Part shown: positions 1 through 64,000 of the stretch, one piece after another | Numbering within the stretch: the stretch's first letter is position 1 | Layout of the letters: every line of letters starts with the position of its first letter | NCBI GenBank assembly: GCA_050261235.1 | Contig: JBLNDB010000092.1 | Coordinates: forward strand, 18,833 to 82,832 | Source: Chloroflexota bacterium | GTDB taxonomy: Bacteria; Bacillota; Sulfobacillia; JBFLWA01; JBLNDB01 | Direction: 5' to 3' | DNA length: 64,000 bases | Made by a program: the position numbers and the translations under genes | The notes under the pieces: generated by a model | The model's database searches: none | What the model was told of the DNA's origin: nothing | What the model saw: only the letters and a program-made list of their open reading frames with translations

Positions 1-587
1 AAGTAGCACGCCCCGTAGGTGGGGCGGAGCTTCTCTTTGAGCTGCGCCAGGTCGTCGCTTGCCTCGGCCTTCCGGCTGGGGACGCGGTCGTAGATGACAT
101 CCGGCAGCGGCGCGACAAGCCGCCTCCACTGCCCGAGCCGGAGCGGGAGCCAAGCCATGACCGTCTCGTGTTGCAGGTCGACGTCAGGCGGAGTGAAGGC
201 GTAGACATATTCCCCGAGCGACTTGCCGTAACGGATGAGCTGGCGAAACAGGTCGTTCTGGACCCCCCAGGGCGGGTTGATGCTGGGAGTCGTCAGCAGA
301 CCGACGACCGGGCCGAGGCGGAGGCAGCCGGCGCGAGGCCGGGAAAGGTAAAGCCGCTGTCCCAGCGGCAGGTGCAGGATGTTCCGCAGTCCGGTTCCGA
401 TGCGCACGGCAGTCGGCGGCAGATCGGTGCGAGTCGTGAGTACCGCCTCTGCCTTGCCGCGGCCAAACTTCAGCTCGTGAACCAGGTTCGTCACGGCGCC
501 GATCTGGAGGGCGAGTCCCGGACTCATGGCAATAGCATTGCGAGACAGGCTGGCTCCCCCAGGCAGGAGCAGAACCTTGACTGGCAT
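1..587 (-). CDS. YheC/YheD-like ATP-grasp (spore-coat-associated) protein, N-terminal part; the gene continues beyond the window edge
   Basis: Open minus-strand frame with no stop back to position 1, so it is absent from the ORF track. ATG at 587 is preceded by GGAGGTGA. Translation MPVKVLLLPGG...PVVGLLTTPS...LPDVIYDRVPSRKAEASDDLAQLKEKL resembles YheC/D N-termini. The overlapping listed ORFs 168..650 and 184..738 look non-coding. Confidence 0.45.
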   Translation of the reverse strand, partial: MPVKVLLLPGGASLSRNAIAMSPGLALQIGAVTNLVHELKFGRGKAEAVLTTRTDLPPTAVRIGTGLRNILHLPLGQRLYLSRPRAGCLRLGPVVGLLTTPSINPPWGVQNDLFRQLIRYGKSLGEYVYAFTPPDVDLQHETVMAWLPLRLGQWRRLVAPLPDVIYDRVPSRKAEASDDLAQLKEKLRPTYGACY

Positions 588-690
588 GCCCCTGGTCACC
601 TCCACTCGTCAACGCTGCTACAAGGCCTTTCACGATTATTCTATTCGTAGCGACCGGCGCCGGTCCCGATTGACAGAACGTGCCCAGGGC

Positions 691-716
691 AAAAAAAGAA
701 AGCCCGGGGTCGGGCC
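691..716 (-). terminator. Intrinsic terminator (minus-strand sense) downstream of CDS 735..1307
   Basis: Minus-strand read gcccg-ACCC-cgggc followed by tttcttttttt. Confidence 0.45.
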
Positions 717-734
717 ATCTTTGTCCGGGCGGTG

Positions 735-1307
735 TCATTGATCGTCGGTTGGCTCTTCGTCGATGTCTTCCTCGTCGAAGATATCGTCCTCAAGCGAGGC
801 GTCATCGTCTTCGTCGTCGAACTCCTTGACCTCGGGCGGCGGCCCGTAGACTTTGACCCAAAGGCGTGCTTCGCCGATGATCTCCACGCAGTACGCCGTT
901 GTGACAAGGATCTGAATGTCGCCGCCGGCGGTCACGAACGCGTCGCGGACGCGCGGTTCATGCAGGATCCGGGCCCGTGCCTCCTCGTTCTTGCCGAGGC
1001 GTCCGCCGTCCAATGCGACAACGGGAATGTTGGCCGTGTAGTGGACGGTCTTCTTGATCACGGCGGTCTGCCGTCCGGTGTCGAAGGAATACCAGGTGTG
1101 CAGATCCAACTGACCGCTGATCTGGACTTGCTGTTCCCCGGGCACGGCAGTAAAGCTATGATTGGTTACCAGGACGCCAAGGATGTTGTCGGGCGTGTGC
1201 TCCGGGATCAGCGTCTCACGGATCTCGACCTTCTCGCGGCCCTTTGCGCAGGTAGCCCGCGCAATGATCTCGCGCAGCTGGTCCTCGCCCTCAGAGGCAT
1301 CCCACAT
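735..1307 (-). CDS. Hypothetical protein with an extremely acidic C-terminal tail; possible SPOCS/DUF3794-like sporulation domain
   Basis: 190 aa with AAGGAGG 6 nt upstream of the ATG (minus strand). Non-junk composition with beta-rich repeats and a D/E tail. Own terminator downstream. The domain call is tentative. Confidence 0.5.
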   Translation of the reverse strand: MWDASEGEDQLREIIARATCAKGREKVEIRETLIPEHTPDNILGVLVTNHSFTAVPGEQQVQISGQLDLHTWYSFDTGRQTAVIKKTVHYTANIPVVALDGGRLGKNEEARARILHEPRVRDAFVTAGGDIQILVTTAYCVEIIGEARLWVKVYGPPPEVKEFDDEDDDASLEDDIFDEEDIDEEPTDDQ

Positions 1308-1492
1308 TGCTCTTCCTCCTTCTCACAGTTTTCGCTGGCCGCGCCCTTCCGCGCTTGGCAGACGGCCGGGGGGGCGGGCTGCATTATTCTATTGAACCGC
1401 CGCTTCGGTGGTGAATGCCCGCCGACGGTTCAGCTGAGTTTTGTGGTGTATCCTATGGAGCAGGAAGGTCCGTGGTTCCTCTCCGGCTTGGT

Positions 1493-1521
1493 TTACAACC
1501 CCGAGCGTGTTATGTGATAAT
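1493..1521 (+). promoter_or_regulatory. Putative sigma-A promoter (TTACAA-17-TGtGATAAT) for the SBP gene
   Basis: -35 and extended -10 hexamers with a 17-nt spacer, about 35 nt upstream of the start codon. Confidence 0.35.
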
Positions 1522-1557
1522 GAAGTGAAGAGTCACAGGAAAGGACGTCATCGCGCC

Positions 1558-3009
1558 ATGCGGGCCAGAAATCGAACAACTGTCGCACTCCCGCTGCTTG
1601 TCATTCTGGCTGGTCTAGCCATTGTCGGCTGCTTTGCGCCGCGACCCTCCGGCAACCTGAGGGTCGGCGTGCTGTCCCTGCCTGGCGCCGCTGACCCTGT
1701 GACAGCCACTGACCCGGGTTTGCTCGAACTGACCTTCGAGACCCTGATCGCGCGCGGTCCGGACGGCAACTACTACCCTGGCCTGGCTCGGGACTGGGCA
1801 GTCTCCGCTGACGGTCGCAGCGTGACGCTCAACCTCAAGACGGGAGTCGTGTTCAGCGATGGCACCGCACTGACGCCGCAAGTCGTTGCGGCTTCGCTGA
1901 ACCGACTGCACGCGGCAGACCCGGGCGTCCTCGGGCCGGTCGAGAGCATCGCGGCGGCAGGCGAGACTGCTGTCGTGGTTACTTTGTCGCGCCCGTATCC
2001 GCCTCTCTGGGGGGCGCTGGCATCGGTCCGCTCGGCAATCAGCGCCAACGCTGCCTCAGGCCTGGTCGGCACCGGCCCGTTCATCATCGAGAGCTTGACG
2101 GCCGACTCACTGGAGCTGGTTGCCAACTCCGCCTACCGTTGGGCGCCCGACTACTACCGCGTGCGCGGTCCGGCTCGGCTCGACCGCGTGTCGGTGATCC
2201 GGTTTGCCGACGCTGCTGCGCTCGCCGCTGCGGTGACCGGCGGCCAGGTCGATCTCGCCCGCGGGACCGACATGACCCCCGAGACTGGCTGGACGGCGAT
2301 CAGTGCGCCTGGCGAGTCGCTCCTCTATCTTGGCTTCAACACGCGCATTGCGCCGTACAACGATGCCCGCGTGCGTCGGGCGGTGGCCCTGCTCGCGGCG
2401 GCGGGAAGGTCGGCGGTGGCTGGCAACCTGCCAGGCTGGGTCGCCACAGATGCTTACCTGCCAGGTGGCGTTCCCGGCTCCGCTGAGCTGGCGCCGACCG
2501 GTGATCCGGCTTCGCTGCTGAACGAAGCCGGGTTCACCCGTGATGCCGCTGGCCGCTACCGGTCCGGCGAGACTGCGCTTCAACTTGTCCTCACTGTCGG
2601 TCCGCGGGCCGAGGATCAGGCGGTGGCAACCGCTATCGTCGACTCACTGAGGAGTGCCGGCATCGACGCCGCAGTCGGCGCCGCGCCGAACAGTGAACAG
2701 GCCTATCTGGCACGCTTCACCTGGGGCGAACCGGACATCCTCTACTACCTCCTTCACACTGGGGCTGAGGCTAACCGAAGTGGCTACAGCGATGCGAGAG
2801 CGGACCGGCTGCTCGAGGCAGCTGCAGGCGCGATGGACGAGACAGACCGGTTGGCAGTCTACCGCGCGTTGCAGGCGAAGCTGGCCGAGGATTGTCCGTG
2901 GCTACCCGTTCTCAGCAGCCAGGAACGGTGGATTGTCCGCGACGGCGTGAGGAACGTCCGCGCCGGGACGGGCGGCCGCCTGTTCCTGACGACGGCGGCG
3001 ATCAAGTAG
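1558..3009 (+). CDS. ABC transporter substrate-binding lipoprotein, family 5 (peptide/nickel type)
   Basis: Start trimmed from ORF-track 1441 to the ATG before MRARNRTTVALPLLVILAGLAIVGC (signal peptide plus lipobox IVGC). SBP_bac_5-like length and composition. No permease or ATPase genes adjacent. Confidence 0.7.
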   Translation: MRARNRTTVALPLLVILAGLAIVGCFAPRPSGNLRVGVLSLPGAADPVTATDPGLLELTFETLIARGPDGNYYPGLARDWAVSADGRSVTLNLKTGVVFSDGTALTPQVVAASLNRLHAADPGVLGPVESIAAAGETAVVVTLSRPYPPLWGALASVRSAISANAASGLVGTGPFIIESLTADSLELVANSAYRWAPDYYRVRGPARLDRVSVIRFADAAALAAAVTGGQVDLARGTDMTPETGWTAISAPGESLLYLGFNTRIAPYNDARVRRAVALLAAAGRSAVAGNLPGWVATDAYLPGGVPGSAELAPTGDPASLLNEAGFTRDAAGRYRSGETALQLVLTVGPRAEDQAVATAIVDSLRSAGIDAAVGAAPNSEQAYLARFTWGEPDILYYLLHTGAEANRSGYSDARADRLLEAAAGAMDETDRLAVYRALQAKLAEDCPWLPVLSSQERWIVRDGVRNVRAGTGGRLFLTTAAIK

Positions 3010-3087
3010 GCCCGAACTGGTGCGAAACATTCCCGCAATGCTGCCGTAGTAGCAGGCAAGAGCGCGGGTCAGGGAGGAGGCGGGCGG

Positions 3088-4932
3088 ATGGAAGGTGGAG
3101 CAACTCTGGAGGCAGTGCTGGCGGCTGACATCGGCAGTACGACCACCAAAGTGATCTTGATCGTGCGCGACCAAGGCCGCTACCGCCTCGCCGCGCGCTC
3201 GGAGTCACCGACGACGGTCGAGGCACCGACCGAGGACGTGCTGCTCGGAATGCTCGCGGCCATCCGCCAACTGGAGCAGATGAGCGGTCGCAGGCTCCTC
3301 TGCGGCAGCGAGCTGATCCGGCCGGCACGCGACGGGGCCGGCTGTGACGCCTTCGTCGCCACGTCGAGCGCCGGTGGCGGCCTGCAGATGCTGGTCAGCG
3401 GCGTCATCAAGGGTATGACCGCCGAGAGCGCAGAGCGCGCAGCCCTGGGCGCCGGCGCGATTGTCACCGACGTCGTTTCCATGGACGACGGTCGCAGTGT
3501 CATTGGCCGCATCACCCGCATCCGTGAGTTCCGCCCGGACATCATCCTGCTCTCTGGCGGCACCGATCAGGCGGATATCGCCCACGTCGCCTCCATGGCA
3601 GAGTGCATCGCGGCAGCCAACCCGAGTCCGCGGGTTGGGCGCGACTACCGCATCCCGGTGGTCTACGCCGGCAACCGCAACGCCCGCGAATATGTCACCG
3701 ACGTGCTGAGCGAGACAATGGACGTCCGCGTCGTCGATAACCTGCGCCCGTCGCTCGAGGTCGAGAACTTGCAGCCGGCGCGCGAGGAGATTCACCGGCT
3801 GTTCCTCGAGCACGTGATGGCGAGGGCGCCCGGTTACGCGCGCCTGCTTGATTGGAGCGGCAGGGTCATGATGCCGACGCCGATGGCGGTTGGCGACCTG
3901 ATCCGGCTGATCAGCGAGCGCTGGGGGAAGAGCGTCCTCGCCGTCGACATTGGCGGCGCCACGACCGATGTCTTCTCGGTCCTGAACGGCGCGTTCACTC
4001 GCAGCGTCAGTGCGAACATCGGCATGAGCTACTCGTTGTCGAACGTTCTCGCCGCGGCCGGCGTCGACCGGATCCGCCGCTGGTTGCCGTTTTCACTCAG
4101 TGAACGCGAGTTGCGCAACTGGGTTCTCAACAAGATGATCCGGCCGACAACGCTGCCCGAGGGGCTGGACGAGCTGGTCATCGAGCACGCGATGGCCCGC
4201 GAGGCGTTGCGGCTGTCCCAGCTCCATCACCAGCGACTGCTTGGCGGTCTTTCGGGCGTGCAACGTCGCCGCAATCTCGATGAGTTGTTCGAACAGAAGT
4301 CCGCCGACGACTTGCGCGCCGACGCGTCTCAGGCCGACGTCATTGTCGGCAGCGGCGGCGTCCTGTCGCACGCGCCGCGGCGGGCGCAGAGCATGCTCCT
4401 GATGCTCGACGGGCTGCTGCCGCGCGGCGTCTGTCACCTCTACGTCGACAACATCTTCATGCTTCCACACATCGGCGTGCTCGCAAGCGTCGCTCCCGAC
4501 GCCGCTCTGGAGGTGCTCGCGCACGACGGACTGGTCAGTCTCGGCACCTGCGTGGCGCCATTCGGCCACCGAGTCGACCGCGGCGAGCCCATTGCCCACG
4601 TCGTGGTGACGCGAGCCGGTGGGGAAGTCCTCCGGAGCGCGATTGTCGGTGCGGAACTGACGACCTTGCCACTGCCGGCGGGCGAGACGGCCGAGTTGAG
4701 TGTGACCCCGGTCGCCGGGTGGAATGTCGGCGCTGGCCGGGGTCGGTCGCGCCGCTGCACGGTAGTCGGCGGGGCATGCGGAATCGTCCTTGACGGGCGC
4801 GGACGGCCGATCGCACTGCCAGACGACCCCGCAGCCCGCCGCGACAGCGTCAGCCGCTGGGCAAGCGCGCTTGACGCCTACGATGACACACTCCTTGGCC
4901 GCTATCAGGCGGCCGCCGGGGAGGTCGACTGA
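3088..4932 (+). CDS. ASKHA-superfamily protein, glutamate-mutase GlmL/MutL-like (or hydantoinase-A-like)
   Basis: AGGGAGGAGG RBS 7 nt upstream. N-terminal DIGSTTTKVIL phosphate-1 motif and a later ILLSGGTDQAD motif typical of GlmL/MutL-like proteins. 614 aa. Confidence 0.55.
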   Translation: MEGGATLEAVLAADIGSTTTKVILIVRDQGRYRLAARSESPTTVEAPTEDVLLGMLAAIRQLEQMSGRRLLCGSELIRPARDGAGCDAFVATSSAGGGLQMLVSGVIKGMTAESAERAALGAGAIVTDVVSMDDGRSVIGRITRIREFRPDIILLSGGTDQADIAHVASMAECIAAANPSPRVGRDYRIPVVYAGNRNAREYVTDVLSETMDVRVVDNLRPSLEVENLQPAREEIHRLFLEHVMARAPGYARLLDWSGRVMMPTPMAVGDLIRLISERWGKSVLAVDIGGATTDVFSVLNGAFTRSVSANIGMSYSLSNVLAAAGVDRIRRWLPFSLSERELRNWVLNKMIRPTTLPEGLDELVIEHAMAREALRLSQLHHQRLLGGLSGVQRRRNLDELFEQKSADDLRADASQADVIVGSGGVLSHAPRRAQSMLLMLDGLLPRGVCHLYVDNIFMLPHIGVLASVAPDAALEVLAHDGLVSLGTCVAPFGHRVDRGEPIAHVVVTRAGGEVLRSAIVGAELTTLPLPAGETAELSVTPVAGWNVGAGRGRSRRCTVVGGACGIVLDGRGRPIALPDDPAARRDSVSRWASALDAYDDTLLGRYQAAAGEVD

Positions 4933-6287
4933 TGGCCAGCTATGCCAGCGGCGTCGTGCTCCAGACCACCCTGCGACGCGAGCGCAAGCTGCCGGTGTTC
5001 GGCCACGTCCTCGTCAACCGCGGCGACGTCGTCGACCCTGCCACGGTTGTCGCCGAGACCGACACCGTGCCCGGCGAACCTTACGTGATCGACATCTTCC
5101 AGGCGCTCGGGCAGCGTCTCAACCCCGAGGAGATGCGCCAGGCGCTGCGCAAGCGCGTGGGCGACCGGGTGACGGCCGGGGAGGTGCTGGCGCAGCACCG
5201 CTTCAGCCGGTTCAGCGAGCCCCGGACGGCGCGCTCGCCGGTCGACGGGACAATCGAGTTCATCTCGCGCGCCCACGGTCGCGTCATGGTGCGTGAGGAT
5301 CCGCAGTCGGTCAGGCCTCATCTGACCATCCACGTCGCCGACGACCTCGAGATTCCGGCCGGGATGGTGCGGCTGTTCATGCGCTTCCGCGAAGGCGACG
5401 AAGTGCACCAGGGAACCGCCCTGGCTGCCGTGCCGGATGCGCTGACAGGCATCAAGTACAGCTATGCTCCGGCTTCGGGGATCATCAGTGAGATCTGTAC
5501 CCGGACCGGGAACGTCGTCCTCATTCGCCCGTCGCGTCCCGCCACAGTCCGCGCCTATCTGCGGGGGCGTGTCGAGCGCGTCATCCCTGAGCTCGGGGCC
5601 GTGATCACGGGGCGTGCGTCGCTGATTCAGGGCGTGTTCGGTGTCGGCTACGAGGTCAGCGGTCGTCTGCGCGTGCTCGCTCAATCACCGGCTGATGAGG
5701 TTCAGCCGCAGATGATCGATGAAAACTGCCGCGGCCGGGTCATCGTCTCCGGGTCGTACGTCTCTTTGCCGACCATGCGGCGGGCACTTGACGTCGGTGC
5801 CTCCGGGATCATCACCGGCGGCATCGATCACCTCGACTTAGTCCGGCTGGTCGGCAGCGAGATCAGCGCCGGCATTACCGGTCAGGAGGACCTGGCGTTG
5901 ACGGTCGTAGTCACAGAAGGGTTCGGACGCCTGCCGATGGGCCAGCCTGCCTTCGATCTGCTGCGGCGGAACGATGGCCAGGAGGTGTCTCTGAACGGCT
6001 CGACCCAGGTGCGGGCTGGCGTCATCAGGCCGGAGGTCGTCATTCCACTGGCCGAAACCGCGACGCAGACAGAGGCAGCAGCGGCTGAACCGACGTTGTC
6101 GGAACTGGCCTGCGGCGTGCGGGTCCGGTTGCTCGGCAGGCCCCACTTTGGGCAGACTGGCGTCATCGTCGAGCGACCGACCGAACCGGTGAAGATGGAA
6201 AGCGAGATCAGCCTCAGGGTCGTCGTTGTCGAACTGACTGACGGACGCAGGGTCACCGTGCCGGAAGCCAACATCGACGTGATCTGA
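4932..6287 (+). CDS. Hypothetical protein with N-terminal biotinyl/lipoyl-like barrel-sandwich hybrid domain (RnfC/NqrA-N-like)
   Basis: ATGA stop/start overlap with the upstream gene gives translational coupling. VGDRVTAGEVLA...SPVDGTIEFI motifs. No Fe-S cysteine clusters. 451 aa. Confidence 0.5.
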   Translation: MASYASGVVLQTTLRRERKLPVFGHVLVNRGDVVDPATVVAETDTVPGEPYVIDIFQALGQRLNPEEMRQALRKRVGDRVTAGEVLAQHRFSRFSEPRTARSPVDGTIEFISRAHGRVMVREDPQSVRPHLTIHVADDLEIPAGMVRLFMRFREGDEVHQGTALAAVPDALTGIKYSYAPASGIISEICTRTGNVVLIRPSRPATVRAYLRGRVERVIPELGAVITGRASLIQGVFGVGYEVSGRLRVLAQSPADEVQPQMIDENCRGRVIVSGSYVSLPTMRRALDVGASGIITGGIDHLDLVRLVGSEISAGITGQEDLALTVVVTEGFGRLPMGQPAFDLLRRNDGQEVSLNGSTQVRAGVIRPEVVIPLAETATQTEAAAAEPTLSELACGVRVRLLGRPHFGQTGVIVERPTEPVKMESEISLRVVVVELTDGRRVTVPEANIDVI

Positions 6288-6458
6288 CACGCGTCTGCGG
6301 TTCGGGCATCACCAGCCGGCAGGCACGGCAAGTGGCAGGTAGCGCAATGCGCTGCCTGCCTAAGCGTATGCGCGCGGTCGCAGCACAGCCGACAGTGGGG
6401 GAGCAAAGAAGGATTCCGGCCGCCGACTGGCGAAACCTCCCAAAAACTGGGAGGAGGG

Positions 6459-7613
6459 ATGGCGCTGGACGAGACGGAACGCGCCTGCTGGATCGCTCTC
6501 GCCGCGACGGCGGAGGTTGGCGCTGGCAGGCATGGGGCCCTGCTCAGCCATTTCCGGTCGGCCCGTCGGGCATGGACGGCAACCGCCGGGGAATTGCTCG
6601 CCGTGCGCGGAGTCGGGCCGCGAACCATTGAAGCCATCACAGCGGCCCGCGGAGCTGAACCGCTGGTAGCCGCCAGGAGACTGGCGGCGGCGGCAGAGAA
6701 CGGCCCGTGGCGGGTATTGTGCCGGCCTCAGCAGGAATATCCCGGCCTGTTGCGAAAAGTGTACGACCCGCCTGCCGCCCTCTGGGTGCGCGGCAGGCTC
6801 CCGACCGGACCTGCGGTCGCGATTGTCGGAAGTCGCAGCGCGACACCCTACGGCCTTAAGGTGGCGCGTCGCCTCGCCGCCGATTTGGCCGCGAGTGGTG
6901 TGGCGATCGTTTCCGGGCTGGCGCGTGGCATCGACACAGCCGCCCACAAGGGGGCGCTGGATGGCGGCGGACTCACGGTAGCGGTGCTCGGCTGCGGTAT
7001 TGACCGCGTCTACCCGCCGGAGAACCGGTCGCTCGCCGCTGAGATCGCTGCCACGGGTGCGTTGATCAGCGAACTGCCTCCCGGGTTCAGACCTTTGCGC
7101 GGGCACTTTCCGGCCCGCAACCGGCTGATCAGCGGTCTGGCGGCGGTGACGGTGGTCGTCGAGGCCGGTGAGCGGAGCGGCGCCCTGATAACCGCCGATC
7201 TGGCTCTCGAGCAAGGTCGCGAAGTGATGGTCGTCCCCGGCGAAATCACCAGCCCGCTCAGCGCCGGCTGCAATCTGCTTCTTGCCGACGGGGTCCCGCC
7301 TGTTCTCTGCGCGGCGGACATCATCGACGCGCTCAGGAAGTCCTGGCTGCTGTCAGCTGACCAGCGCCAGTCCATCCGCGGACCGGTGGCATTGGGGGAG
7401 CCGTCCGGGAGCTGCCGGCAGGCGGGCGGCACGCGCGCCGACCGCATTCTCGCGTCGCTCTCAGCCAAGGGATCGGGCTTGGATGAGATAGTAGCTGCAA
7501 CCGGCCTGGCCGTCTCCGAGGTGCTGGCTGAGCTCACGGCGCTGCAGCTCAGTGGCCGCGTCGAGGGCCTTCCAGGCGGCAGGTTCGTATCCTTTTCCCA
7601 GCTGAGGAAATAA
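6459..7613 (+). CDS. dprA: DNA processing protein DprA (Smf)
   Basis: GGGAGGAGGG RBS. Rossmann-like DprA core (VVSGLARGIDTAAHKGAL, ARNRLISGL) and a C-terminal winged-helix region. Confidence 0.85.
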   Translation: MALDETERACWIALAATAEVGAGRHGALLSHFRSARRAWTATAGELLAVRGVGPRTIEAITAARGAEPLVAARRLAAAAENGPWRVLCRPQQEYPGLLRKVYDPPAALWVRGRLPTGPAVAIVGSRSATPYGLKVARRLAADLAASGVAIVSGLARGIDTAAHKGALDGGGLTVAVLGCGIDRVYPPENRSLAAEIAATGALISELPPGFRPLRGHFPARNRLISGLAAVTVVVEAGERSGALITADLALEQGREVMVVPGEITSPLSAGCNLLLADGVPPVLCAADIIDALRKSWLLSADQRQSIRGPVALGEPSGSCRQAGGTRADRILASLSAKGSGLDEIVAATGLAVSEVLAELTALQLSGRVEGLPGGRFVSFSQLRK

Positions 7614-7636
7614 TGCAGTCTTGAAGAAGGGTCGAT

Positions 7637-9787
7637 ATGACGACCCCGGGGACCGGAGGTGTCCAGTTGTCTAAGAACCTGGTAATAGTCGAGTCACCAG
7701 CCAAGGCCAAGACCATCGAGAAATTCCTCGGCAGGCGGTTCACTGTCAAGGCGTCGCTGGGCCATGTGCGCGACTTGCCGCGCAGCCAGTTCGGCGTCGA
7801 CGTCGACAACTCGTTCAGCCCGAAGTACATCACGATTCGCGGCAAGGGAGAGGTCCTCAAGGAATTGCGTGACGGTGCCAAGAAGGCGGACAAGGTCTTC
7901 CTCGCCACTGACCCGGATCGCGAGGGCGAGGCGATTGCCTGGCATCTTGCCCACCTGCTCGGCATCCCGGACCAAGAACGGAATCGGATCGAGTTCCACG
8001 AGATCACCAAGGAAGCGATCCAGAGCGCGATCAAGCGGCCCCGGGCTATCAACCTGTCGCTCGTCGACGCTCAGCAGGCAAGGCGAGTGCTCGACCGGCT
8101 GGTCGGCTACAAACTCAGTCCGCTGCTCTGGCGCAAGGTCCGCCGCGGGCTGTCTGCCGGCCGAGTCCAGTCGGCCGCTCTGAAGATGATCGTCGACCGT
8201 GAGCGTGAGATCGAGGCCTTCCGACCGGAGGAGTACTGGACCATCCACGCCCGACTCGAAACGCCGGACGGCAAGCCGCTCGAAGCGCGATTCCACGGCA
8301 TCGGCGAAGGCAAGACGGAGATTCCGTCACAGGCGGCAGTCGACGACATTCTCGTACGGATCGCCGGCAAGTCGTACATCGTCGCCGGCGTCAAGCGGCG
8401 TGAACGCCGGCGTCAGCCAGCAGCCCCGTTTACCACTTCCAGCCTGCAGCAGGAAGCATCGCGCAAACTCGGCTTCGGCGTGCGCAAAACGATGTCGCTG
8501 GCGCAGCAGCTATACGAGGGGTTGGAACTCGGCGCCGAGGGCAGCGTCGGCCTGGTCACTTACATCCGCACCGATTCGACGCGCATCGCCGCCTCGGCGG
8601 CAGCCGACGCGGCAGCCTACATAAAGGAACGCTACGGCAGCGACTATCTGCCGCCGGCGGCGCGGGCCGCCGATGTCCGGGAAGGGGCGCAGGACGCCCA
8701 TGAGGCGATCCGCCCGACCGCGGTGGGCCGGGAGCCGGAAGCCGTCAAACAGTATCTCAACTCCGAGCAGTATCGTCTCTACCGTCTGATCTGGGAGCGC
8801 TTCCTCGCGAGCCAGATGGCTGATGCCATCCTTGATACCGTGTCGCTTGACATCCACGCCGGCGATGCCACCTTCCGCGCCAGCGGGTCGACGATCCGCT
8901 TCGCGGGGTTCATGGCCGTCTACATCGAGAGTGAGGACGAGGGCAGGCGGGACAGGGAGCGTTACGACGACCAGGAGCAGGAGGGGTTGCTGCCTGAAGT
9001 CAACGAGGGCGATCAGCTGAGCCTGACCGACATTGTGCCGAAGCAGCACTTCACACAACCGCCTCCCCGCTACACGGAGGCTGCGCTGGTGCGGGCGCTC
9101 GAGGAGAACGGCATCGGCCGCCCCAGCACCTACGCGCCGATCGTAGAGACGATCCTTTACCGCAACTATGCTGAGCGCGAGGGTCGCGCCCTCAGGCCGA
9201 CGGAGCTCGGGACGCTGGTCGTCGATCTGCTGAGCGATTACTTCCCGCGCGTCGTCGACCCGGCGTTCACGGCTCGCCTGGAAGACGAGCTTGACGCCGT
9301 CGAGGCCGGCGACGCAGACTGGCACAGTGTCGTTGCCGGGTTCTACGGGCCGTTCGCCGAGGACGTCGCCCATGCCGAAGCGGAGATCGGTCAGGTCGAG
9401 GTGCCGGAGGAAGAGACCGACGTCACCTGCGACAAGTGCGGCCGGCGGATGGTCATCAAGTATGGTCGGTTCGGCAAGTTCCTTGCCTGCCCCGGGTTCC
9501 CCGAGTGCAGGAACACCAAGCCGTACTTCGAGCCCACGGGCGTCAAGTGCCCGAAGTGCGGCAGCGGTGATGTGGTCGAGCGCCGCACCAAGAAAGGTCG
9601 GCGCTTCTATGGCTGTTCGCGCTACCCGGATTGCGACTTTACCACTTGGCAGAAGCCCGTCAACCGCGAGTGCCCGAACTGCGGCGCGTTTCTTGTCGAG
9701 CGGCGCTCGAAGACGGAAGGCCTGTACTACGAGTGCGTCCGCGATGGGTGCGACTACCGCGAGTTCCCGACAGATGGTGAGGACTGA
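7637..9787 (+). CDS. topA: DNA topoisomerase I
   Basis: TOPRIM N-terminus ([18 protein letters not shown]), active-site region, and three C-terminal Cys4 zinc ribbons. 716 aa. Confidence 0.95.
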
Positions 9788-11139
9788 TGACAGTCACCAT
9801 CGTCGGCGCCGGACTGGCCGGCGCGGAGGCGGCGTGGCAGGTCGCCCGGCGGGGTGTGCCGGTCAGGCTCATCGAGATGCGCCCTCTCAAGACGACGCCG
9901 GCGCACCACACCGATCTGTTCGCTGAACTCGTCTGCAGCAATTCACTTCGCGCCGCTTCCCTCGACAACGCCGCCGGGTTGCTCAAGGAAGAACTCCGCC
10001 GGCTCGACTCGTTGATCATGCGGGTCGCAGACCGCACCCGGGTGCCGGCCGGGGGTGCTCAGGCGGTCGAGCGTGGCGCGTTCGCACGCGGTGTCACAGC
10101 CGAGCTCCGGAACCATCACCTGGTCAGCGTCGAGATCCGCGAAGTGGAGTCGCTGCCCACGTCCGGTCCGAGCATCATCGCCACCGGACCGCTGACATCG
10201 CCGTCTCTGGCGGCGGCAATCACCGACTTCACCGGTGAGCAGCATCTGAACTTCTTCGATGCCGCGGCTCCCATCGTCAGCGCGGACAGCATCGATCGGG
10301 GAGTTGTTTTCGCCGCCAGCCGTTATGGCAAGGGCGAGGCCGTCTATCTCAACTGCCCGATGACCAAAGACGAGTATGAGACCTTCCTCGCCGCGCTCAT
10401 CACCGCCGAGCGGGCCCTGCCGCACGACTTCGAGGCAGGGCCGCGCGAGCGCTACTTCGAAGGGTGCATGCCGATCGAAGCGATGGCCCGTCGCGGCCCC
10501 GACACGCTTCGCTTCGGCCCGCTGCGCCCGGTCGGGCTGACCGACCCGCGAACGGGGAAGCGACCGTATGCTGTGGTCCAACTGCGGCCCGAGAATCGCG
10601 AGCAGACGCTGTACAACCTCGTCGGTTTCCAGACCAGCCTCAAGTGGGGCGAACAGCGACGCGTCTTCCGCCTCATCCCCGGACTCGCCGGCGCCGAGTT
10701 CGAGCGGTACGGGGTCATGCACCGGAACACATACATCAACTCGCCGCGCATCCTGCTTCCGACCATGCAGACGCGCGCCAGGCCCGACCTGTTGTTCGCC
10801 GGGCAGCTGACCGGGGTTGAAGGGTACGTCGAGTCGACGGCTTCCGGTCTGGTCGCCGGCATCAATGCGGCGCGCCTGGAGCGTGGTGAGGGCCCGCTCA
10901 CGCCGCCGCGCGAGTCGGCCATCGGCGCGCTGTGCCACTACATCTGCGAGGCCGAGCCCGACTCCTTCCAGCCGATGAACGTCGCCTTCGGGCTGTTCCC
11001 GCCACTGCCGGAGCGCATCCGCAACAGGAACGAGAAAAAGCGGGCGCTGGCCGAGCGAGCGCTGGCGGCACTCGACGCCTACAGGCGCGAGGCGGAGCCT
11101 GCAGCCGCGGGGCCCAGGGAATTGTCTACTGACGTATGA
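9787..11139 (+). CDS. trmFO: Methylenetetrahydrofolate--tRNA-(uracil54-C5)-methyltransferase TrmFO (Gid)
   Basis: N-terminal FAD-binding [10 protein letters not shown] motif. Length and B. subtilis synteny (topA-gid-codV). Confidence 0.9.
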
Positions 11140-11157
11140 CAATTTTGAATTCACGCC

Positions 11158-11186
11158 TTGTCACGGCAACTCTGGCCATGTAGAAT
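11158..11186 (+). promoter_or_regulatory. Putative sigma-A promoter TTGTCA-17-TAGAAT upstream of xerC-hslVU-codY
   Basis: Near-consensus hexamers with a 17-nt spacer. Confidence 0.4.
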
Positions 11187-11190
11187 GAGT

Positions 11191-11222
11191 GGGGAGGGGC
11201 TCACCTCCCCGATTTCGTTTTT
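11191..11222 (+). terminator. Hairpin GGGGAGG-GGCTCA-CCTCCCC plus U-rich tail; either trmFO terminator or a leader attenuator for xerC
   Basis: 7-bp GC stem followed by GATTTCGTTTTT. It lies between the candidate promoter and the xerC start. Confidence 0.4.
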
Positions 11223-11236
11223 GCGGGGGTGCGGGC

Positions 11237-12133
11237 ATGGATGCGCTGATCGATGACTTCCTCCTCGCTCTCCGGACAGAGAAAGCGGCATCGCCGCATA
11301 CGATCGAGAGCTACAGCCTGGATCTCCGCCAGTTCCGCGAGTTCCTGGCCGGTCGCGGGGCCGCCGACCGGGCGGCAGTGCTGTCAGTCACCAACATCGT
11401 CATCCGCGAGTACCTCGCCAACATGCGCGCCGGCGGACACAGCAAGCGGACGATGGCCCGCAAACTGTCGGCCCTGCGCTCGTTCTACCGCTACCTGGTG
11501 GTGATCGGGCTGCTCGCGGACAATCCGGCCAAGGCCGTCGCCTCGCCAAAGCTTGAACGCAGACTGCCGCGCTTTCTCGACCAACCGGTGGTCGAGCGGC
11601 TGCTTGACCAGCCGGACACGTCAACACCGGCTGGCCTGCGCGACCGGGCGATTCTCGAAGTGCTGTACGGGTGCGGGCTGCGCGTGTCTGAAGCAGTCGG
11701 TCTTGACCTGTCCAGCGTCGACTACTCACTCGGCTATGTCAGAGCGTTCGGAAAGGGCCGAAAGGAGCGTCTGGTGCCGATCGGCAGCGATGCGCTCGCG
11801 GCGCTCGCGCGCTATCTCGACGGCGGCCGGCCCCATTTCGACCCCAAGGAGGGAGAGCGGGCGCTGTTCCTTAACCGCAGCGGCACCCGCCTCAGCGCCC
11901 GTGGTGTGATGCGCCTGCTCGACAAGTACGCTGCCCGCCTGGCACTGGCAGTCGACGTCTCACCGCACGTTCTCAGGCACACGTTCGCCACCCATCTGCT
12001 CGAAAACGGCGCCGACCTGCGTTCGGTGCAGGAGATGCTCGGCCACGAGAGCCTGTCGACGACCCAGATCTACACCCATGTCACGCGTACCAGGATGATG
12101 GACGTCTACAAGAAGGCCCATCCGCGAGCATAG
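11237..12133 (+). CDS. xerC: Tyrosine recombinase XerC (CodV)
   Basis: Start trimmed to [12 protein letters not shown] (ORF track 11189 would translate through the hairpin). C-terminal R..HxxR..Y catalytic motifs ([38 protein letters not shown]). Confidence 0.85.
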
Positions 12134-12143
12134 GAGGGACCCG

Positions 12144-12671
12144 ATGTTTCACGCCACCACCATCGTTGGCGTCGTTCGCGACGGCAAGGTCGCGCTGGCG
12201 GGCGACGGCCAGGTCACGACCGGTAACACGGTCATGAAGGCCGATGCGCGCAAAGTACGGCGCCTGTTCGGCGACAAGGTCCTGGCCGGCTTTGCCGGCT
12301 CGGTCGCCGATGCCTTCACTCTGTTCGAGAAGTTCGAGGCCAAGCTGGAGGAGTATCATGGCAACCTGGGGCGGGCAGCGGTCGAACTGGCCAAGGACTG
12401 GCGATCCGACCGGGTCCTGCGGCGTCTTGAGGCGATGCTGCTGGTGGCCGACCGCGAACGGATGTTGGTCATCTCGGGCAATGGTGATCTGATCGAGCCC
12501 GAGGACGGCGTCACGGCGATCGGCTCGGGTGGCCCGTACGCTCTCGCGGCTGCGCGGGCGCTGCTCAGCGAAACCACCCTGCCGGCTGCCGCCATCGCCA
12601 GACGGGCATTGGAGATCGCGGCTGACATCTGTATCTACACCAATCGCCAGATTACTGTCGAGGAGCTCTAG
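12144..12671 (+). CDS. hslV: ATP-dependent protease subunit HslV (ClpQ/CodW)
   Basis: [10 protein letters not shown]... is closely alignable to B. subtilis CodW ([23 protein letters not shown]). Confidence 0.95.
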
Positions 12672-12682
12672 GAGGCGGTGTC

Positions 12683-14092
<1,410 letters not shown>

Positions 14093-14134
14093 TACCGCGG
14101 CGCGAGAAACAGCAAGGGACAGGGGGATGAGGGC

Positions 14135-14911
14135 ATGAAGACACTGCTCGAGAAAACGAGAAGAATCAACAAACTGCTCCAGAAGTCCGGGCATGCCGTC
14201 GACTTCACCGAGATGGCCTCAGTGCTGAGCGAACTGATTTCGGCCAACATCTATGTCGTGGGCAAGCGTGGCAAAGTGCTTGGCTATGCGCTCCAGGGCG
14301 AGTTCGAGTGCGAGATCATGCGCGATGAGGTGCTGCGCAACGAGCGCTTCCCCGCGGATTACGCCGACAGCCTGCTGCGCGTCAACGAGACGACACCGAA
14401 CACCTGCCAGGAGAACCAGATGTGCGCCTTCAAACGGGGCGAGAAGTGTCTCTTCCAGGATAAGCTGACAACGCTTGTGCCGGTCAATGGCGGCGGCGAG
14501 CGGCTGGGGACGCTGATTCTGGCCCGCTTCCGGCAGCCATTCACGGACGAGGACCTGATCCTCGCCGAGTATGGTGCGACGGTAGTCGGCATGGAGATCC
14601 TGCATTCGAAGGCTGACAAGATCGAGGAGGATGCGCGCAAGAAGGCGGCCGTCCAGGTTGCTCTCGGCACGCTCTCCTACTCGGAGCTTGAGGCCGTCCA
14701 GCACATCTTCGACGAGCTGGAGGGGAGCGAAGGTCTGCTCGTCGCGTCCAAGATCGCCGACCGGGTCGGTATCACGCGCTCAGTCATCGTCAATGCGCTG
14801 CGCAAGTTCGAGAGCGCCGGCGTCATCGAATCGCGCTCGCTTGGCATGAAGGGTACTCACATCAAGGTGCTGAACGACCGGCTGGTCGAGGAGCTGCGCA
14901 AGCTCCGCTGA
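14135..14911 (+). CDS. codY: GTP-sensing pleiotropic transcriptional repressor CodY
   Basis: Near-colinear with B. subtilis CodY, including the C-terminal [24 protein letters not shown]. Confidence 0.95.
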
Positions 14912-14929
14912 TAGACGAAGATCATCATC

Positions 14930-14962
14930 GACGGCGGCGCGCTGCACCGCCGTCTTTGTGTT
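14930..14962 (+). terminator. Intrinsic terminator after codY
   Basis: GACGGCGG-loop-CCGCCGTC followed by TTTGTGTT. Confidence 0.55.
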
Positions 14963-15034
14963 GCGTCCCTTGCCAGTCATATCCACTCCGGCAGCGGCAA
15001 TAATAGGTTAACCGAGACATGCCGGAAGGGACGG

Positions 15035-15565
15035 ATGACTTTGGCGGACTCCGGGCTCAGGCGCCAGTTTCTCAGTGGCCTGATCGTCGGTGTGATCCTG
15101 ACGCTCTCACTGCTTGCCGGCGGTGCCACGGTCATCACGCGCCGCGGCGTCAGCGTCAGCGTCGACATCGAGCCGGTTGCGCTGATGGTCCGCGAGCAAG
15201 TGACGGCCGAGGCGCAGCGCAGCCTGCCGCAGTTCGTGTCCGAGATGGAGGCTCGCGTGCCGGAGATGGTCGCAACGGAAATGGCGCAGCGCATGCGGGC
15301 AGCCGCCAGCTTCAGCATGGCCGATTTTACGTTCGACCTGCCGGACAGCGTGACGGCGATGATTCAGGAGCGGCTGCAGGCCATCGTCGAAGACATCATC
15401 TATGAGTGCTTTGCCATGTTCGATACCGACTTGGCGGCTGCGCAACTCGGGGATCAGGCGTATGAGCTGGTGAAGACATCGATCGCCAGCGAAGCCTCCG
15501 AGCTGGCCCTGCAATATAGGCTGTTCGGCCGGCTGCCCCTGCCGGTGACGCTGAACTTCCGTTGA
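15035..15565 (+). CDS. Hypothetical membrane-anchored protein
   Basis: N-terminal TM (LSGLIVGVILTLSLLAGGA), protein-like composition, and GGAAGGG upstream. No recognisable homolog. Confidence 0.4.
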   Translation: MTLADSGLRRQFLSGLIVGVILTLSLLAGGATVITRRGVSVSVDIEPVALMVREQVTAEAQRSLPQFVSEMEARVPEMVATEMAQRMRAAASFSMADFTFDLPDSVTAMIQERLQAIVEDIIYECFAMFDTDLAAAQLGDQAYELVKTSIASEASELALQYRLFGRLPLPVTLNFR

Positions 15566-15584
15566 CCGCGCGCTGGTCGGCTTG

Positions 15585-15613
15585 TTGCTAAGGCGCACCA
15601 GTTGTGGTATACT
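15585..15613 (+). promoter_or_regulatory. Putative sigma-A promoter TTGCTA-17-TGgTATACT for rpsB-tsf
   Basis: Hexamers with an extended -10 TG, about 125 nt upstream of rpsB. Confidence 0.4.
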
Positions 15614-15736
15614 ATGCGACGGTGTCCACTACACACGCTGTTCGATCCGCTGGCTGGTGCCAGGCAGATGCCGGGCTTCCGGCGGAGATGAGAGCAGCGG
15701 CGGACCGAAAACCACAGGAGGGGGTGAACCAGAACA

Positions 15737-16516
15737 ATGGCTGTCATTTCCATGAAGCAGCTCCTCGAAGCCGGCGTTCACTTTGGTCATCAGACTCGGC
15801 GTTGGAACCCGAAGATGGCTCAGTACATCTTCACCGAACGGAACGGAATCTACATCATCGACCTGCAGAAGACCGTCCGCAAGGTCGATGAGGCGTACGA
15901 GGCCGTCCGCCGGATCGCCGGCGAGGGTGGCAACATCCTGTTCGTCGGCACCAAGAAGCAGGCGCAGGAGGCCGTCCAGGAAGAAGCCCTGCGTTGCGGC
16001 ATGTACTACGTCAACCAGCGTTGGCTCGGCGGCATGCTGACCAACTTCTCGACCATCAAGCGCCGCATTCAGCGCCTGCAGGAACTCGTCCGCATTGAAG
16101 AAGAGGGCGACAACGGGAAGCTGACCAAGAAGGAACTCGCCAGCCTCGCGCACGAGCGCGAACGCCTCGAGAAGTTCCTCGGCGGCATCAAGGACATGAA
16201 GGACCTGCCGACCGCGCTGTTCATCGTCGATCCGCGCAAGGAGCGGATTGCAGTCGCTGAGGCGCGCAAGCTGAACATCCCGATTGTCGCCATCGTCGAT
16301 ACGAACTGCGACCCGGATGAGATCGACTACGTCATCCCGGGCAACGACGACGCAATCCGGGCCGTCCGCCTGCTTACCGCCAAAATGGCCGACGCGGTCA
16401 TCGAAGGCCGGCAGATGTCGAAGGACGTTCAGCCTGAGACTGTTCCCACCGAGGCAGTGACTGCTGAGGTCGCGGACGTGGATGAGGCTGACGCGAACGA
16501 ACAACCGGCTCGCTAG
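15737..16516 (+). CDS. rpsB: 30S ribosomal protein S2
   Basis: [27 protein letters not shown] is a canonical S2 N-terminus. Confidence 0.95.
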
Positions 16517-16522
16517 CAAGCT

Positions 16523-16567
16523 GGGGTAAGGGTGGCGCGAGCATACCCTTACCCTGTCTTTGTCTCT
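16523..16567 (+). promoter_or_regulatory. rpsB-tsf intergenic stem-loop (attenuator/partial terminator)
   Basis: GGGGTAAGGGT-11 nt loop-ACCCTTACCC followed by TGTCTTTGTCTCT. Confidence 0.4.
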
Positions 16568-16627
16568 GGGTGCAGGCCGGAGCGGCCTTCATCGGGTGCT
16601 GTTTATCTCAAAAGGGGGCTTCATCAC

Positions 16628-17245
16628 TTGGCGATTACCACCGAACAGATCAAGGCATTGCGCGAAGCCACGGGCGCCGGCCCGCTGGACTGCAAGAAGG
16701 CACTTGAGCAGGCCAACGGCGACGCCGAGAAGGCGACCGTCATCCTCCGCGAGAAGGGCCTCGCGGTCGCGGCCAAGAAGGCCGGCCGGGCAGCCAGCGA
16801 CGGCATTATCGACTCGTATATCCACGCCGGCAGCCGCATGGGCGTAATCATCGAGGTCAACTGCGAGACCGACTTCGTCGCCCGGACGGACGCGTTCAAG
16901 GAGTTCGTCCATGAAGTGCTGCTGCAGATTGCCGCGATGAAGCCCGAGTTCGTCAGCCCTGAGGATGTCCCGGCTGACGTGCTCGAAGCCGAGAAGGCCG
17001 TCTATCGCGCCCAGGCTGAGAAGGAAGGCAAGCCGGCGCCGGTCGTCGAGAAGATGGTCGAGGGCCGCGTCCGCAAGTTCCTTGAGGAGAAGGTCCTGCT
17101 CGAGCAGGTCTGGGTCAAGGACGACAGCAAGAAGGTCAAGGACCTGCTCACCGCCGCCATCGCCAAGCTGGGCGAGAACATCAAGATCCGCCGCTTCGCC
17201 CGTTGGGAGATCGGCGAAGGCCAGAACAAGAACGAAGCCGAGTGA
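16628..17245 (+). CDS. tsf: Elongation factor Ts (short form)
   Basis: TTG start preceded by AAAGGGGGG. LAITTEQIKALREATGAGPLDCKKAL matches the EF-Ts N-terminus. The ORF-track start 16532 is too far upstream. Confidence 0.85.
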   Translation: MAITTEQIKALREATGAGPLDCKKALEQANGDAEKATVILREKGLAVAAKKAGRAASDGIIDSYIHAGSRMGVIIEVNCETDFVARTDAFKEFVHEVLLQIAAMKPEFVSPEDVPADVLEAEKAVYRAQAEKEGKPAPVVEKMVEGRVRKFLEEKVLLEQVWVKDDSKKVKDLLTAAIAKLGENIKIRRFARWEIGEGQNKNEAE

Positions 17246-17281
17246 CCCGGATTCGGGGATCTCGGACGATGATCCCGGGAG

Positions 17282-17310
17282 CCCGCCGGCATATCGCCGG
17301 CGGGTTGTGG
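17282..17310 (+). terminator. Hairpin after tsf (CCCGCCGGC-ATATC-GCCGGCGGG) with a weak U tail
   Basis: 9-bp GC stem followed by TTGTGG. Confidence 0.35.
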
Positions 17311-17358
17311 CAAAGAGGAGTTGTTCGGCTGGGCGCAGAAACAGGGTGAGGGGGGCTC

Positions 17359-18087
17359 TTGATGGCCGACATCCGTCCGAAGTACCGCCGAGTCGTGCTC
17401 AAGCTGTCGGGTGAGATGCTCGCCGGGACAGCCGGCCATGGCGTCGATCCGCAGATGCTTGCCAGTGTCTGCAGCCAGCTCAAGGAAGTCCACGAACTGG
17501 GGACAGAGCTGGCGATTGTCATTGGCGGCGGCAACATCTGGCGGGGCGTTTCCGGCGCGAGTCAGGGGATGGACCGGGCGACTGCCGACTACATGGGCAT
17601 GCTCGCTACGGTCATCAACGCGCTCGCCGTCCAGGACGGCCTCGAGCGGATGGGCGTCGATACGCGCGTCCAGTCGGCGATCGAGATGCGCTCCGTGGCG
17701 GAACCGTACATCAGAAGAAAGGCAATGCGCCACCTTGAGAAGGGACGCGTCGTCATCTTCGCGGCCGGCACTGGGAGCCCGTTCTTCAGCACCGACACCG
17801 TAGCGGCGTTGCGCGCCGCCGAGATCGGCGCCGAAGTGTACCTCAAAGCCACCAAGGAAGATGGCATCTACGACAGCGATCCACGCAAGAACCCGGCCGC
17901 CAGGCTCCTGCGCGAGCTCTCCTATATGGAAGTCCTTCGCCTCGGGCTGAAGGCCATGGACGCCACTGCCACGTCACTCTGCCTCGAGAACCATATCCCG
18001 ATGATCGTCTTCAACCTCTCTCAGGAAGGCAATATCCGCCGCGCAATCATGGGAGAGCCGATCGGCACACTCGTCAGGGGGGACTGA
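17359..18087 (+). CDS. pyrH: UMP kinase
   Basis: [11 protein letters not shown]...[11 protein letters not shown] amino-acid-kinase motifs. Synteny tsf-pyrH-frr. Confidence 0.95.
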
Positions 18088-18088
18088 A

Positions 18089-18646
18089 ATGGTCAAGGAT
18101 GTCCTGAAAGAATGCGAAGACCGGATGAAGAAGACCGTCGAGCTGTTCCGCAAGGATCTCTCCGGCCTGCGCGCCGGGCGTGCCACGCCGGCATTGGTCG
18201 AGAAGATCAGCGTTGAGTACTATGGTACGCCCACGCCGATCAACCAGATGGCGAACATCTCGGTTCCCGAGGCGCGCCTGCTGGCCATCCAGCCGTGGGA
18301 CAAGACCCAGATCCAGAACATCAGCAAGGCGATCCAGAAGTCGGAGCTTGGCATCACGCCGCAGAGCGACGGCACGGTGATCCGCCTTGTCGTGCCGCAA
18401 CTGACTCAGGAACGTCGCCAGGATCTCGTCAAGGTCGTGCGAAAGAAAGCGGAGGAAGAGAAAGTCGCCATCCGCAACGTTCGTCGCGATTGCATCGAGA
18501 TGCTGAAGACGTTCGAGAAGGACAGCGACATCACTGAGGACGAATCCCGCAAGGGGCAGGAAGACGTGCAGAAGCTCACTGACAAGTACGTCAAGGAGAT
18601 CGATCATGTCGCCGAACTCAAAGAGAAGGAGATCATGGAAGTCTAG
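18089..18646 (+). CDS. frr: Ribosome recycling factor
   Basis: 185 aa with the typical RRF N-terminus and conserved arginines. Confidence 0.95.
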   Translation: MVKDVLKECEDRMKKTVELFRKDLSGLRAGRATPALVEKISVEYYGTPTPINQMANISVPEARLLAIQPWDKTQIQNISKAIQKSELGITPQSDGTVIRLVVPQLTQERRQDLVKVVRKKAEEEKVAIRNVRRDCIEMLKTFEKDSDITEDESRKGQEDVQKLTDKYVKEIDHVAELKEKEIMEV

Positions 18647-18655
18647 TCGACGGGG

Positions 18656-18901
18656 GTGGCCGACTTGGACAGTGATCTTGAGCCCACGCGACTGACCGGT
18701 ATGACCCTGCAGGCTGCTCGCGCCTGGCTGTCCGCCAGAGGATTGCCGGTGGTGGCCGAGGTCGAAGTCAGACCGCCTGGTGAATGCGCTGGCAGCGGCG
18801 AGCGACGGGTCATCAGGACCGCGGCCAATGCGTCAGGCGTGCGTGTCTATTACGCCCACCGGACATACTGTCGCAATGCGCCCGGGAAAACAACAGAGTG
18901 A
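18656..18901 (+). CDS. Small hypothetical ORF with weak PASTA-like segment
   Basis: 81-aa ORF between frr and uppS with a LTGMTLQAARAWLSARGLPV segment. Weak RBS and mixed GC3; it may be non-coding. Confidence 0.25.
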   Translation: MADLDSDLEPTRLTGMTLQAARAWLSARGLPVVAEVEVRPPGECAGSGERRVIRTAANASGVRVYYAHRTYCRNAPGKTTE

Positions 18902-18958
18902 TTTGTCGAACCCCCTCGTCTAACCGGGGGGTTCATTGCTAGTGAGAGGTGTGATACG

Positions 18959-19690
18959 ATGTCGGAGGCGACAGCGCAGAATCTGCCGCGTCACGTGGCA
19001 ATCATCATGGATGGCAATGGGCGATGGGCGAGACGACGGGGCCTGCCGCGCGCTCTCGGCCACCGTGCGGGCGTCAAGGCGCTGCATGATGTTGTCAGGG
19101 CCGCGGTCGATCTCGGTATCGAGGTGCTGACGCTGTACGCGTTCTCGACCGAGAACTGGCGTCGACCGAAGGCGGAAGTCGACGAACTGATGCGGCTTCT
19201 GGTCGAGTTCGTCGACCGCGACCTGCCGACGCTGACGCGTGAAGGCGCGCACATCCGCATCGTGGGTGACCGAAATCAACTGACGCCCGAGGTTCTCGCG
19301 GCCATCGACCGGGCCGAGCAGGCAACGGTCGCGAACGAGCGCATGGACCTGGTCATCGCCCTGAACTACGGTGGCCGGCAGGAGATCGTCGATGCCGCGC
19401 GCAGGCTCGCCGCCCGCGCGGTAGCCGGCAGCATCAAGCCGGAGGCGATCGATGAGGACACGCTGGCGGGCGAGTTGCTCACCGCGGGTCTGCCCGATGT
19501 CGATCTGCTGATCAGACCGGGGGCGGAGAAGCGACTGTCGAATTTCCTGCTCTGGCAGTGCGCCTACGCCGAGCTTTACTTCCTCGATGTTCTCTGGCCG
19601 GACTTCGGTGCCAGCGATCTTCGGGAAGCGATCAAGTACTACCAGTCGCGCGAGCGCCGGTTCGGCGGCCTTGGCGACGGGAGCAGCTAG
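18959..19690 (+). CDS. uppS: Undecaprenyl diphosphate synthase
   Basis: HVAIIMDGNGRWA and FSTENWRRP motifs. Confidence 0.95.
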   Translation: MSEATAQNLPRHVAIIMDGNGRWARRRGLPRALGHRAGVKALHDVVRAAVDLGIEVLTLYAFSTENWRRPKAEVDELMRLLVEFVDRDLPTLTREGAHIRIVGDRNQLTPEVLAAIDRAEQATVANERMDLVIALNYGGRQEIVDAARRLAARAVAGSIKPEAIDEDTLAGELLTAGLPDVDLLIRPGAEKRLSNFLLWQCAYAELYFLDVLWPDFGASDLREAIKYYQSRERRFGGLGDGSS

Positions 19691-19703
19691 GGAGGGACCG
19701 ACA

Positions 19704-20483
19704 ATGCTGGCGCAGCGGGTCATGGCCGCCCTGATCGGCGCTCCGCTCCTGCTTGCTCTGGCCTATGCCGGTGGTTGGTGGTTTGTGGCTTGCATCGCAC
19801 TGCTCGCAACGGTTGCGTGGCATGAACTGACCAGCATGCTTGCAGCGCGCGAGATTCGCCCGAGCCGTGCCCTTGGCTACGCTGCCGTGCTCGCCTTCGT
19901 TGGCACGGCCCGCGTGCCCTCGCTGGGACTCGCGGCCGGCGTAACTGTGGCGATGGTCCTCATCTCGCTGGCTCAGGTTGTCCTCAGCGCCGGGCGGCTC
20001 TCGTTCGGCGACGCAGCCGCGACTGTGTTCGGCGCCACCTATGCCGGACTCTTGTTCGGCTTCGTCGTGCGTCTGCGCGAGCGCGGCTTCGCCCTGGTCG
20101 CGCTGGTGTTGGTCGTCACCTGGGCAGCGGACACGTTCGCCTATTTCGCCGGGCGGTCGTTCGGCAAGCACAAGCTGGCGCCGCGCATCAGCCCGAAGAA
20201 GTCAGTCGAGGGCGCCATCGGTGGCCTGACGGGAGCGTTGGTGGTCGGTGCCATCGCCGGACGGACGGCTGGCCTCACACCGGTCGCCGGGGCAACCATT
20301 GGCGCAGTGGCCGGCGTCATCAGCCCCCTCGGCGACCTGGCCGAGTCAGCCATCAAGCGCTGGTGCGGCGTCAAGGATTCGGGGGCAATCCTGCCGGGCC
20401 ATGGCGGGGTGCTGGACCGATTCGACAGCCTGCTGTTCGTGGCCCCTTGCGTATACTACCTGCTGCTCACACTCATACACTGA
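19704..20483 (+). CDS. cdsA: Phosphatidate cytidylyltransferase
   Basis: Start trimmed to MLAQRVMAAL with GGAGGG upstream. Multi-TM protein with the C-terminal CTP-transferase signature (KRWCGVKDSGAILPGHGGVLDRFDS). Confidence 0.9.
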   Translation: MLAQRVMAALIGAPLLLALAYAGGWWFVACIALLATVAWHELTSMLAAREIRPSRALGYAAVLAFVGTARVPSLGLAAGVTVAMVLISLAQVVLSAGRLSFGDAAATVFGATYAGLLFGFVVRLRERGFALVALVLVVTWAADTFAYFAGRSFGKHKLAPRISPKKSVEGAIGGLTGALVVGAIAGRTAGLTPVAGATIGAVAGVISPLGDLAESAIKRWCGVKDSGAILPGHGGVLDRFDSLLFVAPCVYYLLLTLIH

Positions 20484-20498
20484 TTGAAGGTGATTCCA

Positions 20499-21682
20499 TG
20501 CGGAAACGCGTGGTCGTCCTCGGCTCGACCGGGTCGATAGGCATGGCGGCGCTGGATGTGATCAGGCGCTTTCCCGGCGAGTTCCGGGTGGTTGGCCTGT
20601 CCGCCCATCGCGACGGCGCCAAATTGGCGGCTCAGGCCCGCGAGTTCAAGCCCGAGGCCGTTTGCCTGACCGACGAGAAGGCTGCTGTGACCCATGGGCC
20701 GGCACTGGCCAGGACCGCAACGGTCATGCTCGAAGGCGCTGACGGGATCGAGGCGCTTGCGGCCTGGCCGTCTGCCGACCTGGTCCTGAACGCTGTCGTC
20801 GGCCTGGCCGGTCTGCCGGCCAGTGTCGCGGCGCTGTCGCACGGGAAGACTATCGCTCTGGCAAACAAGGAATCACTCGTCGCTGCTGGGCGCCTGCTGA
20901 TGAACCTGGCCGAGGAACACGGCGGCAGCGTCATCCCGGTGGATAGCGAGCACAGCGCCATCTGGCAGTGCCTTGCTGCAGCCGCCGGCGCCAAACCGAC
21001 GCGGCTTGTCCTGACTGCCTCGGGCGGGCCGTTCTTCGGCCGCCGGCCCGAGGAACTGGCTCAGGTGACTCCGGAGCAGGCGTTGCGCCATCCGACCTGG
21101 CAGATGGGGCCGAAGGTCACCATCGACAGCGCTACCCTGATGAACAAGGGCTTCGAGGTGCTCGAGGCCGCCGCACTGTTCGATGTGCCGCTCGACTGCA
21201 TCGATGTCCTGATCCACCGGCAGAGTGCCGTCCACTCGATGATTCAGCTCGCGGACGGAGCCCTCATCGCTCAGATCGGCGCACCGGATATGCGCCTGCC
21301 AATCGCCTACGCGCTCAGCCACCCGCGCCGCCTCGCGGGCGATTGGCCGCGCCTCGACCTGTCGGAGTTGGGCGCGTTCACCTTCGCCAAGCCAAAGCCG
21401 GGCGAGTTCCCCTGCCTGGACCTGGCGTACATGGCCGGTAAGCGTGGCGGCGGCCTGCCAGCGGCGCTGACCGGCGCCGACGAAGTCGCCGTCGATGCAT
21501 TCCTGTCGCGGCGTCTCGCCTTTACGGACATCGCGCCGCTGCTGATCAAGGTCGCGGCGCGTTGTGAGCGCCTGCCGGGCGACACGATCGACGACATCAT
21601 CGCCGCCGGCGAGACAGGCCGGCGCGTCGCGCGCGAACTGCTGAGAGATTATACACCCCTTGGAATGGAGGCCTCCCGTTGA
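20499..21682 (+). CDS. dxr: 1-deoxy-D-xylulose 5-phosphate reductoisomerase
   Basis: MRKRVVVLGSTGSIGMAALDV NADPH-binding N-terminus. Start trimmed from 20363. Confidence 0.95.
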
Positions 21683-22749
21683 TCAGCGCTACGGTCGTTC
21701 TCAACTGGCTACTCTCGGCCGCAGCCATCGCGCTGGTGTTCGGTGGCATGATGACAGCGCATGAGTACGGGCACTACTTGTTCGCCAAGCGTGCCAAGAT
21801 GCGGGTCGACGAGTTCTCGATCGGCATCGGACCGAAGTTGTACTCCTTCAAGCGCGGCGAGACACTGTTCTCCATCCGACCGGTGCCGGTGATGGCGTTC
21901 GTCAAGATTGCCGGCTCGACTCCTGATGAAATCGATGATCCCGACGGCTTTGCGCGGAAACCCCTCCTCAGCCGCATCATGACGATTGCCGGCGGCCCGC
22001 TGGCAAACATCGTCCTCGCGGTGGTCCTGTTCGCGCTGGTCTTCATGGGGCAAGGCTACCCGGTCACCCCGAAAATCGAAAGCGTCACTGAAGGCAAACC
22101 GGCCGCAATGGCTGGCCTGCTCCCGGGGGATCTCGTAATCGCCATCGACGGGCGGCGCACGACCGACTGGGAGCAGTTGCGGGTAGCCATCGTCGCCCAC
22201 CCGAATCAGCCGCTGCGCCTGACAGTGAACCGCGCCGGGGCGACGCAGGACATCGTCGTCGTACCACAGACGACGGTGGAATCACAGGGACAACCAGTCA
22301 TCGGCGTGACCATCGGCGCTGAGTTCAGGCGACTGAACGTCATCAGCGCCATCGGCCAGGCGGCGCGTGAGACCGGCCGCCAGGTCGCTGGCTGGGCTCA
22401 AGGGCTGGGCATGCTGATCACCCGCCGCATTCCTGGTGGAGTCGACGCCAGCCTGCAGGGCCCGGTGGGCATCTCCCGCTACATCGGCCGGGCGGCCAGT
22501 GTCGGCCTGTTCGCGCTGCTCGCCGTCGCCGCGCAGCTGTCGACGATTCTCGGGCTGATGAACCTGCTGCCCATCCCGGCGCTTGACGGCAGCCGTCTGG
22601 TGTTCCTCGGCATCGAGGGCATCCGCCGGCGGCCGATCGATCCCGAGCGGGAGAACATGGTTCATGTCGTCGGCTTGGCGCTGCTGCTCGCGTTGGCCGT
22701 CTTCGTCACCTATCTCGACATCAAGAAGCTCGGCACACCGCTGCCGTGA
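21679..22749 (+). CDS. rseP: RIP zinc metalloprotease RseP/RasP (site-2 protease)
   Basis: HEYGHYLFAK motif within TM1, a PDZ region, and the C-terminal LNLLPIPALDG motif. Confidence 0.9.
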   Translation: MISATVVLNWLLSAAAIALVFGGMMTAHEYGHYLFAKRAKMRVDEFSIGIGPKLYSFKRGETLFSIRPVPVMAFVKIAGSTPDEIDDPDGFARKPLLSRIMTIAGGPLANIVLAVVLFALVFMGQGYPVTPKIESVTEGKPAAMAGLLPGDLVIAIDGRRTTDWEQLRVAIVAHPNQPLRLTVNRAGATQDIVVVPQTTVESQGQPVIGVTIGAEFRRLNVISAIGQAARETGRQVAGWAQGLGMLITRRIPGGVDASLQGPVGISRYIGRAASVGLFALLAVAAQLSTILGLMNLLPIPALDGSRLVFLGIEGIRRRPIDPERENMVHVVGLALLLALAVFVTYLDIKKLGTPLP

Positions 22750-22762
22750 AGGGGAGAGCGCT

Positions 22763-23830
22763 ATGAGGCGTGCGACGCGGGCGGTGCGGGTAGGTACGCT
22801 GATGATCGGCGGCGACGCCCCGGTCACCGTCCAGTCGATGACCAAGACGGACACCCGCGACATCGACGCGACAGTCCGCCAGATCGACGAACTGACCGAT
22901 GCAGGTTGCGAGATCATCCGCCTTGCCGTGCCTGACATGGAAGCCGCGACCGCACTGGGAGAGATCAAACGGCGGACAAGGTTGCCGTTGGTGGCGGACA
23001 TCCATTTCGACTACCGCCTCGCGCTGGAAGCGCTGCGTCAGGGCGTGGACAAGCTGCGCCTCAATCCTGGCAACATCGGCGGGCGAGAGCGCGTCGCGGC
23101 AGTTGCCACCGCCGCAAAGGAGCGTGGCGTGCCGATCCGCATCGGTGTCAACGCTGGCTCCCTGCAGTCAGACCTGCGCGGCCTGCCGCTCCCGGAAGCG
23201 ATGGTCGAGAGTGCGCTGAGGCATGCGGCCATGCTGGAAGATGTGGACTTCCCCGACATCCTCTTGTCGGTCAAGGCGGCGGAGGTAATGGAGACGATTG
23301 CCGCGTACCGGCTGCTGGCCCAGCGCTGCTCGTACCCGCTGCACCTCGGCGTGACGCACACGGGCAGCGAAGCGAGTGGTCTCATCCGATCGGGGCTCGG
23401 CATCGGCAGTCTGCTCGTCGATGGTATCGGTGACACTCTGCGGGTTACTCTCACCGCTGACCCGGTCGCCGAGGTGCGCGCCGGCTACGAGATCCTCCGG
23501 GCAACCGAACGGCGCCGCGTCGGCCCCGAGATCATCGCCTGCCCGACCTGCGGTCGCACTGAGATCGACCTGCGGGGACTGCTGGCGACGGTCGAGGCGG
23601 CGCTGGCAGACGTGAGGACGCCGATCAGGGTGGCCGTCATGGGCTGCGCGGTGAATGGCCCGGGCGAGGCGCGCGATGCCGACATCGGCGTCGCCGGTGG
23701 GCGGGGCGGCGGGGTGATTTTCCGCCACGGCCGCATCCTCCGGCGCGTGGAGGAGGAGCAAATGGCCGATTCGTTCCTCGCCGAGCTCAGACTGCTACTG
23801 AGAGAACGTGGCCAGACGGAGAATCCTTGA
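22763..23830 (+). CDS. ispG: 4-hydroxy-3-methylbut-2-enyl diphosphate synthase
   Basis: Start trimmed to MRRATRAVRVGTLMIGGDAPVTVQSMTKTDT. Cys-x2-Cys Fe-S cluster motif (ACPTCGRT). Confidence 0.95.
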   Translation: MRRATRAVRVGTLMIGGDAPVTVQSMTKTDTRDIDATVRQIDELTDAGCEIIRLAVPDMEAATALGEIKRRTRLPLVADIHFDYRLALEALRQGVDKLRLNPGNIGGRERVAAVATAAKERGVPIRIGVNAGSLQSDLRGLPLPEAMVESALRHAAMLEDVDFPDILLSVKAAEVMETIAAYRLLAQRCSYPLHLGVTHTGSEASGLIRSGLGIGSLLVDGIGDTLRVTLTADPVAEVRAGYEILRATERRRVGPEIIACPTCGRTEIDLRGLLATVEAALADVRTPIRVAVMGCAVNGPGEARDADIGVAGGRGGGVIFRHGRILRRVEEEQMADSFLAELRLLLRERGQTENP

Positions 23831-23834
23831 CAGC

Positions 23835-24085
23835 GACGGTCGTTGCTGCTAAGATTAGGCCAAGTCAGGCAATGACGAGGATCGTAGACAGGTCGCCGGT
23901 CCACAGGAACCGACTCCGCAGACTGAGAGAGCCGGGATGGCGCTGTCGAACCCACCTCCGAGCCGGCGGCGATGAGCCGCCCGGTAGCCGCCGTTACCGG
24001 CAGCGAGCGCCCCACCTGACCGGTGGGGAATCAGGGTGGTACCGCGGAATGAACTTCCGTCCCTATCGGGACGGAAGTTTTCTGT
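23835..24085 (+). promoter_or_regulatory. T-box riboswitch leader (tRNA-Pro-sensing) with terminator, upstream of proS
   Basis: Stem-I GAGAGA element near 23923. Conserved T-box sequence AATCAGGGTGGTACCGCGG at about 24029-24047. Immediately followed by terminator CTTCCGTCCC-TATC-GGGACGGAAG-TTTTCTGTTT at 24054-24086. CCN triplets sit in the putative specifier region near 23950. Confidence 0.75.
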
Positions 24086-24129
24086 TTGCCCGCAAGGGGG
24101 AATACCTTAATCCGAAAGGGGTCAGAGCA

Positions 24130-25587
24130 ATGGCGGAGGCAAACCGTACAGACAGCGATTTCGTGAAAGAGATCACGCCCAAGAGCCAGGACTACTCGCA
24201 GTGGTACGTCGACGTGATCCGCAAGGCCGAACTGATGGATTACGCTCCGGTGAAGGGCTGCATGGTCATCCGCCCGTACGGATACGCGCTCTGGGAGCGC
24301 GTCCAGGAGGGTCTGGACCGGCGGTTCAAGGCGACCGGCCACATGAACGCCTACTTCCCGATGTTCATCCCGGAGAGCTTCCTGCTCAAGGAGGCCGAGC
24401 ACGTCGAGGGATTCGCGCCGGAGTGCGCCTGGGTGACCATCGGTGGCGGCGAGGAACTGACTGAGAAGCTGGCGATCAGGCCGACCTCCGAGACGATCAT
24501 CTGCTCGATGTACGCCAAGTGGATCAAGTCCTATCGCGATCTGCCGGTGCTCATCAACCAGTGGGCGAACGTCGTCCGCTGGGAGAAGTCGGTCCGCCCG
24601 TTCCTGCGCACGACCGAATTCCTCTGGCAGGAGGGCCACACGGCGCATCGCTCTGCCGCCGACGCGGAGGCGGAGACGGCGCGGATGCTCGACGTCTACC
24701 GCGACTTCGTCGAGACTGACCTCGCCATACCGGTCATCCCGGGCCGCAAGACCGAGAAGGAGAAGTTCGCCGGCGCGGTCGCGACTTACTCGATCGAGGC
24801 CCTGATGGGCGATGGCAAGGCCCTTCAGGCCGGCACCAGCCACTATCTCGGCGACCGCTTCGCGAAGGGGTTCGGCATCCAGTTCCTCGACGAGGACAAT
24901 ACGCTGAAGTACGTGCAGCAGACGTCCTGGGGCATGAGCACGCGCATCGTCGGCGCCATCATCATGGTCCACGGCGATGACCGCGGGCTGGTCCTGCCCC
25001 CGAAGGTGGCGCCGTTCCAGGTCGTCATCGTGCCGATCGCGCCGACAAAGGAGCGCGAGTCAGTCCTGGCCGCTGCCGTCGCCCTCCGCGACCGGCTGGC
25101 AGGGGTGGCCAGAGTGAAGCTCGATGATCGCGCCGAGTACACTCCAGGTTGGAAGTTCAACGACTGGGAGATGCGCGGCGTGCCTCTCCGCGTCGAAATC
25201 GGACCACGCGACATCAAGAACGGGCAGTGCGTCCTGGTTCGCCGCGACAGCGGCGAGAAGGCCACGGTGCCGCTCGCAGGCGTGGAGACGACAGTCAGCG
25301 AGATGCTGGTCACAATTCAGGCCGCGATGTTCGACCGCGCCAAGCAGTTCATGAGCGACAACACGAGTCAGGTCGAGACCCTGGCTGAACTGGGCGAGAC
25401 CATCGAGCAGAAGCGCGGCCTAGTACTTGCCGGCTGGTGCGGCGACCCAGAGTGCGAAGCCAAGGTGAAGGATGAGACGGGTGCGACGATCCGCAACATC
25501 CCGTTCAGCACTCCGGCGACTGCTGAGCGATGCGTCTGCTGCGGCCAGCCGGCCCGGCACACGGTCTATTTCGCGCGCGCCTACTGA
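24130..25587 (+). CDS. proS: Proline--tRNA ligase (archaeal/eukaryote-like short form)
   Basis: Start trimmed from 23827 to MAEANRTDSDFVKEITPKSQDYSQWY. Class II aaRS motifs and the C-terminal zinc-binding Cys pair. Confidence 0.9.
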   Translation: MAEANRTDSDFVKEITPKSQDYSQWYVDVIRKAELMDYAPVKGCMVIRPYGYALWERVQEGLDRRFKATGHMNAYFPMFIPESFLLKEAEHVEGFAPECAWVTIGGGEELTEKLAIRPTSETIICSMYAKWIKSYRDLPVLINQWANVVRWEKSVRPFLRTTEFLWQEGHTAHRSAADAEAETARMLDVYRDFVETDLAIPVIPGRKTEKEKFAGAVATYSIEALMGDGKALQAGTSHYLGDRFAKGFGIQFLDEDNTLKYVQQTSWGMSTRIVGAIIMVHGDDRGLVLPPKVAPFQVVIVPIAPTKERESVLAAAVALRDRLAGVARVKLDDRAEYTPGWKFNDWEMRGVPLRVEIGPRDIKNGQCVLVRRDSGEKATVPLAGVETTVSEMLVTIQAAMFDRAKQFMSDNTSQVETLAELGETIEQKRGLVLAGWCGDPECEAKVKDETGATIRNIPFSTPATAERCVCCGQPARHTVYFARAY

Positions 25588-25693
25588 TGGCGGGTCGTTC
25601 GCAAAGAAGGAAGCGGCGCCGGTCGCGCTGAATACAGTAGCGGCTGGCAGGCTAAGTTACCTGTCGTGCGGCTATTGGTAACGGAGGAGCGCT

Positions 25694-26338
25694 GTGACAA
25701 TCACACAGGACAAGGTTGTTGCCCTTATTCCGGCGTTCAACGAGGAGCGGACTGTCGGCCCTGTGGTCGATGCCATCAGGGCTCTGCCCGTCATTGCCGA
25801 GGTCGTGGTCATCGCCGACGGCTGCAGCGATGAGACGGCGCGCGTCGCTGCGGAACACGGGGCCCGCGTGGTCGAGCTGCGGGAGAACATCGGCAAGGCC
25901 GGCGCAATCAAGGCCGGCCTGGACACTACCGACGCCACCATCATTGTCACCATCGACGCCGATTTGATCGGTCTGTTGCCGAGTCACGTCGACAGTCTGC
26001 TGACGCCGGTGCTGACCCGTGAGGCAGCAATGACCGTTGGCCTGTTCGACGGCGGACGGGTGGCGACCGAGTTGGCCCAGATCGTCACGCCGTATCTCTC
26101 AGGACAGCGCGCCATGCGCCGGGAGTTGCTCGACGGCATCACCGACCTCAAGGACCTGCGGTTCGGCATCGAGGTGGCCCTGACGAAGCAAGCCAATCTG
26201 ACCAATGCCCGCACCATCGAGGTGCTCCTGCCCGGCGTGTCGCAGGTGCTCAAGGAAGAGAAACGCGGCTTCATGAAAGGGTTCGCGGCAAGGATGCGGA
26301 TGTACCGCGATATCGTCAAGTACGTGGTCAAGAACTAG
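25694..26338 (+). CDS. Family 2 glycosyltransferase (short, 214 aa)
   Basis: GTG start with GGAGG upstream. IPAFNEE...VVIADGCSDET...TIDADL GT-A motifs. Confidence 0.7.
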   Translation: MTITQDKVVALIPAFNEERTVGPVVDAIRALPVIAEVVVIADGCSDETARVAAEHGARVVELRENIGKAGAIKAGLDTTDATIIVTIDADLIGLLPSHVDSLLTPVLTREAAMTVGLFDGGRVATELAQIVTPYLSGQRAMRRELLDGITDLKDLRFGIEVALTKQANLTNARTIEVLLPGVSQVLKEEKRGFMKGFAARMRMYRDIVKYVVKN

Positions 26339-26418
26339 GGTTGCAGCTCATGGCCACCAGGCCGATCGGCCTGGTGGCTGAGTTTGCCCCTGACGTAAGC
26401 GTCGGGAGTGTGGGGGTG

Positions 26419-27090
26419 ATGGCACTGGTCACGGTCGCTGTCGTTGCGCGCCTGTCGCTGTCACTGCTGCTCGGCGGTCTGATCGGCCTCGAGCGTGAGC
26501 TGCATGGGCGGCCGGCTGGTTTTCGGACCCACATCCTTGTCTGCCTCGGTTCGGCGCTCACGATGGTAATCGGTGCCGAGGTCCGGGCGTCGTCAATCGG
26601 CGTGTCGGTCGATCCGACGCGCATTGCCGCCAACGTCGTCAGCGGCATCGGTTTCCTTGGGGCCGGGACGATATTGCGTGAAGGGGTCAACGTCCGCGGC
26701 CTGACCACCGCGGCCAGCCTGTGGGTCAGCGCCGTGATCGGTCTGGCGGCGGGAGCGGGCACCTACATCTCGGCCGTCAGCACGACGGCACTGGCGCTGC
26801 TTGCTCTGGGCCTGATGTCCTGGATTGAACGGAGATTGGTCGGCGTCAAGCGCGAGCATGTTGTCCGGGTCGCCGTTGCTGACCGCCCGGGGCAGATTGG
26901 CCGCATCGGCTCTGTGCTGGGCGGACTCGGCGTCGACATTCGCAACATCAGGATCATGCCCAGTCAGGATGAATGCGTCGACGTCGAGCTGATCCTGCGC
27001 CTGCCGCAGGGGCAGGCCGTTTCAGTGACGACGGTCGCCGCAGCGCTCACCGACATCGAAGGAGTCTTCTCAGTCGAGGAACAGGAGTAG
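26419..27090 (+). CDS. mgtC: MgtC/SapB family membrane protein with C-terminal ACT-like domain
   Basis: LLLGGLIGLERELHGRPAGFRTHILVCLGSAL is the MgtC signature. Start trimmed to MALVTVAVV. Confidence 0.8.
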   Translation: MALVTVAVVARLSLSLLLGGLIGLERELHGRPAGFRTHILVCLGSALTMVIGAEVRASSIGVSVDPTRIAANVVSGIGFLGAGTILREGVNVRGLTTAASLWVSAVIGLAAGAGTYISAVSTTALALLALGLMSWIERRLVGVKREHVVRVAVADRPGQIGRIGSVLGGLGVDIRNIRIMPSQDECVDVELILRLPQGQAVSVTTVAAALTDIEGVFSVEEQE

Positions 27091-27117
27091 TCGCACCAGT
27101 CCAAGGGGGCAGTCTCG

Positions 27118-30100
27118 TTGCTGCAAGGTGGGCAGAACATCGCCGGCGCATCTCTGCTGGACCGCCTGTTGGCCGAGCTTCCGGCCAGCGACGAAGGACG
27201 GGCCAGCATCGCCGCCAGCCGCGTCGTCGCCCTGGAGGTCAGTCGCCGGGACCGCATCTGGCGCTGCCATCTGGCGACACCGGTCAAGGTACCCGAATCC
27301 TCCCTGAAGCTGCTGGCTGAGCGACTCTGCCAGCGGATGCAGGGACTGCACGGCGTGCATTTTGTTCAGCACCAACAATACACCGATCTATCCGAGCTGG
27401 TGGCGCGGGAATGGGGTTTCATCTGCAAGGCCTTGGCCGATCTCGCCCCTGGTGCGCGCGGCGCCCTGAAGCAGGTCACCCCGGTGGTGCGGGGGCCGGA
27501 ACTGCTCTGCCTGGAGTGCTCGGACGCGGTCACGCAACGGCTGCTTGACCGGGAGAAGGTCCTTGGCGCAGTGACCGGGCTGGTCCAGCGCTTCACCGGC
27601 ACTTCGATCCGGGTGGTTGCTTCCTGCGGTCCGTCGCCAAGGAGCGACGAGACAGCGCCAGAGCAGGGCCAAGAACCGCCGGTTGCCGAACCGCCCGACG
27701 TTCCCGCCGCTCATGGCGCCTCGCCTGATGGCGGCGCCGCTGACGCCCCGCTCGACCTGCCGATCGTCGTCCTGCCGCCCAAGAGCGCCGACCCGGCGAG
27801 TCAGGTCCTGTTCGGGCGCGTCATCAAGAGCGATCCGCAGGCAATCAGCGGCATCGTCGATGAGAAGCGCGGCCTGACCATTTGCGGTCAGGTGCTTGCC
27901 GTCGATCAGCGGGAGACGGGGAGCGGCCGAACGCTGGTCGTGTTCGACATCACCGACTTCACCGACTCGATCACGGTCAAGCTGTTCGCCGATCCTGCCG
28001 GCGGCCGCAATCCCCTCGCCGGGCCGATCGTCAGCGGCGCCTGGCTGAAAGTCCGCGGAACCGTGCAACTCGATCGCCGTGACCAGGAACTGGTCATGAT
28101 GGCTGATGACGTGATGATCGCCGATCCGCCGCTCCGTCAGGACCGGGCAGCCGAGAAGCGTGTCGAACTGCATCTGCATACGACACTGTCCGCAATGGAC
28201 GGCCTCACCAAGATCGAGGACGCTATCAAGCGTGCCGCGCAGTGGGGGCACCCGGCCATCGCCATCACCGATCACGGAGTAGTCCAGGCATTCCCGACGG
28301 CCTACGGAGTCGGGCAGAGTGAAAAGGTCAAGATCATCCTCGGCATGGAGGGCTATCTGGTCGATGACGGCGCACCGATCTGCGTCAATGCCACCGATGA
28401 CCGGCTCGCCGGTGGCACGTACGTGGTCGTCGACACCGAGACGACGGGGCTGCGTCCCGGGGTCGACGAACTGATCGAGATCTGCGCCGTGAGGCTGGTC
28501 GGCGGTCAGGTGGCGGGCGAGTTCCAGACATTCGTCAGGCCGTCTTGCCAGATCAGCAAAGAGATTTCCGAACTGACCGGCATCACGCCCGCCGATGTCG
28601 CCGCCGCGCCGACAGCTGACGATGCCGTGGCGAAACTGTTGGCGTTCGTTGACGGCGCCTGCCTGGTCGCTCACAATGCCGCGTTTGACTGGGCGTTTCT
28701 GGCGCGAGTCGCAGACCGGCTGGGAGGCCGGCCGCAACTGCCGCTCCTCGACACCGTCGGTCTGGCCCGCGCGCTCGTGCCGGGCCTCAGGAATTACAAA
28801 CTCGACACGCTGACGGCTCACTTCGGCGTGAAGAACGAGGCCCGCCACCGAGCCGGCGGCGACGCAGCCGCCACGGCGCTGGTGTTCCGTTCGCTGCTGG
28901 AGATGGCAATCGAGCGCGGCGCAGAGACGCTCGCCGACCTGAATCGCCTGGCCGGAAAGACGAACATAACGGGCGCCGCAGCGCACCATGTCGTTCTGCT
29001 CGTCCAGCACCAACGCGGCCTGAGGAACCTCTACCGGTTGGTCAGCCGCTCTCACACCGAATACTTCTACCGTTACCCGCGCATTCCCCGGAGTCTGCTG
29101 AGCAGCCTGCGGGACGGATTACTGGTCGGTTCGGCATGCGCTGCCGGCGAGCTGGTGCAGGCTCTCGTTGCCGGCGCCAGCGATGAGGAACTGGAGGCCA
29201 TCGCCGGCTTCTATGATTATCTCGAGGTCCAGCCGGTCGGCAACAATGCTTTCCTCGTCCGAAACGGCTCGCTCCCCGATGAGGAGGCTCTTCGGGACCT
29301 CAACCGCCGCATCGTTGCCCTGGGTCGCAGGCTCGGCAAGCCCGTGGTCGCGACCGGCGATGTTCACTTCCTCGAGCCGCACGACGGCCAGTACCGGCAG
29401 GTTCTCCAGGCGGGGCAGGGGTACGAGGACGCCGATCAGGGAGCAGCGCTCTACTTCCGCACCACTGACGAGATGCTGGCCGAGTTCGCTTACCTCGGTG
29501 ACGAGGAAGCCCGGCGCATAGTCGTTGCTGAACCGCGAGCCCTGGCCGAGAGCATCGAGGACATCCAGCCAGTCCCGGAGGGCACGTTCCCGCCGCGACC
29601 GGCGGGCGCCGAGGAGGAACTGCGGGCCAGATGCACCGACCGCGCTCGTGAACTGTTCGGAGACGTCCTGCCGGAGGTCGTCGCCAGTCGGCTGGAGATG
29701 GAACTGAACGCGATCATCGGCAACGGCTATGCCGGCATCTACACGATCGCCCGCGACATCGTGCTGCGGGCCAACCAAGATGGTTATCTGGTCGGGTCGC
29801 GCGGCTCGGTCGGGTCGTCGCTGGTAGCGCACCTGTCCGGCATCACCGAGGTCAACCCGCTGCCAGCGCACTATCGTTGCCCGGTCTGTCGCCGGAGCGA
29901 GTTCCCCCAGGTCCCGGCCGGCACATCCGGCTTCGACCTGCCCGCCAAGATCTGCCCGGACTGCGGCGCAGCGATGACAAAGGACGGCCAGGACATCAAG
30001 TTCGAAGTGTTCATGGGCTTCAAGGGCAACAAGGTGCCTGACATCGACCTCAACTTCTCGGGTGAACAGCAGAGCGCGATGCACCACTGGGTCGTCGACT

Positions 30101-31461
30101 ACCTTGGCAAGGAGTCCGTCTACCGAGCCGGAACCATCGCCACTGTGGCCGAGAAGACAGCGTTCGGGTTCGCCCGCGCTTACACCAGCAACAACGAACG
30201 GCCACCCCGTCGGGCGGAGCTGCAGCGCCTGGCAATCGGCTGCAGTGGCGTGAAGCGGACCACCGGTCGCCATCCCGGCGGGTTGGTTGTCGTGCCCGAG
30301 GGCCGGCACATCGAGGAGTTCACGCCGGTCCAGTATCCGGCCAATGACACCAGCGCCGACATGCTGACGACCCATTTCGACTACGATTCGATGCACGACC
30401 AGCTGACGAAACTCGACATGCTCGGTCACGACGACCCGACCGTGATCAAGCTCCTCGGCGACATCACCGGGATCGACGTCAAGCAGATCCCGTTCGACGA
30501 CCCGGCGACTCTGTCGCTCTTCTCGTCGGTCGAAGCGCTCGCAGTCAAGCCCGATGACATCGGCGGCTGCACCGTCGGCACCCTTGGCGTGCCCGAGTTC
30601 GGCACTCGCTTCGTCCGCTCGATGCTCGAGGACACGCGGCCGCAGACGTTCAGCGATCTGGTCCGGATTTCCGGTCTGTCTCACGGGACAATGGTCTGGC
30701 AGGGCAACCAGCAAGACCTGATCCGCAATCAGACCGCGACCTTGCAGGAGATCGTCGGCTGTCGCGACGACATCCTGCTCTACCTGACGTCGTGCGGCAT
30801 GGATGCGCTGCAAGCGTTCAACATCATGGAGGCTGTCCGCAAGGGCAAGGGGATCAAGGACGCCGAGGTCGCGGCGATGCAGAAGCTTGGTGTTCCTTCG
30901 TGGTACATCGATGCCTGCCGCAAGATCTCCTACCTCTTCCCGAAGGCCCATGCCGCTGCCTATGTCATGATGGCGTTCCGCATCGCCTACTTCAAGGTCC
31001 ACTTCCCGGCGGCGTTCTACGCCACGTACTTCAGCGTCCGGGCCGACGACTTCGACAGCGACATGATCGCACCGGACGTCACGATGCTGCGCGATCGGCT
31101 GGCGGCCATCGAGGCGAAGGGGCGCGAGGCGCCGATCAAGGAGAAGAACCAGGCGGTCATCCTCGAAGTGGCAATCGAGATGTACGTCCGCGGCATCAAG
31201 TTCGCCCCGGTCAACCTGGCCGAATCGGACGCGAAGCGGTTCCTCATCCGCGATGGCGACCTGCTGGCGCCGTTTGTCGCCATCCCCGGGCTTGGCGAAG
31301 CCGCGGCGAACAGCATCACTGACGCCAGGGCGGCAGGTCCGTTCCGCTCGATTCAGGATCTCCAGGCGCGGACCCGTATTTCCCGTGCCGTGCTCGACCT
31401 GCTCCGCGCCAGCGGTGCGCTGGCCGGCCTGCCCGAAGACAACCAGCTGTCTCTGTTCTAG
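27118..31461 (+). CDS. polC: DNA polymerase III PolC-type (Gram-positive replicative polymerase)
   Basis: 1447 aa with an OB-fold, a 3'-5' exonuclease domain inserted within PHP (VVDTETTGL), and the polymerase core. TTG start with AAGGGGG upstream. Confidence 0.95.
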   Translation: MLQGGQNIAGASLLDRLLAELPASDEGRASIAASRVVALEVSRRDRIWRCHLATPVKVPESSLKLLAERLCQRMQGLHGVHFVQHQQYTDLSELVAREWGFICKALADLAPGARGALKQVTPVVRGPELLCLECSDAVTQRLLDREKVLGAVTGLVQRFTGTSIRVVASCGPSPRSDETAPEQGQEPPVAEPPDVPAAHGASPDGGAADAPLDLPIVVLPPKSADPASQVLFGRVIKSDPQAISGIVDEKRGLTICGQVLAVDQRETGSGRTLVVFDITDFTDSITVKLFADPAGGRNPLAGPIVSGAWLKVRGTVQLDRRDQELVMMADDVMIADPPLRQDRAAEKRVELHLHTTLSAMDGLTKIEDAIKRAAQWGHPAIAITDHGVVQAFPTAYGVGQSEKVKIILGMEGYLVDDGAPICVNATDDRLAGGTYVVVDTETTGLRPGVDELIEICAVRLVGGQVAGEFQTFVRPSCQISKEISELTGITPADVAAAPTADDAVAKLLAFVDGACLVAHNAAFDWAFLARVADRLGGRPQLPLLDTVGLARALVPGLRNYKLDTLTAHFGVKNEARHRAGGDAAATALVFRSLLEMAIERGAETLADLNRLAGKTNITGAAAHHVVLLVQHQRGLRNLYRLVSRSHTEYFYRYPRIPRSLLSSLRDGLLVGSACAAGELVQALVAGASDEELEAIAGFYDYLEVQPVGNNAFLVRNGSLPDEEALRDLNRRIVALGRRLGKPVVATGDVHFLEPHDGQYRQVLQAGQGYEDADQGAALYFRTTDEMLAEFAYLGDEEARRIVVAEPRALAESIEDIQPVPEGTFPPRPAGAEEELRARCTDRARELFGDVLPEVVASRLEMELNAIIGNGYAGIYTIARDIVLRANQDGYLVGSRGSVGSSLVAHLSGITEVNPLPAHYRCPVCRRSEFPQVPAGTSGFDLPAKICPDCGAAMTKDGQDIKFEVFMGFKGNKVPDIDLNFSGEQQSAMHHWVVDYLGKESVYRAGTIATVAEKTAFGFARAYTSNNERPPRRAELQRLAIGCSGVKRTTGRHPGGLVVVPEGRHIEEFTPVQYPANDTSADMLTTHFDYDSMHDQLTKLDMLGHDDPTVIKLLGDITGIDVKQIPFDDPATLSLFSSVEALAVKPDDIGGCTVGTLGVPEFGTRFVRSMLEDTRPQTFSDLVRISGLSHGTMVWQGNQQDLIRNQTATLQEIVGCRDDILLYLTSCGMDALQAFNIMEAVRKGKGIKDAEVAAMQKLGVPSWYIDACRKISYLFPKAHAAAYVMMAFRIAYFKVHFPAAFYATYFSVRADDFDSDMIAPDVTMLRDRLAAIEAKGREAPIKEKNQAVILEVAIEMYVRGIKFAPVNLAESDAKRFLIRDGDLLAPFVAIPGLGEAAANSITDARAAGPFRSIQDLQARTRISRAVLDLLRASGALAGLPEDNQLSLF

Positions 31462-31535
31462 CGTTCGGCCAGGTTCGGGGCGATGGTATCGCCGCTCCCC
31501 GTGGCGGGCAGATTACGCGACGAGGCCCGGCTACC

Positions 31536-31564
31536 TTGCCAACCGCTGGCGGATGTGCTAGACT
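31536..31564 (+). promoter_or_regulatory. Putative sigma-A promoter TTGCCA-17-TAGACT for the rimP-nusA-infB operon
   Basis: Hexamers with a 17-nt spacer in the polC-rimP gap. Confidence 0.4.
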
Positions 31565-31591
31565 GATACACGGAAGTTGTGCGAGCGAACG

Positions 31592-31615
31592 GGGAGTGGG
31601 TGCAAACCCACTCCC
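31592..31615 (+). other. Leader stem-loop GGGAGTGGGT-GCAA-ACCCACTCCC (GNRA tetraloop) in the rimP 5' UTR
   Basis: Perfect 10-bp stem with no U-tract, about 28 nt downstream of the candidate -10. Confidence 0.35.
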
Positions 31616-31688
31616 TTGTCTCAGTGCGGACGAGTTGAACGCGACCCGCTGCGCGGCTGCAGCGAGAACTTGCTCTTGGAGGGCAGCG

Positions 31689-32147
31689 ATGAACGACCGT
31701 CTGGTTACCGAGCTTGCGGACCTGGCGAGCGGTGTGGCGAATCAGTTGAACCTGGAATTGGTCGACGTCGAACTCGTCAAGGAAGGCGGGGCGCACTACC
31801 TGCGCTTCTACATTGACAAGCCGGGCGGCGTCTTCCTTGACGACTGCGAGGCGTTCCACCGGCGCATCGAACCGTTGCTCGACGAACGCGATCCGATTCC
31901 GCACGCCTACAATCTGGAGGTGGCGTCCCCGGGCGCGAACCGTCCGCTGAAGAAGGATGTGGACTTCGAGCGGTTCGCCGGCCAGCGGGTGCAGGTTCGC
32001 TGCTATGAGCCGTGGAACGGCCGGCGCCAATGGCATGGCAAGCTGATAGGCCTGCTTGGTGATGACCTGGTGATTGTCGCCGACGAAGGCGAACAACGGA
32101 TCCCGCGCGCCAAAGTGTCACGGACGCGCCTCGATCCCGAGTTCTAG
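31689..32147 (+). CDS. rimP: Ribosome maturation factor RimP
   Basis: Start trimmed to MNDRLVTELA with GGAGGG upstream. 152 aa. Position before nusA. Confidence 0.85.
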   Translation: MNDRLVTELADLASGVANQLNLELVDVELVKEGGAHYLRFYIDKPGGVFLDDCEAFHRRIEPLLDERDPIPHAYNLEVASPGANRPLKKDVDFERFAGQRVQVRCYEPWNGRRQWHGKLIGLLGDDLVIVADEGEQRIPRAKVSRTRLDPEF

Positions 32148-32163
32148 CGAGGAGGAGAGAGTT

Positions 32164-33207
32164 TTGGCCGAAGAGTTCATGGAGGCGCTTGAGGATCTGG
32201 AACGCGAGCGCGGCATTGCCAAAGAGGTCCTGCTCGAGGCAATCGAAGCAGCCCTGGTGTCTGCCTACAAGCGCAACTTCGCGTCGGCTGCCAATGTCCG
32301 CGTCATCATCGACCGGGTCTCAGGCGCGCCGCGCGTCCTGGCGCAGAAGACGGTCGTCGAGACGGTCGTCGACCCGCGCCTCGAGATCTCGCTCGAGGAC
32401 GCGAGAAGCAGGAATGCCTCATATCAACCCGGGGACATCGTCGAAGAAGAGGTCACCCCGCGCGACTTCGGCCGGATCGCGGCCCAGAACGCCAAGCAAG
32501 TGGTGGTGCAGCGGATCCGCGAGGCCGAGCGCGGGATTATCTATGATGAGTTTCTGAACCGTGAGAGCGACATCGTCACCGGCATGGTCCACCGCGTCGA
32601 GGGACGCAACGTGCTGATCGACCTGGGCAAGACGGAAGGTCTGCTCGGGCCAACGGAGCAGATTCCGAATGAGAACTACCGCCTCGGCGACCGCGTCAAG
32701 TGCTATGTGGTCGAGGTCAAGAAGACCACCAAGGGGCCCCAGATCCTGCTCTCCCGGACGCACCCCGGCTTGCTCAAGCGGTTGTTCGAACTCGAGGTGC
32801 CGGAGATCCACGACGGCGTCGTCGAGATCAAGGCGATCAGCCGCGAAGCCGGCTCCCGAGCCAAAGTCGCCGTCTGGTCGCGCGACGAGAACGTCGACCC
32901 GCTCGGGGCATGCGTTGGTCAGCGCGGAACGCGCGTCCAGGCGATCGTCAACGAACTGCGCGGCGAGAAGATCGACATCGTCAAGTGGAGCGAGGATCCC
33001 GCTGAGTTCGTCGCCCAAGCGTTGAGCCCAGCCAAGGTGACCGACGTCACCATTGAGGAAGAGGGCCGGGTGGCGCGGGTGGTCGTACCGGACTTCCAGC
33101 TATCGTTGGCGATCGGCAAGGAAGGTCAGAACGCCAGACTGGCTGCCAAGCTTACGGGGATCAAGATCGATATCAAGAGTGAGTCCCAGGCCGGATCCAT
33201 CAGCTGA
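32164..33207 (+). CDS. nusA: Transcription termination/antitermination factor NusA
   Basis: TTG start 8 nt after GAGGAGG. N-terminal LEEAIEAALVSAYKRNF, S1 and KH domains. Confidence 0.9.
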   Translation: MAEEFMEALEDLERERGIAKEVLLEAIEAALVSAYKRNFASAANVRVIIDRVSGAPRVLAQKTVVETVVDPRLEISLEDARSRNASYQPGDIVEEEVTPRDFGRIAAQNAKQVVVQRIREAERGIIYDEFLNRESDIVTGMVHRVEGRNVLIDLGKTEGLLGPTEQIPNENYRLGDRVKCYVVEVKKTTKGPQILLSRTHPGLLKRLFELEVPEIHDGVVEIKAISREAGSRAKVAVWSRDENVDPLGACVGQRGTRVQAIVNELRGEKIDIVKWSEDPAEFVAQALSPAKVTDVTIEEEGRVARVVVPDFQLSLAIGKEGQNARLAAKLTGIKIDIKSESQAGSIS

Positions 33208-33273
33208 TGACGGGTTGACCCGCCCCATCTGGCAACGAGCGGGCCGCGGCCCCTGCTTGAGGGAGGCAAGACA

Positions 33274-33567
33274 GTGTTGAAGAAGAGAAAAGTCCCGATG
33301 CGCATGTGCACCGGCTGCTCGGCCTCGCGGCCGAAGCGGGAGTTGCTGCGCGTCGTGCGCACCCCTCAGGGCGAAATCACGGTCGATCCGACCGGAAAGG
33401 TCGCCGGTCGGGGCGCGTACCTCTGCCCGGATCCGGACTGCTTGGACAAAGCATTGAGATCAAAGCGCCTGGAGAACGCCCTCGAGTGCACATTGTCGGC
33501 TGAGACCGTCGACCAGTTGCGCGAGGCGGTCAGTGAGAGCGCGAAGCAACCGGGGGTGAAGCAATGA
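33274..33567 (+). CDS. ylxR: YlxR/RnpM family RNA-binding protein (DUF448)
   Basis: [46 protein letters not shown] is the YlxR signature. GTG start with GAGGGAGG upstream. Confidence 0.85.
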
Positions 33568-36500
33568 GTCAGAAAGTCCATGAAATCGCACGTGACCTCC
33601 TCGCAAGCAGCAAGGAGATAATGGACCTCGTACGCAGCCTCGGGGTCGAGGTCAAGAACCACATGGCGACCGTCGAGGACGATATCGCCGAGAAGGTCAA
33701 GGTCGAATACGCCAAGAAGCGCGAGGAACAGAAAGCCAAGGCGCCGGCGCCGAGGCTGCAGGTGCGCGTGCCGTCGGCTCTCCACACGCCGCTCATCCCG
33801 CTCCGCGAGGAGCAGGGTGCGGCTGCCGAAAAGGCCGAGATTCCCGCCGAAGCAACCAAGAAGGCCACACGCACCAGGACCGCTGCCAAGAAGGCGGAGA
33901 AGCCGGTTGAGGGCGAGCCTGCCACCGCGGCCAAGCCCAAAGCATCGGGAGAGCGGGCGACGACGCGCCGCTCTGCCGCCAACAAGACCGGCGTCGCTAA
34001 GGCACCCACCGGCCAGACAGCTGCCAGAGAAGCCGCGGCTGATGAGACGCCGGCGAAGGACGCCGCTGCCAAGGATGCCACTGCCAGGGAGCGGTCGGCC
34101 GCAACCCGGCGGCCTGCCGCCCAAGATATGCCGGCGACGGCGGATGAGAATCGGCCTCAAGTCGAAGATGCTCCCAAGAAGCAGGCTGCGCCGGCTCCCG
34201 CGACTCCTGCCAATGCGACTCCGGCCAATGCGACTCCTGCCAATGCCACTCCGGCAGCGCCTGCCGCGACTCCGGCCAGGCCGGCGGCACCGCCGCCGGC
34301 GCGTCCGACCGGCCCTCAGGGGATCCAGAGCAGCCCGCGCCCGGCGGGATCCGGGGTCAGCAGCCTGCCGCGTCCGGCGGGAGCCGGGCCGACGCCGCGG
34401 CCAGCGGGATACCAGGGAGTGTCGAGCGGTCCGCGCCCTGTTGGTTCAGGTCCTCGTCCGGCCGGTGCCCAGGGTGGTCCCCGTCCGCCGTATCCGGGGC
34501 AGGGCCCACGCCCAGGCTTCGCCGGCCCGGTTGGCGGCCCCCGTCCCGCCGGAGCGGGCGGGTTCGGCGCTCCACGTCCGGGCGGTCCGCGCCCAGGCGG
34601 GCCGCGTCCGGCCGGCGGTCCGATGCGCCCTGGCGCCGGCCCTGCCGGTGCCCCCGCAGCAGGCCCCGTGCCTGTCGGCAGACCCGGCGCAGCCAAAGGA
34701 GGGCAGCGCCGCGGCGGTCAGGACTTCCGCTCCCGCAAGCGCGAGATCGAGGAACGCGAGCGCGAGCGGCGGGCCCTGCAGGAGGCCCGCGCGCGTGAAC
34801 AGGCTGCCCAGCCGAAGGAGAGGAAGCCGCTCTCCATCACTGAGGATCTCACGGTCAAGGAACTGGCCGACAAGATGGACATGCGGTCGTCAGAGGTCAT
34901 CCGCAAGCTGATTGCCATGGGTGTCATGGCCACGGTCAACCAGACGCTCGACGCCGAGACCGCCAAGATCGTCGCCACGGAACTCGGCTTCCCGATCAAG
35001 GAAGAGGCGCCGGTGGTCGAGGAAGTCCTCGATCCGATCGACGACGACGACGAGCCCGATGAACTCAAGGAGAGCCGGCCGCCGGTCGTGACTGTGATGG
35101 GGCACGTCGACCACGGCAAGACCTCCCTGCTGGATGCGATCCGCAAGACCAACGTCACCGCCCGCGAGGCCGGCGGCATTACGCAGCACATCGGTGCGTC
35201 GACCGTCGAGATCAAGGGGCGCAAGATCGTCTTCCTCGATACTCCGGGCCACGAGGCGTTCACGTCGATGCGAGCCCGCGGCGCGAAGGTCACGGACATC
35301 GCGATCCTCGTCGTGGCCGCTGATGACAGCGTCATGCCGCAGACTGTCGAGGCGATCAACCACGCAAAGGCTGCCGAGGTGCCGATCATCGTCGCCATCA
35401 ACAAGATGGACACGCGCGGCGCCGATCCGCAGCGAGTCAAGACCGACCTGACGCAACACGGGCTGGTCGTCGAGGAATGGGGCGGCGACACCATCGCCGT
35501 GCCTGTATCGGCAAAAGACGGAACCGGCATCGATCAGCTCCTGGAGATGGTGCTGCTGGTCGCCGACGTTCACGAACTCAAGGCCAACCCCAACAAACCG
35601 GCGCGCGGCTCGATCATCGAGGCCGAGATTGACAAAGGACGCGGTCCGGTCGCGACAGTACTGATTCGCAGCGGCACGCTGCACGTGGGCGATCCGGTGG
35701 TCGCCGGGCTGACCTATGGCAAGGTCCGCGCCATGTTCGACGACAAGGGACGCAAGATCAAGAAAGCAGGTCCGTCGATGCCGGTCGAGGTCCTCGGTCT
35801 GGCGGACGTGCCGCAGGCTGGCGACATGTTCTTTGCCGTCGAGAGCGAGCAGCGGGCCCGCGAAATCGCCGAGAAGAAACAGGTCAGGAAGCGGACCGAA
35901 GACATGACCGTGAAGCAGCGGGTGACCCTCGACGACCTGATGAACCAGATTAAGCAGGGCGAGGTAAAGGACCTCAACATCGTCCTCAAGGGTGACGTCC
36001 AGGGTTCCGTGGAAGCGGTCAAGGCGGCAATCGAGAAGCTATCGACGAGCGAAATCCGCATTCAGGTCATCCATGCGGCAGTCGGTGCGATCAATGAGAG
36101 TGACGTCCTGCTTGCCTCAACTTCAAAGGCGATCATCGTCGGTTTCAATGTGCGTCCTGACGCCAACGCCCGCCGGCTGAGCGAGCGTGACCAGATCGAC
36201 ATCCGGACCTACAGCATCATCTACGAGGTAGTGGACGACATCAAGCGTGCCATGGAAGGTATGCTGGAACCGGAGGAGCGCGAGGTAGTCAGCGGGCACG
36301 TCGAGGTCAGGCAGCTGTTCAAGGTGCCGAAGTTCGGGACCATTGCCGGCAGCTATGTCAGTGAAGGCAAGGTAATCCGCGGCTACACCGCGCGGGTTAT
36401 CCGCGACGGCATCGTCGTCCATACCGCGAAGATCGACTCGTTGCGCCGCCTCAAGGATGACGTGCACGAGGTCGTCGCTGGCTATGAGTGCGGCATCCAC

Positions 36501-36578
36501 CTCGAGAACTACAACGATCTCAAGGAAGGCGACGTCATCGAGGCGTTCACCATCGAGAAAGTGAAGCGGGAACTCTAG
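33564..36578 (+). CDS. infB: Translation initiation factor IF-2 with long Pro/Gly/Ala-rich N-terminal linker
   Basis: G-domain [16 protein letters not shown] and the C-terminal IF2 domains. Stop/start overlap with ylxR. Confidence 0.95.
34200..34259 (+). repeat. 15-nt in-frame tandem repeat (4 units, encoding ATPAN-type repeats) inside infB linker
   Basis: gcgactcctgccaat / gcgactccggccaat / gcgactcctgccaat / gccactccggcagcg. Confidence 0.7.
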
Positions 36579-36611
36579 TCCGGATCGCAATTCACAGCTG
36601 CGGTAGGTGAG

Positions 36612-37025
36612 ATGTCCGTGAACAATCAGCGCCAGGAGAGAGTCAACTCCCAGTTCAAGACCGAACTGGCCGACCTGCTGCGCCGAGTCAAGGATCCGCG
36701 AATCGGCTTCGTGTCGGTGACCGACGTCGAAGTGACGCCAGACCTCAAGCAGGCGCGCGTCTATGTCAGTGTCCTCGGCAATGAGGACGCGCGGCGCGAC
36801 ACGCTGTCCGGCCTGCGCAGCGCCACAGGCTTCATCAAGACCGAACTGGCGCGGCGCGTGCGCTTGCGGTTCATGCCGGACATCGAGTGGCGCTATGACT
36901 CGTCGATCGAGCACGGCGCCCGCATCAACGAGTTGCTGAACCAGGTGAAGCGAAGTCAGGATGACAGCGGGACCGGCGACCGACAGCCGGACGTTCCGCC
37001 CGCCGGGGGTGAACCGAAGGCTTGA
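36612..37025 (+). CDS. rbfA: Ribosome-binding factor A
   Basis: RVNSQFKTELADLLRRVKDPRIGFVSVTDVEVTPDLKQARVYVSVLG is the RbfA KH-like core. C-terminal extension. Confidence 0.9.
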   Translation: MSVNNQRQERVNSQFKTELADLLRRVKDPRIGFVSVTDVEVTPDLKQARVYVSVLGNEDARRDTLSGLRSATGFIKTELARRVRLRFMPDIEWRYDSSIEHGARINELLNQVKRSQDDSGTGDRQPDVPPAGGEPKA

Positions 37026-37999
37026 CGCTCTTCGCCGCCGGCGCACTGCCGGCCCCTGCGGTCGCGGTTGTCCAGCTGATCACGGCGTCACAGCGCCCGC
37101 TCATCGTCTTCCACGAACATCCGGATGGCGACGCACTGGGCTCGTCATTGGCGCTTCTGCTGGCACTGCGCAAGCTGGGCAAGGAGCCCCTTGCCGCCTG
37201 CGTGGACCCGCCACCGCAGTACTATCGCTTCCTGCCCGGCAGCGAGGACGTCGCCGTCGCCCCGCGAGAGGGCGATCACGACCTGGCCATTTTGGTGGAC
37301 TGCGCCGACCTGCAGCGGGCCGGCGCACTTGTCCAGTTGGCGACAGCCTGTCCGCGACTGGTCAACATCGACCACCACCCGACGAACAACGGCTATGGCG
37401 ATGCCGCCTGGGTCGAACCAGTCGCCGCGGCCAGCGCAGAGTTGGTGGTGCCGATTATCACGGCGCTGGGAGTCGCGGTTGATCCCGACATCGCCACCTG
37501 CATCTACACCGCAGTGCTGACGGACACCGGCTCATTCCACTACAGCAACACGACGCCCGCCTGTCTCCGCCTGGCGGGCGAGATGGTCGCACAGGGCGCC
37601 CGTCCGGACCTGATCAGCGAGGCGGTATACGAACAAAGACCGCGCGCCGACATCGAGCTGATCGCCGCCGGCCTGCAGACCCTCCGTCTCACGGACGACG
37701 GCAAGGTGGCCTGGCTGAGTCTTGACCGGGCCGTCATGGACGCAACGCGCGGCGACAGCGAAGGCATCGTCAATTACGGCCGGATGATCGCCGGCGTCGA
37801 GGTAGCCATCCTGTTCCGCGAGCAAGCTCCTGGTGACATCAAGGTCAGTTTCCGCTCGCGCAACGTCGATGTCGCCACGCTGGCCAGCGAATTCGGCGGC
37901 GGCGGCCACCCCCGCGCCGCCGGTTGCACCTTCCACGGCTCGCTGGCCGACGCCGAGGCGACGATTGTCAGGCGCACCGCCGAGTGCGTGAGCGGGTAG
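37022..37999 (+). CDS. nrnA: DHH/DHHA1 phosphoesterase NrnA (oligoribonuclease / pAp phosphatase)
   Basis: DHH motif (NIDHHPTNNGYG), DHHA1 GGGH motif (EFGGGGHPRAAG). Conserved position between rbfA and truB. Confidence 0.85.
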   Translation: MTLFAAGALPAPAVAVVQLITASQRPLIVFHEHPDGDALGSSLALLLALRKLGKEPLAACVDPPPQYYRFLPGSEDVAVAPREGDHDLAILVDCADLQRAGALVQLATACPRLVNIDHHPTNNGYGDAAWVEPVAAASAELVVPIITALGVAVDPDIATCIYTAVLTDTGSFHYSNTTPACLRLAGEMVAQGARPDLISEAVYEQRPRADIELIAAGLQTLRLTDDGKVAWLSLDRAVMDATRGDSEGIVNYGRMIAGVEVAILFREQAPGDIKVSFRSRNVDVATLASEFGGGGHPRAAGCTFHGSLADAEATIVRRTAECVSG

Positions 38000-38009
38000 G
38001 GGGCACCGC

Positions 38010-38910
38010 CATGGACGGTTTCCTCAACATCCTCAAGCCGCCAGGCATGACTTCGCACGACGTCGTCAACCGGATCCGCCGTCTGTCGGGCGAGCGCCGC
38101 GTAGGGCACACCGGCACCCTCGACCCCGATGTCCCGGGAGTGCTGGCCGTCGGCATCGGACAGGCAGTCAGGCTGAACGAGTACCTGCTCGACGCGGACA
38201 AGGCATATCGGGCTGAGATCACGCTCGGCCTGAGCACGTCGACCGGCGATGCGGCCGGCGAGATCACCGCCGCGATGCCGGCGGGGAACATCTCCGCCGA
38301 CCGGCTTGAAGCGGCAATGCTCAGCTTCGTCGGCACGTATGAGCAACTGCCGCCAATGGTCTCGGCAACGAAGGTCGGGGGCCGGCGCCTGTATGACCTC
38401 GCCCGCAGCGGTATCGAGATCGAGCGCCCGACCAAGCGTGTGACGATCCACTCTCTGTCGCTGCTCGCCTTTGAAGGCGGCGATCGGCCGTCAGCCCTGT
38501 TCGACATCGTCTGCTCCAAAGGCACATACGTAAGGACGCTCTGCGAGGATATCGGCAAGCGGCTGGGAGTCCCGGCGCACATGTCATTTCTGGTGCGAAC
38601 CCGTTCCGGACCGTTCCGCATCGAGGCGGCAGCCACGCTTCAGGACATCGCGGCGGATCTGCGCGGCCTTCTCTTGCCGCTCACGGCGGCTGTCCCAGGG
38701 CTGCCACTGCTGACCCTGCAGCTGGAGCACTCGCGGAGCGTCCGTCACGGCGTGCTGCCGGAGTGGGACTGGTTCGCCGCTCCAGACTTCGCTCTGCCTG
38801 AACGCGCCGGCCTGGTTGATGGATCAGGCGCGTTGCTCGCGGTGGTCGAGCGTGACTCGACCGGCGAGCACCCCTATCGCTACACCAAGGTTCTCTGCCA
38901 CGGGGAGTGA
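38010..38910 (+). CDS. truB: tRNA pseudouridine(55) synthase TruB
   Basis: Start trimmed to MDGFLNILKPPGMTSHDVVNRIRRL. Catalytic Asp in GHTGTLDP. Confidence 0.95.
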
Positions 38911-39881
38911 CGGCGGTGATTGTTCAACGAGTCTCAGAGATCCCCGCCAGTACCGAAACCGGATGCTCGGTTGCCATCGGCACGTTTGACGGGGTTCACC
39001 TCGGCCACCGCCGCCTGCTTGAGATGACGGTGGCCGACGCGCGCTCGCACGGACGCGAGAGCGTCGTCCTGACATTCGACCCGCATCCGCTTCATGTCTT
39101 GCGGCCTGTAGCCGCCCCGCGCCTGCTGATGACGCCTGAGGACCGGGCCGAGCACATCGGTGCCCTCGGCGTCGATCGTCTGGTCATGCTGGAGTTCACC
39201 CGTGGCCTGGCCAACGAGGCACCGGCGGATTTCGTGCGCCGCCACATCGTCGAAGAGCTGAAGGCAAAGATGGTCTTCGTCGGGTTCAACTTCACCTATG
39301 GCCGACATGGTGAAGGAACGCCGGAGCGGTTGCGCTCGCTGGGCGTCCGTCTCGGGTTCGGCGTCGAGATCCTGGCGCCGGTGGTCAGTGACGGGCACGC
39401 GGTGTCGAGCACCGCCGTCCGCCAAGCGGTCATGTCCGGCGAGATGGAGAGCGCCGCGGCGATGCTGACCAGGCCGTACTTCCTGCCTGGGGTAGTGGTC
39501 CACGGCGACGGCCGCGGCCGGACTCTCGGCTTTCCGACGGCGAACGTCGCCGCGCCCGACACGCTCGTGCGCCCGCGACCCGGCGTCTACGTGGTGCAGC
39601 TGTCGTATCGCGACCAGATCGCGTTCGGCGTCGCCAACATCGGCCACCGACCGACGTTCAAGGGGCAGGACCTGAGGCTGGAGGTCCATCTGCTTGAGCG
39701 GACGCTCGACCTTTATGACCAGCGAGTGCGCGTCCACTTCATCCATTACCTGCGGCCGGAGCGGGCGTTCCGAACGGCCGCCGAACTGCAGGCGCAGATC
39801 AACAGCGACATCCGTGCCGCGCTGGCCGTGCGGGAAAGCGGCGGCAGCCGTTTACAGGCTGCGGTGACTATGGTAGAATGA
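38907..39881 (+). CDS. ribF: Bifunctional riboflavin kinase / FMN adenylyltransferase
   Basis: GTFDGVHLGHRRLL nucleotidyltransferase motif. C-terminal riboflavin kinase domain (PTANV..., GVY). Confidence 0.9.
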   Translation: MTAVIVQRVSEIPASTETGCSVAIGTFDGVHLGHRRLLEMTVADARSHGRESVVLTFDPHPLHVLRPVAAPRLLMTPEDRAEHIGALGVDRLVMLEFTRGLANEAPADFVRRHIVEELKAKMVFVGFNFTYGRHGEGTPERLRSLGVRLGFGVEILAPVVSDGHAVSSTAVRQAVMSGEMESAAAMLTRPYFLPGVVVHGDGRGRTLGFPTANVAAPDTLVRPRPGVYVVQLSYRDQIAFGVANIGHRPTFKGQDLRLEVHLLERTLDLYDQRVRVHFIHYLRPERAFRTAAELQAQINSDIRAALAVRESGGSRLQAAVTMVE

Positions 39882-39969
39882 TGGCTGTCGATGAACCGCG
39901 GCTCGGCTCGGCGATCCTCCGTCACCGGGCTTGGCCGCAGGCGATTACGGCAACCAAAGGAGGATTTTC

Positions 39970-40236
39970 ATGCTGAATCCTGAGAAGAAGAAAGAGATCA
40001 TCGCCGGCTACAAGATTCATGAAACTGATACCGGCTCGCCGGAGGTCCAGATTGCCATCCTCAGCGAGCGCATCAGCTATCTGACGGAGCACCTCAAGGT
40101 CCATCGCAAGGACCATCACTCGCGCCGCGGTCTGCTCAAGATGGTCGGACAACGCCGCAGCCTTCTCAACTACCTGCGCGACACCGACATCGTTCGCTAT
40201 CGCACGATCATCGACCGGCTCGGGATTCGCAAATAG
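39970..40236 (+). CDS. rpsO: 30S ribosomal protein S15
   Basis: Start trimmed to [11 protein letters not shown] with GGAGG upstream. 88 aa with the canonical S15 sequence. Confidence 0.95.
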
Positions 40237-40246
40237 GGCTCGCCTG

Positions 40247-40273
40247 ACAGCAGCCGCAAGGCTGCTGTTTTCG
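40247..40273 (+). terminator. rpsO intrinsic terminator
   Basis: ACAGCAGCC-GCAA-GGCTGCTGT followed by TTTCG. Confidence 0.6.
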
Positions 40274-40440
40274 CATTCCCGTGGTGTTATGGATGCCGGA
40301 TGGAAGGAGATAATAACTCCTGTGTCGAAACTGGCATTTTGTGCCTCGCACGCCGGGGCACGTCCCGTTTTTCGGGGCGGAACACGATGGCGCTGAGACA
40401 AGCGCCCGACAAGAGGGTAGAAGGGGAGGCAGCGACACGT

Positions 40441-42717
40441 ATGCACCAGGTATTTGAGACAGAGATCGCCGGTCGCAAGTTCGTCATCGAGACCGGCAAA
40501 GTCGCCCAGCAGGCCGGCGGATCATGTCTGGTCCGCTATGGCGACACGGTAGTGCTCGTCACGGCGACGGCATCCAGCCAGCCACGCGAGGGTATCGATT
40601 TCTTCCCCCTGACAGTCGACTACGAAGAGCGCTCATATGCGATCGGCAAGATTCCGGGCAGTGTCTTCCGGCGCGAGGGGCGGCCAACGGAGAAGGCCAT
40701 TCTCGCCGCTCGCTTGACCGACCGTCCGCTTCGCCCGCTGTTCCCGAGCGGCTTCCGCAATGATGTAGCGATCGTCGTCACCGTCATGTCGGTGGACTAT
40801 GACAACTCCCCGGAAATGTGCGGCATGATCGGCTCGTCGCTGGCGCTCATGATCTCGGACATTCCGTTCAACGGGCCGACGGCGGCCGTACAGGTCGGTC
40901 TGGTCGACGGCCAATACGTGATCAACCCGACCCGCGCTCAGGATGCCGTCAGCCGCCTGACGCTGTCCGTCGCTGGGAGCAAGGACGCCATTCTGATGGT
41001 CGAGGCCGGCGCCAAAGAGGTCACTGAAGAGGAGATGATCGACGCCATTCTCTTCGGTCACGAAGAGATCAAGCGGATCATCGCCTTCGAAGAGGAGATC
41101 ATCGCTCAGGTCGCCAAGGCGAAGCGCGAGATGTCAGTGTTCGAGGTCACGCCTGAGGTCGCCGCGGCAGTCAAGGCGGCGATTGGCGATGACCTCCGCC
41201 AGGCCGTCCGCCATCCCGACAAGCAGACCCGCGAGGCCAATATCGACGCGCTCGGCACCCGTGTCATGGAACAGGTGCTGGCGGAGTTCCCGGACAAGGC
41301 GAAGGAGATCAGCGAGGCCTACCATGACGAGCTCAAGGCCGAGGTCCGCCGCCAAATTCTCGATGACGGTGTGCGCCCGGACGGGCGGCAGGTCAACGAG
41401 ATTCGTCCCATCACCTGCGAAGTCGGGCTGTTGCCGCGCGTTCACGGTTCGGGTCTGTTCACGCGCGGTCAGACTCAGGTCATGACAGCGCTTACGCTCG
41501 GCATGATCTCCGACCAGCAGAAGCTGTTCGACCTGACCGATGAAGAGTTCAAGCGCTACATGCACCACTACAACTTCCCGTCCTACAGCACCGGCGAGAC
41601 CAAGCCGGTCCGCGGTCCCGGCCGGCGTGAAATCGGTCACGGTGCCCTGGCGGAGCGTGCCCTGGCGCCGATGATCCCGGACGACACCAGCTTCCCCTAC
41701 ACGCTTCGCCTCGTGTCGGAGGTTCTGTCATCGAACGGCTCGACCTCGATGGCAAGCGTCTGCGGCAGCACGCTGGCGCTGCTCGATGCCGGTGTGCCGA
41801 TCAAGGCCCCGGTAGCCGGCATCGCCATGGGCCTGATCAAGGAAGGCGACCGCTACAAGGTATTGACTGACATTCAGGGCATGGAAGACCACCTTGGCGA
41901 CATGGACTTCAAGGTTGCCGGCACGACTCAAGGCATCACCGCCATCCAGATGGACATCAAGATCGCCGGCATCAACCGCGAAATCCTTGAGACCGCCCTG
42001 GCCCAGGCCCGCGAGGCGCGCCTGTTCATCCTCGGCAAGATCCACGATTGCCTGCCGGCGCCGCGGCCCGAGCTGTCCAAGTACGCGCCGCGCATCACCG
42101 TCATGCAGATCAACGTCGACAACATCCGCGACGTCATCGGCCCGGGCGGCAAGATGATCAACAAGATCATCGCCGAGTGCGGCGTCGAGATCGACATCGA
42201 GGACGACGGCAGGATCTTCATCGCCTCGACCGACGAGGAAGGCGCGAAGAAGGCGCAGGCCTGGATCGAGCGGCTGACCAAGGACGTCGCTCCCGGCGAG
42301 GTCTACACCGGCAAGGTGACGCGGCTGATGAACTTCGGCGCCTTCGTCGAGATTCTCCCCGGCAAGGAAGGCCTGATCCACATCTCCGAACTGGATATCG
42401 GCCGCGTGCCCACTGTCGAGGATGCGGTCAAGATCGGCGATGAAGTCACGGTCAAGGTCACCGAGATCGACGAGAAGGGTCGGATCAACCTCTCCCGGCG
42501 CGAGGTCCTGATCGAGGAGCGGAAGCGCCTTGGCCTGCCGGTCGAAGAGCGGCCGCGTTACGATAGCCCGCGCCGCGAGGGCGGACGTCACGACGGGCCG
42601 CGCCGCGACGGCTCGCGTCGCGAAGGACAGCGTCACGACGGCCCGCGCCCGGAACGCGGCCCTGACCGCGGTCCGCGCCGTGGCGGCGACAACGGCGGAT
42701 CGCCGAGCCTGCAATGA
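40441..42717 (+). CDS. pnp: Polyribonucleotide nucleotidyltransferase (PNPase) with Arg-rich C-terminal extension
   Basis: Start trimmed to [14 protein letters not shown]. Two RNase PH domains, KH and S1. Tail [26 protein letters not shown]. Confidence 0.95.
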
Positions 42718-43559
42718 AGCCTGGGCTGCATGTCTCGATCGCCGGTGGCTGGGCTGAAGTTGGCACGCGAGCGAAGGACGGGCACTGCCGGTCCCTGCAG
42801 GTCTTCTCCCGCAGCCCGCGAGGCGGCAAGGCGAAGCCGATCGATCCGGCACAAGTGAACGAGATGTGGACGACCCTCCGGGCTGAGAACATCAGCCCGC
42901 TGGTCGTCCACGTTCCCTATTTCATCAACCTGGCGTCACCCGAGGACGACAAGCATGCGTTTGCAGTCGAACTGCTGGCTGAGGAACTGCAGCGGGCCGA
43001 GGCGCTTGGCGCGATGGGGGTCGTTACCCACTTCGGCGATCACCGCGGCAGTGGCGAAGAGGCGGGACTGCGCCGCGTCGTTGCGGCGGTGCGGGGCGCG
43101 CTGTCGGCCTCGCCCGGCAAGGCGATGGTGCTCCTGGAGAACGCGGCTGGCGAAGGCGGCGAGTGCGGCACGCGCTTTGAGGAACTGGCCGCCGCCATCG
43201 CTCTCCTGGAGGGTGACCCGCGGGTGGGCGTCTGCTTCGACACTGCCCACGCCTTCGCTGCCGGTTACGACTTGCGGACGCCGGACGCCGCTGTCCGACT
43301 GGTCGGGCAGGTGCAGGCTTTGGTCGGTCCGGAGCGGCTCCGCTGCTTTCATCTGAATGACTCGAAGACGCCACTGGGCTCGCGCCGGGACCTGCACGCG
43401 AACATCGGTCACGGTGAGATTGGCAACGCTTGCTTCGAGGCCCTCTGCCGGCACTCTGCGTGGGCAGAGCTGCCTGGTATCCTCGAGACGCCTGACAAGG
43501 ACCCCGGGGCGCGTGCTGCTGATCTCGCCCTCCTTGCGGCTTGGTCGGCGGGGAGGTAA
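42714..43559 (+). CDS. nfo: Endonuclease IV (Nfo, AP endonuclease family 2)
   Basis: TIM-barrel AP endonuclease motifs ([33 protein letters not shown]). Confidence 0.85.
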
Positions 43560-43563
43560 AGCG

Positions 43564-44829
43564 ATGCTTCAGACGACGCAGCTGCCCAGTGGCCCCCTGG
43601 TGGTCAGCGAGGCTGTGCCGGGTTTCGGTTCGGTCTCGATTGGCGCCTGGGTGGGTGTCGGCTCGGCCCACGAGCCCGCTGCCCGCTCAGGCCTGTCGCA
43701 CTTCATCGAACATCTCGTGTTCAAGGGGACGCGCCGGCGGACTGCCCGCGAGCTGGCGGAGGCCATCGAGGATGTCGGCGGGCAGATCAACGCCTACACC
43801 GCCAAGGACTACTCGTGCTTCTACGCCAAAGTGCGCCAGCCAGACATCGGCATCGCCGTCGACGTGCTTGGCGACATGCTGACCGAATCCACGTTCACCC
43901 CCGATGACGTCGACCGCGAGCGCGGCGTCGTCCTCGACGAAATCAGGCTGGCCGAAGACGATCCCGGCGATGTCGTGCACGACTTGTTCTGTTCCACCTG
44001 TTGGCCGACCTCACCGCTGGGGCGACCGGTGAGCGGCACACGACTGACTGTCAGCGCCATCTCCCAGTCTGAAGTCGTGAATTTCTTCCGATCGCACTAC
44101 GGACTCGGCAATCTCGTGGTCGTGGCTGCCGGGGCGGTCGACCACGAGCAACTGATCGAGTTGGTTGAACGGCACTTTCTCGGCGCGACCGCGCCGGCAC
44201 CGGCCGTATTGCTGGACATCCCGCAGCCGTGCTTCTCACCTGACTTTGCCTACCGCGCGCGGGCCACGGAGCAGGTTCACCTTTGCCTCGGCAGTGAGGC
44301 ACTGGCCATCGACGATCCGGATGTCTACACGCTGGAAGTCGCCAATGTGCTGATCGGCGGCGGCGCTAGCTCGCGCCTGTTCCAGGAGGTGCGCGAGGAA
44401 CGCGGTCTGGCTTATGACATCTACTCGTACCCTTCGTTCCACCGGCGCGCCGGCCTGTTCACTGTCTATGCCGCGGCATCGCCGGATCTGGCGGTGGAGG
44501 TCGCCGAGATCGCCATCGCCGAACTCCGCTCGCTGATTGCGACACCACCCACCGAACGTGAGGTGGCGCGAGCGCGCGCCCAACTGCTGGCATCGCTCAC
44601 CTTCGGCCTCGAGAGCAGCGGCTCGCGCGCGGCCAGAATCGGCAAGAGCCAGTTCTACCTTGGCCGGGTCGAGACAATCGAGGAGGCGGGGGACCTGATT
44701 GCGCGGGTCACGCCCGCCGATATCCAGCGCTTGGCGGGCCGCCTCTTCTCCGGCCGGTTTGCCGTTGCCGCCGTCGGAGCCGGGGAGGCGGAGCAGCCGC
44801 TCGCCGACCTGTTCCGTCGCATCGGCTGA
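43564..44829 (+). CDS. M16 family zinc peptidase (MlpA/YmxG-like, non-secreted)
   Basis: Inverted zinc motif HFIEHLVFKG plus downstream Glu. Start trimmed from 43357 to MLQTTQLPSGP with GGGGAGG upstream. Confidence 0.85.
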   Translation: MLQTTQLPSGPLVVSEAVPGFGSVSIGAWVGVGSAHEPAARSGLSHFIEHLVFKGTRRRTARELAEAIEDVGGQINAYTAKDYSCFYAKVRQPDIGIAVDVLGDMLTESTFTPDDVDRERGVVLDEIRLAEDDPGDVVHDLFCSTCWPTSPLGRPVSGTRLTVSAISQSEVVNFFRSHYGLGNLVVVAAGAVDHEQLIELVERHFLGATAPAPAVLLDIPQPCFSPDFAYRARATEQVHLCLGSEALAIDDPDVYTLEVANVLIGGGASSRLFQEVREERGLAYDIYSYPSFHRRAGLFTVYAAASPDLAVEVAEIAIAELRSLIATPPTEREVARARAQLLASLTFGLESSGSRAARIGKSQFYLGRVETIEEAGDLIARVTPADIQRLAGRLFSGRFAVAAVGAGEAEQPLADLFRRIG

Positions 44830-44853
44830 CCTGAGCGTAAACCGAAATAGCCG

Positions 44854-44891
44854 CGACAGCCACGGGAAATCCCGTGGCTGTCGCTTTTCTT
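44854..44891 (+). terminator. Strong intrinsic terminator after the M16 peptidase gene
   Basis: GCGACAGCCACGGG-AAAT-CCCGTGGCTGTCGC followed by TTTTCTT. Confidence 0.7.
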
Positions 44892-44985
44892 GTGCCCGTG
44901 TCACACTCCGAGAAGGCGACATAGTATGTAGTAGCTTATGGAACCTCAGGGAACCCGATTGACACTCAGCCGGGGGGAGTCGAGG

Positions 44986-45360
44986 ATGGCTCGCGCAAGG
45001 GTCATCGGTAAGAAGGTGCGCCGGATCAAGAAGCCAGCCGCAAAGGCACAGGAGGCCAAACCAGTGGCATTCGACAGGGCGAAAGCGTTCCAGGACGCCA
45101 TCAGCGAACTCCGCGACAACGCCGATCAGTACATGCGCGAACCGGACTTGGGGTCTGCGATCCGCCGCCTTTTGAACAAAGTCGGCGTACCGATGTCGGA
45201 GCGCCAGGCGGACTCGCTCTGTAACGCAGTGGGCGTAAGCGGCGATCTCAAGCCAGGCGATACTGACGCGCTACGGTCGGCCTTCGGCCGCGCCGCACGC
45301 AATCTGCCGCAAGGCAGCCCCAGCCTGACGGATCTCATGAAGAAGGTTCGCCCGAAGTAG
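44986..45360 (+). CDS. Hypothetical basic protein (124 aa)
   Basis: ATG 6-7 nt after GGGGGGAG. Lys/Arg-rich N-terminus. No homolog recognised. First gene of the insertion. Confidence 0.4.
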   Translation: MARARVIGKKVRRIKKPAAKAQEAKPVAFDRAKAFQDAISELRDNADQYMREPDLGSAIRRLLNKVGVPMSERQADSLCNAVGVSGDLKPGDTDALRSAFGRAARNLPQGSPSLTDLMKKVRPK

Positions 45361-45381
45361 GAAAAGCGCGCATGGCAGGGG

Positions 45382-45576
45382 GTGAGCGGGCTGTTCAAAA
45401 CGCGGATGGATCAGGAGATCTTCCGGCTGGCAACGCTGATCATCCTCTTCTTCTTCTTCGTGGTCGGCGTGGACGCGATCAGCGGCTCGCTCAGCTGGGC
45501 GCCGGCCCGCCGCGTGCCCGCTGCGCCGCCCTGGCCCGCCTCACCATACCCACCTCTGGCACCCGGAAGGAGGTAG
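45382..45576 (+). CDS. Tiny transmembrane peptide, array copy 1 (divergent; the ATG at 45406 is an alternative start)
   Basis: Hydrophobic core LATLIILFFFFVVGV shared with the downstream copies. Confidence 0.4.
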   Translation: MSGLFKTRMDQEIFRLATLIILFFFFVVGVDAISGSLSWAPARRVPAAPPWPASPYPPLAPGRR

Positions 45577-45580
45577 GTGG

Positions 45581-45829
45581 ATGCCCGTCGCCACAGCAGC
45601 ACGGGATCAGGCCAGGGACCACGAACGTGGGCCGGATCTTGGGCCGTACGCCCCGGGTGATGACTTCGACACGGAGCCGGACGACAGTGAGGACGAAGCA
45701 ATTCCTCGCGATCCGGCGGAAGCAGGCTGGCTCAATCCCGGCATACGACCGATCTTCGTGGCTGTGATCCTCATCATCCTGATGTTCTTCTTCACCCTCA
45801 CAACCGTGGTCACTCGCCAACTGCTTTAA
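45581..45829 (+). CDS. Tiny transmembrane peptide, array copy 2 (acidic N-terminal extension)
   Basis: GGAAGGAGGT RBS. C-terminal IRPIFVAVILIILMFFFTL core. Confidence 0.5.
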   Translation: MPVATAARDQARDHERGPDLGPYAPGDDFDTEPDDSEDEAIPRDPAEAGWLNPGIRPIFVAVILIILMFFFTLTTVVTRQLL

Positions 45830-45857
45830 CACGACCCTGACAGGAGGTGAATCAGGA

Positions 45858-46007
45858 GTGGCCGATCTTCAGAGCTCACAGGTGGGCTGGGGCGGCGGAT
45901 GGTTCTTCGGTCCCGGCCGCTGGATCTTCATCGCGGTGATTCTCATCATCTTGCTGTTCTTCTTCGCGATCGTCTCCGTGCCGGGCACGGGCGGACCGAT
46001 CTGGTAG
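45858..46007 (+). CDS. Tiny transmembrane peptide, array copy 3 (49 aa)
   Basis: AGGAGGTGA RBS. VADLQSSQVGWGGGWFFGPGRWIFIAVILIILLFFFAIVSVPGTGGPIW. Not in the ORF track. Confidence 0.6.
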   Translation: MADLQSSQVGWGGGWFFGPGRWIFIAVILIILLFFFAIVSVPGTGGPIW

Positions 46008-46046
46008 AACAGCGATCGATGGTCAGATATTCGGGAGGTGACAAGA

Positions 46047-46169
46047 ATGGCGGACACCCAGACCTCAGGCGGATGGTTCTTCGGTCCCGGCCGCTGGATC
46101 TTCATCGCGGTAATCCTCATCATCCTGCTCTTCTTCTTCGCAATCGTCGCCGTCCGGCCCATCTGGTAA
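46047..46169 (+). CDS. Tiny transmembrane peptide, array copy 4 (40 aa)
   Basis: GGGAGGTGA RBS. MADTQTSGGWFFGPGRWIFIAVILIILLFFFAIVAVRPIW. About 90% nt identity to copy 5. Confidence 0.65.
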   Translation: MADTQTSGGWFFGPGRWIFIAVILIILLFFFAIVAVRPIW

Positions 46170-46204
46170 GCTGACCTGTGCACGCGACCGAGGAGGTGAC
46201 TAGA

Positions 46205-46342
46205 ATGGCAGACACCCAGACCTCAGGCGGATTCTTCTTCGGGCCCGCCCGCTGGATCTTCATCGCGGTGATCCTCATCATCCTGCTCTTCTTCTTCGCG
46301 ATCGTCTCGGTCCCGGGAACCGGCGTCGGCCCGGTCTGGTAA
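46205..46342 (+). CDS. Tiny transmembrane peptide, array copy 5 (45 aa)
   Basis: GAGGAGGTGA RBS. MADTQTSGGFFFGPARWIFIAVILIILLFFFAIVSVPGTGVGPVW. Confidence 0.65.
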   Translation: MADTQTSGGFFFGPARWIFIAVILIILLFFFAIVSVPGTGVGPVW

Positions 46343-46550
46343 GGCAGCATGACGGTCCAGCCCTGGCAGGAGGTGGCATGCGACCCTGGCATAACCTCAC
46401 GGCGGGGCTGGGGCGGCTTCTGGAGTCGAACCCGAATGAGCACGACAACGGCTGATCGACATCAGCCACGCCACCGCAGAGCCGCAGCGACTCCAGGCGC
46501 GGGCCCGGTCGTCGACCGAGCTCAGTGCATGGTCACGGGAGGTGAACCTG

Positions 46551-46670
46551 ATGGCCGATCTTCAGGGTAGCGGCCTGATTTGGGGTCGCTGGATCTGGAT
46601 CGCTGTGATCCTCATCATCCTCCTCTTCTTCTTCGCCATCGTCGCCGTGAGACCGTGCTGGTGGTGGTGA
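46551..46670 (+). CDS. Tiny transmembrane peptide, array copy 6 (39 aa)
   Basis: GGGAGGTGA RBS. MADLQGSGLIWGRWIWIAVILIILLFFFAIVAVRPCWWW. Confidence 0.6.
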   Translation: MADLQGSGLIWGRWIWIAVILIILLFFFAIVAVRPCWWW

Positions 46671-46725
46671 GTACCGCTGCGCGTGCACGCTGCCGAAGGC
46701 ACGCAAGGGCCTGAGGTCGCGAACG

Positions 46726-46763
46726 GGAAGAAGGGCCGGACCGGCTGCCGGTCTGGCCCTTCT
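46726..46763. terminator. Bidirectional intrinsic terminator between the peptide array (+) and the convergent minus-strand gene
   Basis: Near-perfect palindrome AGAAGGGCCGGACCGGC-TGC-CGGTCTGGCCCTTCT with pyrimidine/U-rich flanks on both strands. Confidence 0.6.
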
Positions 46764-46778
46764 CCGATTATCCGGGGG

Positions 46779-47456
46779 CTATTGGGCCGAACTGCCATCA
46801 GCTGTCGCCGGCTGCCGCGGCTGTATGAACGAGGCCAACAGCTCGAGGAACGCTGGCGATGTGATGTACGCCAGCGCGCCGAGAATGTCTGGTGCCTTCA
46901 TGGCGACCGCGTCGGCCTGTTGTGGCGCCTGACCATCGGTCGATGCCACCGACAAGCGCGCTTCGCGCGGCGCGGCCACGCCGCTCAAGGCCCCGAACAG
47001 GCCCTGTGCGATCTGGCTGAGCTGGCGCCGCCCTTCCGGACTCAGCAGGCCGAGCACATTCTTGATGACATCCAGCGCAGTGATGATGCTTTCCGTCGCC
47101 TTGGCCATCTCCTGGGTGGCGCCCTGGAGCTGAACGATACCCACTTGCGCGCGCCCCAGAAGGTCGTCAAGCGAGATGCGCCGCTGCTGGATCCGGACCC
47201 CGGGCGCGAGGCTCTGTGGCACGAAACCGGCTGTTGACACCTCGACCTGTCCGCCGCCCGCCGAGGCTGCCAGCGCCGGCAGAGCAGCTGGTTGCTGGGT
47301 GGCGGCCTCCTCGCCACCGACCAGCGACAGCAGGAAATCACGTTTCTTCTGTAACGAGACAATCTCACTCTCAAGGCGCGCACGCTCTGTCAAGCAAGAC
47401 TGGAGGCGGTAGTTGACACGCTGCAGCCTGTTCACTACCTCGTCCTTATCCGCCAT
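46779..47456 (-). CDS. Hypothetical coiled-coil protein
   Basis: GAGGAGG 10 nt upstream of the ATG (minus strand). N-terminal heptad-like MADKDEVVNRLQRVNYRLQSCLTERARLESEIVSLQKKRDFL. Stop abuts the bidirectional terminator. Confidence 0.55.
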   Translation of the reverse strand: MADKDEVVNRLQRVNYRLQSCLTERARLESEIVSLQKKRDFLLSLVGGEEAATQQPAALPALAASAGGGQVEVSTAGFVPQSLAPGVRIQQRRISLDDLLGRAQVGIVQLQGATQEMAKATESIITALDVIKNVLGLLSPEGRRQLSQIAQGLFGALSGVAAPREARLSVASTDGQAPQQADAVAMKAPDILGALAYITSPAFLELLASFIQPRQPATADGSSAQ

Positions 47457-47555
47457 GTCCGGGCAACCTCCTCGGCAACCAACAAGGTCAACACATTATA
47501 CGGGCAGCCGGCCGGGATGTGAGATGCCTGGTCGAGCCGCAGGGGAGAGAGGACT

Positions 47556-48704
47556 GTGTATCCTTATTATCTCTGGTATCAGCAGAGGCAGTGGTACCAG
47601 CAGCATGACTCACGGAGAATCCTGGTGCTGAACAGCGGCATCGACCCGCTCGACTACTTCCGGCGCACGCTCGGGCGGCAGGGCGCGGTGCTGGTACGCC
47701 ATCTGCCGCTGATCAACGCGGTCACCTGCCACCTGCCGGCGCGGGCGTCGGTGATGACTCTTCGCGGTCAGCCGGAGGTGTCCCGCGTCGACTACGACTT
47801 CCTGCTGCGCATCGAGACAGTCGCGCGGCCTCAACTCGCCAGCATCTCAGCCGGGCAAGAGGTGCCATGGGGGATCGAGCGGATCCGCGCACCGCAGGTC
47901 TGGCAGGCCACTGACGGGTCCGGTGTGCGGATCGGCGTCATCGATACCGGCATCGATCTCACACATCCCGATCTCCAGCAGAACATTGCCGGCGGTACCA
48001 ACATCCTTGATCCCGGCCAGCCGCCGGTCGATGACAATGGTCACGGAACTCACGTCGCCGGTACGATCGCTGCACTGAACAACGGCATCGGCGTGGTCGG
48101 CGGCGCACCGGGCGCACGGATCTTCGCCATCAAGGCGTTCGATCAGAACGGCACGGCACGGCTGTCCGACGTCATCGCCGCACTCGAATGGTGTCTCACC
48201 AACAACATCAGCGTCATCAACCTCAGCTTCGGCAGCGACACGGGAAACGAGAGCTTCCGCGACGCTGTCCGGGCCGCCGCGCGGTCGACCGTCCTGGTTG
48301 CCGCGGCAGGAAACAACGGCCGGGCCGACTCCGTTGACGTTCCCGCCCGCTACCCTGATGTCGTGGCCGTATCCGCATCGACCCGCGCCGACCAGCTGGC
48401 GGCTTTCTCCAGCCGCGGGCCGCAGGTGGCCGTCGCCGCCCCCGGTCAGGATATCCTGTCGACCTGGACGGACGGAGGCTACAGTACGCTCAGCGGCACG
48501 TCGATGGCTACCCCGCACGTCACCGCGCTGTATGCACTGCTGATGCGCTACCGCCCGGGACTGTCGCGGGCGCAGATGCTCGAGATCATCCGTCGCACGG
48601 CCGATCCGCTGATCGGCGTGGCCCAGGATGGCGGTTCCGGCGTCATCAATGCTGCGAACGTGATCACTGCCTTCCGCCCTGGCTGGGTGTTGCCCGCCCG
48701 TTAG
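47556..48704 (+). CDS. Subtilisin-like serine protease (peptidase S8) lacking a signal peptide; intracellular-type
   Basis: Catalytic triad motifs VIDTGID, HGTHVAGTIAA, GTSMATPHV. The N-terminus MYPYYLWYQQRQWYQQHDSRR has no hydrophobic signal. Propeptide-like region precedes the catalytic domain. Confidence 0.85.
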   Translation: MYPYYLWYQQRQWYQQHDSRRILVLNSGIDPLDYFRRTLGRQGAVLVRHLPLINAVTCHLPARASVMTLRGQPEVSRVDYDFLLRIETVARPQLASISAGQEVPWGIERIRAPQVWQATDGSGVRIGVIDTGIDLTHPDLQQNIAGGTNILDPGQPPVDDNGHGTHVAGTIAALNNGIGVVGGAPGARIFAIKAFDQNGTARLSDVIAALEWCLTNNISVINLSFGSDTGNESFRDAVRAAARSTVLVAAAGNNGRADSVDVPARYPDVVAVSASTRADQLAAFSSRGPQVAVAAPGQDILSTWTDGGYSTLSGTSMATPHVTALYALLMRYRPGLSRAQMLEIIRRTADPLIGVAQDGGSGVINAANVITAFRPGWVLPAR

Positions 48705-48729
48705 GCTCATATAATCCACTGGTGATGCT

Positions 48730-49005
48730 ATGCGCATGAGCGAGCTGAGGAACAAGGAACTGATCGACCTGAGCAGCGGCAACCGTCTCGGCCTGATTGG
48801 TGAAGCTGATCTGGTCATCGACCAGGAGAGCGGCAAGATCATCTCGCTGGTCATGCCTGAGCGCGGCGGCGGGTTTAGCCTGTTCGGCCGCGCGCGCGAG
48901 ACCACCGTCCCTTGGTACGCGATCAAGAAAATCGGCGCGGACCTGGTCATCGTCGACCTTCCCGGCGGCGAACTGCCGCGCTCTGAGCGCGAACGCTGGC
49001 AGTAG
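48730..49005 (+). CDS. ymxH: YlmC/YmxH family sporulation protein (PRC-barrel)
   Basis: MRMSELRNKELIDLSSGNRLGLIGEADLVIDQESGKIISLVMPE...LFGRARETTVPWYAIKKIG matches the YmxH family. Conserved position before dpaA. Confidence 0.85.
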   Translation: MRMSELRNKELIDLSSGNRLGLIGEADLVIDQESGKIISLVMPERGGGFSLFGRARETTVPWYAIKKIGADLVIVDLPGGELPRSERERWQ

Positions 49006-49066
49006 CGTCGGATACCGCCCGCAAACGGGGACAAACTATACCCAAATGGCCGAGGGAGGTTTGTCC

Positions 49067-49804
49067 ATGATTGCGGGCGACGATCGGCATGATCGTTCCG
49101 GAGAGGCGCGGACCGGAACTTGGCGCACCGAGCAAAGCAGTGATCTCCATGACGCGCCGACCATCAAAGACATGCACGCAGACCCGGGTGAGGGTCGGGT
49201 GGGGGGCGGCCACGGCGGACGGTCCAACCTCGGCGCGGTCGTCGGCCTGTTCGCCAGTCAGTCGAAGGCCGAACACGCCGTCCGCGCTCTCCGCGACCAA
49301 GGTCTGAAGGAGCAGGACGTCTCGGTCATCGCGCACGATAAGCACGGCGGAGACGCCGGTCGCGGCGCCGAAATCGGCCACGGACGAGACGACAACTTCG
49401 CTCTGATGTTCGATGCGCCTGTCGTGACTGCCGGCTCCGGCCTCGAGCATGAGAACTACGGCGCCGGCTTCTGGACTCCCGCCGCCACCGGCGGCATCGC
49501 CGGCATGCTGACCAGCAGCGGACTGCTGGTCGTCCCAGGCATCGGCCAGGTCTTCGCCGCCGGCCCGTTGCAGGGCGTGATGACGAGCGGAGTGTCCGGG
49601 AGTATCGCCGGCGGCCTGCTTGACCTGGGGATACCGGATGAGCGAAGCCGCCAGATCGAGAGCCGGATCAAGGAAGGGTTCACCCTTGCGGTCGTGCACA
49701 CCGATGATCCGGGTGTTGCTCAGCAGGCGGCAGCGATCATGAAACAGAGCGGAGCAGAAGAGGTAGAGTTTCACGAGCGACAGGGAGTGCGGCCGACGCA
49801 CTAG
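49067..49804 (+). CDS. YflT/DUF1269-like general stress protein with glycine-zipper membrane segment
   Basis: Start trimmed to MIAGDDRHD (ATG 8 nt after GGGAGG). The 5' part of ORF-track 48797 overlaps ymxH. Gly-zipper GGIAGMLTSSGLLVVPGIGQVFAAGPL followed by LGIPDERSRQIESRIKEGFTLAVV. Confidence 0.6.
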   Translation: MIAGDDRHDRSGEARTGTWRTEQSSDLHDAPTIKDMHADPGEGRVGGGHGGRSNLGAVVGLFASQSKAEHAVRALRDQGLKEQDVSVIAHDKHGGDAGRGAEIGHGRDDNFALMFDAPVVTAGSGLEHENYGAGFWTPAATGGIAGMLTSSGLLVVPGIGQVFAAGPLQGVMTSGVSGSIAGGLLDLGIPDERSRQIESRIKEGFTLAVVHTDDPGVAQQAAAIMKQSGAEEVEFHERQGVRPTH

Positions 49805-49810
49805 TGACTC

Positions 49811-49843
49811 CTGGCGGGGGCGGCAACGCCCCCGCCAGTTTTC
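49811..49843 (+). terminator. Intrinsic terminator
   Basis: CTGGCGGGGGCG-GCAA-CGCCCCCGCCAG followed by TTTTCAG. Confidence 0.7.
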
Positions 49844-49862
49844 AGTGGGAACAGGAGGGTGC

Positions 49863-50609
49863 ATGTTGACGATCCGCGTCCTGATTGCGGGTGCGCTCGG
49901 CCGGATGGGCCGGGAGATGGCTGCTGCTCTTCCACGTTATGAGGGTATCGAGGTCGTCGGTGGCGTCAGTCCGTTCGGCGGTGGCCAGGACCTGGGCCAG
50001 GTGACAACCGGCCACGCTTCGGGAGCGCTCGTCCATGCTGACCTGGCTGTTGCCATTGCTGAGACGAGACCGGACGTCCTGGTCGATTTCACGATCGCTT
50101 CAGCTGCCGTGGCCAACTCGCTGACTGCCCTGCGGTCCGGTGTCCGGCCGGTAGTCGGGACAACCGGCATCGCTGAGTCCGATCTCGCCAGGCTGGCGGA
50201 AGCGGCCGAGAACGCGGGACTGGCGATCGCCGTCATACCGAACTTCGCCATCGGCGCCGCGTTGCTTGAGCGCTACTGTGTCGACGCAGCCCGCTATCTG
50301 CCCGATTGCACCGTCATCGAACTCCATCACAACCGGAAGCTCGACGCCCCATCAGGAACCGCCCGGCACCTCGGAGCGGCCATTGCCGCGGCGCGATCCC
50401 CGGAGCGCGGGACGCCAGAGATTCTCAGCGTCCGCCTGCCGGGCCTCGTGGCTCATCATGAGGTCATCTTCGGCGGGCTCGGCCAGACGCTCACCCTTCG
50501 TCACGACAGCATCAGCCGCGAGTCGTTCGCACCCGGGGTCGCGCTGGCGGTGAGTCAGGTCATGCGCCGGCGCGGCATGATCCGCCGCCTGCTTGATCTC
50601 ATGGAATAG
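49863..50609 (+). CDS. dapB: 4-hydroxy-tetrahydrodipicolinate reductase
   Basis: Start trimmed to MLTIRVLIAGALGRMG (GGAGGG 5 nt upstream). ELHHNRKLDAPSGTA active-site motif. Confidence 0.9.
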   Translation: MLTIRVLIAGALGRMGREMAAALPRYEGIEVVGGVSPFGGGQDLGQVTTGHASGALVHADLAVAIAETRPDVLVDFTIASAAVANSLTALRSGVRPVVGTTGIAESDLARLAEAAENAGLAIAVIPNFAIGAALLERYCVDAARYLPDCTVIELHHNRKLDAPSGTARHLGAAIAAARSPERGTPEILSVRLPGLVAHHEVIFGGLGQTLTLRHDSISRESFAPGVALAVSQVMRRRGMIRRLLDLME

Positions 50610-50618
50610 TCGCAACTC

Positions 50619-50646
50619 ACCTGCGCGTGCAGCCGGTCATATAGTG
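50619..50646 (+). promoter_or_regulatory. Putative sigma-K-type promoter (AC-N17-CATAtagTg) upstream of dpaAB
   Basis: AC at 50619-20, 17-nt spacer, CATANNNT(g) at 50638-46. B. subtilis spoVF is sigma-K dependent. Confidence 0.3.
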
Positions 50647-50693
50647 TAGCAATCGTCAGCCTCACCGGCTGCCCAGCAGGGGGTCAGCGTCTC

Positions 50694-51566
50694 ATGCGAA
50701 TCGCAGGAACGACAGTCGCCGTAGTCGGCGGCGACGCCCGTGAACGTGAGGTCATCAGCGCGTTGGTTGGCGCGGGAGCGAGGGTGCAGGTGGCCGCGCG
50801 GCCGGCGGGCGATGTCGGGGCCGAGTGGTCAGCCACTGTCGGCGAGGCGCTCCGCGGCTCCACGGCGCTCGTGCTGCCGATGCCCGGCGTCGACGCTCAG
50901 GGCAGGATCTACGCACCTCTGGTCAGCGAACCGTTTCATCTGCGTGCCAGCGATCTGGCAGGGCTCGTCGCGGGCGCCCCGATCATCGTCGGCGTTGCTC
51001 GCTCCAGCCTGTCCGACCCGGCGGCGGAACTCGGGCACCCGGTCTACGAACTGTCCGAAAACGACGAGCTCGCAATCGCCAACTCCGTCCCGACTGCCGA
51101 GGGGGCGGTGCGGATGGCGATGGAGCGGCGCCCGGTCACCATCCACGGCAGTCAGGCAGTCGTCCTCGGGCTGGGCCGCTGCGGTTTCACTCTCGCCCGC
51201 ACGCTGGCCGCGCTTGGCGCCCGAGTCACCGTAGTCGCTCGCAAACCGGCAGACAGGGCGAGGGCGTCGGCGATGGCCTGGGCCGCAACCGACTACCCCA
51301 GCGCCGGCGCGGCGCTGCAGGAAGCGGACTTCGTCTTCAACACGGTGCCGGCGCTGGTTCTGACCGGAGACAGGCTCGCCCAGACGCGGCCCGATTGTCT
51401 GATTGTCGATCTGGCGAGCGCACCGGGCGGGACCGACTTCGCCGCTGCGTCGGCGCTCGGCCGTGAAGCCCTGCTCGCCCCCGGTCTGCCCGGCAAGTGC
51501 GCGCCGGTCACGGCCGGCCGGGCGGCAGCGCGCGTCATTCTCGACCTCCTGACCAGCTGTCGCTGA
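50694..51566 (+). CDS. dpaA: Dipicolinate synthase subunit A
   Basis: Colinear with B. subtilis SpoVFA (IANSVPTAEG, TIHGSQAVVLGLGRCG, LIVDLASAPGGTDF, ALLAPGLPG). Confidence 0.95.
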   Translation: MRIAGTTVAVVGGDAREREVISALVGAGARVQVAARPAGDVGAEWSATVGEALRGSTALVLPMPGVDAQGRIYAPLVSEPFHLRASDLAGLVAGAPIIVGVARSSLSDPAAELGHPVYELSENDELAIANSVPTAEGAVRMAMERRPVTIHGSQAVVLGLGRCGFTLARTLAALGARVTVVARKPADRARASAMAWAATDYPSAGAALQEADFVFNTVPALVLTGDRLAQTRPDCLIVDLASAPGGTDFAAASALGREALLAPGLPGKCAPVTAGRAAARVILDLLTSCR

Positions 51567-51607
51567 CCCTCGGCGATCCGGTGGGGCTGTTTCATCAGGA
51601 GGGGCCT

Positions 51608-52195
51608 ATGCTGACCGGTAAGAGGGTCGGATTCGTACTGACTGGTTCTCATTGCACGATGGGCCGAGTTCTGCCGGAGATCGCCCGACTGGTCGCAGCC
51701 GGCGCCGATCTGACTCCCATTCTGTCCCCGGCGGCGGCGACGGTCGACACACGCTACGGGACCGCCGCTGACCTGAGGGCGAATCTGGCCAAACTGACGG
51801 GCCACGAGCCATGGACAGCGTTCACTGAGGTGGAGCCGATCGGCCCGCAGAAGCTGCTCGACATCGTCGTCGTCGCGCCTTGCACCGGCAACACGCTGGC
51901 CAAACTCGCGGCCGGCATCTCCGACACACCCGCGACAATGGCCGTCAAGGCGCACCTGCGCAATGGCCGCCCGGTCGTGGTCGCGGTCGCAAGCAACGAT
52001 GGACTCGGCGCCAACGCCAAGAACATCGGCCTGCTGCTGAATACGAAGAACTTCTACTTCGTCCCCTTCGGCCAAGACAGCCCGACTGAGAAACCGAATT
52101 CACTTGATGCCAGGCTGGAGCTTCTGACTGACACGGTCGCTCAGGCGCTCGTCGGGCGGCAGCTTCAGCCGGTGCTGATCGAACGCTGGCGGTAG
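51608..52195 (+). CDS. dpaB: Dipicolinate synthase subunit B (flavoprotein)
   Basis: Start trimmed to MLTGKRVGFVLTGSHCT (GGAGGGG upstream). Colinear with SpoVFB (NFYFVPFGQDSP, QLQPVLIE). Confidence 0.95.
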   Translation: MLTGKRVGFVLTGSHCTMGRVLPEIARLVAAGADLTPILSPAAATVDTRYGTAADLRANLAKLTGHEPWTAFTEVEPIGPQKLLDIVVVAPCTGNTLAKLAAGISDTPATMAVKAHLRNGRPVVVAVASNDGLGANAKNIGLLLNTKNFYFVPFGQDSPTEKPNSLDARLELLTDTVAQALVGRQLQPVLIERWR

Positions 52196-52230
52196 AACAG
52201 CCATAGCCTTAACTGAGCGGGGGATGTCAG

Positions 52231-53244
52231 GTGAGACCACTTACAGTCGCGATTCTGGGCGCAGGTGGCGCCGTTGGCGGCGAGATCGTCAGGATGCTCG
52301 CCAGCCGGGGATTCCCGGTCGGCCAGCTGCGCCTGCTGGCGACGGCGCGCTCGGCCGGCTCAGCCGTCGAATTCGGAGGGCAGATGCTCACCATTGCCGA
52401 GGTGCAGGCCGACTCGTTCGCCGGCGTCGATCTGGTCTTCTCCTGCGCCACCGCCGAGGCGAGCCGCCAGTGCGTCCCGCTGGCCGTCGAAAGCGGCGCT
52501 GTCGTCATTGACAAGAGCAACGCCTTCCGCATGGACCTCTCGGTGCCCCTGGTCGTGCCCGAGGTCAACCCCGGGGATCTGTACGGGCACCCCGGAGTGG
52601 TTGCCAGCCCGAACTGCTCGACGATCCAAATGGTTGTCGCCCTCAAGCCGCTGCTCGACGCTGTCGGTTTGCGCCGCGTCATCGTCTCTACCTATCAGGC
52701 AGTCTCCGGCGCCGGGCGCGACGCGATCGATGAGTTGACCGCCCAGACCAAAGCCATAGCCGCCGGCGAGCCGGTCGAGGTGCGCGCCTTCCCGCGGCAG
52801 ATCGCGCACAATCTGTTCCCGCACATCGACCGGTTCGACGAACGGGGCAACACCGCCGAGGAACTGAAGATGGTCTTCGAGACGCGCAAGATCCTCCATC
52901 TGCCCGACCTGCCCGTGGTCGCGACCTGCGTGCGCGTCCCGGTCGTGACCGGTCACTCGGAAGCGATCTACGTCGAGACCGAGCACCCACTGTCAGCAGC
53001 ACGCGCCCGCGAGCTGCTGTCACGGGCGCCCGGCGTGACGGTCATGGATGACCCGCAGCGCGCGGTCTACCCGACGCCGCTCGACGCCGCCGGGCGCGAC
53101 GATGTGTTCGTTGGCCGCGTGCGTGAGGATCCTTCACTGGCCACCGGCCTCAGTCTCTGGGTAGTCTCGGATAACCTGCGTAAGGGTGCGGCGACCAACG
53201 CCGTGCAGATCGCTGAGTGGATGCTCGCTCACGGGCTGCTCTAG
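52231..53244 (+). CDS. asd: Aspartate-semialdehyde dehydrogenase
   Basis: VAILGAGGAVGGE N-terminus and the catalytic SPNCSTI region. Confidence 0.95.
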   Translation: MRPLTVAILGAGGAVGGEIVRMLASRGFPVGQLRLLATARSAGSAVEFGGQMLTIAEVQADSFAGVDLVFSCATAEASRQCVPLAVESGAVVIDKSNAFRMDLSVPLVVPEVNPGDLYGHPGVVASPNCSTIQMVVALKPLLDAVGLRRVIVSTYQAVSGAGRDAIDELTAQTKAIAAGEPVEVRAFPRQIAHNLFPHIDRFDERGNTAEELKMVFETRKILHLPDLPVVATCVRVPVVTGHSEAIYVETEHPLSAARARELLSRAPGVTVMDDPQRAVYPTPLDAAGRDDVFVGRVREDPSLATGLSLWVVSDNLRKGAATNAVQIAEWMLAHGLL

Positions 53245-53256
53245 GAGGCGTCGGCA

Positions 53257-54477
53257 ATGCGGATCATCGTTCAGAAGTTCGGCGGGACGTCCGTGGCGAC
53301 GCCAGCCCTGCGCGCCCAGGTGGCCGACAAAGTACTGAAGGCGAAAGCCGACGGTTGCGACCCGGTCGTGGTGGTGTCGGCGATGGGCCGCGCCGGCGAG
53401 CCGTATGCCACCGACACTCTGCTCAATCTCGCACACAGTGTCTACCGTGAGACCGACCCGCGGGAACTGGACCTGATTGCCTCGTGCGGCGAGATCATCG
53501 CCAGCGTCGTCATGTGCAACACCCTCCGCGCCCGCGGTTTGAACGCGACAGCGCTGACGGGGTGGCAGGCCGGCATCATCACCACCCTGGACTACTCGGA
53601 AGCCGAGATCATGCGCGTCGAACCGGAGAACATCCTCCGTCACCTGAAAGACGGCAAGACAGTCGTCGTTGCCGGCTTTCAGGGCCGGGCGGAGAACGGC
53701 GACGTGACGACGCTCGGCCGCGGCGGTAGCGACACGACGGCAGTGGCGCTGGGCGCCGCGCTCGGCGCAGAGGTCGTCGAGATCTACACTGACGTCGATG
53801 GCGTCAAGACCGCCGACCCGCGTATCGTGCCGGAAGCCCGGACCATCGAAGTCATGAATTACAGCGAAGTGTTCCAACTCGCCCACCAGGGCGCCAAGGT
53901 GATCCACTCGAAGGCAGTGGAGATCGCCATGCGGCGCAACATTCCGCTCCGCATCCGCTCCACGTTCAGCGACTCGCTCGGGACTCTCATCACATCAGCC
54001 GCTGAGCAGGGCGGCTGGCCGAGCCTGCGGGGCAAGATCATCACGGGCGTGACCTACATCCTTGATACGGCCCAGGTCAGGGTGTCGACCCCGGACAGCG
54101 ACACTCAGGCCGAGCTTGAGCTGAAGGTGTTCGAATCGCTGGCCGAAGCCGGTGTCAGTGTCGACCTGATCAACGTCTCACCTGACACCAAGCTGTTCAT
54201 CATCAAAGAGGAGCAGATTCCCGCCGCCGAGGCTGCTCTCCGGGCGCTTAACGTCCAGTACGAGATCACGCCTGAGCGAGCCAAGGTGTCGATCGTCGGC
54301 GCCGGCATGCGCGGTGTGCCTGGCGTAATGGCCCGCGTCGTGCGCGCGCTGACATCGGCCGGAGTGCGGATCCTGCAGACGGCCGACTCGCACCTGACCA
54401 TCTCGTGCCTGGTCGCCGAAGAGGACGTCGGCAAGGCCGTCCGTGCCCTGCACGACCAATTCGGCCTCAATGCCTAG
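53257..54477 (+). CDS. dapG: Aspartate kinase (DapG-type, with C-terminal ACT domains)
   Basis: MRIIVQKFGGTSV N-terminus and amino-acid-kinase fold. Confidence 0.95.
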   Translation: MRIIVQKFGGTSVATPALRAQVADKVLKAKADGCDPVVVVSAMGRAGEPYATDTLLNLAHSVYRETDPRELDLIASCGEIIASVVMCNTLRARGLNATALTGWQAGIITTLDYSEAEIMRVEPENILRHLKDGKTVVVAGFQGRAENGDVTTLGRGGSDTTAVALGAALGAEVVEIYTDVDGVKTADPRIVPEARTIEVMNYSEVFQLAHQGAKVIHSKAVEIAMRRNIPLRIRSTFSDSLGTLITSAAEQGGWPSLRGKIITGVTYILDTAQVRVSTPDSDTQAELELKVFESLAEAGVSVDLINVSPDTKLFIIKEEQIPAAEAALRALNVQYEITPERAKVSIVGAGMRGVPGVMARVVRALTSAGVRILQTADSHLTISCLVAEEDVGKAVRALHDQFGLNA

Positions 54478-54495
54478 ATCCCGGAGGTGAGCGCA

Positions 54496-55377
54496 TTGGA
54501 GTTCGGTTCCGTCATCACGGCGATGGCCACGCCGTTCAACGACAGCCTTGCAGTCGACTATGCGCGGGCAGCTGAACTGGCCCGCTTTCTCGCCGACAAC
54601 GGGTCGGCCGGCGTGCTCATCGCAGGCACGACCGGCGAGTCGCCGACGCTTACGCTGCAAGAGCGAACGCGTCTGCTGGAGACTGTGCTCGAGGCGGTTG
54701 GCGACCGGATCATGGTCATGGCCGGAACAGGCACGAACTCGACCGCTGACAGCATCGAGCTGACCAAGCGGGCCGAGGCCATCGGCGCACACGCGATCCT
54801 GCTGGTCACGCCATACTACAACAAGCCGCCGCAGGACGGGCTGTACGAGCACTTCGCCGCCATCGCCGCTGCAACACGCCTGCCGGTGATGCTGTACAAC
54901 GTCCCCGGTCGTACAGCCGCTAACCTGCTCCCGGCAACGGTGGCGAGACTGGCCGAGATCGACAACATCGTCGCTTTGAAGGAAGCTTCCGGCAATCTCG
55001 ACCAAATGAGCGAACTGAGGCGGGTCACGCCGCCGGAGTTCATGATCTACAGTGGCGACGACAGCTTGACACTGCCGATGATGGCCTGCGGCGCGCGGGG
55101 TGTGGTCAGCGTCATCTCGCATGTCGCAGGCAATCAGGTGCGGGCGATGTGCGACGCGGTGCTGGCCGGCGATCTCGACCAGGCCCGCCGCCTCCATCTG
55201 GCCCTTCACCCGCTCGCCAAGGCCCTGTTCGTGACCACCAACCCAATCCCCGTCAAGGCGGCGCTGGCGATGATCGGCCTGCCGGTCGGCGGTTGCCGGC
55301 CGCCGCTGTCGGCGGCCAGCGAGCGGGACCTGGCGACGGTTCGCGCAGCGCTAGGCGAGCTCGGGCTGCTTCGCTAG
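54496..55377 (+). CDS. dapA: 4-hydroxy-tetrahydrodipicolinate synthase
   Basis: GSVITAMATPF...GTTGESPTL...active Lys region. TTG 54496 preferred (GGAGGTGA 5 nt upstream); GTG 54487 is an alternative. Confidence 0.9.
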   Translation: MEFGSVITAMATPFNDSLAVDYARAAELARFLADNGSAGVLIAGTTGESPTLTLQERTRLLETVLEAVGDRIMVMAGTGTNSTADSIELTKRAEAIGAHAILLVTPYYNKPPQDGLYEHFAAIAAATRLPVMLYNVPGRTAANLLPATVARLAEIDNIVALKEASGNLDQMSELRRVTPPEFMIYSGDDSLTLPMMACGARGVVSVISHVAGNQVRAMCDAVLAGDLDQARRLHLALHPLAKALFVTTNPIPVKAALAMIGLPVGGCRPPLSAASERDLATVRAALGELGLLR

Positions 55378-55526
55378 ACGCCCGCTGGCGGGTCGGCATC
55401 GGTCGGCCCGCCGTTTTCGTCTCTCGCGCGCTGCCTCAAGACAAGCTTGCGCTTGTCCCGTACTCAGAACTGGGTTATGATGCTATAATTGAAGTGCTCC
55501 CAGCGAAGATAAGGATGGTTGATTAA

Positions 55527-57206
55527 GTGGCAAAAGAACAGGCAAGCAGCATGAAACTCCAGATAGTGCCGCTCGGCGGCCTTGGCGAGATCGGCAAGAA
55601 CATGATGGCTGTCTCCTGCGGCGATGACATGATACTCATCGATGCCGGGCTGACTTTCCCGGAAGAGGAAATGCTGGGCATCGACATCGTCATTCCAGAT
55701 ATGTCCTATGTGCTCGAGCATAAGGACCGGCTACGGGGCGTGCTGCTGACGCACGGCCATGAGGACCACATCGGTGCCCTTCCGTACCTGCTCCGCCAGG
55801 TGCAGGTGCCGGTCTACGGTACCAAGTTGACGCTCGGCTTCGTTCAGGGCAAGCTGGCCGAGCACGGACTGAATCTCGGCGACAACGCCCACATCGTCAA
55901 ACCGCGCGATCGGGTCCGGGTCGGCTGCTTCGACATCGAGTTCTTCCGCGTCAACCACAGCATTGCCGATGCCGTCGGTCTCGGCATCCATACGCCGCTC
56001 GGGCTGATTGTCGACACCGGTGACTTCAAGCTCGACCAGACGCCGGTGGATGGTGAGGTGTTCGATCTCCAACTCCTGGCCAGGTTCGGCCAGGAGGGAG
56101 TGCTCGTCCTCATCTCCGACAGCACCAATGCCGAGCGCAGCGGGTTCACGCCGTCCGAGCGGATTGTCGGGCAGCGGCTGCGCGATGTCTTCCGGCAGGC
56201 CAGCGGGCGTGTGCTGGTGGCGACGTTCGCGTCGAACGTCCACCGCATGCAGCAAGTCATCGACGCCGCGGCCGAGCTGGGGAAACGGGTGGCAGCAGTC
56301 GGTCGGAGCGTCATCAACACGGTCGACATCGCGACCGACCTCGGCTACCTGCACGCCCCTCCGGGCACGCTGGTCGACATCGATGAGGCCAACAAACTGC
56401 CGCCGGAGCGAGTGATCCTGATCACGACCGGCAGTCAGGGCGAGCCGATGTCGGCGCTTAGCCGGATCGCCATGGACGATCACCGCAAGATCGAGATCAA
56501 ACCCGGCGATACGGTCGTTGTCGCCGCCACGCCGGTCCCGGGAAACGAGAAGTTCGTCGCCAGGACGGTCGACCATCTGTTCCGCCGCGGCGCCAAAGTG
56601 ATCTACGGCGCCGAGAGCGGTGTCCACGTGTCCGGACATGCCAGCAGCGAGGAACTCAAGCTGGTTCTCAACCTTACACGGCCGAAGTTCTTCATCCCGG
56701 CCCATGGCGAGTACCGTCACCTGATCCGCCACGCCGAGCTTGCCAAGTCGGTCGGCATCGAGCCACAGAATGTCTTCGTGGCCGAAAACGGCTCTGTGCT
56801 CGAGTTCACCGGCGAGCGCGGCGTGATGCTGAAAGAGCGGGTGACCGCCGGCCACGTTCTGGTCGACGGCCTCGGCGTCGGCGATGTCGGCACTGTAGTC
56901 CTGCGCGACCGCAAGCAGTTGGCGGAGGACGGCGTCCTGATCGCCGTCCTGGCCATCGATCAGCAGAGTGGCGAACTCGTCAGCGGACCGGACGTCGTCT
57001 CGCGCGGCTTCGTCTATGTGCGGGAATCCGAAGAGCTGCTCGAGGAGACAAAACTGCGCATCCGCGAGGCAGTGGCCCGGGCCTGCGACGGAAAACCACC
57101 GGAATGGCAAGCGATCAAGGCCGAAGTCCGCGACAGTCTGGCCCGCTTCCTCTACGAGCGGACGCGCCGGAGACCGATGATCCTGCCCATCATCATGGAC
57201 GTATAG
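55527..57206 (+). CDS. rnj: Ribonuclease J (metallo-beta-lactamase / beta-CASP RNase)
   Basis: HGHEDHIGALP motif and beta-CASP domain. 559 aa. Conserved position after dapA. Confidence 0.95.
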   Translation: MAKEQASSMKLQIVPLGGLGEIGKNMMAVSCGDDMILIDAGLTFPEEEMLGIDIVIPDMSYVLEHKDRLRGVLLTHGHEDHIGALPYLLRQVQVPVYGTKLTLGFVQGKLAEHGLNLGDNAHIVKPRDRVRVGCFDIEFFRVNHSIADAVGLGIHTPLGLIVDTGDFKLDQTPVDGEVFDLQLLARFGQEGVLVLISDSTNAERSGFTPSERIVGQRLRDVFRQASGRVLVATFASNVHRMQQVIDAAAELGKRVAAVGRSVINTVDIATDLGYLHAPPGTLVDIDEANKLPPERVILITTGSQGEPMSALSRIAMDDHRKIEIKPGDTVVVAATPVPGNEKFVARTVDHLFRRGAKVIYGAESGVHVSGHASSEELKLVLNLTRPKFFIPAHGEYRHLIRHAELAKSVGIEPQNVFVAENGSVLEFTGERGVMLKERVTAGHVLVDGLGVGDVGTVVLRDRKQLAEDGVLIAVLAIDQQSGELVSGPDVVSRGFVYVRESEELLEETKLRIREAVARACDGKPPEWQAIKAEVRDSLARFLYERTRRRPMILPIIMDV

Positions 57207-57225
57207 CGCAAGTCTTCCGCGACAG

Positions 57226-57268
57226 ACGGGGGCGGCCGAGTGGCCGTCCCCGTCTGTCTTGCCGAGAC
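57226..57268 (+). other. Long GC hairpin after rnj (terminator-like, weak U tract)
   Basis: GACAGACGGGG(G)CGGCC-GAGT-GGCCG(T)CCCCGTCTGTC followed by TTGCC. Confidence 0.35.
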
Positions 57269-57315
57269 GGCCTCTGCGCATAATAAGCGCTGTAGGTCAT
57301 TAAGGAGGCCGTCTA

Positions 57316-58271
57316 TGTACAGACAACCAGCGCCAGTCGGCGCCCAGCGACGCAAGACCCCCGTCAGCCCGGCCGTCCCGGCAGACCCGGTTAGGCCGGC
57401 GTTGCCTGACCGGGGCAGCCCGGAACCAGGAGGACCGCCGACGACGCCCGCGTCGCCGACTGCGCCCAGTGTCGAGACGCCCAGCGGCCAGCCGAACGTG
57501 GATCCGGGTTCACCGGAGCCTGAACCGCAGCCGGAACCGAGCCGGCCTGGAGCGCGTCGCAATGGCAGCGAGACCGCCGAGAACATCGCCTCGCTGGGCG
57601 TCGCGACGGTGCCGGCCGGCAAGTCCAATATCCATTGCATGACCATCATCGGCCAGGTCGAGGGCCATCTCGCTCTGCCGCCGCAGAACAAGACGACCAA
57701 GTACGAGCACATCATCCCTCAGTTGGTGGCGATCGAGAACAGCCCGGAGATCGAGGGCGTTCTGCTGGTGCTGAACACCGTCGGCGGGGATGTCGAGGCC
57801 GGGCTGGCGATCTCGGAGATGGTCGCGAGCCTGTCGAAGCCGACGGTTTCGATCGTCCTCGGCGGCGGACACTCCATCGGTGTGCCGATCGCCGTCGCGG
57901 CGCGGAAGTCATTCATCGCGCCGACGGCGACGATGACGATCCACCCGATCAGGCTGACCGGATTGGTCGTCGGCGTCCCCCAGACATATGAGTACCTTGA
58001 CAAGATGCAGGATCGGGTGGTCAAGTTCGTCATCCAGCACTCTCACATCAGCGAGCAACGCTACCGGGAGCTGATGTTCCGCACCGGCGAATTGGCCCGC
58101 GACATCGGCACGGTGATCGTCGGCCCGGATGCCGTGAAGGATGGCTTGATCGACGCTGTCGGTGGCCTGAAAGAGGCGATGAGCGCGCTCCGTGAGATGA
58201 TCGCGGCCGAACGGCAGCGTGCCGGGGGCGCTGGCGGCGAGTCGACGGCGAAGGCGGGGAGGAACAGGTGA
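57316..58271 (+). CDS. tepA: ClpP-like translocation-enhancing protein TepA with Pro-rich N-terminal extension
   Basis: AAGGAGG RBS. ClpP-fold core [13 protein letters not shown]...[16 protein letters not shown]. About 90-aa low-complexity Pro-rich N-terminus. Confidence 0.85.
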
Positions 58272-58483
58272 CGCTGCACACGATCATGCCGCTGGAACTC
58301 GTCTTTGCGCAGCCCGCAGACGCCGAGCCGCCCGTGGAAGTGGAAGCGGACGGGCGCCGCCTGCTGGTCCAGCACACCGGCCAGGCGTGGACCGTCGTCA
58401 GACTGCTCAGCAGCGATCCTGCCGACTATCTGGATCCGCGTTTTCAGCCTGGCACGCCGCTCGCGACACCAATCCGCAACTGA
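58268..58483 (+). CDS. ylzJ: YlzJ-like protein
   Basis: 71 aa, [16 protein letters not shown]-terminus. GTG after GGGGAGGAACAG. Conserved position after tepA. Confidence 0.65.
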
Positions 58484-58575
58484 GAGGGCGCCTGCGGGCG
58501 TCCTCTTGGCTCCTGGCATGCAGTCGACATGAGCGGTCTATATTCTTCTCGGATTGGTCTCCGGGAGGGAAGACG

Positions 58576-59280
58576 GTGGAACTGCTGGCCGGGACGGCAC
58601 TGCTGGCACTCGGCGGGCTCATCGCGGCACAACGGTCGCGGAGTCTGGCCGCTTCCGAGCGCGCCCTGCGCTGTCTGGCGCTGCTGGGGGCCATCCTTGT
58701 GCTCTCACCCCGCCACGCTGCCGGCGTCCTGGGGGCCGGCTGGCTTCTCAGTCTGACCGCGCGACAGCGAGGCAACGGTTGGGACCTGTTCGCGGCTGGC
58801 TGTGGCCTGCTTGGCCGGGGCCTGCTCGCCGCGCACGCCCGGTCAACCGCCGACGCAGCCTGTTGTCTGCTGTTTCTCGCCGGCTGGCTCGCGTTCACTC
58901 TGCGGACGACACACCGCACCGCCAGTCCGGCGCGGTTGCGATGGGAAATCGTGCGCGCCCGACAGCGGCTCACTGAGCGTCACTGCAGCCCGGCCTGGCG
59001 GTTGCGGGCCAGCGATGCTCTGGCACGGGCGATTGGCCTGACCCGAGTGGTGCTGCCGCTATCGGACGGGGCGGGCCTCAGCCTGGCCTGCAGCGGGGTC
59101 GCGGCGCTGGCCGATGGCGATCCGGTCGCGGCGCGCGACAGCTTCGCCCTGGCCCGTCGGGCCGTGTTTGCGGCTGCAGGGACAGCCCCGCGGCGCAGAG
59201 AAGAACTGTCCTTGTGGCTAGAATTGATCGACTGGTGCGACTACGCGGTGACGCTCATCGGCGAGGAGGCCCGACCATGA
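58576..59280 (+). CDS. Hypothetical Ala/Arg/Leu-rich membrane protein
   Basis: GTG 8 nt after GGGAGGGA and high GC3. The ORF-track N-terminus from 58219 overlaps tepA/ylzJ. Could be a GC artefact. Confidence 0.35.
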   Translation: MELLAGTALLALGGLIAAQRSRSLAASERALRCLALLGAILVLSPRHAAGVLGAGWLLSLTARQRGNGWDLFAAGCGLLGRGLLAAHARSTADAACCLLFLAGWLAFTLRTTHRTASPARLRWEIVRARQRLTERHCSPAWRLRASDALARAIGLTRVVLPLSDGAGLSLACSGVAALADGDPVAARDSFALARRAVFAAAGTAPRRREELSLWLELIDWCDYAVTLIGEEARP

Positions 59281-60116
59281 CCGACATTCAGGCGCTGATC
59301 CTCGGGATTGTCCAAGGATTGACCGAGTTCTTGCCTGTAAGCAGCTCAGGACACATCGCCATCGCTCAAGCGCTGTTCCAACTGAAGGATCCGGGGGTCA
59401 CGTTCGCAATCGCACTGCACATAGCGACATTGCTGGCGGTGCTGGCAGCTTTCTGGGCCGATGTGGCGCGTGTCGCCGTCGGAGTCGCGGGCGGCCTGCT
59501 GTCGATCATCAGCGGTCGCGCGCGGGCAACGAGCTTGTGGCGCAAGAATCGCGGCTTCCGGGTCGGCGTGCTGCTGCTCATCGCCTCGATCCCGGCGGGC
59601 ATCGTCGGCGTGTTCTTCAGTGCCACCATCGACCGGCTATTTGGCTCGCTGCTCATCGTCGGGCTGATGCTGCTCCTTACCGGCATTCTGCTCTGGATTG
59701 CCGACAGCATCCGCGCAAAGGGCATGCCGCTGAAGGAGTACCGCTCAGCGCCAGCCTTCGTCGTCGGTCTGTTTCAGGCCGCAGCCGTGCTCCCGGGACT
59801 GTCTCGCTCGGGCACGACGATCACGGCCGGGCGCTTGACCGGCCTCGACCGCGAGGGCGCGGCCCGCTTCTCCTTCCTCCTTTCCATTCCTACCATCCTT
59901 GGCGCCGCCCTGGTCGACTTCCGCGACCTGCTGGGAGCTGCCGCGACGGGCCTCGGCCGGCCGTTGTTCATTGGCATGGGCGCCGCAGCCGTGGTCGGCT
60001 ACGCCGCCATAGTGCTCGTCATGCGCCTCGTCAAAGCCGGTCGACTGCGCGTCTTCGCCTATTACTGCTGGGCAGTGGGATCGGCCGTGATGCTCTGGCA
60101 GCTGCTCGGGCGCTGA
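59277..60116 (+). CDS. uppP: Undecaprenyl-diphosphatase (BacA/UppP)
   Basis: Start trimmed to MTDIQALILGIVQGLTEFLPVSSSGH. SRSG/PGxSRSG motifs. Confidence 0.9.
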   Translation: MTDIQALILGIVQGLTEFLPVSSSGHIAIAQALFQLKDPGVTFAIALHIATLLAVLAAFWADVARVAVGVAGGLLSIISGRARATSLWRKNRGFRVGVLLLIASIPAGIVGVFFSATIDRLFGSLLIVGLMLLLTGILLWIADSIRAKGMPLKEYRSAPAFVVGLFQAAAVLPGLSRSGTTITAGRLTGLDREGAARFSFLLSIPTILGAALVDFRDLLGAAATGLGRPLFIGMGAAAVVGYAAIVLVMRLVKAGRLRVFAYYCWAVGSAVMLWQLLGR

Positions 60117-60173
60117 CGTTCCGGGAGGATTCACTCTGCGGACGGTCGAATCTACCCCGCGGAGGTGCCGTCC

Positions 60174-62411
<2,238 letters not shown>

Positions 62412-62431
62412 TGGAGATGCCAGATATCCCC

Positions 62432-62465
62432 GCGCCGGCGACATAACGCCGGCGCCACTGTTTTA
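62432..62465 (+). terminator. Intrinsic terminator after ftsK
   Basis: GCGCCGGCG-ACATAA-CGCCGGCGC followed by CACTGTTTTA. Confidence 0.6.
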
Positions 62466-62582
62466 CCCGCGAGGCGCTGGGCGCCCACGCGTAGCCACAG
62501 GCGATGGACGTCCCTGTCGGGTTATGTCGAGCGGGTGCCACTGTTCGCGCGAACGAATTGGCGCTACGAATGGCAGGAAGGG

Positions 62583-62598
62583 ATTGGCCACGTGGCCA
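62583..62598. promoter_or_regulatory. Perfect 16-bp palindrome TTGGCCACGTGGCCAA (candidate operator)
   Basis: Exact inverted repeat about 50 nt upstream of the next gene's start. Confidence 0.35.
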
Positions 62599-62649
62599 AT
62601 TATGCACCGTTCGCGCCAAATCACAGCCATTGCACAGGAGCGTGAAGGC

Positions 62650-64000
62650 TTGGTGTTGCAGCGTGGGATCTGCCGTATCATTGTCGTCGCTCTCATCGTC
62701 GGGCTTTCAGGCGTACCAGTCGCTCGCGCCGAAGACGTCCCGGTCGCCGCCACAGCCTCCGCCGCCCGGACAGGATACAGTGACCAATGGTTCGGACGGA
62801 ACCTGGTTCAACTCTGGTCTTACCCAGCCGGCAGCGCCGTCTACTCGCCGCCGGTCACCGATGGCCGAGCCATCTACGCCGGGTCGGACGGCGGCCGCTT
62901 CTTCGCGCTCGACCCGGCGACCGGCGCTGAACTCTGGTCATATGAGGTCGGCAGCGCGATCAAGGATCCGGCCTGCCTGGCCGGCGACCGAGTGTACTTC
63001 ACTACACTGCGCGGTGACGTCAACGCACTGGCGACGGCCGACGGGACGCCGATCTGGAAGGCCGAGCTGCGGGAGCGCATCGATGCCGGCGTCGCGGCGA
63101 CCGGCGACCGGATCGTCGTGCCCTGCAGCGACGGCATCGTGCGCGGGCTGTCGGCGCTCGATGGCACCACGGTGTGGCAGTACACGATCGGTGTCGGCAC
63201 CCGGCTGCTGTCCACGCCCGCCATCACCGACGGCGTGGTGCTCATCGAGGCCGATGACAGCCTGACAGCGCTTGAACCGCTGACCGGCAGCCTCCTCTGG
63301 CACGTGCCGCTCAGCGGTGAATTCCGGCACTGGCCTGTCATCGCGGGAGACCGCGTCATCACCGCCGGTAGCGGCGACTCGCAGGGCGGTCTGAAAGCGG
63401 TTCGGATTGCCACCGGCGAGGAGCTTGGCGGGTACAAGTATCCGGGGGACAACCACTGGGCCGCGCCGGCTATCGATCCGAGCGACGGCTCGGTGTACGC
63501 CGGACTGGAGGGGGGCGTGTTCCGGTTCTCATCCCAGCTCGGCAGCCCCGTCGCCAGGTGGGACGGCAAACCTGAGGCGAAGTCCGGCAGTAAGCGCTAC
63601 GTCATGTGGCAACCGCTCATTCTTCGCGACCTGATCGTCGTTCCCGGCCATCTTGAGGTCAGCGCTGCCGACGCGCTGTTCTTCTTCAGTCGCGACGGCT
63701 CGCTGAGCTTCCTCGGCGTCCAGCCGCTGCCGGAGAAACTTGCCGCTCCGCCGCTCGTATATGAGAGCGTATTGTACTACGGATCAGTCAGCGGCAATCT
63801 GGTCGCACTGGCGCCGGTGCGGGTGAGGCTGAACGGCTCACTGGTCGACTTCGGACAGAAGCAGCCCCTGAGCCAGCCGAGCGGTCGCGTCATCGTCCCG
63901 GCCCGGGCTGTCGTTGAGGGTGCCGGCGGGACGATCGACTGGGATCCGGTCGCCCGGGTGGCAACCGCGCGGTTCAACGGCCATGTCGTGGCGATGCCGA
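62650..64000 (+). CDS. Secreted PQQ-like beta-propeller repeat protein with C-terminal copper-amine-oxidase N-terminal-like (stalk) domain; 3' end runs past the window
   Basis: Open frame to the window edge, so not in the ORF track. TTG/GTG 9-12 nt after AGGAG. Signal peptide RIIVVALIVGLSGVPVARA. PQQ-type repeats (AGSDGGRFFALDPATGAELWSYEVG, GLSALDGTTVWQY, LEPLTGSLLWH). C-terminal LNGSLVDFGQ...ARFNGHVVAMP. Confidence 0.65.
   Translation, partial: MVLQRGICRIIVVALIVGLSGVPVARAEDVPVAATASAARTGYSDQWFGRNLVQLWSYPAGSAVYSPPVTDGRAIYAGSDGGRFFALDPATGAELWSYEVGSAIKDPACLAGDRVYFTTLRGDVNALATADGTPIWKAELRERIDAGVAATGDRIVVPCSDGIVRGLSALDGTTVWQYTIGVGTRLLSTPAITDGVVLIEADDSLTALEPLTGSLLWHVPLSGEFRHWPVIAGDRVITAGSGDSQGGLKAVRIATGEELGGYKYPGDNHWAAPAIDPSDGSVYAGLEGGVFRFSSQLGSPVARWDGKPEAKSGSKRYVMWQPLILRDLIVVPGHLEVSAADALFFFSRDGSLSFLGVQPLPEKLAAPPLVYESVLYYGSVSGNLVALAPVRVRLNGSLVDFGQKQPLSQPSGRVIVPARAVVEGAGGTIDWDPVARVATARFNGHVVAMP

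Follow-up and report, generated by a model that had tools for sequence, protein, structure and literature searches.

Gene organization of the locus

The window, that is, the whole 64-kb stretch of DNA analyzed here, carries consecutive plus-strand genes for an SBP lipoprotein, a MutL-family ASKHA ATPase and a partner protein, with a minus-strand CotE gene upstream and dprA-topA downstream. The sizes and positions of the three open reading frames (ORFs) agree with those of an initial annotation. The locus is laid out as follows.

1492–1521, plus strand: promoter-like site TTTACA-18-GATAAT with extended TG, 5' of the SBP gene (consensus match only)
1558–3009, plus strand: SBP ORF, 483 aa
1615–1632, plus strand: SBP lipobox LAIVG|C, aa 20–25
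1948–1979, plus strand: stem-loop within the SBP coding sequence
3088–4932, plus strand: MutL-family ASKHA ATPase ORF (long form), 614 aa
4930–4934, plus strand: TGATG stop/start overlap, with the MutL TGA at 4930–4932 and the partner ATG at 4932–4934, one base being common to both
8 nt upstream of the partner ATG, plus strand: GGGGAGG Shine-Dalgarno sequence
4932–6287, plus strand: partner ORF, long form with duplicated barrel-sandwich region, 451 aa

The MutL/partner junction reads CGAC-TGATG-GCC, and the junctions in relatives are TGATG or ATGA. Because of the one-base overlap, the Shine-Dalgarno sequence and these related junctions, translational coupling of the two genes is likely, as the initial annotation proposed, although the overlap is TGATG and not the ATGA given there. 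The promoter-like site is the only one on the plus strand in the intergenic region 5' of the SBP gene and, judged from its consensus match, could drive SBP, MutL and partner as one transcript. Neither the SBP/MutL junction, the MutL–partner pair nor the stretch from the pair to dprA contains a terminator-like site, and the SBP is possibly co-transcribed with the pair. None of the three proteins matched the PADLOC anti-phage defense models.

A long-form MutL-family ATPase

The 614-aa protein contains the following elements.

3127–3150, plus strand: ASKHA phosphate-1 motif DIGSTTTK, aa 14–21
3340–3732, plus strand: inserted flavodoxin-like α/β domain, ~aa 85–215 (boundaries approximate)
3364–3390, plus strand: glycine-rich loop SSAGGGLQM of the flavodoxin-like insert
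3532–3567, plus strand: glycine-rich loop RPDIILLSGGTD of the flavodoxin-like insert
aa 157–160: GGTD motif
3946–3969, plus strand: ASKHA phosphate-2 motif DIGGATTD, aa 287–294
4348–4377, plus strand: ASKHA adenosine motif GSGGVLSHAP, aa 421–430
4531–4929, plus strand: C-terminal extension past the 450-position MutL Pfam model, the Pfam match stopping at residue 479

Assignment to the MutL/GlmL-family ASKHA proteins was borne out by an HMM check, in which Pfam MutL (PF13941, gathering score 27 bits) gave a full-length match of residues 10–479 to profile positions 1–448 of 450 at 401.2 bits (E = 7.5e-120). The phosphate-1, phosphate-2 and adenosine motifs, together with an actin-like fold, place the protein among the ASKHA proteins. 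All of these motifs are intact and invariant: G16, S17, T18, T19 and K21 of phosphate-1 show no variation in 41 homologues, and the MutL alignment has 130 invariant columns. The glycine-rich loops of the flavodoxin-like insert are likewise invariant. By its motifs, the 614-aa protein belongs to the MutL-family ASKHA ATPases as a catalytically intact long form.

The C-terminal extension comprises a β-rich domain (~aa 482–570) and two helices (aa 581–609) in the AF2 secondary structure, and is kept in all ~600-aa relatives, whose tblastn alignments reach residue 598–610. The initial annotation quoted the DIGSTTTK and GGTD motifs correctly but overlooked this domain and the flavodoxin-like insert. 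Foldseek returned N-methylhydantoinase and acetone/acetophenone carboxylase as best matches, and Hydantoinase_A gave a weak Pfam match around the phosphate-2 motif. A Kyte-Doolittle scan, whose scope does not extend to amphipathic helices, predicted no transmembrane (TM) segment in MutL or the partner, and neither protein has a signal peptide.

Among NCBIfam models, GlmL and the ornithine-degradation protein Or-4 come closest. The protein scored 217.5 bits against GlmL (NF040745, curated cut-off 475), 208.7 against Or-4 (NF040744, cut-off 600) and 153.4 against the TIGR01319 subfamily (cut-off 204.05), and thus fell below all three cut-offs. No mutase or B12-binding family was present in the Pfam tables of eight loci (L001–L003 and L086–L090), the direct flanks in the window likewise lack a mutase, no mutase-like gene recurred among 83 clustered loci, and no cobalamin riboswitch was found. 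Given the failed cut-offs, the missing mutase linkage and the missing riboswitch, the protein is not GlmL and is very unlikely to be a B12-mutase reactivase, a resemblance that the initial annotation had put forward while correctly finding no mutase next to the module.

A partner protein with a swiveling domain

The AF2 model of the partner (pLDDT 86.8) shows a predicted fold of barrel-sandwich hybrid (BSH) lobes, a swiveling β/β/α domain and a KOW/SH3 barrel, arranged as follows.

4953–5600, plus strand: two barrel-sandwich hybrid lobes, ~aa 8–223 (boundaries approximate)
5157–5192, plus strand: hairpin VGDRVTAGEVLA, aa 76–87
aa 102–110: SPVDGTIEF motif
5469–5495, plus strand: hairpin PASGIISEI
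5601–6047, plus strand: swiveling β/β/α domain, ~aa 224–372 (boundaries approximate), which holds the family's invariant motifs
5628–5654, plus strand: invariant motif QGVFGVGYE
5796–5822, plus strand: invariant motif GASGIITGG
5874–5891, plus strand: invariant motif ITGQED
5913–5927, plus strand: invariant motif TEGFG
5994–6035, plus strand: invariant motif NGSTQVRAGVIRPE
6114–6284, plus strand: C-terminal KOW/SH3-like β-barrel, aa 395–451

The second lobe is a ~78-aa insertion confined to long Bacillota forms. Neither Pfam nor NCBIfam offers a model for the partner family itself, and sources name its members 'hypothetical protein' throughout, save one JGI entry labelled NusG. NQRA_N matched at 26.0 bits, barely above the Pfam cut-off of 25, and DUF2118 at 25.6 bits (cut-off 20.5). 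Only ~90–110 partner residues align with the NqrA/RnfC N-terminal domain (PF05896, PF13375); unlike NqrA and RnfC, the partner lacks a Rossmann-like domain, SLBB and Fe-S, and no Nqr/Rnf genes lie nearby. With 19.9 bits against the whole-protein nqrA model TIGR01936 (cut-off 321), the partner falls outside NqrA/RnfC. The initial annotation was therefore right about the NqrA/RnfC-like barrel-sandwich N-terminus, including the VGDRVTAGEVLA and SPVDGTIEF sequences that it quoted, but missed the swiveling and KOW domains.

No Lys, His or Cys is invariant or nearly invariant in an alignment of 45 partners, and the protein is therefore not a covalent cofactor carrier. A biotinyl/lipoyl carrier was rejected, as a conserved modifiable hairpin-tip Lys (e.g., of an MKM motif) is absent and Biotin_lipoyl (PF00364) scored 16.5 bits, below its cut-off of 22.1. 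We also rejected a phospho-carrier of the PEP-utilizing-enzyme type: the swiveling fold is present, but the conserved phospho-accepting His is absent and no PEP-utilizers Pfam match was obtained.

The pair is ancient and widespread

We define the pair family as a ~600-aa MutL with the C-terminal domain, whose gene immediately precedes and is coupled to that of a partner with QGxFGxGxE, TEGFG and NGxTQxRAGxIRPE motifs; the window genes at 3088–6287 fit this definition. The partner was found in at least 596 species genomes of bacteria and archaea, and its family comprises 3,709 clusters at 50% identity (E up to 1e-3). The initial annotation had made co-occurrence in other genomes the test of its pairing. 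Indeed, of the 86 partner genes with enough flank, 76 are immediately preceded by a long MutL gene on the same strand, and the neighbor-joining trees of MutL and partner are congruent, with identical paralogue clades. Partner genes without a nearby MutL gene occur in Armatimonadota and WOR-3. MutL and partner are 50–60% identical across phyla and also occur in archaea, a degree of conservation that corresponds to a housekeeping level of constraint. These data show that MutL and the partner are the cognate subunits of a cytoplasmic module that is ancient and broadly distributed across bacteria and archaea, and that Bacillota have up to three paralogous pairs.

Two end-to-end MutL–partner fusions (P0285, 995 aa; P0377, 1003 aa) also point to a cognate pair, though they may be artefacts of read-through from one adjoining gene into the next.

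The window copy is inherited in place

In the five closest relatives (L086–L090; 47–53% partner identity), the pair occupies the matching position in a comM ... dprA-topA-xerC-hslV arrangement. GC content is uniform and no flanking repeats were found. The initial annotation's view of a module inserted before dprA-topA is rejected on these three grounds; the pair was inherited between comM and dprA-topA in the window and these relatives, and the window copy is a member of a Bacillota paralogue clade detached from the membrane-gene cluster described below.

The SBP matches Pfam SBP_bac_5 (E = 4e-45), scores far under every NCBIfam equivalog cut-off, and has no ABC permease or ATPase adjoining the module, as the initial annotation had noted for this lipoprotein. 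The three-gene module proposed there holds only within the lineage: L088 and L089 have an SBP_bac_5 gene immediately 5' of the pair and L086 has one three genes upstream of it, but L087 and L090 have none near the pair, and the window SBP gave one weak match (L069) among L001–L085. All four SBPs (window, L086, L088 and L089) are membrane-anchored and lack ABC partners. Identity to relatives is 29–32% for the SBP, compared with 56–57% for MutL and 55–65% for TopA in the same genomes, which fits relaxed or non-orthologous neighbors inside a syntenic housekeeping block. By these comparisons, the SBP is probably a neighbor by lineage-specific synteny and not a functional part of the pair.

Linkage to a DUF6754 membrane-gene cluster

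In other genomes, and for most lineages outside the window's clade, the pair is tied by context to a conserved, undescribed cluster of membrane-protein genes, with the canonical order c8, c3, MutL, partner, c4 (DUF6754), c5, c6, c7. The products of c4–c7 are four membrane proteins, as well conserved as the pair, of which only c4 matches a DUF-numbered family (DUF6754, E = 8e-120); c8 has one TM segment and is PH-like, and c3, of ~130 aa, lies directly 5' of MutL in the canonical clade. None of these recurrent membrane-protein neighbors belongs to a recognizable transporter family. ORF clustering of 83 loci placed c3 in 45 of 79 loci, at least one of c4–c7 in 27 and c8 in 21, in fixed orders (for example, L040 7023–14568). 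Tandem c4–c7 sets occur in L041 (three) and L077 (two), each locus with a single ATPase pair, and L031 strings together a window-clade pair, c8-c4-c7, an A pair, c3 and a B pair.

In about two thirds of sampled loci, among them those of Cloacimonadota and the L001 genome, the fetched DNA (at most 10 kb to either side) contained no c4–c7 gene. Because of these loci and the Armatimonadota and WOR-3 exceptions, the linkage is frequent, not obligatory. Stand-alone pairs adjoin IMPDH, HisRS, ABC/FtsX or ArsR genes, and no metabolic gene recurs across the sampled neighborhoods. Searches by tblastn and profile HMM found none of c3–c8 in the window's 64 kb, which places the locus outside the DUF6754-associated cluster as defined, and no ACM3XN-tagged protein (this MAG) was among the best 120 DUF6754 matches. 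A close relative, GCA_030691505.1, carries on three contigs a dprA-linked pair (L086), c8-MutL_A-partner_A-c3-MutL_B (L009) and a lone c4–c7 operon (L091). The initial annotation held function not to be deducible from context; this needs qualifying, in that context elsewhere links the pair to the DUF6754 cluster. Its description of the pair as uncharacterized stands, and no paper in the searched literature mentions PF13941 or DUF6754.

Proposed function and alternatives

Our best explanation, to which we give about an even chance, is a cognate ATPase–partner module that serves a DUF6754 membrane complex in an ATP-driven manner. Gene structure and fold analogy suggest that MutL and the partner would form a heterodimer. 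ATP binding and hydrolysis in the ASKHA cleft could then drive a rigid-body movement of the partner's swiveling domain, by analogy with other enzymes that have such a domain and with diol-dehydratase reactivase. This movement would remodel or energize a client, which in canonical loci would be the DUF6754/c5/c6/c7 membrane complex; the window's paralogue would most likely act in trans on this complex, with the complex's genes at another place in the genome, or on a client that has diverged. More tentatively, the pair may be the soluble motor of an undescribed, ancient bacterial and archaeal membrane machine for transport or membrane/envelope remodeling. An ASKHA ATPase, not an ABC, AAA+ or P-type one, would then energize DUF6754-c5-c6-c7 through a BSH-swivel-KOW adaptor, the motor would have been triplicated in Bacillota with the window holding a detached third copy, and the tandem membrane sets with one motor in L041 and L077 would resemble the shared energizing modules of ECF transporters.

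A soluble two-subunit ATP-dependent enzyme, which we regard as rather unlikely, would have its ASKHA subunit phosphorylate or activate a small molecule, like hydantoinase A, N-methylhydantoinase and acetone carboxylase β (PF01968), which are ASKHA enzymes that depend on ATP and act together with another subunit. The partner's swiveling domain would provide residues for catalysis or metal binding, in the manner of RraA-like aldolases/decarboxylases or aconitase X, or shuttle an intermediate, and the membrane genes would be a linked uptake or efflux system rather than the client. These enzymes are the nearest solved structures (Foldseek, E ~1e-10), and the weak Hydantoinase_A match points the same way. 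The invariant E241, E319, E329, R361, R366 and T358 of the partner look active-site-like, the invariant loops of the flavodoxin-like insert hint at binding of a nucleotide or cofactor, conservation is very high (the invariant MutL columns and 51–60% identity across phyla), and window-clade relatives adjoin etfBA, acyl-CoA dehydrogenase or 3HCDH/ECH genes. However, TM-scores to these enzymes are at most 0.33, the partner is unrelated to HyuB-type subunits, and no HyuB-like subunit or linked substrate-pathway gene is present. The partner also lacks conserved residues for a covalent shuttle, and both the assorted genes beside stand-alone pairs and the recurrent membrane proteins speak against such an enzyme. 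It is improbable, too, that the pair is an FtsA/PilM-like membrane-tethered scaffold, in which ATP would mainly control oligomerization, and docking on short cytoplasmic peptides of membrane proteins would organize a membrane assembly without mechanical or chemical work. The position of c3 directly upstream of MutL and the TM segment and PH-like domain of c8 would suit a PilN role for either, but the catalytic motifs are fully conserved, unlike those of many scaffold ASKHA proteins, and the window's clade keeps all invariant residues while lacking c3 and c8. Neither protein has a predicted TM segment, only ~250–260 of the 614 residues align with FtsA/PilM (11–16% identity), and the flavodoxin-like insert, the C-terminal β-domain and the BSH-swivel-KOW partner are all missing from FtsA/PilM.

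Public annotation implies that the protein reactivates or chaperones, in the manner of GlmL, a coenzyme-B12-dependent mutase whose gene lies elsewhere; we consider this very unlikely. Homologues are entered in the sources under 'glutamate mutase L' or as a 'putative reactivating factor for D-ornithine aminomutase', and JGI uses 'TIGR01319 family'. The protein indeed shares with GlmL and Or-4 the Pfam family, the ASKHA core, the conserved ATP motifs and the flavodoxin-like insert, which lies inside the family model, and the combination of ASKHA and swiveling domain mirrors the α subunit of diol-dehydratase reactivase (DdrAB, PDB 2d0o). Against this, its GlmL and Or-4 scores are less than half of the equivalog cut-offs, ~135 C-terminal residues extend beyond the 450–460-position models, and the partner lies outside the MutL, GlmL and Or-4 models. 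The examined loci have no B12 enzyme gene nearby and are often linked to membrane genes instead. In DdrA the swiveling domain is inserted in the ASKHA chain, whereas here it belongs to a second polypeptide, together with BSH and KOW domains; there is no DdrB-like subunit and no sequence similarity past the fold, and the client proposed here is not a B12 enzyme. The glmS-glmL-glmE and ora operons are not known to include a BSH-swivel-KOW partner. Least probable of all is a functional trio, in which a peptide or metal outside the cell would be sensed or bound by the lipoprotein and the two cytoplasmic proteins would process the signal or cargo. The upstream SBP genes here and in relatives, the sole promoter-like site preceding the SBP gene with no terminator-like site before MutL, and the anchored SBPs without ABC partners would agree with it. 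Yet the SBP is extracytoplasmic and no membrane protein connecting it to the pair is encoded, and its patchy occurrence and low identity also speak against a trio.

In thousands of genomes the ATPase is entered as 'glutamate mutase L' or 'methylaspartate mutase', with the partner as 'hypothetical protein'; on present evidence, the GlmL name is wrong for the ~600-aa form. The annotation of the window is corrected from an inserted module to a vertically inherited paralogue. The system as defined is a testable target with a cultured host, Symbiobacterium thermophilum, and the pair may be a new coupling of actin-fold ATP hydrolysis to a membrane complex.

Gene layout of the module

The window carries a long-form MutL-family ATPase of the actin-fold (ASKHA) class together with a dedicated partner protein that previously had no model, encoded downstream of a family-5 solute-binding lipoprotein (SBP).

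Features of the window
735-1307, minus strand: CotE (PF10628, E 6e-35), flanking the module
1492-1521: promoter-like site upstream of the SBP ORF
1558-3009, same strand as the next two ORFs: SBP_bac_5 ORF, 483 aa
3088-4932, same strand: MutL ORF, 614 aa
3340-3732: flavodoxin-like insert of MutL, aa 85-215, with invariant loops SSAGGGLQM and RPDxILLSGGxDGG
4932-6287, same strand: partner ORF, 451 aa
6459-7613: dprA, flanking the module on the other side
7637-9787: topA, followed by a GIDA/TrmFO-type gene and xerC
14135-14911, plus strand: CodY
27118-31461, plus strand: PolC-type DNA polymerase III

The three same-strand ORFs and every peptide motif quoted in the initial annotation are present. 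MutL and partner do overlap, but by one base in TGATG, not in the ATGA claimed; that account was a real observation, slightly mis-described, and its interpretation was right in part. Strong Shine-Dalgarno sequences precede both genes, and terminator-like sites were absent from the SBP–MutL junction, the inside of the pair and the interval between the pair and dprA. An Rfam scan for riboswitch or leader elements gave only sub-threshold noise, and a PADLOC scan for defence systems gave no matches; both readings were rejected on these grounds. The NCBI label 'Chloroflexota bacterium' of the source MAG (tags ACM3XN_...) appears wrong, because CotE (outer spore coat), CodY, the PolC-type polymerase and the order dprA-topA-trmFO-xerC-hslVU-codY are Bacillota hallmarks.

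A long-form MutL-family ATPase

The 614-aa protein matches the Pfam MutL family (PF13941) end to end (401 bits, residues 10-479), and its nucleotide/catalytic ASKHA motifs are intact. It failed the curated models for glutamate mutase component L (GlmL; 217 bits versus a cut-off of 475), Or-4 (209 versus 600) and TIGR01319 (153 versus 204). Full-length relatives of ~600 aa are 51-60% identical across Bacillota, Nitrospirota, anammox Planctomycetota, Gemmatimonadota, Nitrospinota and Deltaproteobacteria, and databases name them 'glutamate mutase L', 'methylaspartate mutase' or 'TIGR01319 family'. 'Glutamate mutase L' is a mis-annotation of the long-form ATPase. An alignment of 41 homologues has 130 invariant columns, the three ASKHA nucleotide motifs among them.

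In the AlphaFold2 model (pLDDT 85.9, pTM 0.85), the core has the actin fold and is interrupted at about aa 85-215 by a flavodoxin-like α/β domain whose glycine-rich loops are invariant; a β-rich C-terminal domain with two helices (aa 482-609) lies beyond the 450-position Pfam match ending at residue 479. The two insert loops resemble a phosphate/nucleotide site separate from the ASKHA ATP site, and the insert might bind a cofactor, for instance flavin or a nucleotide. Foldseek placed hydantoinase-A-type enzymes at the top for this model, with TM-scores of at most 0.33. A PDB sequence search found no solved structure for either protein of the pair, and an exact-sequence look-up had no record of the window MutL or of P0178, from the MAG's second pair. 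A Kyte-Doolittle scan predicted no TM segments in MutL or partner. The glutamate-mutase family is listed among actin-fold enzymes, with nothing further (PMC5597319); a literature search on PF13941, DUF6754 and GlmL-type ASKHA proteins found nothing relevant.

A dedicated partner protein

The N-terminus of the 451-aa partner gave marginal Pfam matches to NQRA_N (26.0 bits, cut-off 25) and DUF2118 (25.6 bits, cut-off 20.5) and a sub-threshold one to Biotin_lipoyl. Its swivelling β/β/α domain matches RraA (9.2), rifampin phosphotransferase/PEP synthase (9.2), Enzyme I (9.1), the pyruvate kinase C-domain (9.0), the aconitase X small subunit (8.4) and diol-dehydratase reactivase α (7.3). Invariant residues are concentrated in QGxFGxGxE, ITGxED, TEGFG and NGxTQxRAGxIRPE. 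No Lys, His or Cys is among them in the partner alignment, evidence against a carrier of biotinyl, lipoyl, phospho-His or persulfide groups; biotin/lipoyl and phospho-His roles were rejected.

The partner has at least 516 close homologues, all called 'hypothetical protein' where named except one JGI entry (NusG), and occurs in at least 596 species-representative genomes. At 50% identity, homologues form 3,709 (E<=1e-3), 2,522 (E<=1e-10) or 1,208 (E<=1e-30) clusters. A ~374-aa class is found in most phyla and archaea, and a ~450-aa class in Bacillota, with a ~78-aa insertion duplicating the barrel-sandwich lobe.

MutL and partner are a coupled, co-evolving ASKHA ATPase and barrel-sandwich hybrid-swivel-KOW protein. 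Among 85 homologous loci fetched for comparison (loci bear L numbers hereafter), 86 partner genes came with 2.1 kb or more of upstream DNA, and in 76 of these cases the gene immediately before the partner, in the same orientation, encodes a long MutL. Neighbour-joining trees of both proteins recovered the same clades, including paralogue clades inside single genomes. Two representatives are MutL–partner fusions from end to end, P0285 with 995 aa and P0377 with 1003 aa; in P0285, residues 8-600 match the window ATPase at 47% identity and residues 633-993 match the partner. These may be genuine Rosetta-stone fusions or read-through artefacts of abutting genes, and because read-through could mimic fusion, we count them as support, not proof. 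Partner genes lacking an adjoining upstream MutL came chiefly from Armatimonadota and WOR-3, where either the pair is unlinked or the partner acts without the ATPase. The fetched DNA held a lone partner and no MutL in L029, L053, L061 and L075 (Armatimonadota) and in L025, L055, L072 and L085 (WOR-3; upstream sequence near nil in L072).

A wider DUF6754 gene cluster

Clustering of all ORFs in the fetched loci showed that the pair is usually part of a larger conserved cluster of about eight genes spanning many bacterial phyla and archaeal MAGs. The canonical order, c8-c3-MutL-partner-c4-c5-c6-c7, occurs in L040 (7023-14568), L077, L024 and L032; the cluster, in other arrangements or in part, is also represented by L020:4426-15229, L091:8001-10965, L066 and L039.

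Genes of the cluster
c8: ~150-200 aa, one TM segment, weak bacterial-PH hint (bPH_6, E 0.019)
c3: ~130 aa
MutL: ~600 aa
partner: ~374 aa
c4: DUF6754 (E 8e-120), 270-430 aa
c5: ~215 aa, polytopic
c6: ~280 aa, TM segments at both ends
c7: ~215 aa, polytopic
c16: L002:7151-7969, L044:6008-6754 and eight further FCB-group/Acidobacteriota loci; tolQ-tolR-tolA-tolB-pal adjoins the pair

Only MutL and DUF6754 match Pfam or NCBIfam families; c3, c5, c6, c7, c8 and c16 match none. The membrane proteins (c4-c7) contain near-invariant motifs, and the more than 7,600 DUF6754 homologues are all unnamed. Neither PF13941 nor DUF6754 was mentioned in the searchable literature. In archaeal-MAG loci (Bathyarchaeota L066, Thermoproteota L039), the same genes run divergently or convergently; L068 lies on a 679-kb Methanomethylicia scaffold, and its neighbours fit an archaeon but are not diagnostic. 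FCB-group and Acidobacteriota loci carry c16, secreted or anchored, between MutL and partner, with tol-pal adjoining. The c16 protein (~255 aa) starts with a signal or TM segment and has a further TM segment at its C-terminus. In Cloacimonadota and the 3.9-Mb genome L001, c3-MutL-partner follows purS-purQ with no membrane genes nearby. Tandem c4-c7 sets accompany a single ATPase pair in L041 (three, 638-13700) and L077 (two, 7323-18441), a hint that several membrane modules share one ATPase module for energising or remodelling.

Place of the window's copy

In Bacillota such as Symbiobacterium thermophilum (L020), one operon carries two paralogous pairs: c8-c4-c5-c6-c7-MutL_A-partner_A(long)-c3-MutL_B-partner_B(short). 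The window pair falls in a third clade in neighbour-joining trees, with L086, L087, L004, the first pair of L031, L017, L006 and L007. Its closest relatives are 47-53% (partner), 56-57% (MutL) and 55-65% (TopA) identical and share the order comM ... (SBP_bac_5 or etfB-etfA)-MutL-partner-(ABC exporter pair or rpmB)-dprA-topA-(trmFO)-xerC-hslV-hslU-codY. The pair is kept at the same position in these relatives and was thus inherited there. The earlier view that the module had been inserted before dprA-topA is not supported, given this shared position, flat GC content (about 0.65-0.70) and the absence of flanking repeats around the module; mobile insertion was rejected.

Searches with tblastn and profile HMMs found none of c3-c8 in the 64-kb window or near the closest relatives' pairs, and no ACM3XN-tagged protein is among the best 120 of more than 7,600 DUF6754 matches. 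In GCA_030691505.1, the system is spread over three contigs, with the dprA-linked pair on one (L086), c8-MutL_A-partner_A-c3-MutL_B on another (L009) and a lone c4-c5-c6-c7 operon on the third (L091). In L031, c8-c4-c7 and the A and B pairs follow immediately after a window-clade pair, an arrangement that ties the window's clade to the same system.

The window's MAG has a second same-clade pair (P0178/P0043, tag ACM3XN_05430); Germane, 3HCDH and ECH genes come after it. In some relatives (L086:5020-8053, L087:6079-7888, L090:5095-6895, L004:2331-4004), the pair directly follows etfB-etfA, in some cases together with an acyl-CoA dehydrogenase gene, or precedes 3-hydroxyacyl-CoA dehydrogenase (3HCDH) and enoyl-CoA hydratase (ECH) genes. 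Such genes are missing at the matching window position, and the neighbours of other stand-alone pairs are unrelated. ETF/β-oxidation genes, present near some relatives only, were rejected as general partners, and so was a metabolic theme around stand-alone pairs, whose neighbours are heterogeneous.

Several stand-alone Bacillota pairs have a small ORF (92-156 aa) directly 3' of the partner (L006:11393-11671, L007:11388-11666, L017:11451-11807, L019:11309-11779, L023:11303-11719); a 171-nt gap alone follows the partner in the window. The small ORF had no Pfam match in the four scanned (L006, L017, L019), and the c3 profile was unmatched in all five.

Proposed mechanism and alternatives

The ATPase motifs are intact, and in many lineages the pair is linked to four conserved membrane proteins and two small proteins. 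We propose that MutL and partner would form a heterodimer whose ATP cycle shifts the partner's swivelling domain, with the DUF6754/c5/c6/c7 membrane complex as client; the pair may serve several membrane sets as a shared energising or remodelling module, as in L041 and L077. We regard this proposal as a whole as evenly balanced between right and wrong. Diol-dehydratase reactivase α has the same ASKHA and swivel arrangement, but in a single chain, and the MutL and partner models both match 2d0o_A. The pair might instead be a soluble hydantoinase-like two-subunit enzyme, as the Foldseek ranking, invariant residues resembling an active site and loops that look cofactor-binding would suggest; we consider this unlikely, though a serious candidate. 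An FtsA/PilM-like scaffold is improbable, and a true B12-mutase reactivase somewhat more so.

Least probable of all is an SBP–MutL–partner functional trio. The first ORF does encode a family-5 solute-binding protein (E 4e-45, lipobox LAIVG|C), and the immediate upstream neighbour of the pair is an SBP_bac_5 gene in the window, L088 and L089; L086 has one three genes upstream, and L087 and L090 have none. The window SBP found one weak match (L069) among L001-L085, and identity among the SBPs of the window and its relatives is only 29-32%. These SBPs are all membrane-anchored and extracellular, the pair is cytoplasmic, and no bridging membrane protein is encoded. We read the association as conserved synteny, perhaps co-transcription, rather than as a functional trio.

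The functions proposed here for the pair and the cluster are predictions. The pair is of interest because it points to a gene cluster, so far undescribed, that is pan-bacterial and archaeal and includes conserved membrane proteins.

Follow-up and report, generated by a model that had tools for sequence, protein, structure and literature searches.

A clade-specific block of tiny membrane-peptide, coiled-coil and signal-less pro-subtilisin genes between mlpA and ymxH, putatively a sporulation module

Tiny membrane peptides of spore-formers are represented by the YjcZ family of sporulation proteins (NCBIfam TIGR01732, tiny_TM_bacill; Pfam PF09680), whose members are single-helix peptides of 30–50 amino acids with Gly/aromatic-rich flanks, often present in multiple copies. 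The gene for the tiny TM sporulation protein YjcZ belongs to the σK regulon (PMC517825), and the published σK promoter consensus is KCACM / GCATANNNTA with a gap of 14–16 nt (PMC3416734; PMC517825). Spore-formers also produce S8A-fold proteases that have the catalytic triad and no Sec signal, namely the Csp proteins of clostridial germination (CspB/CspBA) and the Bacillus intracellular subtilisin proteases (ISP; PDB 2x8j), and signal-less pro-subtilisin-like proteins are found in Paenibacillus. S8 genes near several short paralogous ORFs are in addition a feature of lanthipeptide and cyanobactin loci, in which tandem precursor genes accompany the leader peptidases LanP and PatA/PatG.

Here we analyzed a window of 64,000 nucleotides in which the region from 44.8 to 48.7 kb contains the terminator of an M16 peptidase gene (mlpA-like), the gene for a 124-aa protein (p124), a series of peptide genes, a hairpin, a convergent coiled-coil gene and a pro-subtilisin gene. 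The features listed in a preliminary description of this DNA are all present, at about the positions it had assigned to them. The block lies between mlpA (M16) and ymxH, two conserved genes of the sporulation region. Its upstream boundary is the strong intrinsic terminator of the M16 gene (44853–44884, plus strand), which has a 14-bp stem with 11 GC pairs followed by the T-run TTTTCTT (dG -31.9, z -7.5). The downstream boundary (48708–49005, plus strand) consists of the -10-like element CATATAAT, kept in the related lineage L005 as CATAGAAT, and of ymxH, which encodes the YlmC/YmxH sporulation protein (TIGR02888, 94 bits with a cutoff of 44). The gene order polC..pnpA-mlpA-ymxH-spoVF-asd-dapG-dapA-rnj-tepA-ftsK matches that of Bacillus, DpaA and DpaB score above the cutoffs of their equivalog models, and dpaA (spoVFA) is located 5 kb downstream of the peptide operon. 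The host is an uncultured, high-GC and probably endospore-forming lineage. The label of the MAG at NCBI is Chloroflexota, which counts against a sporulation reading.

The genes had been proposed to be a lineage-specific insertion and a possible unit, and comparison with relatives confirms the former and shows that the genes behave as a conserved block. At least 5 further lineages (L009/L005, L091, L092, L093, and L096) have the components of the block in the same order at this site, and the outgroups L098 and L099 lack them, although both keep the wider synteny (pnpA-nfo-M16-dut-YflT-dapB-dpaA). The block is therefore an insertion restricted to one clade. Its products other than the protease (p124, the coiled-coil protein and the peptides) are orphans. 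Among the clade lineages gene order has been kept despite strong divergence of array content, copy number and intergenic DNA. This persistence speaks against the explanation that the genes are unrelated, became neighbours by chance, have separate functions and owe their order in relatives to common descent only. We consider that explanation rather unlikely, although the clade members are fairly close (M16 identity of 58–75%) with the block at one site in all of them, and the block consists of three transcription units, each with its own promoter and with a hairpin between the convergent ones.

The first gene, p124 (44986–45360, plus strand), encodes an orphan whose N-terminus is basic and disordered and whose residues 30–121 form a helical-bundle domain; the basic character attributed to this protein before resides in its N-terminal 29 residues. 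It is followed by the six tiny single-TM peptide genes that had been reported, which have a 79-nt TM-coding repeat in common (family D1), and by a decayed seventh copy among them. The pep1 gene (45382–45576, plus strand; start at 45382 (GTG) or 45406 (ATG)) encodes a small membrane protein of the type MDxEIF/YRL..LIILFFFF with a basic/Pro-rich C-tail, and has orthologues in L009, L091, L092, L093, and L096 (HMM E 1e-16 to 1e-27). The pep2 gene (45581–45829, plus strand; D1) encodes an 82-aa long form with an acidic/Pro-rich N-extension and the family TM helix at the C-terminal side, and the long forms of relatives have 101–141 aa. The short forms, all on the plus strand, are pep3 (49 aa, 45858–46007; MADLQSS..GRWIFIAVILIILLFFFAIV..PIW, D1), annotated by NCBI as a hypothetical protein (P0002); pep4 (40 aa, 46047–46169; Shine-Dalgarno (SD) sequence GGAGGTG 7 nt upstream, GC3 0.85); pep5 (45 aa, 46205–46342; SD, GC3 0.89), to which P0001 from another sample is near-identical; and pep6 (39 aa, 46551–46670; D1), which ends in CWWW. 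The probable decayed copy (46349–46540, plus strand) retains the SD and the 5' part encoding GWGG..FW and lacks the TM segment; its repeats D5 (86%) and D11 (93%) correspond to the 5' end of pep3. Correction of the start sites gave the short peptides MAD... N-termini. Since the four short peptide genes have GGAGGTG 6–7 nt upstream, GC3 in frame (0.80–0.89) is comparable to that of neighbouring genes, synonymous changes in the TM core outnumber non-synonymous ones in 4 of 6 pairwise comparisons and are as frequent in the remaining 2, and conservation at the protein level holds between lineages, the peptide genes are real.

The short forms of the family (35–55 aa) consist of a Gly/aromatic N-tail with one Arg, the near-invariant helix IFIAVILIILLFFFAIV and a short C-tail whose last residue is usually Trp, and in the long forms (82–141 aa) the same helix is preceded by an acidic, Pro-rich N-extension. 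By the positive-inside rule the short peptides would be tail-anchored with the N-terminus inside, and the pep1 type, because of its basic C-tail, probably has the opposite orientation. With the N-terminus inside, the Trp-rich C-tails would be out of reach for a cytoplasmic protease.

Very divergent membership of the YjcZ family, that is, a known family in high-GC guise, would account for the size of these peptides, their single I/L/F-rich hydrophobic helix, the Gly/aromatic flanks, the multi-copy occurrence and a σK-type promoter in common with yjcZ (see below). However, of 15 peptides taken from five lineages, none matched TIGR01732, the model against which the preliminary description had proposed to check them, or PF09680 at E<=10, whereas a genuine family member in L078 reached 45 bits with the same tool, and profile-sequence hhalign of the peptides and the YjcZ family gave 13% probability over 13 columns. 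The peptides also differ from this family in the helix motif IFIAVILIILLFFF, the Trp-ended tails, the long N-extended forms, the pep1 subtype and their embedding in a fixed five-part block, and we regard membership as improbable.

Between the peptide operon and the convergent coiled-coil gene lies a strong hairpin (46729–46763, assigned to neither strand) with 17-nt arms that are 94% complementary (dG -40.1 on one strand and -35.4 on the other; z about -4). It is kept in L005 and repeated at the unit ends in L009. The bidirectional terminator proposed for this position is thus supported as far as a strong conserved hairpin is concerned; the canonical U-tract is missing, and for that reason the terminator scan did not call it. 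The hairpin is a probable bidirectional terminator.

Upstream of p124 we found the σK-type promoter TCACA-N13-ACATAGTATG, followed by a conserved TAGTAGC (44901–44934, plus strand). TCACA-N13-ACATAGTATGTAGTAGC precedes the p124 gene in every lineage, including L096; it is kept in 5 of 5 aligned lineages amid otherwise diverged intergenic DNA, and the promoter occurs 3 times inside the L009 array along with its hairpin terminator. It can also be described as GTnnCAC-N15-CATAGTATGTAGTAGC, likewise kept in all lineages. In the 64 kb, KCACM-N13-16-CATANNNT is present only before p124 and before dpaA (mean of 0.28 in shuffled sequences), and exact copies of CATANNNTGTAG are found only upstream of these two genes. 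In the window, L005, L098, and L099, dpaA has canonical σK promoters (KCACM-N15-TCATATAnTr) that agree with the published KCACM / GCATANNNTA consensus, and the p124 promoter has a spacer of 13 nt (5-mer to 10-mer), 1 nt short of the 14–16 nt range of B. subtilis σK. Because this conserved σK-type promoter is shared only with dpaA in the 64 kb, the peptide operon most likely serves sporulation in the mother cell and encodes tail-anchored membrane peptides, and we infer its σK dependence from the promoter sequence. A sporulation membrane-peptide system, one of the possibilities raised previously, is thus the alternative that fits best.

A match to type I toxin families had likewise been suggested for checking; in this reading the array would encode toxin-like peptides that damage membranes, perhaps paired with antisense RNA antitoxins. 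Small, very hydrophobic peptides in tandem copies, as encoded here, are known from the Ibs, Ldr, and Zor loci. Against this stand the co-orientation and close spacing of the genes behind one promoter, the strong SD of the short ones, the 124-aa soluble protein encoded in the same operon, and the fixed chromosomal site inside a sporulation cluster; moreover, a search for Rfam elements at E<=1 was negative, and no σ70-like promoter in antisense orientation to the peptide genes turned up in a scan of the window. We judge this reading to be extremely improbable.

The convergent gene (46779–47456, minus strand) encodes CC225, an orphan in which an N-terminal coiled coil (residues 4–46) is followed by a linker of low complexity and by conserved helices at the C-terminus (..YITSPAF..), and for which no family was matched and homologues were found only within the clade. 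Its AF2 model has a long helix at 4–46 with pLDDT about 80 and is poor elsewhere. The candidate promoter of this gene (47495–47523, minus strand; kept in L005 and L093) is cTCACA-N17/18-TATAAT or, alternatively, KCACM-N14/15-cCGTATAATG, and may equally well be read as a σA promoter (TATAAT). To the S8 gene no sporulation-type promoter could be assigned.

The last gene (47556–48704, plus strand) encodes an S8A protein (PF00082, 198 bits) without a hydrophobic signal sequence at its N-terminus, as had been noted. The D/H/S triad and oxyanion Asn align to subtilisin E, residues 39–100 align to the propeptide of pro-subtilisin E, the whole match to pro-subtilisin E (3whi) covers residues 39–366 with E 7e-63, and with these intact catalytic residues and a full N-terminal I9-type prodomain, a feature also shared with Csp, the protein is predicted to be an active pro-subtilisin. 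Orthologues are present in L005 (77%), L093, and L096. The unusual aromatic N-terminus pointed out earlier has the form MYP[YF]xxW[YF]xxRQ; it is kept in three lineages and missing in a fourth, and this clade-specific motif sets the protein apart from Csp and ISP. In spite of the common fold, triad and lack of a Sec signal, it reached no more than 41 bits with the CspBA model (cutoff 1250) and 34 bits with CspC (cutoff 675). Classical secreted subtilisins, represented by pro-subtilisin E (216 bits), are nearer to it than ISP is (178 bits). The signal-less Paenibacillus proteins have about 40% identity near full length and a propeptide-like N-domain, but are encoded next to rpoE, between pyrG and argS, in a conserved housekeeping context without a tiny-peptide array or coiled-coil partner nearby.

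The closest GTDB relative of the protease, L010 (45% identity), is in a different genomic neighbourhood and is the only one among 80 GTDB loci for S8 relatives to have a tandem array of tiny-TM genes, located 170–700 nt directly upstream of the S8 gene together with a divergent coiled-coil-type gene, a CATATGATAGTAGC motif and TCATATAATG at the place equivalent to the coiled-coil gene promoter. This suggests a functional link between protease and peptides, and argues further against a chance neighbourhood of unrelated genes. In sequence and profile comparisons the L010 peptides, helical protein and coiled-coil protein do not match their counterparts in the window significantly (hhalign probability <10%), a point in favour of chance neighbourhood; the parallel is architectural only.

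The adjacency of tandem short paralogous ORFs and an S8 protease had also been likened to peptide-processing or RiPP-like loci. In such a locus the subtilase would remove the leader of tandem precursors and release an active peptide, and the C-terminal part common to long and short forms is compatible with N-terminal trimming. This reading is not supported, and we consider it very improbable: neither the block nor its flanks contain a modification enzyme, transporter or immunity gene, what is conserved in the peptides is a TM helix and not a leader-core layout, with a short and variable supposed leader, the protease has no export signal and scored 66 bits against the PatA/PatG cyanobactin protease model (cutoff 421), and the promoter is of the sporulation type.

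Our preferred explanation, to which we give about even weight, is that the clade acquired the block, as a sporulation gene module of its own, between mlpA (M16) and ymxH. The main operon, running from the promoter through p124, pep1 and the tiny peptides to the hairpin, would most likely be transcribed, like dpaA, by RNA polymerase with the σK-type factor of the late mother cell, and it would yield very small paralogous proteins that cross the membrane once. These would enter a membrane facing the mother cell (e.g., the outer forespore membrane) or the spore envelope, and their copy number would drift as gene units or promoter-gene-terminator units are duplicated. Production of the coiled-coil protein and of the signal-less pro-subtilisin may take place in the same compartment, and both may act on the peptides or together with them, as scaffold and as maturation or turnover protease, respectively. 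Thus, a small uncultured clade, likely spore-forming, carries a tiny-membrane-peptide module whose function we infer to lie in sporulation.

The window has a GC content of 65% and a Bacillus-type gene order (polC, nusA, infB, rpsO, pnpA, mlpA, ymxH, spoVF, asd, dapG, dapA, rnj, tepA, and ftsK), and the block analyzed here lies between mlpA, the M16 peptidase gene, which ends at 44829, and ymxH. A strong terminator after the M16 gene (44853–44884) is followed by the gene for p124, a protein of 124 amino acids (44986–45360), and by six small genes (pep1 to pep6) that have in common a 79-nt repeat encoding a transmembrane (TM) helix. Beyond a strong hairpin (46729–46763) lie the convergent, minus-strand gene for CC225, a coiled-coil protein of 225 amino acids (46779–47456), the gene for S8, a subtilase of 382 amino acids (47556–48704), and ymxH, the product of which matches TIGR02888 at 94 bits. 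The genes of this neighborhood encode M16, p124, CC225, S8, YmxH, a YflT-like protein, DapB, and DpaAB. Elsewhere in the window, 2 ORFs of 353 amino acids (58219–59280) and 253 amino acids (62504–63265) that flank uppP and ftsK had no match in Pfam or NCBIfam.

The block had been described as a lineage-specific insertion, and comparison with other loci bears this out. The closest M16 relatives, 58–75% identical, were found in Logan assemblies, and each of their contigs that reaches beyond the M16 gene carries this block in the identical position. Loci L009 and L005 each contain one end of the block (S8 77% identical), L091 and L092 its 5′ part, and L093 a compact version with 3 peptides. The whole module is present within 4.5 kb in L096, a JGI contig found via the promoter pattern, in the order promoter, p130, pep1, a 141-amino acid long-form peptide, 4 short peptides, hairpin, coiled-coil gene, S8, and ymxH. 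This was the one true locus in the JGI promoter-pattern scan, which also returned 2 chance matches in low-GC contigs; a profile of the S8 N-terminus had no match in the JGI metagenomes. Two outgroups (L098 and L099), with M16 proteins 45–46% identical, have the order pnpA-nfo-M16...YflT-dapB-dpaA in common with the window, and the corresponding interval holds dut alone or dut and 2 unrelated small genes. Because the block is missing from both outgroups, it is a clade-specific insertion. Searches of 5.8e9 and 1.84e9 proteins placed the 3 orphan components (p124, CC225, and the peptides) in this clade alone: a peptide profile run against 5.8e9 proteins returned only 6 clusters, mostly from the same organism, CC225 has just 2 further clusters, and phmmer with p124 against 1.84e9 representatives retrieved clade members and 3 long repetitive proteins (P0132, P0134, and P0135), the scores of which are inflated by their repeats. 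HMMs of p124, the coiled-coil protein, pep1, and the short peptides, run on all the loci retrieved, had no matches beyond the clade. The block is real, conserved, and clade-specific.

The contig is labeled a Chloroflexota MAG by NCBI (locus tags ACM3XN_09965 and ACM3XN_09975). It encodes DpaA and DpaB equivalogs scoring above cutoff as well as YmxH, and the nearest named M16 relatives are those of Ammonifex and Desulfotomaculum. These features make a Bacillota-like endospore former the most likely host. Given DpaA/DpaB, YmxH, the Bacillus-type synteny, and the Ammonifex/Desulfotomaculum best matches, the Chloroflexota label looks doubtful.

The 6 small peptide genes proposed in the preliminary description are real. 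The 4 short genes (pep3 to pep6) have a MAD... start 6–7 nt downstream of a GGAGGTG Shine-Dalgarno (SD) site, the in-frame GC3 of the peptide genes (0.80–0.89) is like that of adjacent genes, and among 6 paralogue pairs compared over the helix core, synonymous changes are more numerous than non-synonymous ones in 4 and equally numerous in 2. The family occurs in 3 forms. The short peptides (35–55 amino acids) begin with a Gly/aromatic N-tail that contains a single Arg, continue with the helix IFIAVILIILLFFFAIV, and finish in a short C-tail whose last residue is usually Trp (PIW, CWWW, GGGWWW); in the long forms (82–141 amino acids) an acidic, Pro-rich extension precedes the same helix, and the pep1 type (MDxDIYRL..LIILFLFF) has a basic C-tail. 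Between pep5 and pep6 (46349–46540), a seventh peptide gene probably persists as a pseudogene remnant, which has kept the SD site and the 5′ part coding for GWGG..FW and has lost the TM-coding repeat (repeat families D5 and D11). In short-read assemblies, contig ends of L001–L003, L005, L009, L091, and L092 fall inside the peptide array. Assemblies break there because the TM-coding repeats are near-identical, and such arrays are therefore systematically under-assembled and under-annotated.

Neither the peptides nor p124 and CC225 had a match in Pfam, NCBIfam, PADLOC, or PHROGs, and the PADLOC and PHROGs searches of the block returned generic subtilase matches and nothing else. For CC225, a long N-terminal helix (residues 4–46) was confidently predicted within a structure that was poor overall (pLDDT 51), and its C-terminal helices are conserved. 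The first helices of p124 (residues 18–62, 44986–45170) resemble a motif repeated 7 times in P0132, a repetitive protein of 1437 amino acids (E 2.5e-20, a value inflated by the repeats).

The closest known kind of protein is the YjcZ family (TIGR01732/PF09680) of tiny sporulation membrane proteins, the founding gene of which, yjcZ, is a member of the σK regulon (PMC517825). The window peptides are likewise tiny and have a single hydrophobic helix, and their operon is preceded by a putative σK-type promoter motif. When the suggested HMM search was run, none of 15 peptides (6 from the window and 9 from relatives) matched TIGR01732 or PF09680 at E ≤ 1 or E ≤ 10, the TIGR01732 cutoff being 21.35 bits, while a genuine member from locus L078, used as a positive control, scored 45.1 bits. 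Aligning the peptide family to the YjcZ family with hhalign gave a probability of 13%, and we do not assign the peptides to that family. The array had also been likened to peptide-processing or RiPP-like loci. RiPP loci pair precursor genes with one or more modification enzymes encoded nearby and, as a rule, with a transporter; no radical SAM, LanB/C/M, YcaO, or ABC transporter gene occurs in the block or its neighborhood, and with these defining features missing the RiPP reading was set aside. A third reading, a type I toxin array, would entail, for each toxin gene, a separate promoter together with an antisense RNA that overlaps or adjoins it. The peptide genes of the window are polycistronic behind one promoter, an Rfam search gave no match, and the promoter scan of the window revealed no σ70-like promoters antisense to them, which argues against toxins.

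The B. subtilis σK consensus consists of KCACM and GCATANNNTA, 14–16 nt apart (PMC3416734; PMC517825). The intergenic DNA between M16 and p124 has diverged between lineages, and its lone conserved motif is GTnnCAC-N15-CATAGTATGTAGTAGC. The p124 promoter, TCACA-N13-ACATAGTATG, matches the B. subtilis σK consensus in both elements: the −35 element TCACA (44901–44905) fits KCACM, with its CAC core kept in all lineages, and the −10 element fits CATANNNT(A/D), with CATAGTATG invariant in 4 lineages; one of the L009 copies reads CGTAATATG instead, and L093 has CATAGGATA. Its 13-nt spacer is 1 nt under the B. subtilis range of 14–16 nt (PMC517825), and that of dpaA is 15 nt. Across the window, KCACM-N13-16-CATANNNT stands before p124 and dpaA only (shuffle mean 0.28), as does an exact CATANNNTGTAG. 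In B. subtilis, spoVF is σK-dependent. The dpaA (spoVFA) promoters of the window (50617–50649), L005 (approximately 4398), L098 (10317–10401), and L099 (7474–7587) fit the σK consensus exactly (TCACC/GCACC-N15-TCATATAnTr), in agreement with a published table that lists a σK-type promoter for spoVFB of Epulopiscium (PMC3416734). Being common to the clade and 2 outgroups, the dpaA promoter is therefore a useful anchor for the σK regulon in uncultured high-GC lineages. From the consensus match of the p124 promoter, shared within the window only with dpaA, we infer that the peptide operon is probably transcribed late in the mother cell.

In L009 (2700–4890), the conserved motif and a GGGCCGGACCG...CGGTCTGGCCC hairpin occur in 3 copies that cut the peptide array into promoter-genes-hairpin cassettes, which shows that whole transcription units, and not genes alone, were duplicated. 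The coiled-coil gene has a conserved promoter (CTCACA-N17/18-TATAAT) that reads as σA or σK/E-like. For S8, we identified no sporulation-type promoter; the conserved GGTCAnnCCATTATACGGG between CC225 and S8 was considered and fits better as the minus-strand promoter of the coiled-coil gene. Directly upstream of ymxH, a −10-like element, CATATAAT (48708–48715; CATAGAAT in L005), resembles the σE consensus KCATANANTN, so ymxH is probably transcribed from its own promoter and not by read-through from S8.

S8 matches PF00082 at 198 bits, has the Asp/His/Ser triad and the oxyanion Asn, and can be aligned to subtilisin E at its DTG, HGTH, GTSMA, and GNNG motifs; as read from its sequence, it is an intact S8A enzyme. 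Residues 39–100 align to residues 30 to approximately 95 of pro-subtilisin E (3whi, E 7e-63) and also to the Tk-subtilisin precursor, and S8 qualifies as carrying an I9-type propeptide. Whereas classical secreted subtilisins carry a Sec signal peptide, the S8 N-terminus (MYPYYLWYQQRQWYQQHDSRR) has by inspection no hydrophobic h-region, nor do those of L005, L093, and L096, in line with the earlier claim of a signal-less protease. The N-terminal motif MYP[YF]xxW[YF]xxRQ is kept in 3 lineages and missing in L093. Csp-type spore proteases are, like S8, signal-less, but S8 scored 41 bits versus 1250 for NF040809 (CspBA) and 34 versus 675 for NF040808 (CspC), and a Csp germination protease was rejected. 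The top NCBIfam match was the type VII secretion mycosin model TIGR03921 (182.5 bits versus a cutoff of 278.75); no T7SS genes lie near S8, and the PatA/G model also remained under cutoff. A conserved, signal-less pro-subtilisin-like gene approximately 40% identical to S8 occurs in Paenibacillus (L012, L014, L015, and L021, approximately 9900–11200), where it adjoins rpoE between pyrG and argS; we know of no described function for it. Orthology was rejected because this conserved context is different.

Gene order shared within the clade could reflect inheritance alone, and a parallel from another lineage bears on whether the parts form one unit. A scan of GTDB genomes with the S8 protein matched universal S8 motifs, and we inspected 80 loci (approximately 1.4 Mb) among the matches listed. 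One of these 80, the best match L010 from a Clostridia MAG (S8 45% identical over its full length), has a tandem array of tiny-TM paralogues; apart from this analogue, the block was absent near the GTDB S8 relatives among the matches listed. L010 (2293–6081; JBLNDA010000100.1, Clostridia bacterium MAG111) holds an architecturally analogous module adjoining sucD, not mlpA. Its array (MTQEIEFWWIIILLFVLLIP...), located 170–700 nt upstream of the S8 gene, comprises 3 tandem TM peptides of 35–37 amino acids and is accompanied by a TM protein of 58 amino acids, a CATATGATAGTAGC motif, a helical protein of 123–139 amino acids, a signal-less S8, and a divergent gene for a 245-amino acid product with an N-terminal coiled coil. 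Except for S8, none of these components showed significant similarity to the window families by hhalign. The parallel is therefore suggestive, not proof, of a linkage between S8 and the tiny-TM array as a unit.

Most likely, the block is a sporulation module of the mother cell that makes tiny membrane peptides of a new family; its function and the part played by the protease are inferred. A bolder proposal, which we regard as improbable, is that the 5 components (p124, the pep1-type protein, the tandem peptides, the coiled-coil protein, and the signal-less pro-subtilisin) constitute an undescribed spore-envelope system, an analogous but sequence-unrelated version of which would occur in one or more further Clostridia lineages, L010 among them. 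The mother cell would place tandem, Trp-capped, tail-anchored hydrophobic peptides in high copy number in a membrane or a coat layer, the coiled-coil protein would organize them, and the protease would mature them, for instance by cutting back the acidic N-extensions that the long forms carry. If true, the module would be recurrent and fast-evolving and not a single-clade oddity.

Little is understood of tiny sporulation membrane proteins such as YjcZ-type peptides, SpoVM, and CmpA, and annotation usually misses them. The value of the present case is limited for now, as the clade is uncultured and the peptide family very narrow. It adds an expanded tiny-peptide family without detectable relation to known families, set in a fixed block with 2 orphan proteins and a predicted active cytoplasmic pro-subtilisin, behind a promoter that looks to be of late mother-cell type. 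If the parts of the block cooperate, they would represent a new way to build or mature a spore envelope layer and a clean example of how duplication of promoter-gene-terminator cassettes may expand micro-protein families.

What the first reader, a model, noticed from the sequence alone, without database searches (positions are those of the whole stretch)
45382..46670. Tandem array of six paralogous tiny transmembrane peptide genes, four missing from the ORF track
Six consecutive + strand ORFs of 39-82 aa are each preceded by a strong GGAGGTGA-type RBS at canonical spacing. All share the core W-I-(F/W)-I-A-V-I-L-I-I-L-L-F-F-F-A-I-V. Copies 4 and 5 are about 90% identical at the DNA level (recent duplication); copies 1 and 2 are diverged with extra N- or C-terminal segments. 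The architecture (Gly/aromatic-rich short N-terminus plus one very hydrophobic helix, tandem multi-copy) matches the YjcZ/'tiny_TM_bacill' family of sporulation-expressed peptides in Bacillus. An alternative resemblance is to arrays of type I toxin peptides (Ldr/Ibs-like) in Gram-negatives. The ORF track instead shows long antisense and out-of-frame ORFs (45869..46183 -, 46120..46443 -) that are artefacts of the repeats.
Basis: partly seen in the sequence, partly recalled or inferred. Interest (0 to 1): 0.7.

Follow-up and report, generated by a model that had tools for sequence, protein, structure and literature searches.

The report
Orphan tiny membrane-peptide operon, sporulation-type promoter
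An uncultured spore-forming bacterium carries a real operon of six tiny one-helix membrane peptides that resembles the Bacillus YjcZ sporulation peptide arrays in layout and probable timing, but it belongs to a separate, very rare family found in only one narrow lineage.

Summary
Six + strand ORFs of 39-82 aa at 45382-46670 each carry one extremely hydrophobic helix (core AV-ILIIL-FFF). Five have GGAGGT(G) Shine-Dalgarno sites 5-8 nt before the start codon. A seventh, decayed copy lies at 46361-46455.

The ORFs are conserved as ORFs, and their two extended subtypes recur, in a syntenic locus of a relative whose neighbouring M16 gene is 73% identical. The + frame has the lowest pN/pS of all six frames.

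They are not YjcZ/tiny_TM_bacill members. A control peptide scores 46-51 bits on PF09680 and TIGR01732, the window peptides score nothing at E<=10, and hhalign against 64 real YjcZ proteins gives 3% probability.

The type I toxin reading has no regulatory support: one operon, strong SDs, and no σ70-type promoter-like site or Rfam match on the antisense strand.

The family is tiny: 5 proteins among 1.84 billion representatives. It is co-transcribed with an orphan 124-aa helical protein.

Its conserved promoter-like element (TCACA-N13-ACATAGTATGTAG) resembles the B. subtilis σK consensus. Its only counterpart in the window sits upstream of dpaA.

Best reading: a lineage-specific analogue of YjcZ arrays, made late in the mother cell. 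The molecular function is unknown. The host looks like Bacillota (PolC, CodY, dpaAB), not Chloroflexota as labelled.

The parts
44853..44884 (+). Intrinsic terminator of the upstream M16 peptidase gene: 14-bp stem followed by TTTTCTTGTG. It isolates the peptide operon from upstream transcription.
   Evidence: Terminator scan. RNA fold -31.9 kcal/mol, z = -6.7. An equivalent hairpin follows the M16 gene in L001.
44898..44935 (+). Conserved promoter-like element GTGTCACA-N13-ACATAGTATGTAGTAGC. The σK-like -35 TCACA is at 44901-44905 and the -10 ACATAGTATG at 44919-44928. It contains a near-perfect palindrome, CGACATA-G-TATGTAG.
   Evidence: Unique in the window. It is 92% identical to L001 4848-4898, against 72.6% for the neighbouring M16 coding sequence. 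It recurs before each of three peptide units in L001. It matches the B. subtilis σK consensus KCACM / GCATANNNTA (PMC3416734), except for a 13-nt gap (14-16 in PMC517825) and two -10 mismatches. It does not fold as RNA (z = +1.5).
44986..45360 (+). First gene of the operon: an orphan 124-aa protein with a disordered basic N-terminus (residues 1-27) and a helical core.
   Evidence: Annotated as ACM3XN_09960. Only two clusters exist in 5.8 billion proteins, both next to peptide arrays. No Pfam, NCBIfam, PHROGs or PADLOC hit. AF2 pLDDT 65.5 with helices at 31-120. No PDB fold match; best E 0.6, TM 0.36.
45382..45576 (+). c1, 64 aa. The helix lies near the N-terminus (LATLIILFFFFVVGV) and is followed by a Pro/Ala-rich C-terminal tail. 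The SD is weak and the start is uncertain (GTG 45382 as in PGAP, or ATG 45406).
   Evidence: The subtype is conserved in L001 as the 57-aa ORF MDPDIYRLVGLIILFLFF.... Strain polymorphisms: 4 synonymous, 2 non-synonymous, both in the tail.
45581..45829 (+). c2, 82 aa. It has a long acidic N-terminal extension (net -10) and a helix at the extreme C-terminus (tail-anchor layout). It starts 4 nt after the c1 stop, and its SD lies inside c1.
   Evidence: The subtype is conserved in L001 as the 101-aa ORF, whose ATG overlaps the stop of the c1-type gene (ATGA). Strain polymorphisms: 3 synonymous, 2 non-synonymous.
45858..46007 (+). c3, 49 aa, short type: MADLQ..GWGGGWFFGPGRW, helix IFIAVILIILLFFFAIV, tail ..GGPIW. 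GTG start 7 nt after AGGAGGTGA.
   Evidence: Annotated as ACM3XN_09975. Kyte-Doolittle 19-mer mean 3.42.
46047..46169 (+). c4, 40 aa, short type.
   Evidence: Annotated as ACM3XN_09980. 92% DNA identity to c5 over 122 nt including the SD.
46205..46342 (+). c5, 45 aa, short type.
   Evidence: Annotated as ACM3XN_09985. A strain variant, P0002, differs by A15G.
46361..46455 (+). Decayed seventh copy. It keeps the CCCTGGCAGGAGGTG SD block and a ..GWGGFW.. stretch homologous to the c3 N-terminus. The frame is broken and the helix is lost.
   Evidence: Repeat families D4 and D6. ORFs 46378-46455 and 46349-46570 lack a hydrophobic segment. GGAGGTG at 46369.
46551..46670 (+). c6, 39 aa, short type with a Trp/Cys-rich tail (RPCWWW). 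Last gene of the operon.
   Evidence: It was not found in the public protein collection with either of the two starts tried. Its L001 counterpart is the 42-aa ORF ending FWWWCWW, followed by the same hairpin.
46729..46763 (.). GC-rich hairpin with a 16-17-bp stem, lying between the operon end and the convergent 225-aa gene (46779-47456, - strand). It is a probable bidirectional terminator without a clear U-tract.
   Evidence: Inverted repeat I1. RNA fold z = -3.9. The 61-nt stretch containing it (46709-46769) is 87% identical to L001 3841-3901, and the stem is identical in the two folds.

Best explanation
The locus is a single operon in an uncultured, high-GC, endospore-forming Bacillota-like bacterium. 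It runs from a promoter-like element at 44898-44935 to a terminator-like hairpin at 46729-46763. It encodes an orphan 124-aa helical protein followed by six tiny single-pass membrane peptides.

Each peptide is translated from its own Shine-Dalgarno site; c1 and c2 are probably translationally coupled. Each peptide consists of little more than one extremely hydrophobic helix with the shared core AV-ILIIL-FFF.

Three subtypes carry different soluble ends on this helix:
- c1 has a C-terminal Pro/Ala-rich tail.
- c2 has a long acidic N-terminal domain.
- c3-c6 are the short MAD(T/L)Q type with a Gly/aromatic segment before the helix and a tail ending in Trp.

The shared helix most likely acts as a membrane-insertion and self-association module, so that the peptides sit together in one membrane.

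The operon is probably transcribed late in sporulation in the mother cell by a σK-type RNA polymerase, together with the dipicolinate synthase operon. The peptides would then be minor components of the mother-cell or outer forespore membrane, that is, a functional analogue of the σK-controlled YjcZ peptide arrays of Bacilli.

Status of each step:
- Shown: the ORFs, the SDs, conservation as coding sequence, the operon boundaries, the rarity of the family, non-membership of YjcZ, and the spore-former gene content.
- Inferred: membrane insertion, co-assembly, σK dependence, and the sporulation role.
For: Coding status:
- ORFs with SDs recur in three diverged sources: the window, L001 and L002.
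- Over the 18-codon core, pN/pS is 0.37-0.47 in the + frame, the lowest of the six frames.
- Of 14 strain-level differences inside the peptides, 8 are synonymous third-position changes and none breaks a frame.
- The extended subtypes are conserved: c1~57 aa and c2~101 aa, which abut or overlap in both lineages. c6's likely counterpart, the 42-aa ORF, has a similar Trp/Cys tail and the same downstream hairpin.

Membrane character:
- The Kyte-Doolittle 19-mer mean is 2.5-3.6.

Operon structure:
- A terminator lies upstream.
- There is a single promoter-like motif.
- Gaps between c1 and c5 are 4-39 nt; the 208-nt c5-c6 gap holds the decayed copy.
- A hairpin with a conserved stem lies downstream.

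Sporulation link:
- dpaA, dpaB (TIGR02852 253.8 bits, cut-off 229), asd, dapG and dapA lie 4-9 kb downstream.
- Only two sites in the 64-kb window, on either strand, match KCACM-N12-17-CATANNNT or the exact CATANNNTGTAG. One precedes this operon and the other precedes dpaA. Both are intergenic, on the + strand, and 40-60 nt before the start codon.
- The σK consensus comes from PMC3416734.
- yjcZ is in the B. subtilis σK regulon (PMC517825).
- YjcZ genes form equivalent tandem arrays.
Against: - There are no expression data.
- The -35/-10 gap of the operon's promoter-like element is 13 nt (12 in one L001 copy), against 14-16 nt for B. subtilis σK promoters. The -10 has two mismatches.
- The count of consensus matches in the window (2) is not itself above shuffles (mean about 1). 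The argument rests on where they lie.
- The extended motif CATANNNTGTAG was derived after seeing both sites.
- The palindrome may instead be an operator for an unrelated regulator.
- sigK itself is not in the window.
- Proximity to dpaAB may be incidental. The pnp-M16...dpaAB neighbourhood is, from my own knowledge, conserved Bacillota synteny into which anything could insert.
- No homology to any characterised protein supports any specific function.
Confidence: 0.55

Rival explanations
1. The peptides are membrane-damaging effectors, acting like type I toxins or holins. Very hydrophobic one-helix peptides made late would permeabilise the mother-cell membrane and help release the spore, or would act as toxins held in check by some antidote.
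For: The size, the single very hydrophobic helix and the Trp-rich ends are typical of membrane-active toxins. σK-type timing, if real, coincides with mother-cell lysis. Multi-copy arrays are known for Ldr and Ibs toxins (my own knowledge).
Against: There is no antisense promoter-like site inside the array and no Rfam sRNA. Consensus SDs in a seven-gene operon are the opposite of the tightly repressed, individually promoted type I toxin genes. No Pfam toxin or holin family is hit. There is no adjacent lysin. Subtypes with long soluble tails are conserved, which is not expected of simple pore formers.
Confidence: 0.15
2. The peptides are highly diverged true members of the YjcZ/tiny_TM_bacill family (PF09680/TIGR01732).
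For: They share an overall design: a short polar start, a Gly/aromatic stretch, an I/L/V/F helix and a short tail. They occur in a spore-former, in a tandem array with individual SDs.
Against: Neither HMM gives a hit at E<=10, while a control peptide scores 46-51 bits. hhalign probability is 2.95%. The invariant YjcZ columns (F..VVLFILL.I.G) and the Gly closing the helix are absent. An exhaustive hmmsearch with the family profile recovers no YjcZ protein among 1.84 billion representatives.
Confidence: 0.06
3. The peptides are exported: hydrophobic bacteriocin-like peptides or RiPP precursors processed by the neighbouring M16 or S8 proteases.
For: Several small paralogous peptides in one operon recall multi-peptide leaderless bacteriocins (my own knowledge). 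An M16 peptidase gene lies upstream and an S8 subtilase gene at 47556-48704 lies nearby.
Against: There is no transporter, immunity or modification gene in the operon. The M16 gene is separated by a terminator and is part of the conserved pnp-nfo-M16 synteny. The S8 gene lies beyond a convergent gene. An uninterrupted 18-20-residue I/L/F/V stretch with hydropathy 3.4-3.6 is a transmembrane anchor, not an amphipathic secreted peptide. There is no leader or cleavage motif.
Confidence: 0.05
4. The ORFs are not genes. Only a DNA repeat is conserved and the ORFs are by-products.
For: Short ORFs in GC-rich DNA arise easily. The repeat also creates long antisense ORFs.
Against: SD plus start codon at fixed spacing recurs for five copies. 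ORFs, SDs and subtypes are conserved in a relative whose M16 gene is 73% identical. pN/pS is lowest in the + frame. Polymorphisms are synonymous-biased. The one copy that lost its frame also lost its helix.
Confidence: 0.03

Closest known systems
YjcZ family sporulation proteins (Pfam PF09680 YjcZ_2; NCBIfam TIGR01732 tiny_TM_bacill), including YhzE1
   Same: - Peptides of 26-76 aa that are essentially one very hydrophobic helix preceded by a Gly/aromatic-rich stretch.
- The named NCBI hits are almost all Bacillales genera.
- They occur as tandem paralogues, each with its own strong SD and about 40 nt apart, ending in a terminator.
- B. subtilis yjcZ is σK-dependent (PMC517825). The operon here has a σK-like promoter element.
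   Different: - No detectable sequence relationship.
- The helix consensus is IFIAVILIIL-FFFAIV rather than FALLVVLFILLIIVGA. There is no invariant Gly after the helix.
- The tails end in Trp (PIW, CWWW) rather than in Gly/Tyr/Cys.
- This family has subtypes with a 55-75-aa acidic N-terminal domain or a 30-40-aa C-terminal tail.
- It is co-transcribed with a 124-aa orphan protein.
- It is known from only one narrow high-GC lineage.
Type I toxin peptide arrays (Ldr, Ibs in enterobacteria; TxpA, BsrG, Fst in Firmicutes)
   Same: Small single-helix hydrophobic peptides, sometimes present in several copies per genome.
   Different: Those genes are individually promoted and each is paired with an antisense or overlapping sRNA, with translation kept low. 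Here seven genes share one promoter-like element, SDs are consensus-strength, there is no antisense promoter-like site or known sRNA, and no family match.
Small regulatory or structural membrane proteins of sporulation (for example SpoVM, CmpA) and small-protein subunits of membrane complexes
   Same: Very small proteins acting at membranes during development. They are often missed by annotation.
   Different: Those are single-copy and amphipathic or otherwise distinct in sequence. None forms an array of paralogues with an identical helix core. This comparison rests on my own knowledge and was not tested here.

Membership tests
YjcZ / tiny_TM_bacill (PF09680, TIGR01732) | Scores at or above the Pfam PF09680 gathering cut-off (21 bits) | tested here: not met
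   None of the six peptides hits PF09680 at E<=10. A concatenate of c4 and c5 also gives no hit. The control consensus peptide scores 46 bits, E 3.8e-12.
YjcZ / tiny_TM_bacill (PF09680, TIGR01732) | Scores at or above the NCBIfam TIGR01732 cut-off (21.35 bits) | tested here: not met
   No NCBIfam hit for any peptide at E<=10. The control peptide scores 50.8 bits.
YjcZ / tiny_TM_bacill (PF09680, TIGR01732) | Helix consensus FALLVVLFILLIIVG(A), with invariant F, VVLFILL, I and the closing Gly | tested here: not met
   The alignment of 64 genuine members gives these invariant columns. This family's invariant columns are A, V, L and FFF within IFIAVILIIL-FFF. hhalign of the two profiles gives probability 2.95% with one aligned column.
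YjcZ / tiny_TM_bacill (PF09680, TIGR01732) | Gly-rich variable segment immediately before the helix | tested here: inconclusive
   Short copies have SGGWFFGPGRW or GWGGGWFFGPGRW, which is Gly/aromatic-rich. c6 has less of this, c1 has none, and c2 has an acidic domain instead.
YjcZ / tiny_TM_bacill (PF09680, TIGR01732) | Found in endospore-forming Firmicutes | tested here: met
   The window encodes dpaA and dpaB (TIGR02852 253.8 bits, cut-off 229), PolC, and CodY (codY_Gpos 376.8 bits, cut-off 267).
YjcZ / tiny_TM_bacill (PF09680, TIGR01732) | Tandem paralogues, each with its own SD | tested here: met
   B. thuringiensis L125 2706-3129 has three PF09680 genes. Here there are six genes, five of them with GGAGGT(G).
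YjcZ / tiny_TM_bacill (PF09680, TIGR01732) | σK-dependent transcription (known for B. subtilis yjcZ) | tested here: inconclusive
   TCACA-N13-ACATAGTATG lies upstream of the operon. It resembles KCACM / GCATANNNTA and the dpaA upstream site, but the gap is one nt short and there are no expression data.
Type I toxin-antitoxin loci | Antisense or overlapping sRNA gene with its own promoter | tested here: not met
   There is no promoter-like site on the - strand within 45360-46700 and no Rfam family at E<=1. The limitation is that only σ70-type consensus and known RNA families were scanned.
Type I toxin-antitoxin loci | Toxin ORF individually transcribed, with restrained translation | tested here: not met
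   There is one promoter-like element for seven genes. Gaps between c1 and c5 are 4-39 nt, and the SDs are consensus-strength.
Type I toxin-antitoxin loci | Small hydrophobic single-helix peptide under about 60 aa | tested here: met
   c3-c6 are 39-49 aa with hydropathy 3.4-3.6 over 19 residues.
Type I toxin-antitoxin loci | Toxicity on overexpression | not testable with these tools
   This needs an experiment.

The most novel reading that the evidence does not exclude
The operon encodes a previously undescribed, lineage-specific membrane assembly of late sporulation. A set of peptides shares one self-associating helix, and their different tails (an acidic domain, a Pro-rich tail, Trp caps), together with the 124-aa helical orphan, build a hetero-oligomeric structure in the outer forespore or mother-cell membrane. 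Possible roles are a channel or scaffold linked to dipicolinate export, or to mother-cell lysis. It would have arisen independently of YjcZ in a deep-branching high-GC Bacillota lineage that is currently mislabelled.
Probability: 0.15. Interest if true: 0.6.

Novelty: new variant of a known kind. Interest (0 to 1): 0.4.

Why it matters
Tiny membrane proteins are the least understood class of bacterial genes, and the function of the YjcZ family is still unknown.

A second, apparently unrelated family with the same architecture, array organisation and probable late-sporulation control would suggest something about spore formers. They may repeatedly evolve bundles of one-helix peptides for the same task. 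That makes the task worth finding.

The conserved subtypes give handles for experiments that plain YjcZ peptides lack. These are the acidic-domain form, the tailed form and the short form, all sharing one helix, together with the co-transcribed partner protein.

There is also a practical point. The array breaks short-read assemblies, and one copy is absent from the public protein set. Such families are therefore under-counted.

The value is limited by the narrow distribution, the uncultured host and the lack of any functional data.

Tried and rejected
- **Genome scan with the 124-aa protein alignment** (185,579 species representatives): 75 pattern matches, none confirmed.
- **Degenerate DNA pattern for AV-LIIL-FFF in genome contigs:** 95 stretches. 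All 45 loci that I translated are single matches, almost all in low-GC DNA (0.27-0.46; one at 0.53), with no similarity beyond the motif and no arrays. My first regex was off by one codon, but the conclusion is unaffected.
- **A longer pattern in metagenome contigs:** 19 stretches, all chance or unrelated larger proteins.
- **Exact look-up of c3 in the contig index:** not on record.
- **Rfam** on the locus at E<=1 and on the whole window at gathering threshold, plus a tRNA scan: nothing.
- **PHROGs and PADLOC** for all peptides, the 124-aa protein and the 225-aa protein: nothing.
- **AlphaFold of the 124-aa protein:** pLDDT 65.5.
- **Foldseek against PDB:** no match below E 0.6. The afdb50 library was unavailable.
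- **Folding the promoter-like element as RNA:** no stable structure (z = +1.5), so I rejected an RNA-element reading.
- **Concerted evolution.** Within the window, c3-c6 are 85-96% identical in the 54-nt core, against 69-87% to copies elsewhere. L001's own short copies (the 42-aa, 37-aa and truncated ORFs) are only 65-69% alike. This indicates recent duplication or local conversion in this lineage only, not a general property.
- **Charge complementarity between the c1 and c2 tails.** I considered it and dropped it, because the L001 c1-type tail is acidic.
Full report
**1. What is there**

Between 45382 and 46670 the + strand carries six small ORFs:

| Copy | Coordinates | Length | Start |
|---|---|---|---|
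| c1 | 45382-45576 | 64 aa | GTG |
| c2 | 45581-45829 | 82 aa | ATG |
| c3 | 45858-46007 | 49 aa | GTG |
| c4 | 46047-46169 | 40 aa | ATG |
| c5 | 46205-46342 | 45 aa | ATG |
| c6 | 46551-46670 | 39 aa | ATG |

The repeat finder returns one six-copy family of 79 nt centred on the hydrophobic core. It also shows that c4 and c5 are 92% identical over 122 nt, including the ribosome-binding site.

GGAGGTG occurs 14 times on the + strand of the whole 64-kb window. Five of these are in this 1.3-kb stretch. Four lie 5-8 nt before the starts of c3, c4, c5 and c6. The fifth precedes a decayed seventh copy at 46361-46455, which keeps the SD block and a GWGGFW stretch but has lost its frame and its helix. 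c2 has GGAGGT. c1 has only GGCAGGGG, and its start is uncertain.

Each product contains one segment of 19 residues with mean Kyte-Doolittle hydropathy of 2.5-3.6. c1 and c2 share only I, LIIL and FFF with them.

The array is not an assembly artefact. Contigs assembled independently from three other sequencing runs reproduce its left and right halves at 98.6-99.4% identity.

**2. Are these genes?**

A diverged relative carries the same neighbourhood (L001, Logan SRR22746119). Its M16 peptidase gene is 72.6% identical to the window's. The order there is PNPase, nfo-like endonuclease, M16 peptidase and a homologue of the 124-aa protein (58-60% identical). These are followed by seven small ORFs, each with the same kind of helix.

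Subtype conservation between the two lineages:
- c1 (helix first, then a Pro/Ala-rich tail) corresponds to a 57-aa ORF.
- c2 (long acidic N-terminal domain, helix at the very C-terminus) corresponds to a 101-aa ORF.
- The c1-type and c2-type genes abut or overlap in both lineages: a 4-nt gap here, ATGA there.
- c6, with its Trp/Cys tail, most resembles a 42-aa ORF ending FWWWCWW, which is followed by a hairpin with the same stem.
- A third source (L002, an ENA assembly) has at least two alternating short copies.

Over the 18 core codons of 14 family members, pN/pS is 0.37-0.47 in the + reading frame. It is 0.53-1.9 in the other five frames.

Between near-identical strains, 8 of the 14 differences inside the peptides are synonymous third-position changes. 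None disrupts a frame, and the only change in a helix is synonymous.

I conclude that the ORFs are under selection as coding sequence. The long antisense ORFs are by-products of the repeat.

**3. Operon anatomy**

- The upstream M16 gene ends at 44829 and is followed by a strong intrinsic terminator at 44853-44884.
- Next comes a 38-nt element, GTGTCACA-N13-ACATAGTATGTAGTAGC, at 44898-44935. It is unique in the window.
- This element is 92% identical to its counterpart in L001. That is far above the 72.6% of the adjacent coding sequence. In L001 it recurs three times, each time after a hairpin and before a block of peptide genes.
- It does not fold as RNA (z = +1.5), so I read it as a DNA signal.
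- The first gene, at 44986-45360, encodes a 124-aa orphan.
- The peptide genes follow, with gaps of 4-39 nt from c1 to c5. A 208-nt gap containing the decayed copy separates c5 from c6.
- A 16-17-bp GC-rich hairpin at 46729-46763 closes the unit. It faces a convergent 225-aa orphan gene that has its own σ70-like promoter (CTCACA-17-TATAAT). The stem of this hairpin is identical in L001, and the surrounding 61 nt are 87% identical.

**4. Family membership**

*YjcZ / tiny_TM_bacill.*
- Neither Pfam nor NCBIfam gives any YjcZ hit for the six peptides, even at E<=10.
- To check that the models are present and sensitive to such short queries, I scanned a control peptide. It was written from my recollection of the family consensus. 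It scores 46 bits on PF09680 and 50.8 bits on TIGR01732.
- I then retrieved 82 genuine YjcZ proteins and aligned 64 of them. I compared that profile with a 12-sequence profile of the present family. hhalign gives 2.95% probability with one aligned column.
- The invariant YjcZ columns (F, VVLFILL, I, and the Gly that closes the helix) have no counterpart here.
- These peptides are therefore not YjcZ family members by any test available.

*Type I toxins.*
- There is no promoter-like site on the antisense strand within the array.
- There is no Rfam match.
- No toxin family is hit.
- A seven-gene operon with consensus SDs is the opposite of the type I arrangement.

*Phage and defence libraries.* PHROGs and PADLOC give nothing.

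**5. How rare is it?**

- A word-indexed search of 5.8 billion proteins with the six-peptide profile found six proteins.
- An exhaustive hmmsearch of 1.84 billion cluster representatives found five, all already known.
- They come from the source MAG, three Logan assemblies and one ENA assembly.
- Because small ORFs are often not called, I also scanned DNA with degenerate patterns for the core. Both the 185,579 species-representative genomes and the JGI metagenome contigs returned only single matches. The translated ones show no similarity beyond the motif and are almost all from low-GC DNA.
- The 124-aa partner protein is equally restricted, to two clusters, both next to peptide arrays.
- Every L001-type contig that reaches the array's far end (L001, L119, L120) stops inside a peptide core, and L002 is a collapsed two-unit repeat. 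Short-read assemblies therefore under-represent such arrays.

**6. Host and neighbourhood**

The public record calls the MAG 'Chloroflexota bacterium'. The window says otherwise. It contains:
- PolC (1622 bits);
- CodY of the Gram-positive type (376.8 bits, cut-off 267);
- the runs dprA-topA-trmFO-xerC-hslU-codY and pnp-nfo-M16 ... dapB-dpaA-dpaB-asd-dapG-dapA-RNase J-ClpP-like-FtsK.

From my own knowledge, this is the classic Bacillota arrangement. Dipicolinate synthase A and B mark an endospore former.

**7. When is it expressed? (inference)**

- A published table gives the B. subtilis σK consensus as -35 KCACM and -10 GCATANNNTA (PMC3416734). The two blocks are 14-16 nt apart (PMC517825).
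- The operon's element reads TCACA, then 13 nt, then ACATAGTATG. The -35 is perfect, the CATA...T part of the -10 is present, and the gap is one nt short.
- The intergenic region upstream of dpaA reads TCACC, then 15 nt, then TCATATAGTG, followed by TAG. That fits the consensus spacing. From my own knowledge, dpaAB (spoVF) is a textbook σK operon. The Epulopiscium paper also assigns a σK promoter to spoVFB.
- In the whole window, on both strands, these are the only two matches to KCACM-N12-17-CATANNNT and the only two exact matches to CATANNNTGTAG.
- The number of matches is not by itself above shuffles (mean about 1). What counts is that both lie in intergenic DNA, in the right orientation, 40-60 nt before an operon's start codon.
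- B. subtilis yjcZ is itself in the σK regulon.
- I therefore think late mother-cell expression is the most likely regime. I hold it at moderate confidence because of the short spacer, the post-hoc extension of the motif and the absence of data. The palindrome CGACATA-G-TATGTAG may add an operator.

**8. Mechanism**

*Shown:* seven genes in one unit; six products that are little more than one very hydrophobic helix; three conserved subtypes that differ only in what is attached to that helix.

*Inferred:*
- The peptides insert into a membrane.
- The near-invariant helix face (A-V-x-L-I-I-L-x-F-F-F) is conserved beyond what hydrophobicity alone needs. It holds across subtypes and across lineages, so it probably mediates packing of the peptides with each other, or with a common partner.
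- The different tails provide distinct contacts on either side of the membrane.
- The 124-aa protein has a disordered basic N-terminus and a helical core (AF2 pLDDT 65.5, no PDB fold match). It is the obvious candidate partner.
- Within this genome c3-c6 are 85-96% identical in the core, against 69-87% to copies elsewhere. The short type has therefore expanded or been homogenised recently, which points to dosage mattering.

What the assembly does cannot be decided from sequence. It could be structural, a channel, or a lysis aid.

**9. Comparison and verdict**

The closest known thing is the YjcZ array of Bacilli. A B. thuringiensis locus has three PF09680 genes of 36, 34 and 42 aa, each with its own SD, about 40 nt apart, ending in a terminator.

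The present locus works like that in layout, host biology and probable timing. It fails every membership test. It also adds features YjcZ lacks: subtypes with soluble domains and a partner protein.

I class it as a new variant of a known kind. It is a solid but modest finding whose interest depends on experiments that cannot be done on an uncultured organism without heterologous work.

Noticed in passing
window 50617-50649 (upstream of dpaA, which starts at 50694): A σK-like promoter, TCACC-N15-TCATATAGTG followed by TAG, sits directly after the dapB stop. It shares the extended -10 CATANNNTGTAG with the peptide operon. These are the only two such sites in the window.
   Followed up: partly
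whole window (27118-31461 PolC; 14135-14911 CodY; 50694-52195 dpaA and dpaB): Gene content and synteny are typical of endospore-forming Bacillota: PolC, Gram-positive CodY, dprA-topA-trmFO-xerC-hslU-codY, and pnp...dpaAB-asd-dapG-dapA-RNase J-FtsK. The public record nevertheless labels the MAG 'Chloroflexota bacterium' (ACM3XN locus tags). The taxonomic label looks wrong.
   Followed up: partly
window 46361-46455: A decayed seventh peptide copy. The SD block and the N-terminal GWGG motif are retained, the frame is broken and the hydrophobic helix is lost. A 73-aa ORF at 46349-46570 runs through it into the start of c6.
   Followed up: yes
window 46779-47456 (- strand), promoter-like site 47523-47495: A convergent 225-aa orphan with a coiled-coil-like N-terminus. 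It has no Pfam, NCBIfam, PHROGs or PADLOC hit and has its own σ70-like promoter, CTCACA-17-TATAAT. It shares the terminator hairpin with the peptide operon. Three strain differences inside it are all synonymous.
   Followed up: partly
window 47556-49804: An S8 subtilase (best NCBIfam hit T7SS mycosin, 182 bits, below the cut-off of 279) and a 335-aa protein with a YflT-like stress domain lie between the peptide locus and dapB. No link to the peptides was established.
   Followed up: no
window 43357-44829: The long M16 peptidase ORF overlaps the preceding nfo-like gene (42714-43559) by about 200 nt. By comparison with L001 (MIRTTELPGGPLIV), the real start is probably the ATG at 43564 (MLQTTQLPSGPLVV).
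   Followed up: partly
L001 3219-3557: The relative has an extra subtype that is absent from the window. It is a 112-aa protein with a Pro/acidic-rich N-terminal region and a C-terminal helix GGGVFIAVALVVMMFFFAATAASGF, placed directly after the 129-aa partner gene.
   Followed up: no
L002 1-503; L001, L119 and L120 3' ends: L002 begins and ends with the same 86 nt, so it is a collapsed two-unit tandem repeat. The three L001-type contigs of about 5.1 kb all stop inside a peptide core. Short-read assemblers break on these arrays, so copy numbers in relatives are unknown.
   Followed up: partly
L125 2706-3129 (B. thuringiensis AE017355.1, 2490059-2490482): A three-gene YjcZ array lies next to genes with phage-like hits (terminase small subunit, FtsK_gamma) and a pPIWI_RE module. 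This suggests that this particular YjcZ array may sit in or beside a mobile element.
   Followed up: no
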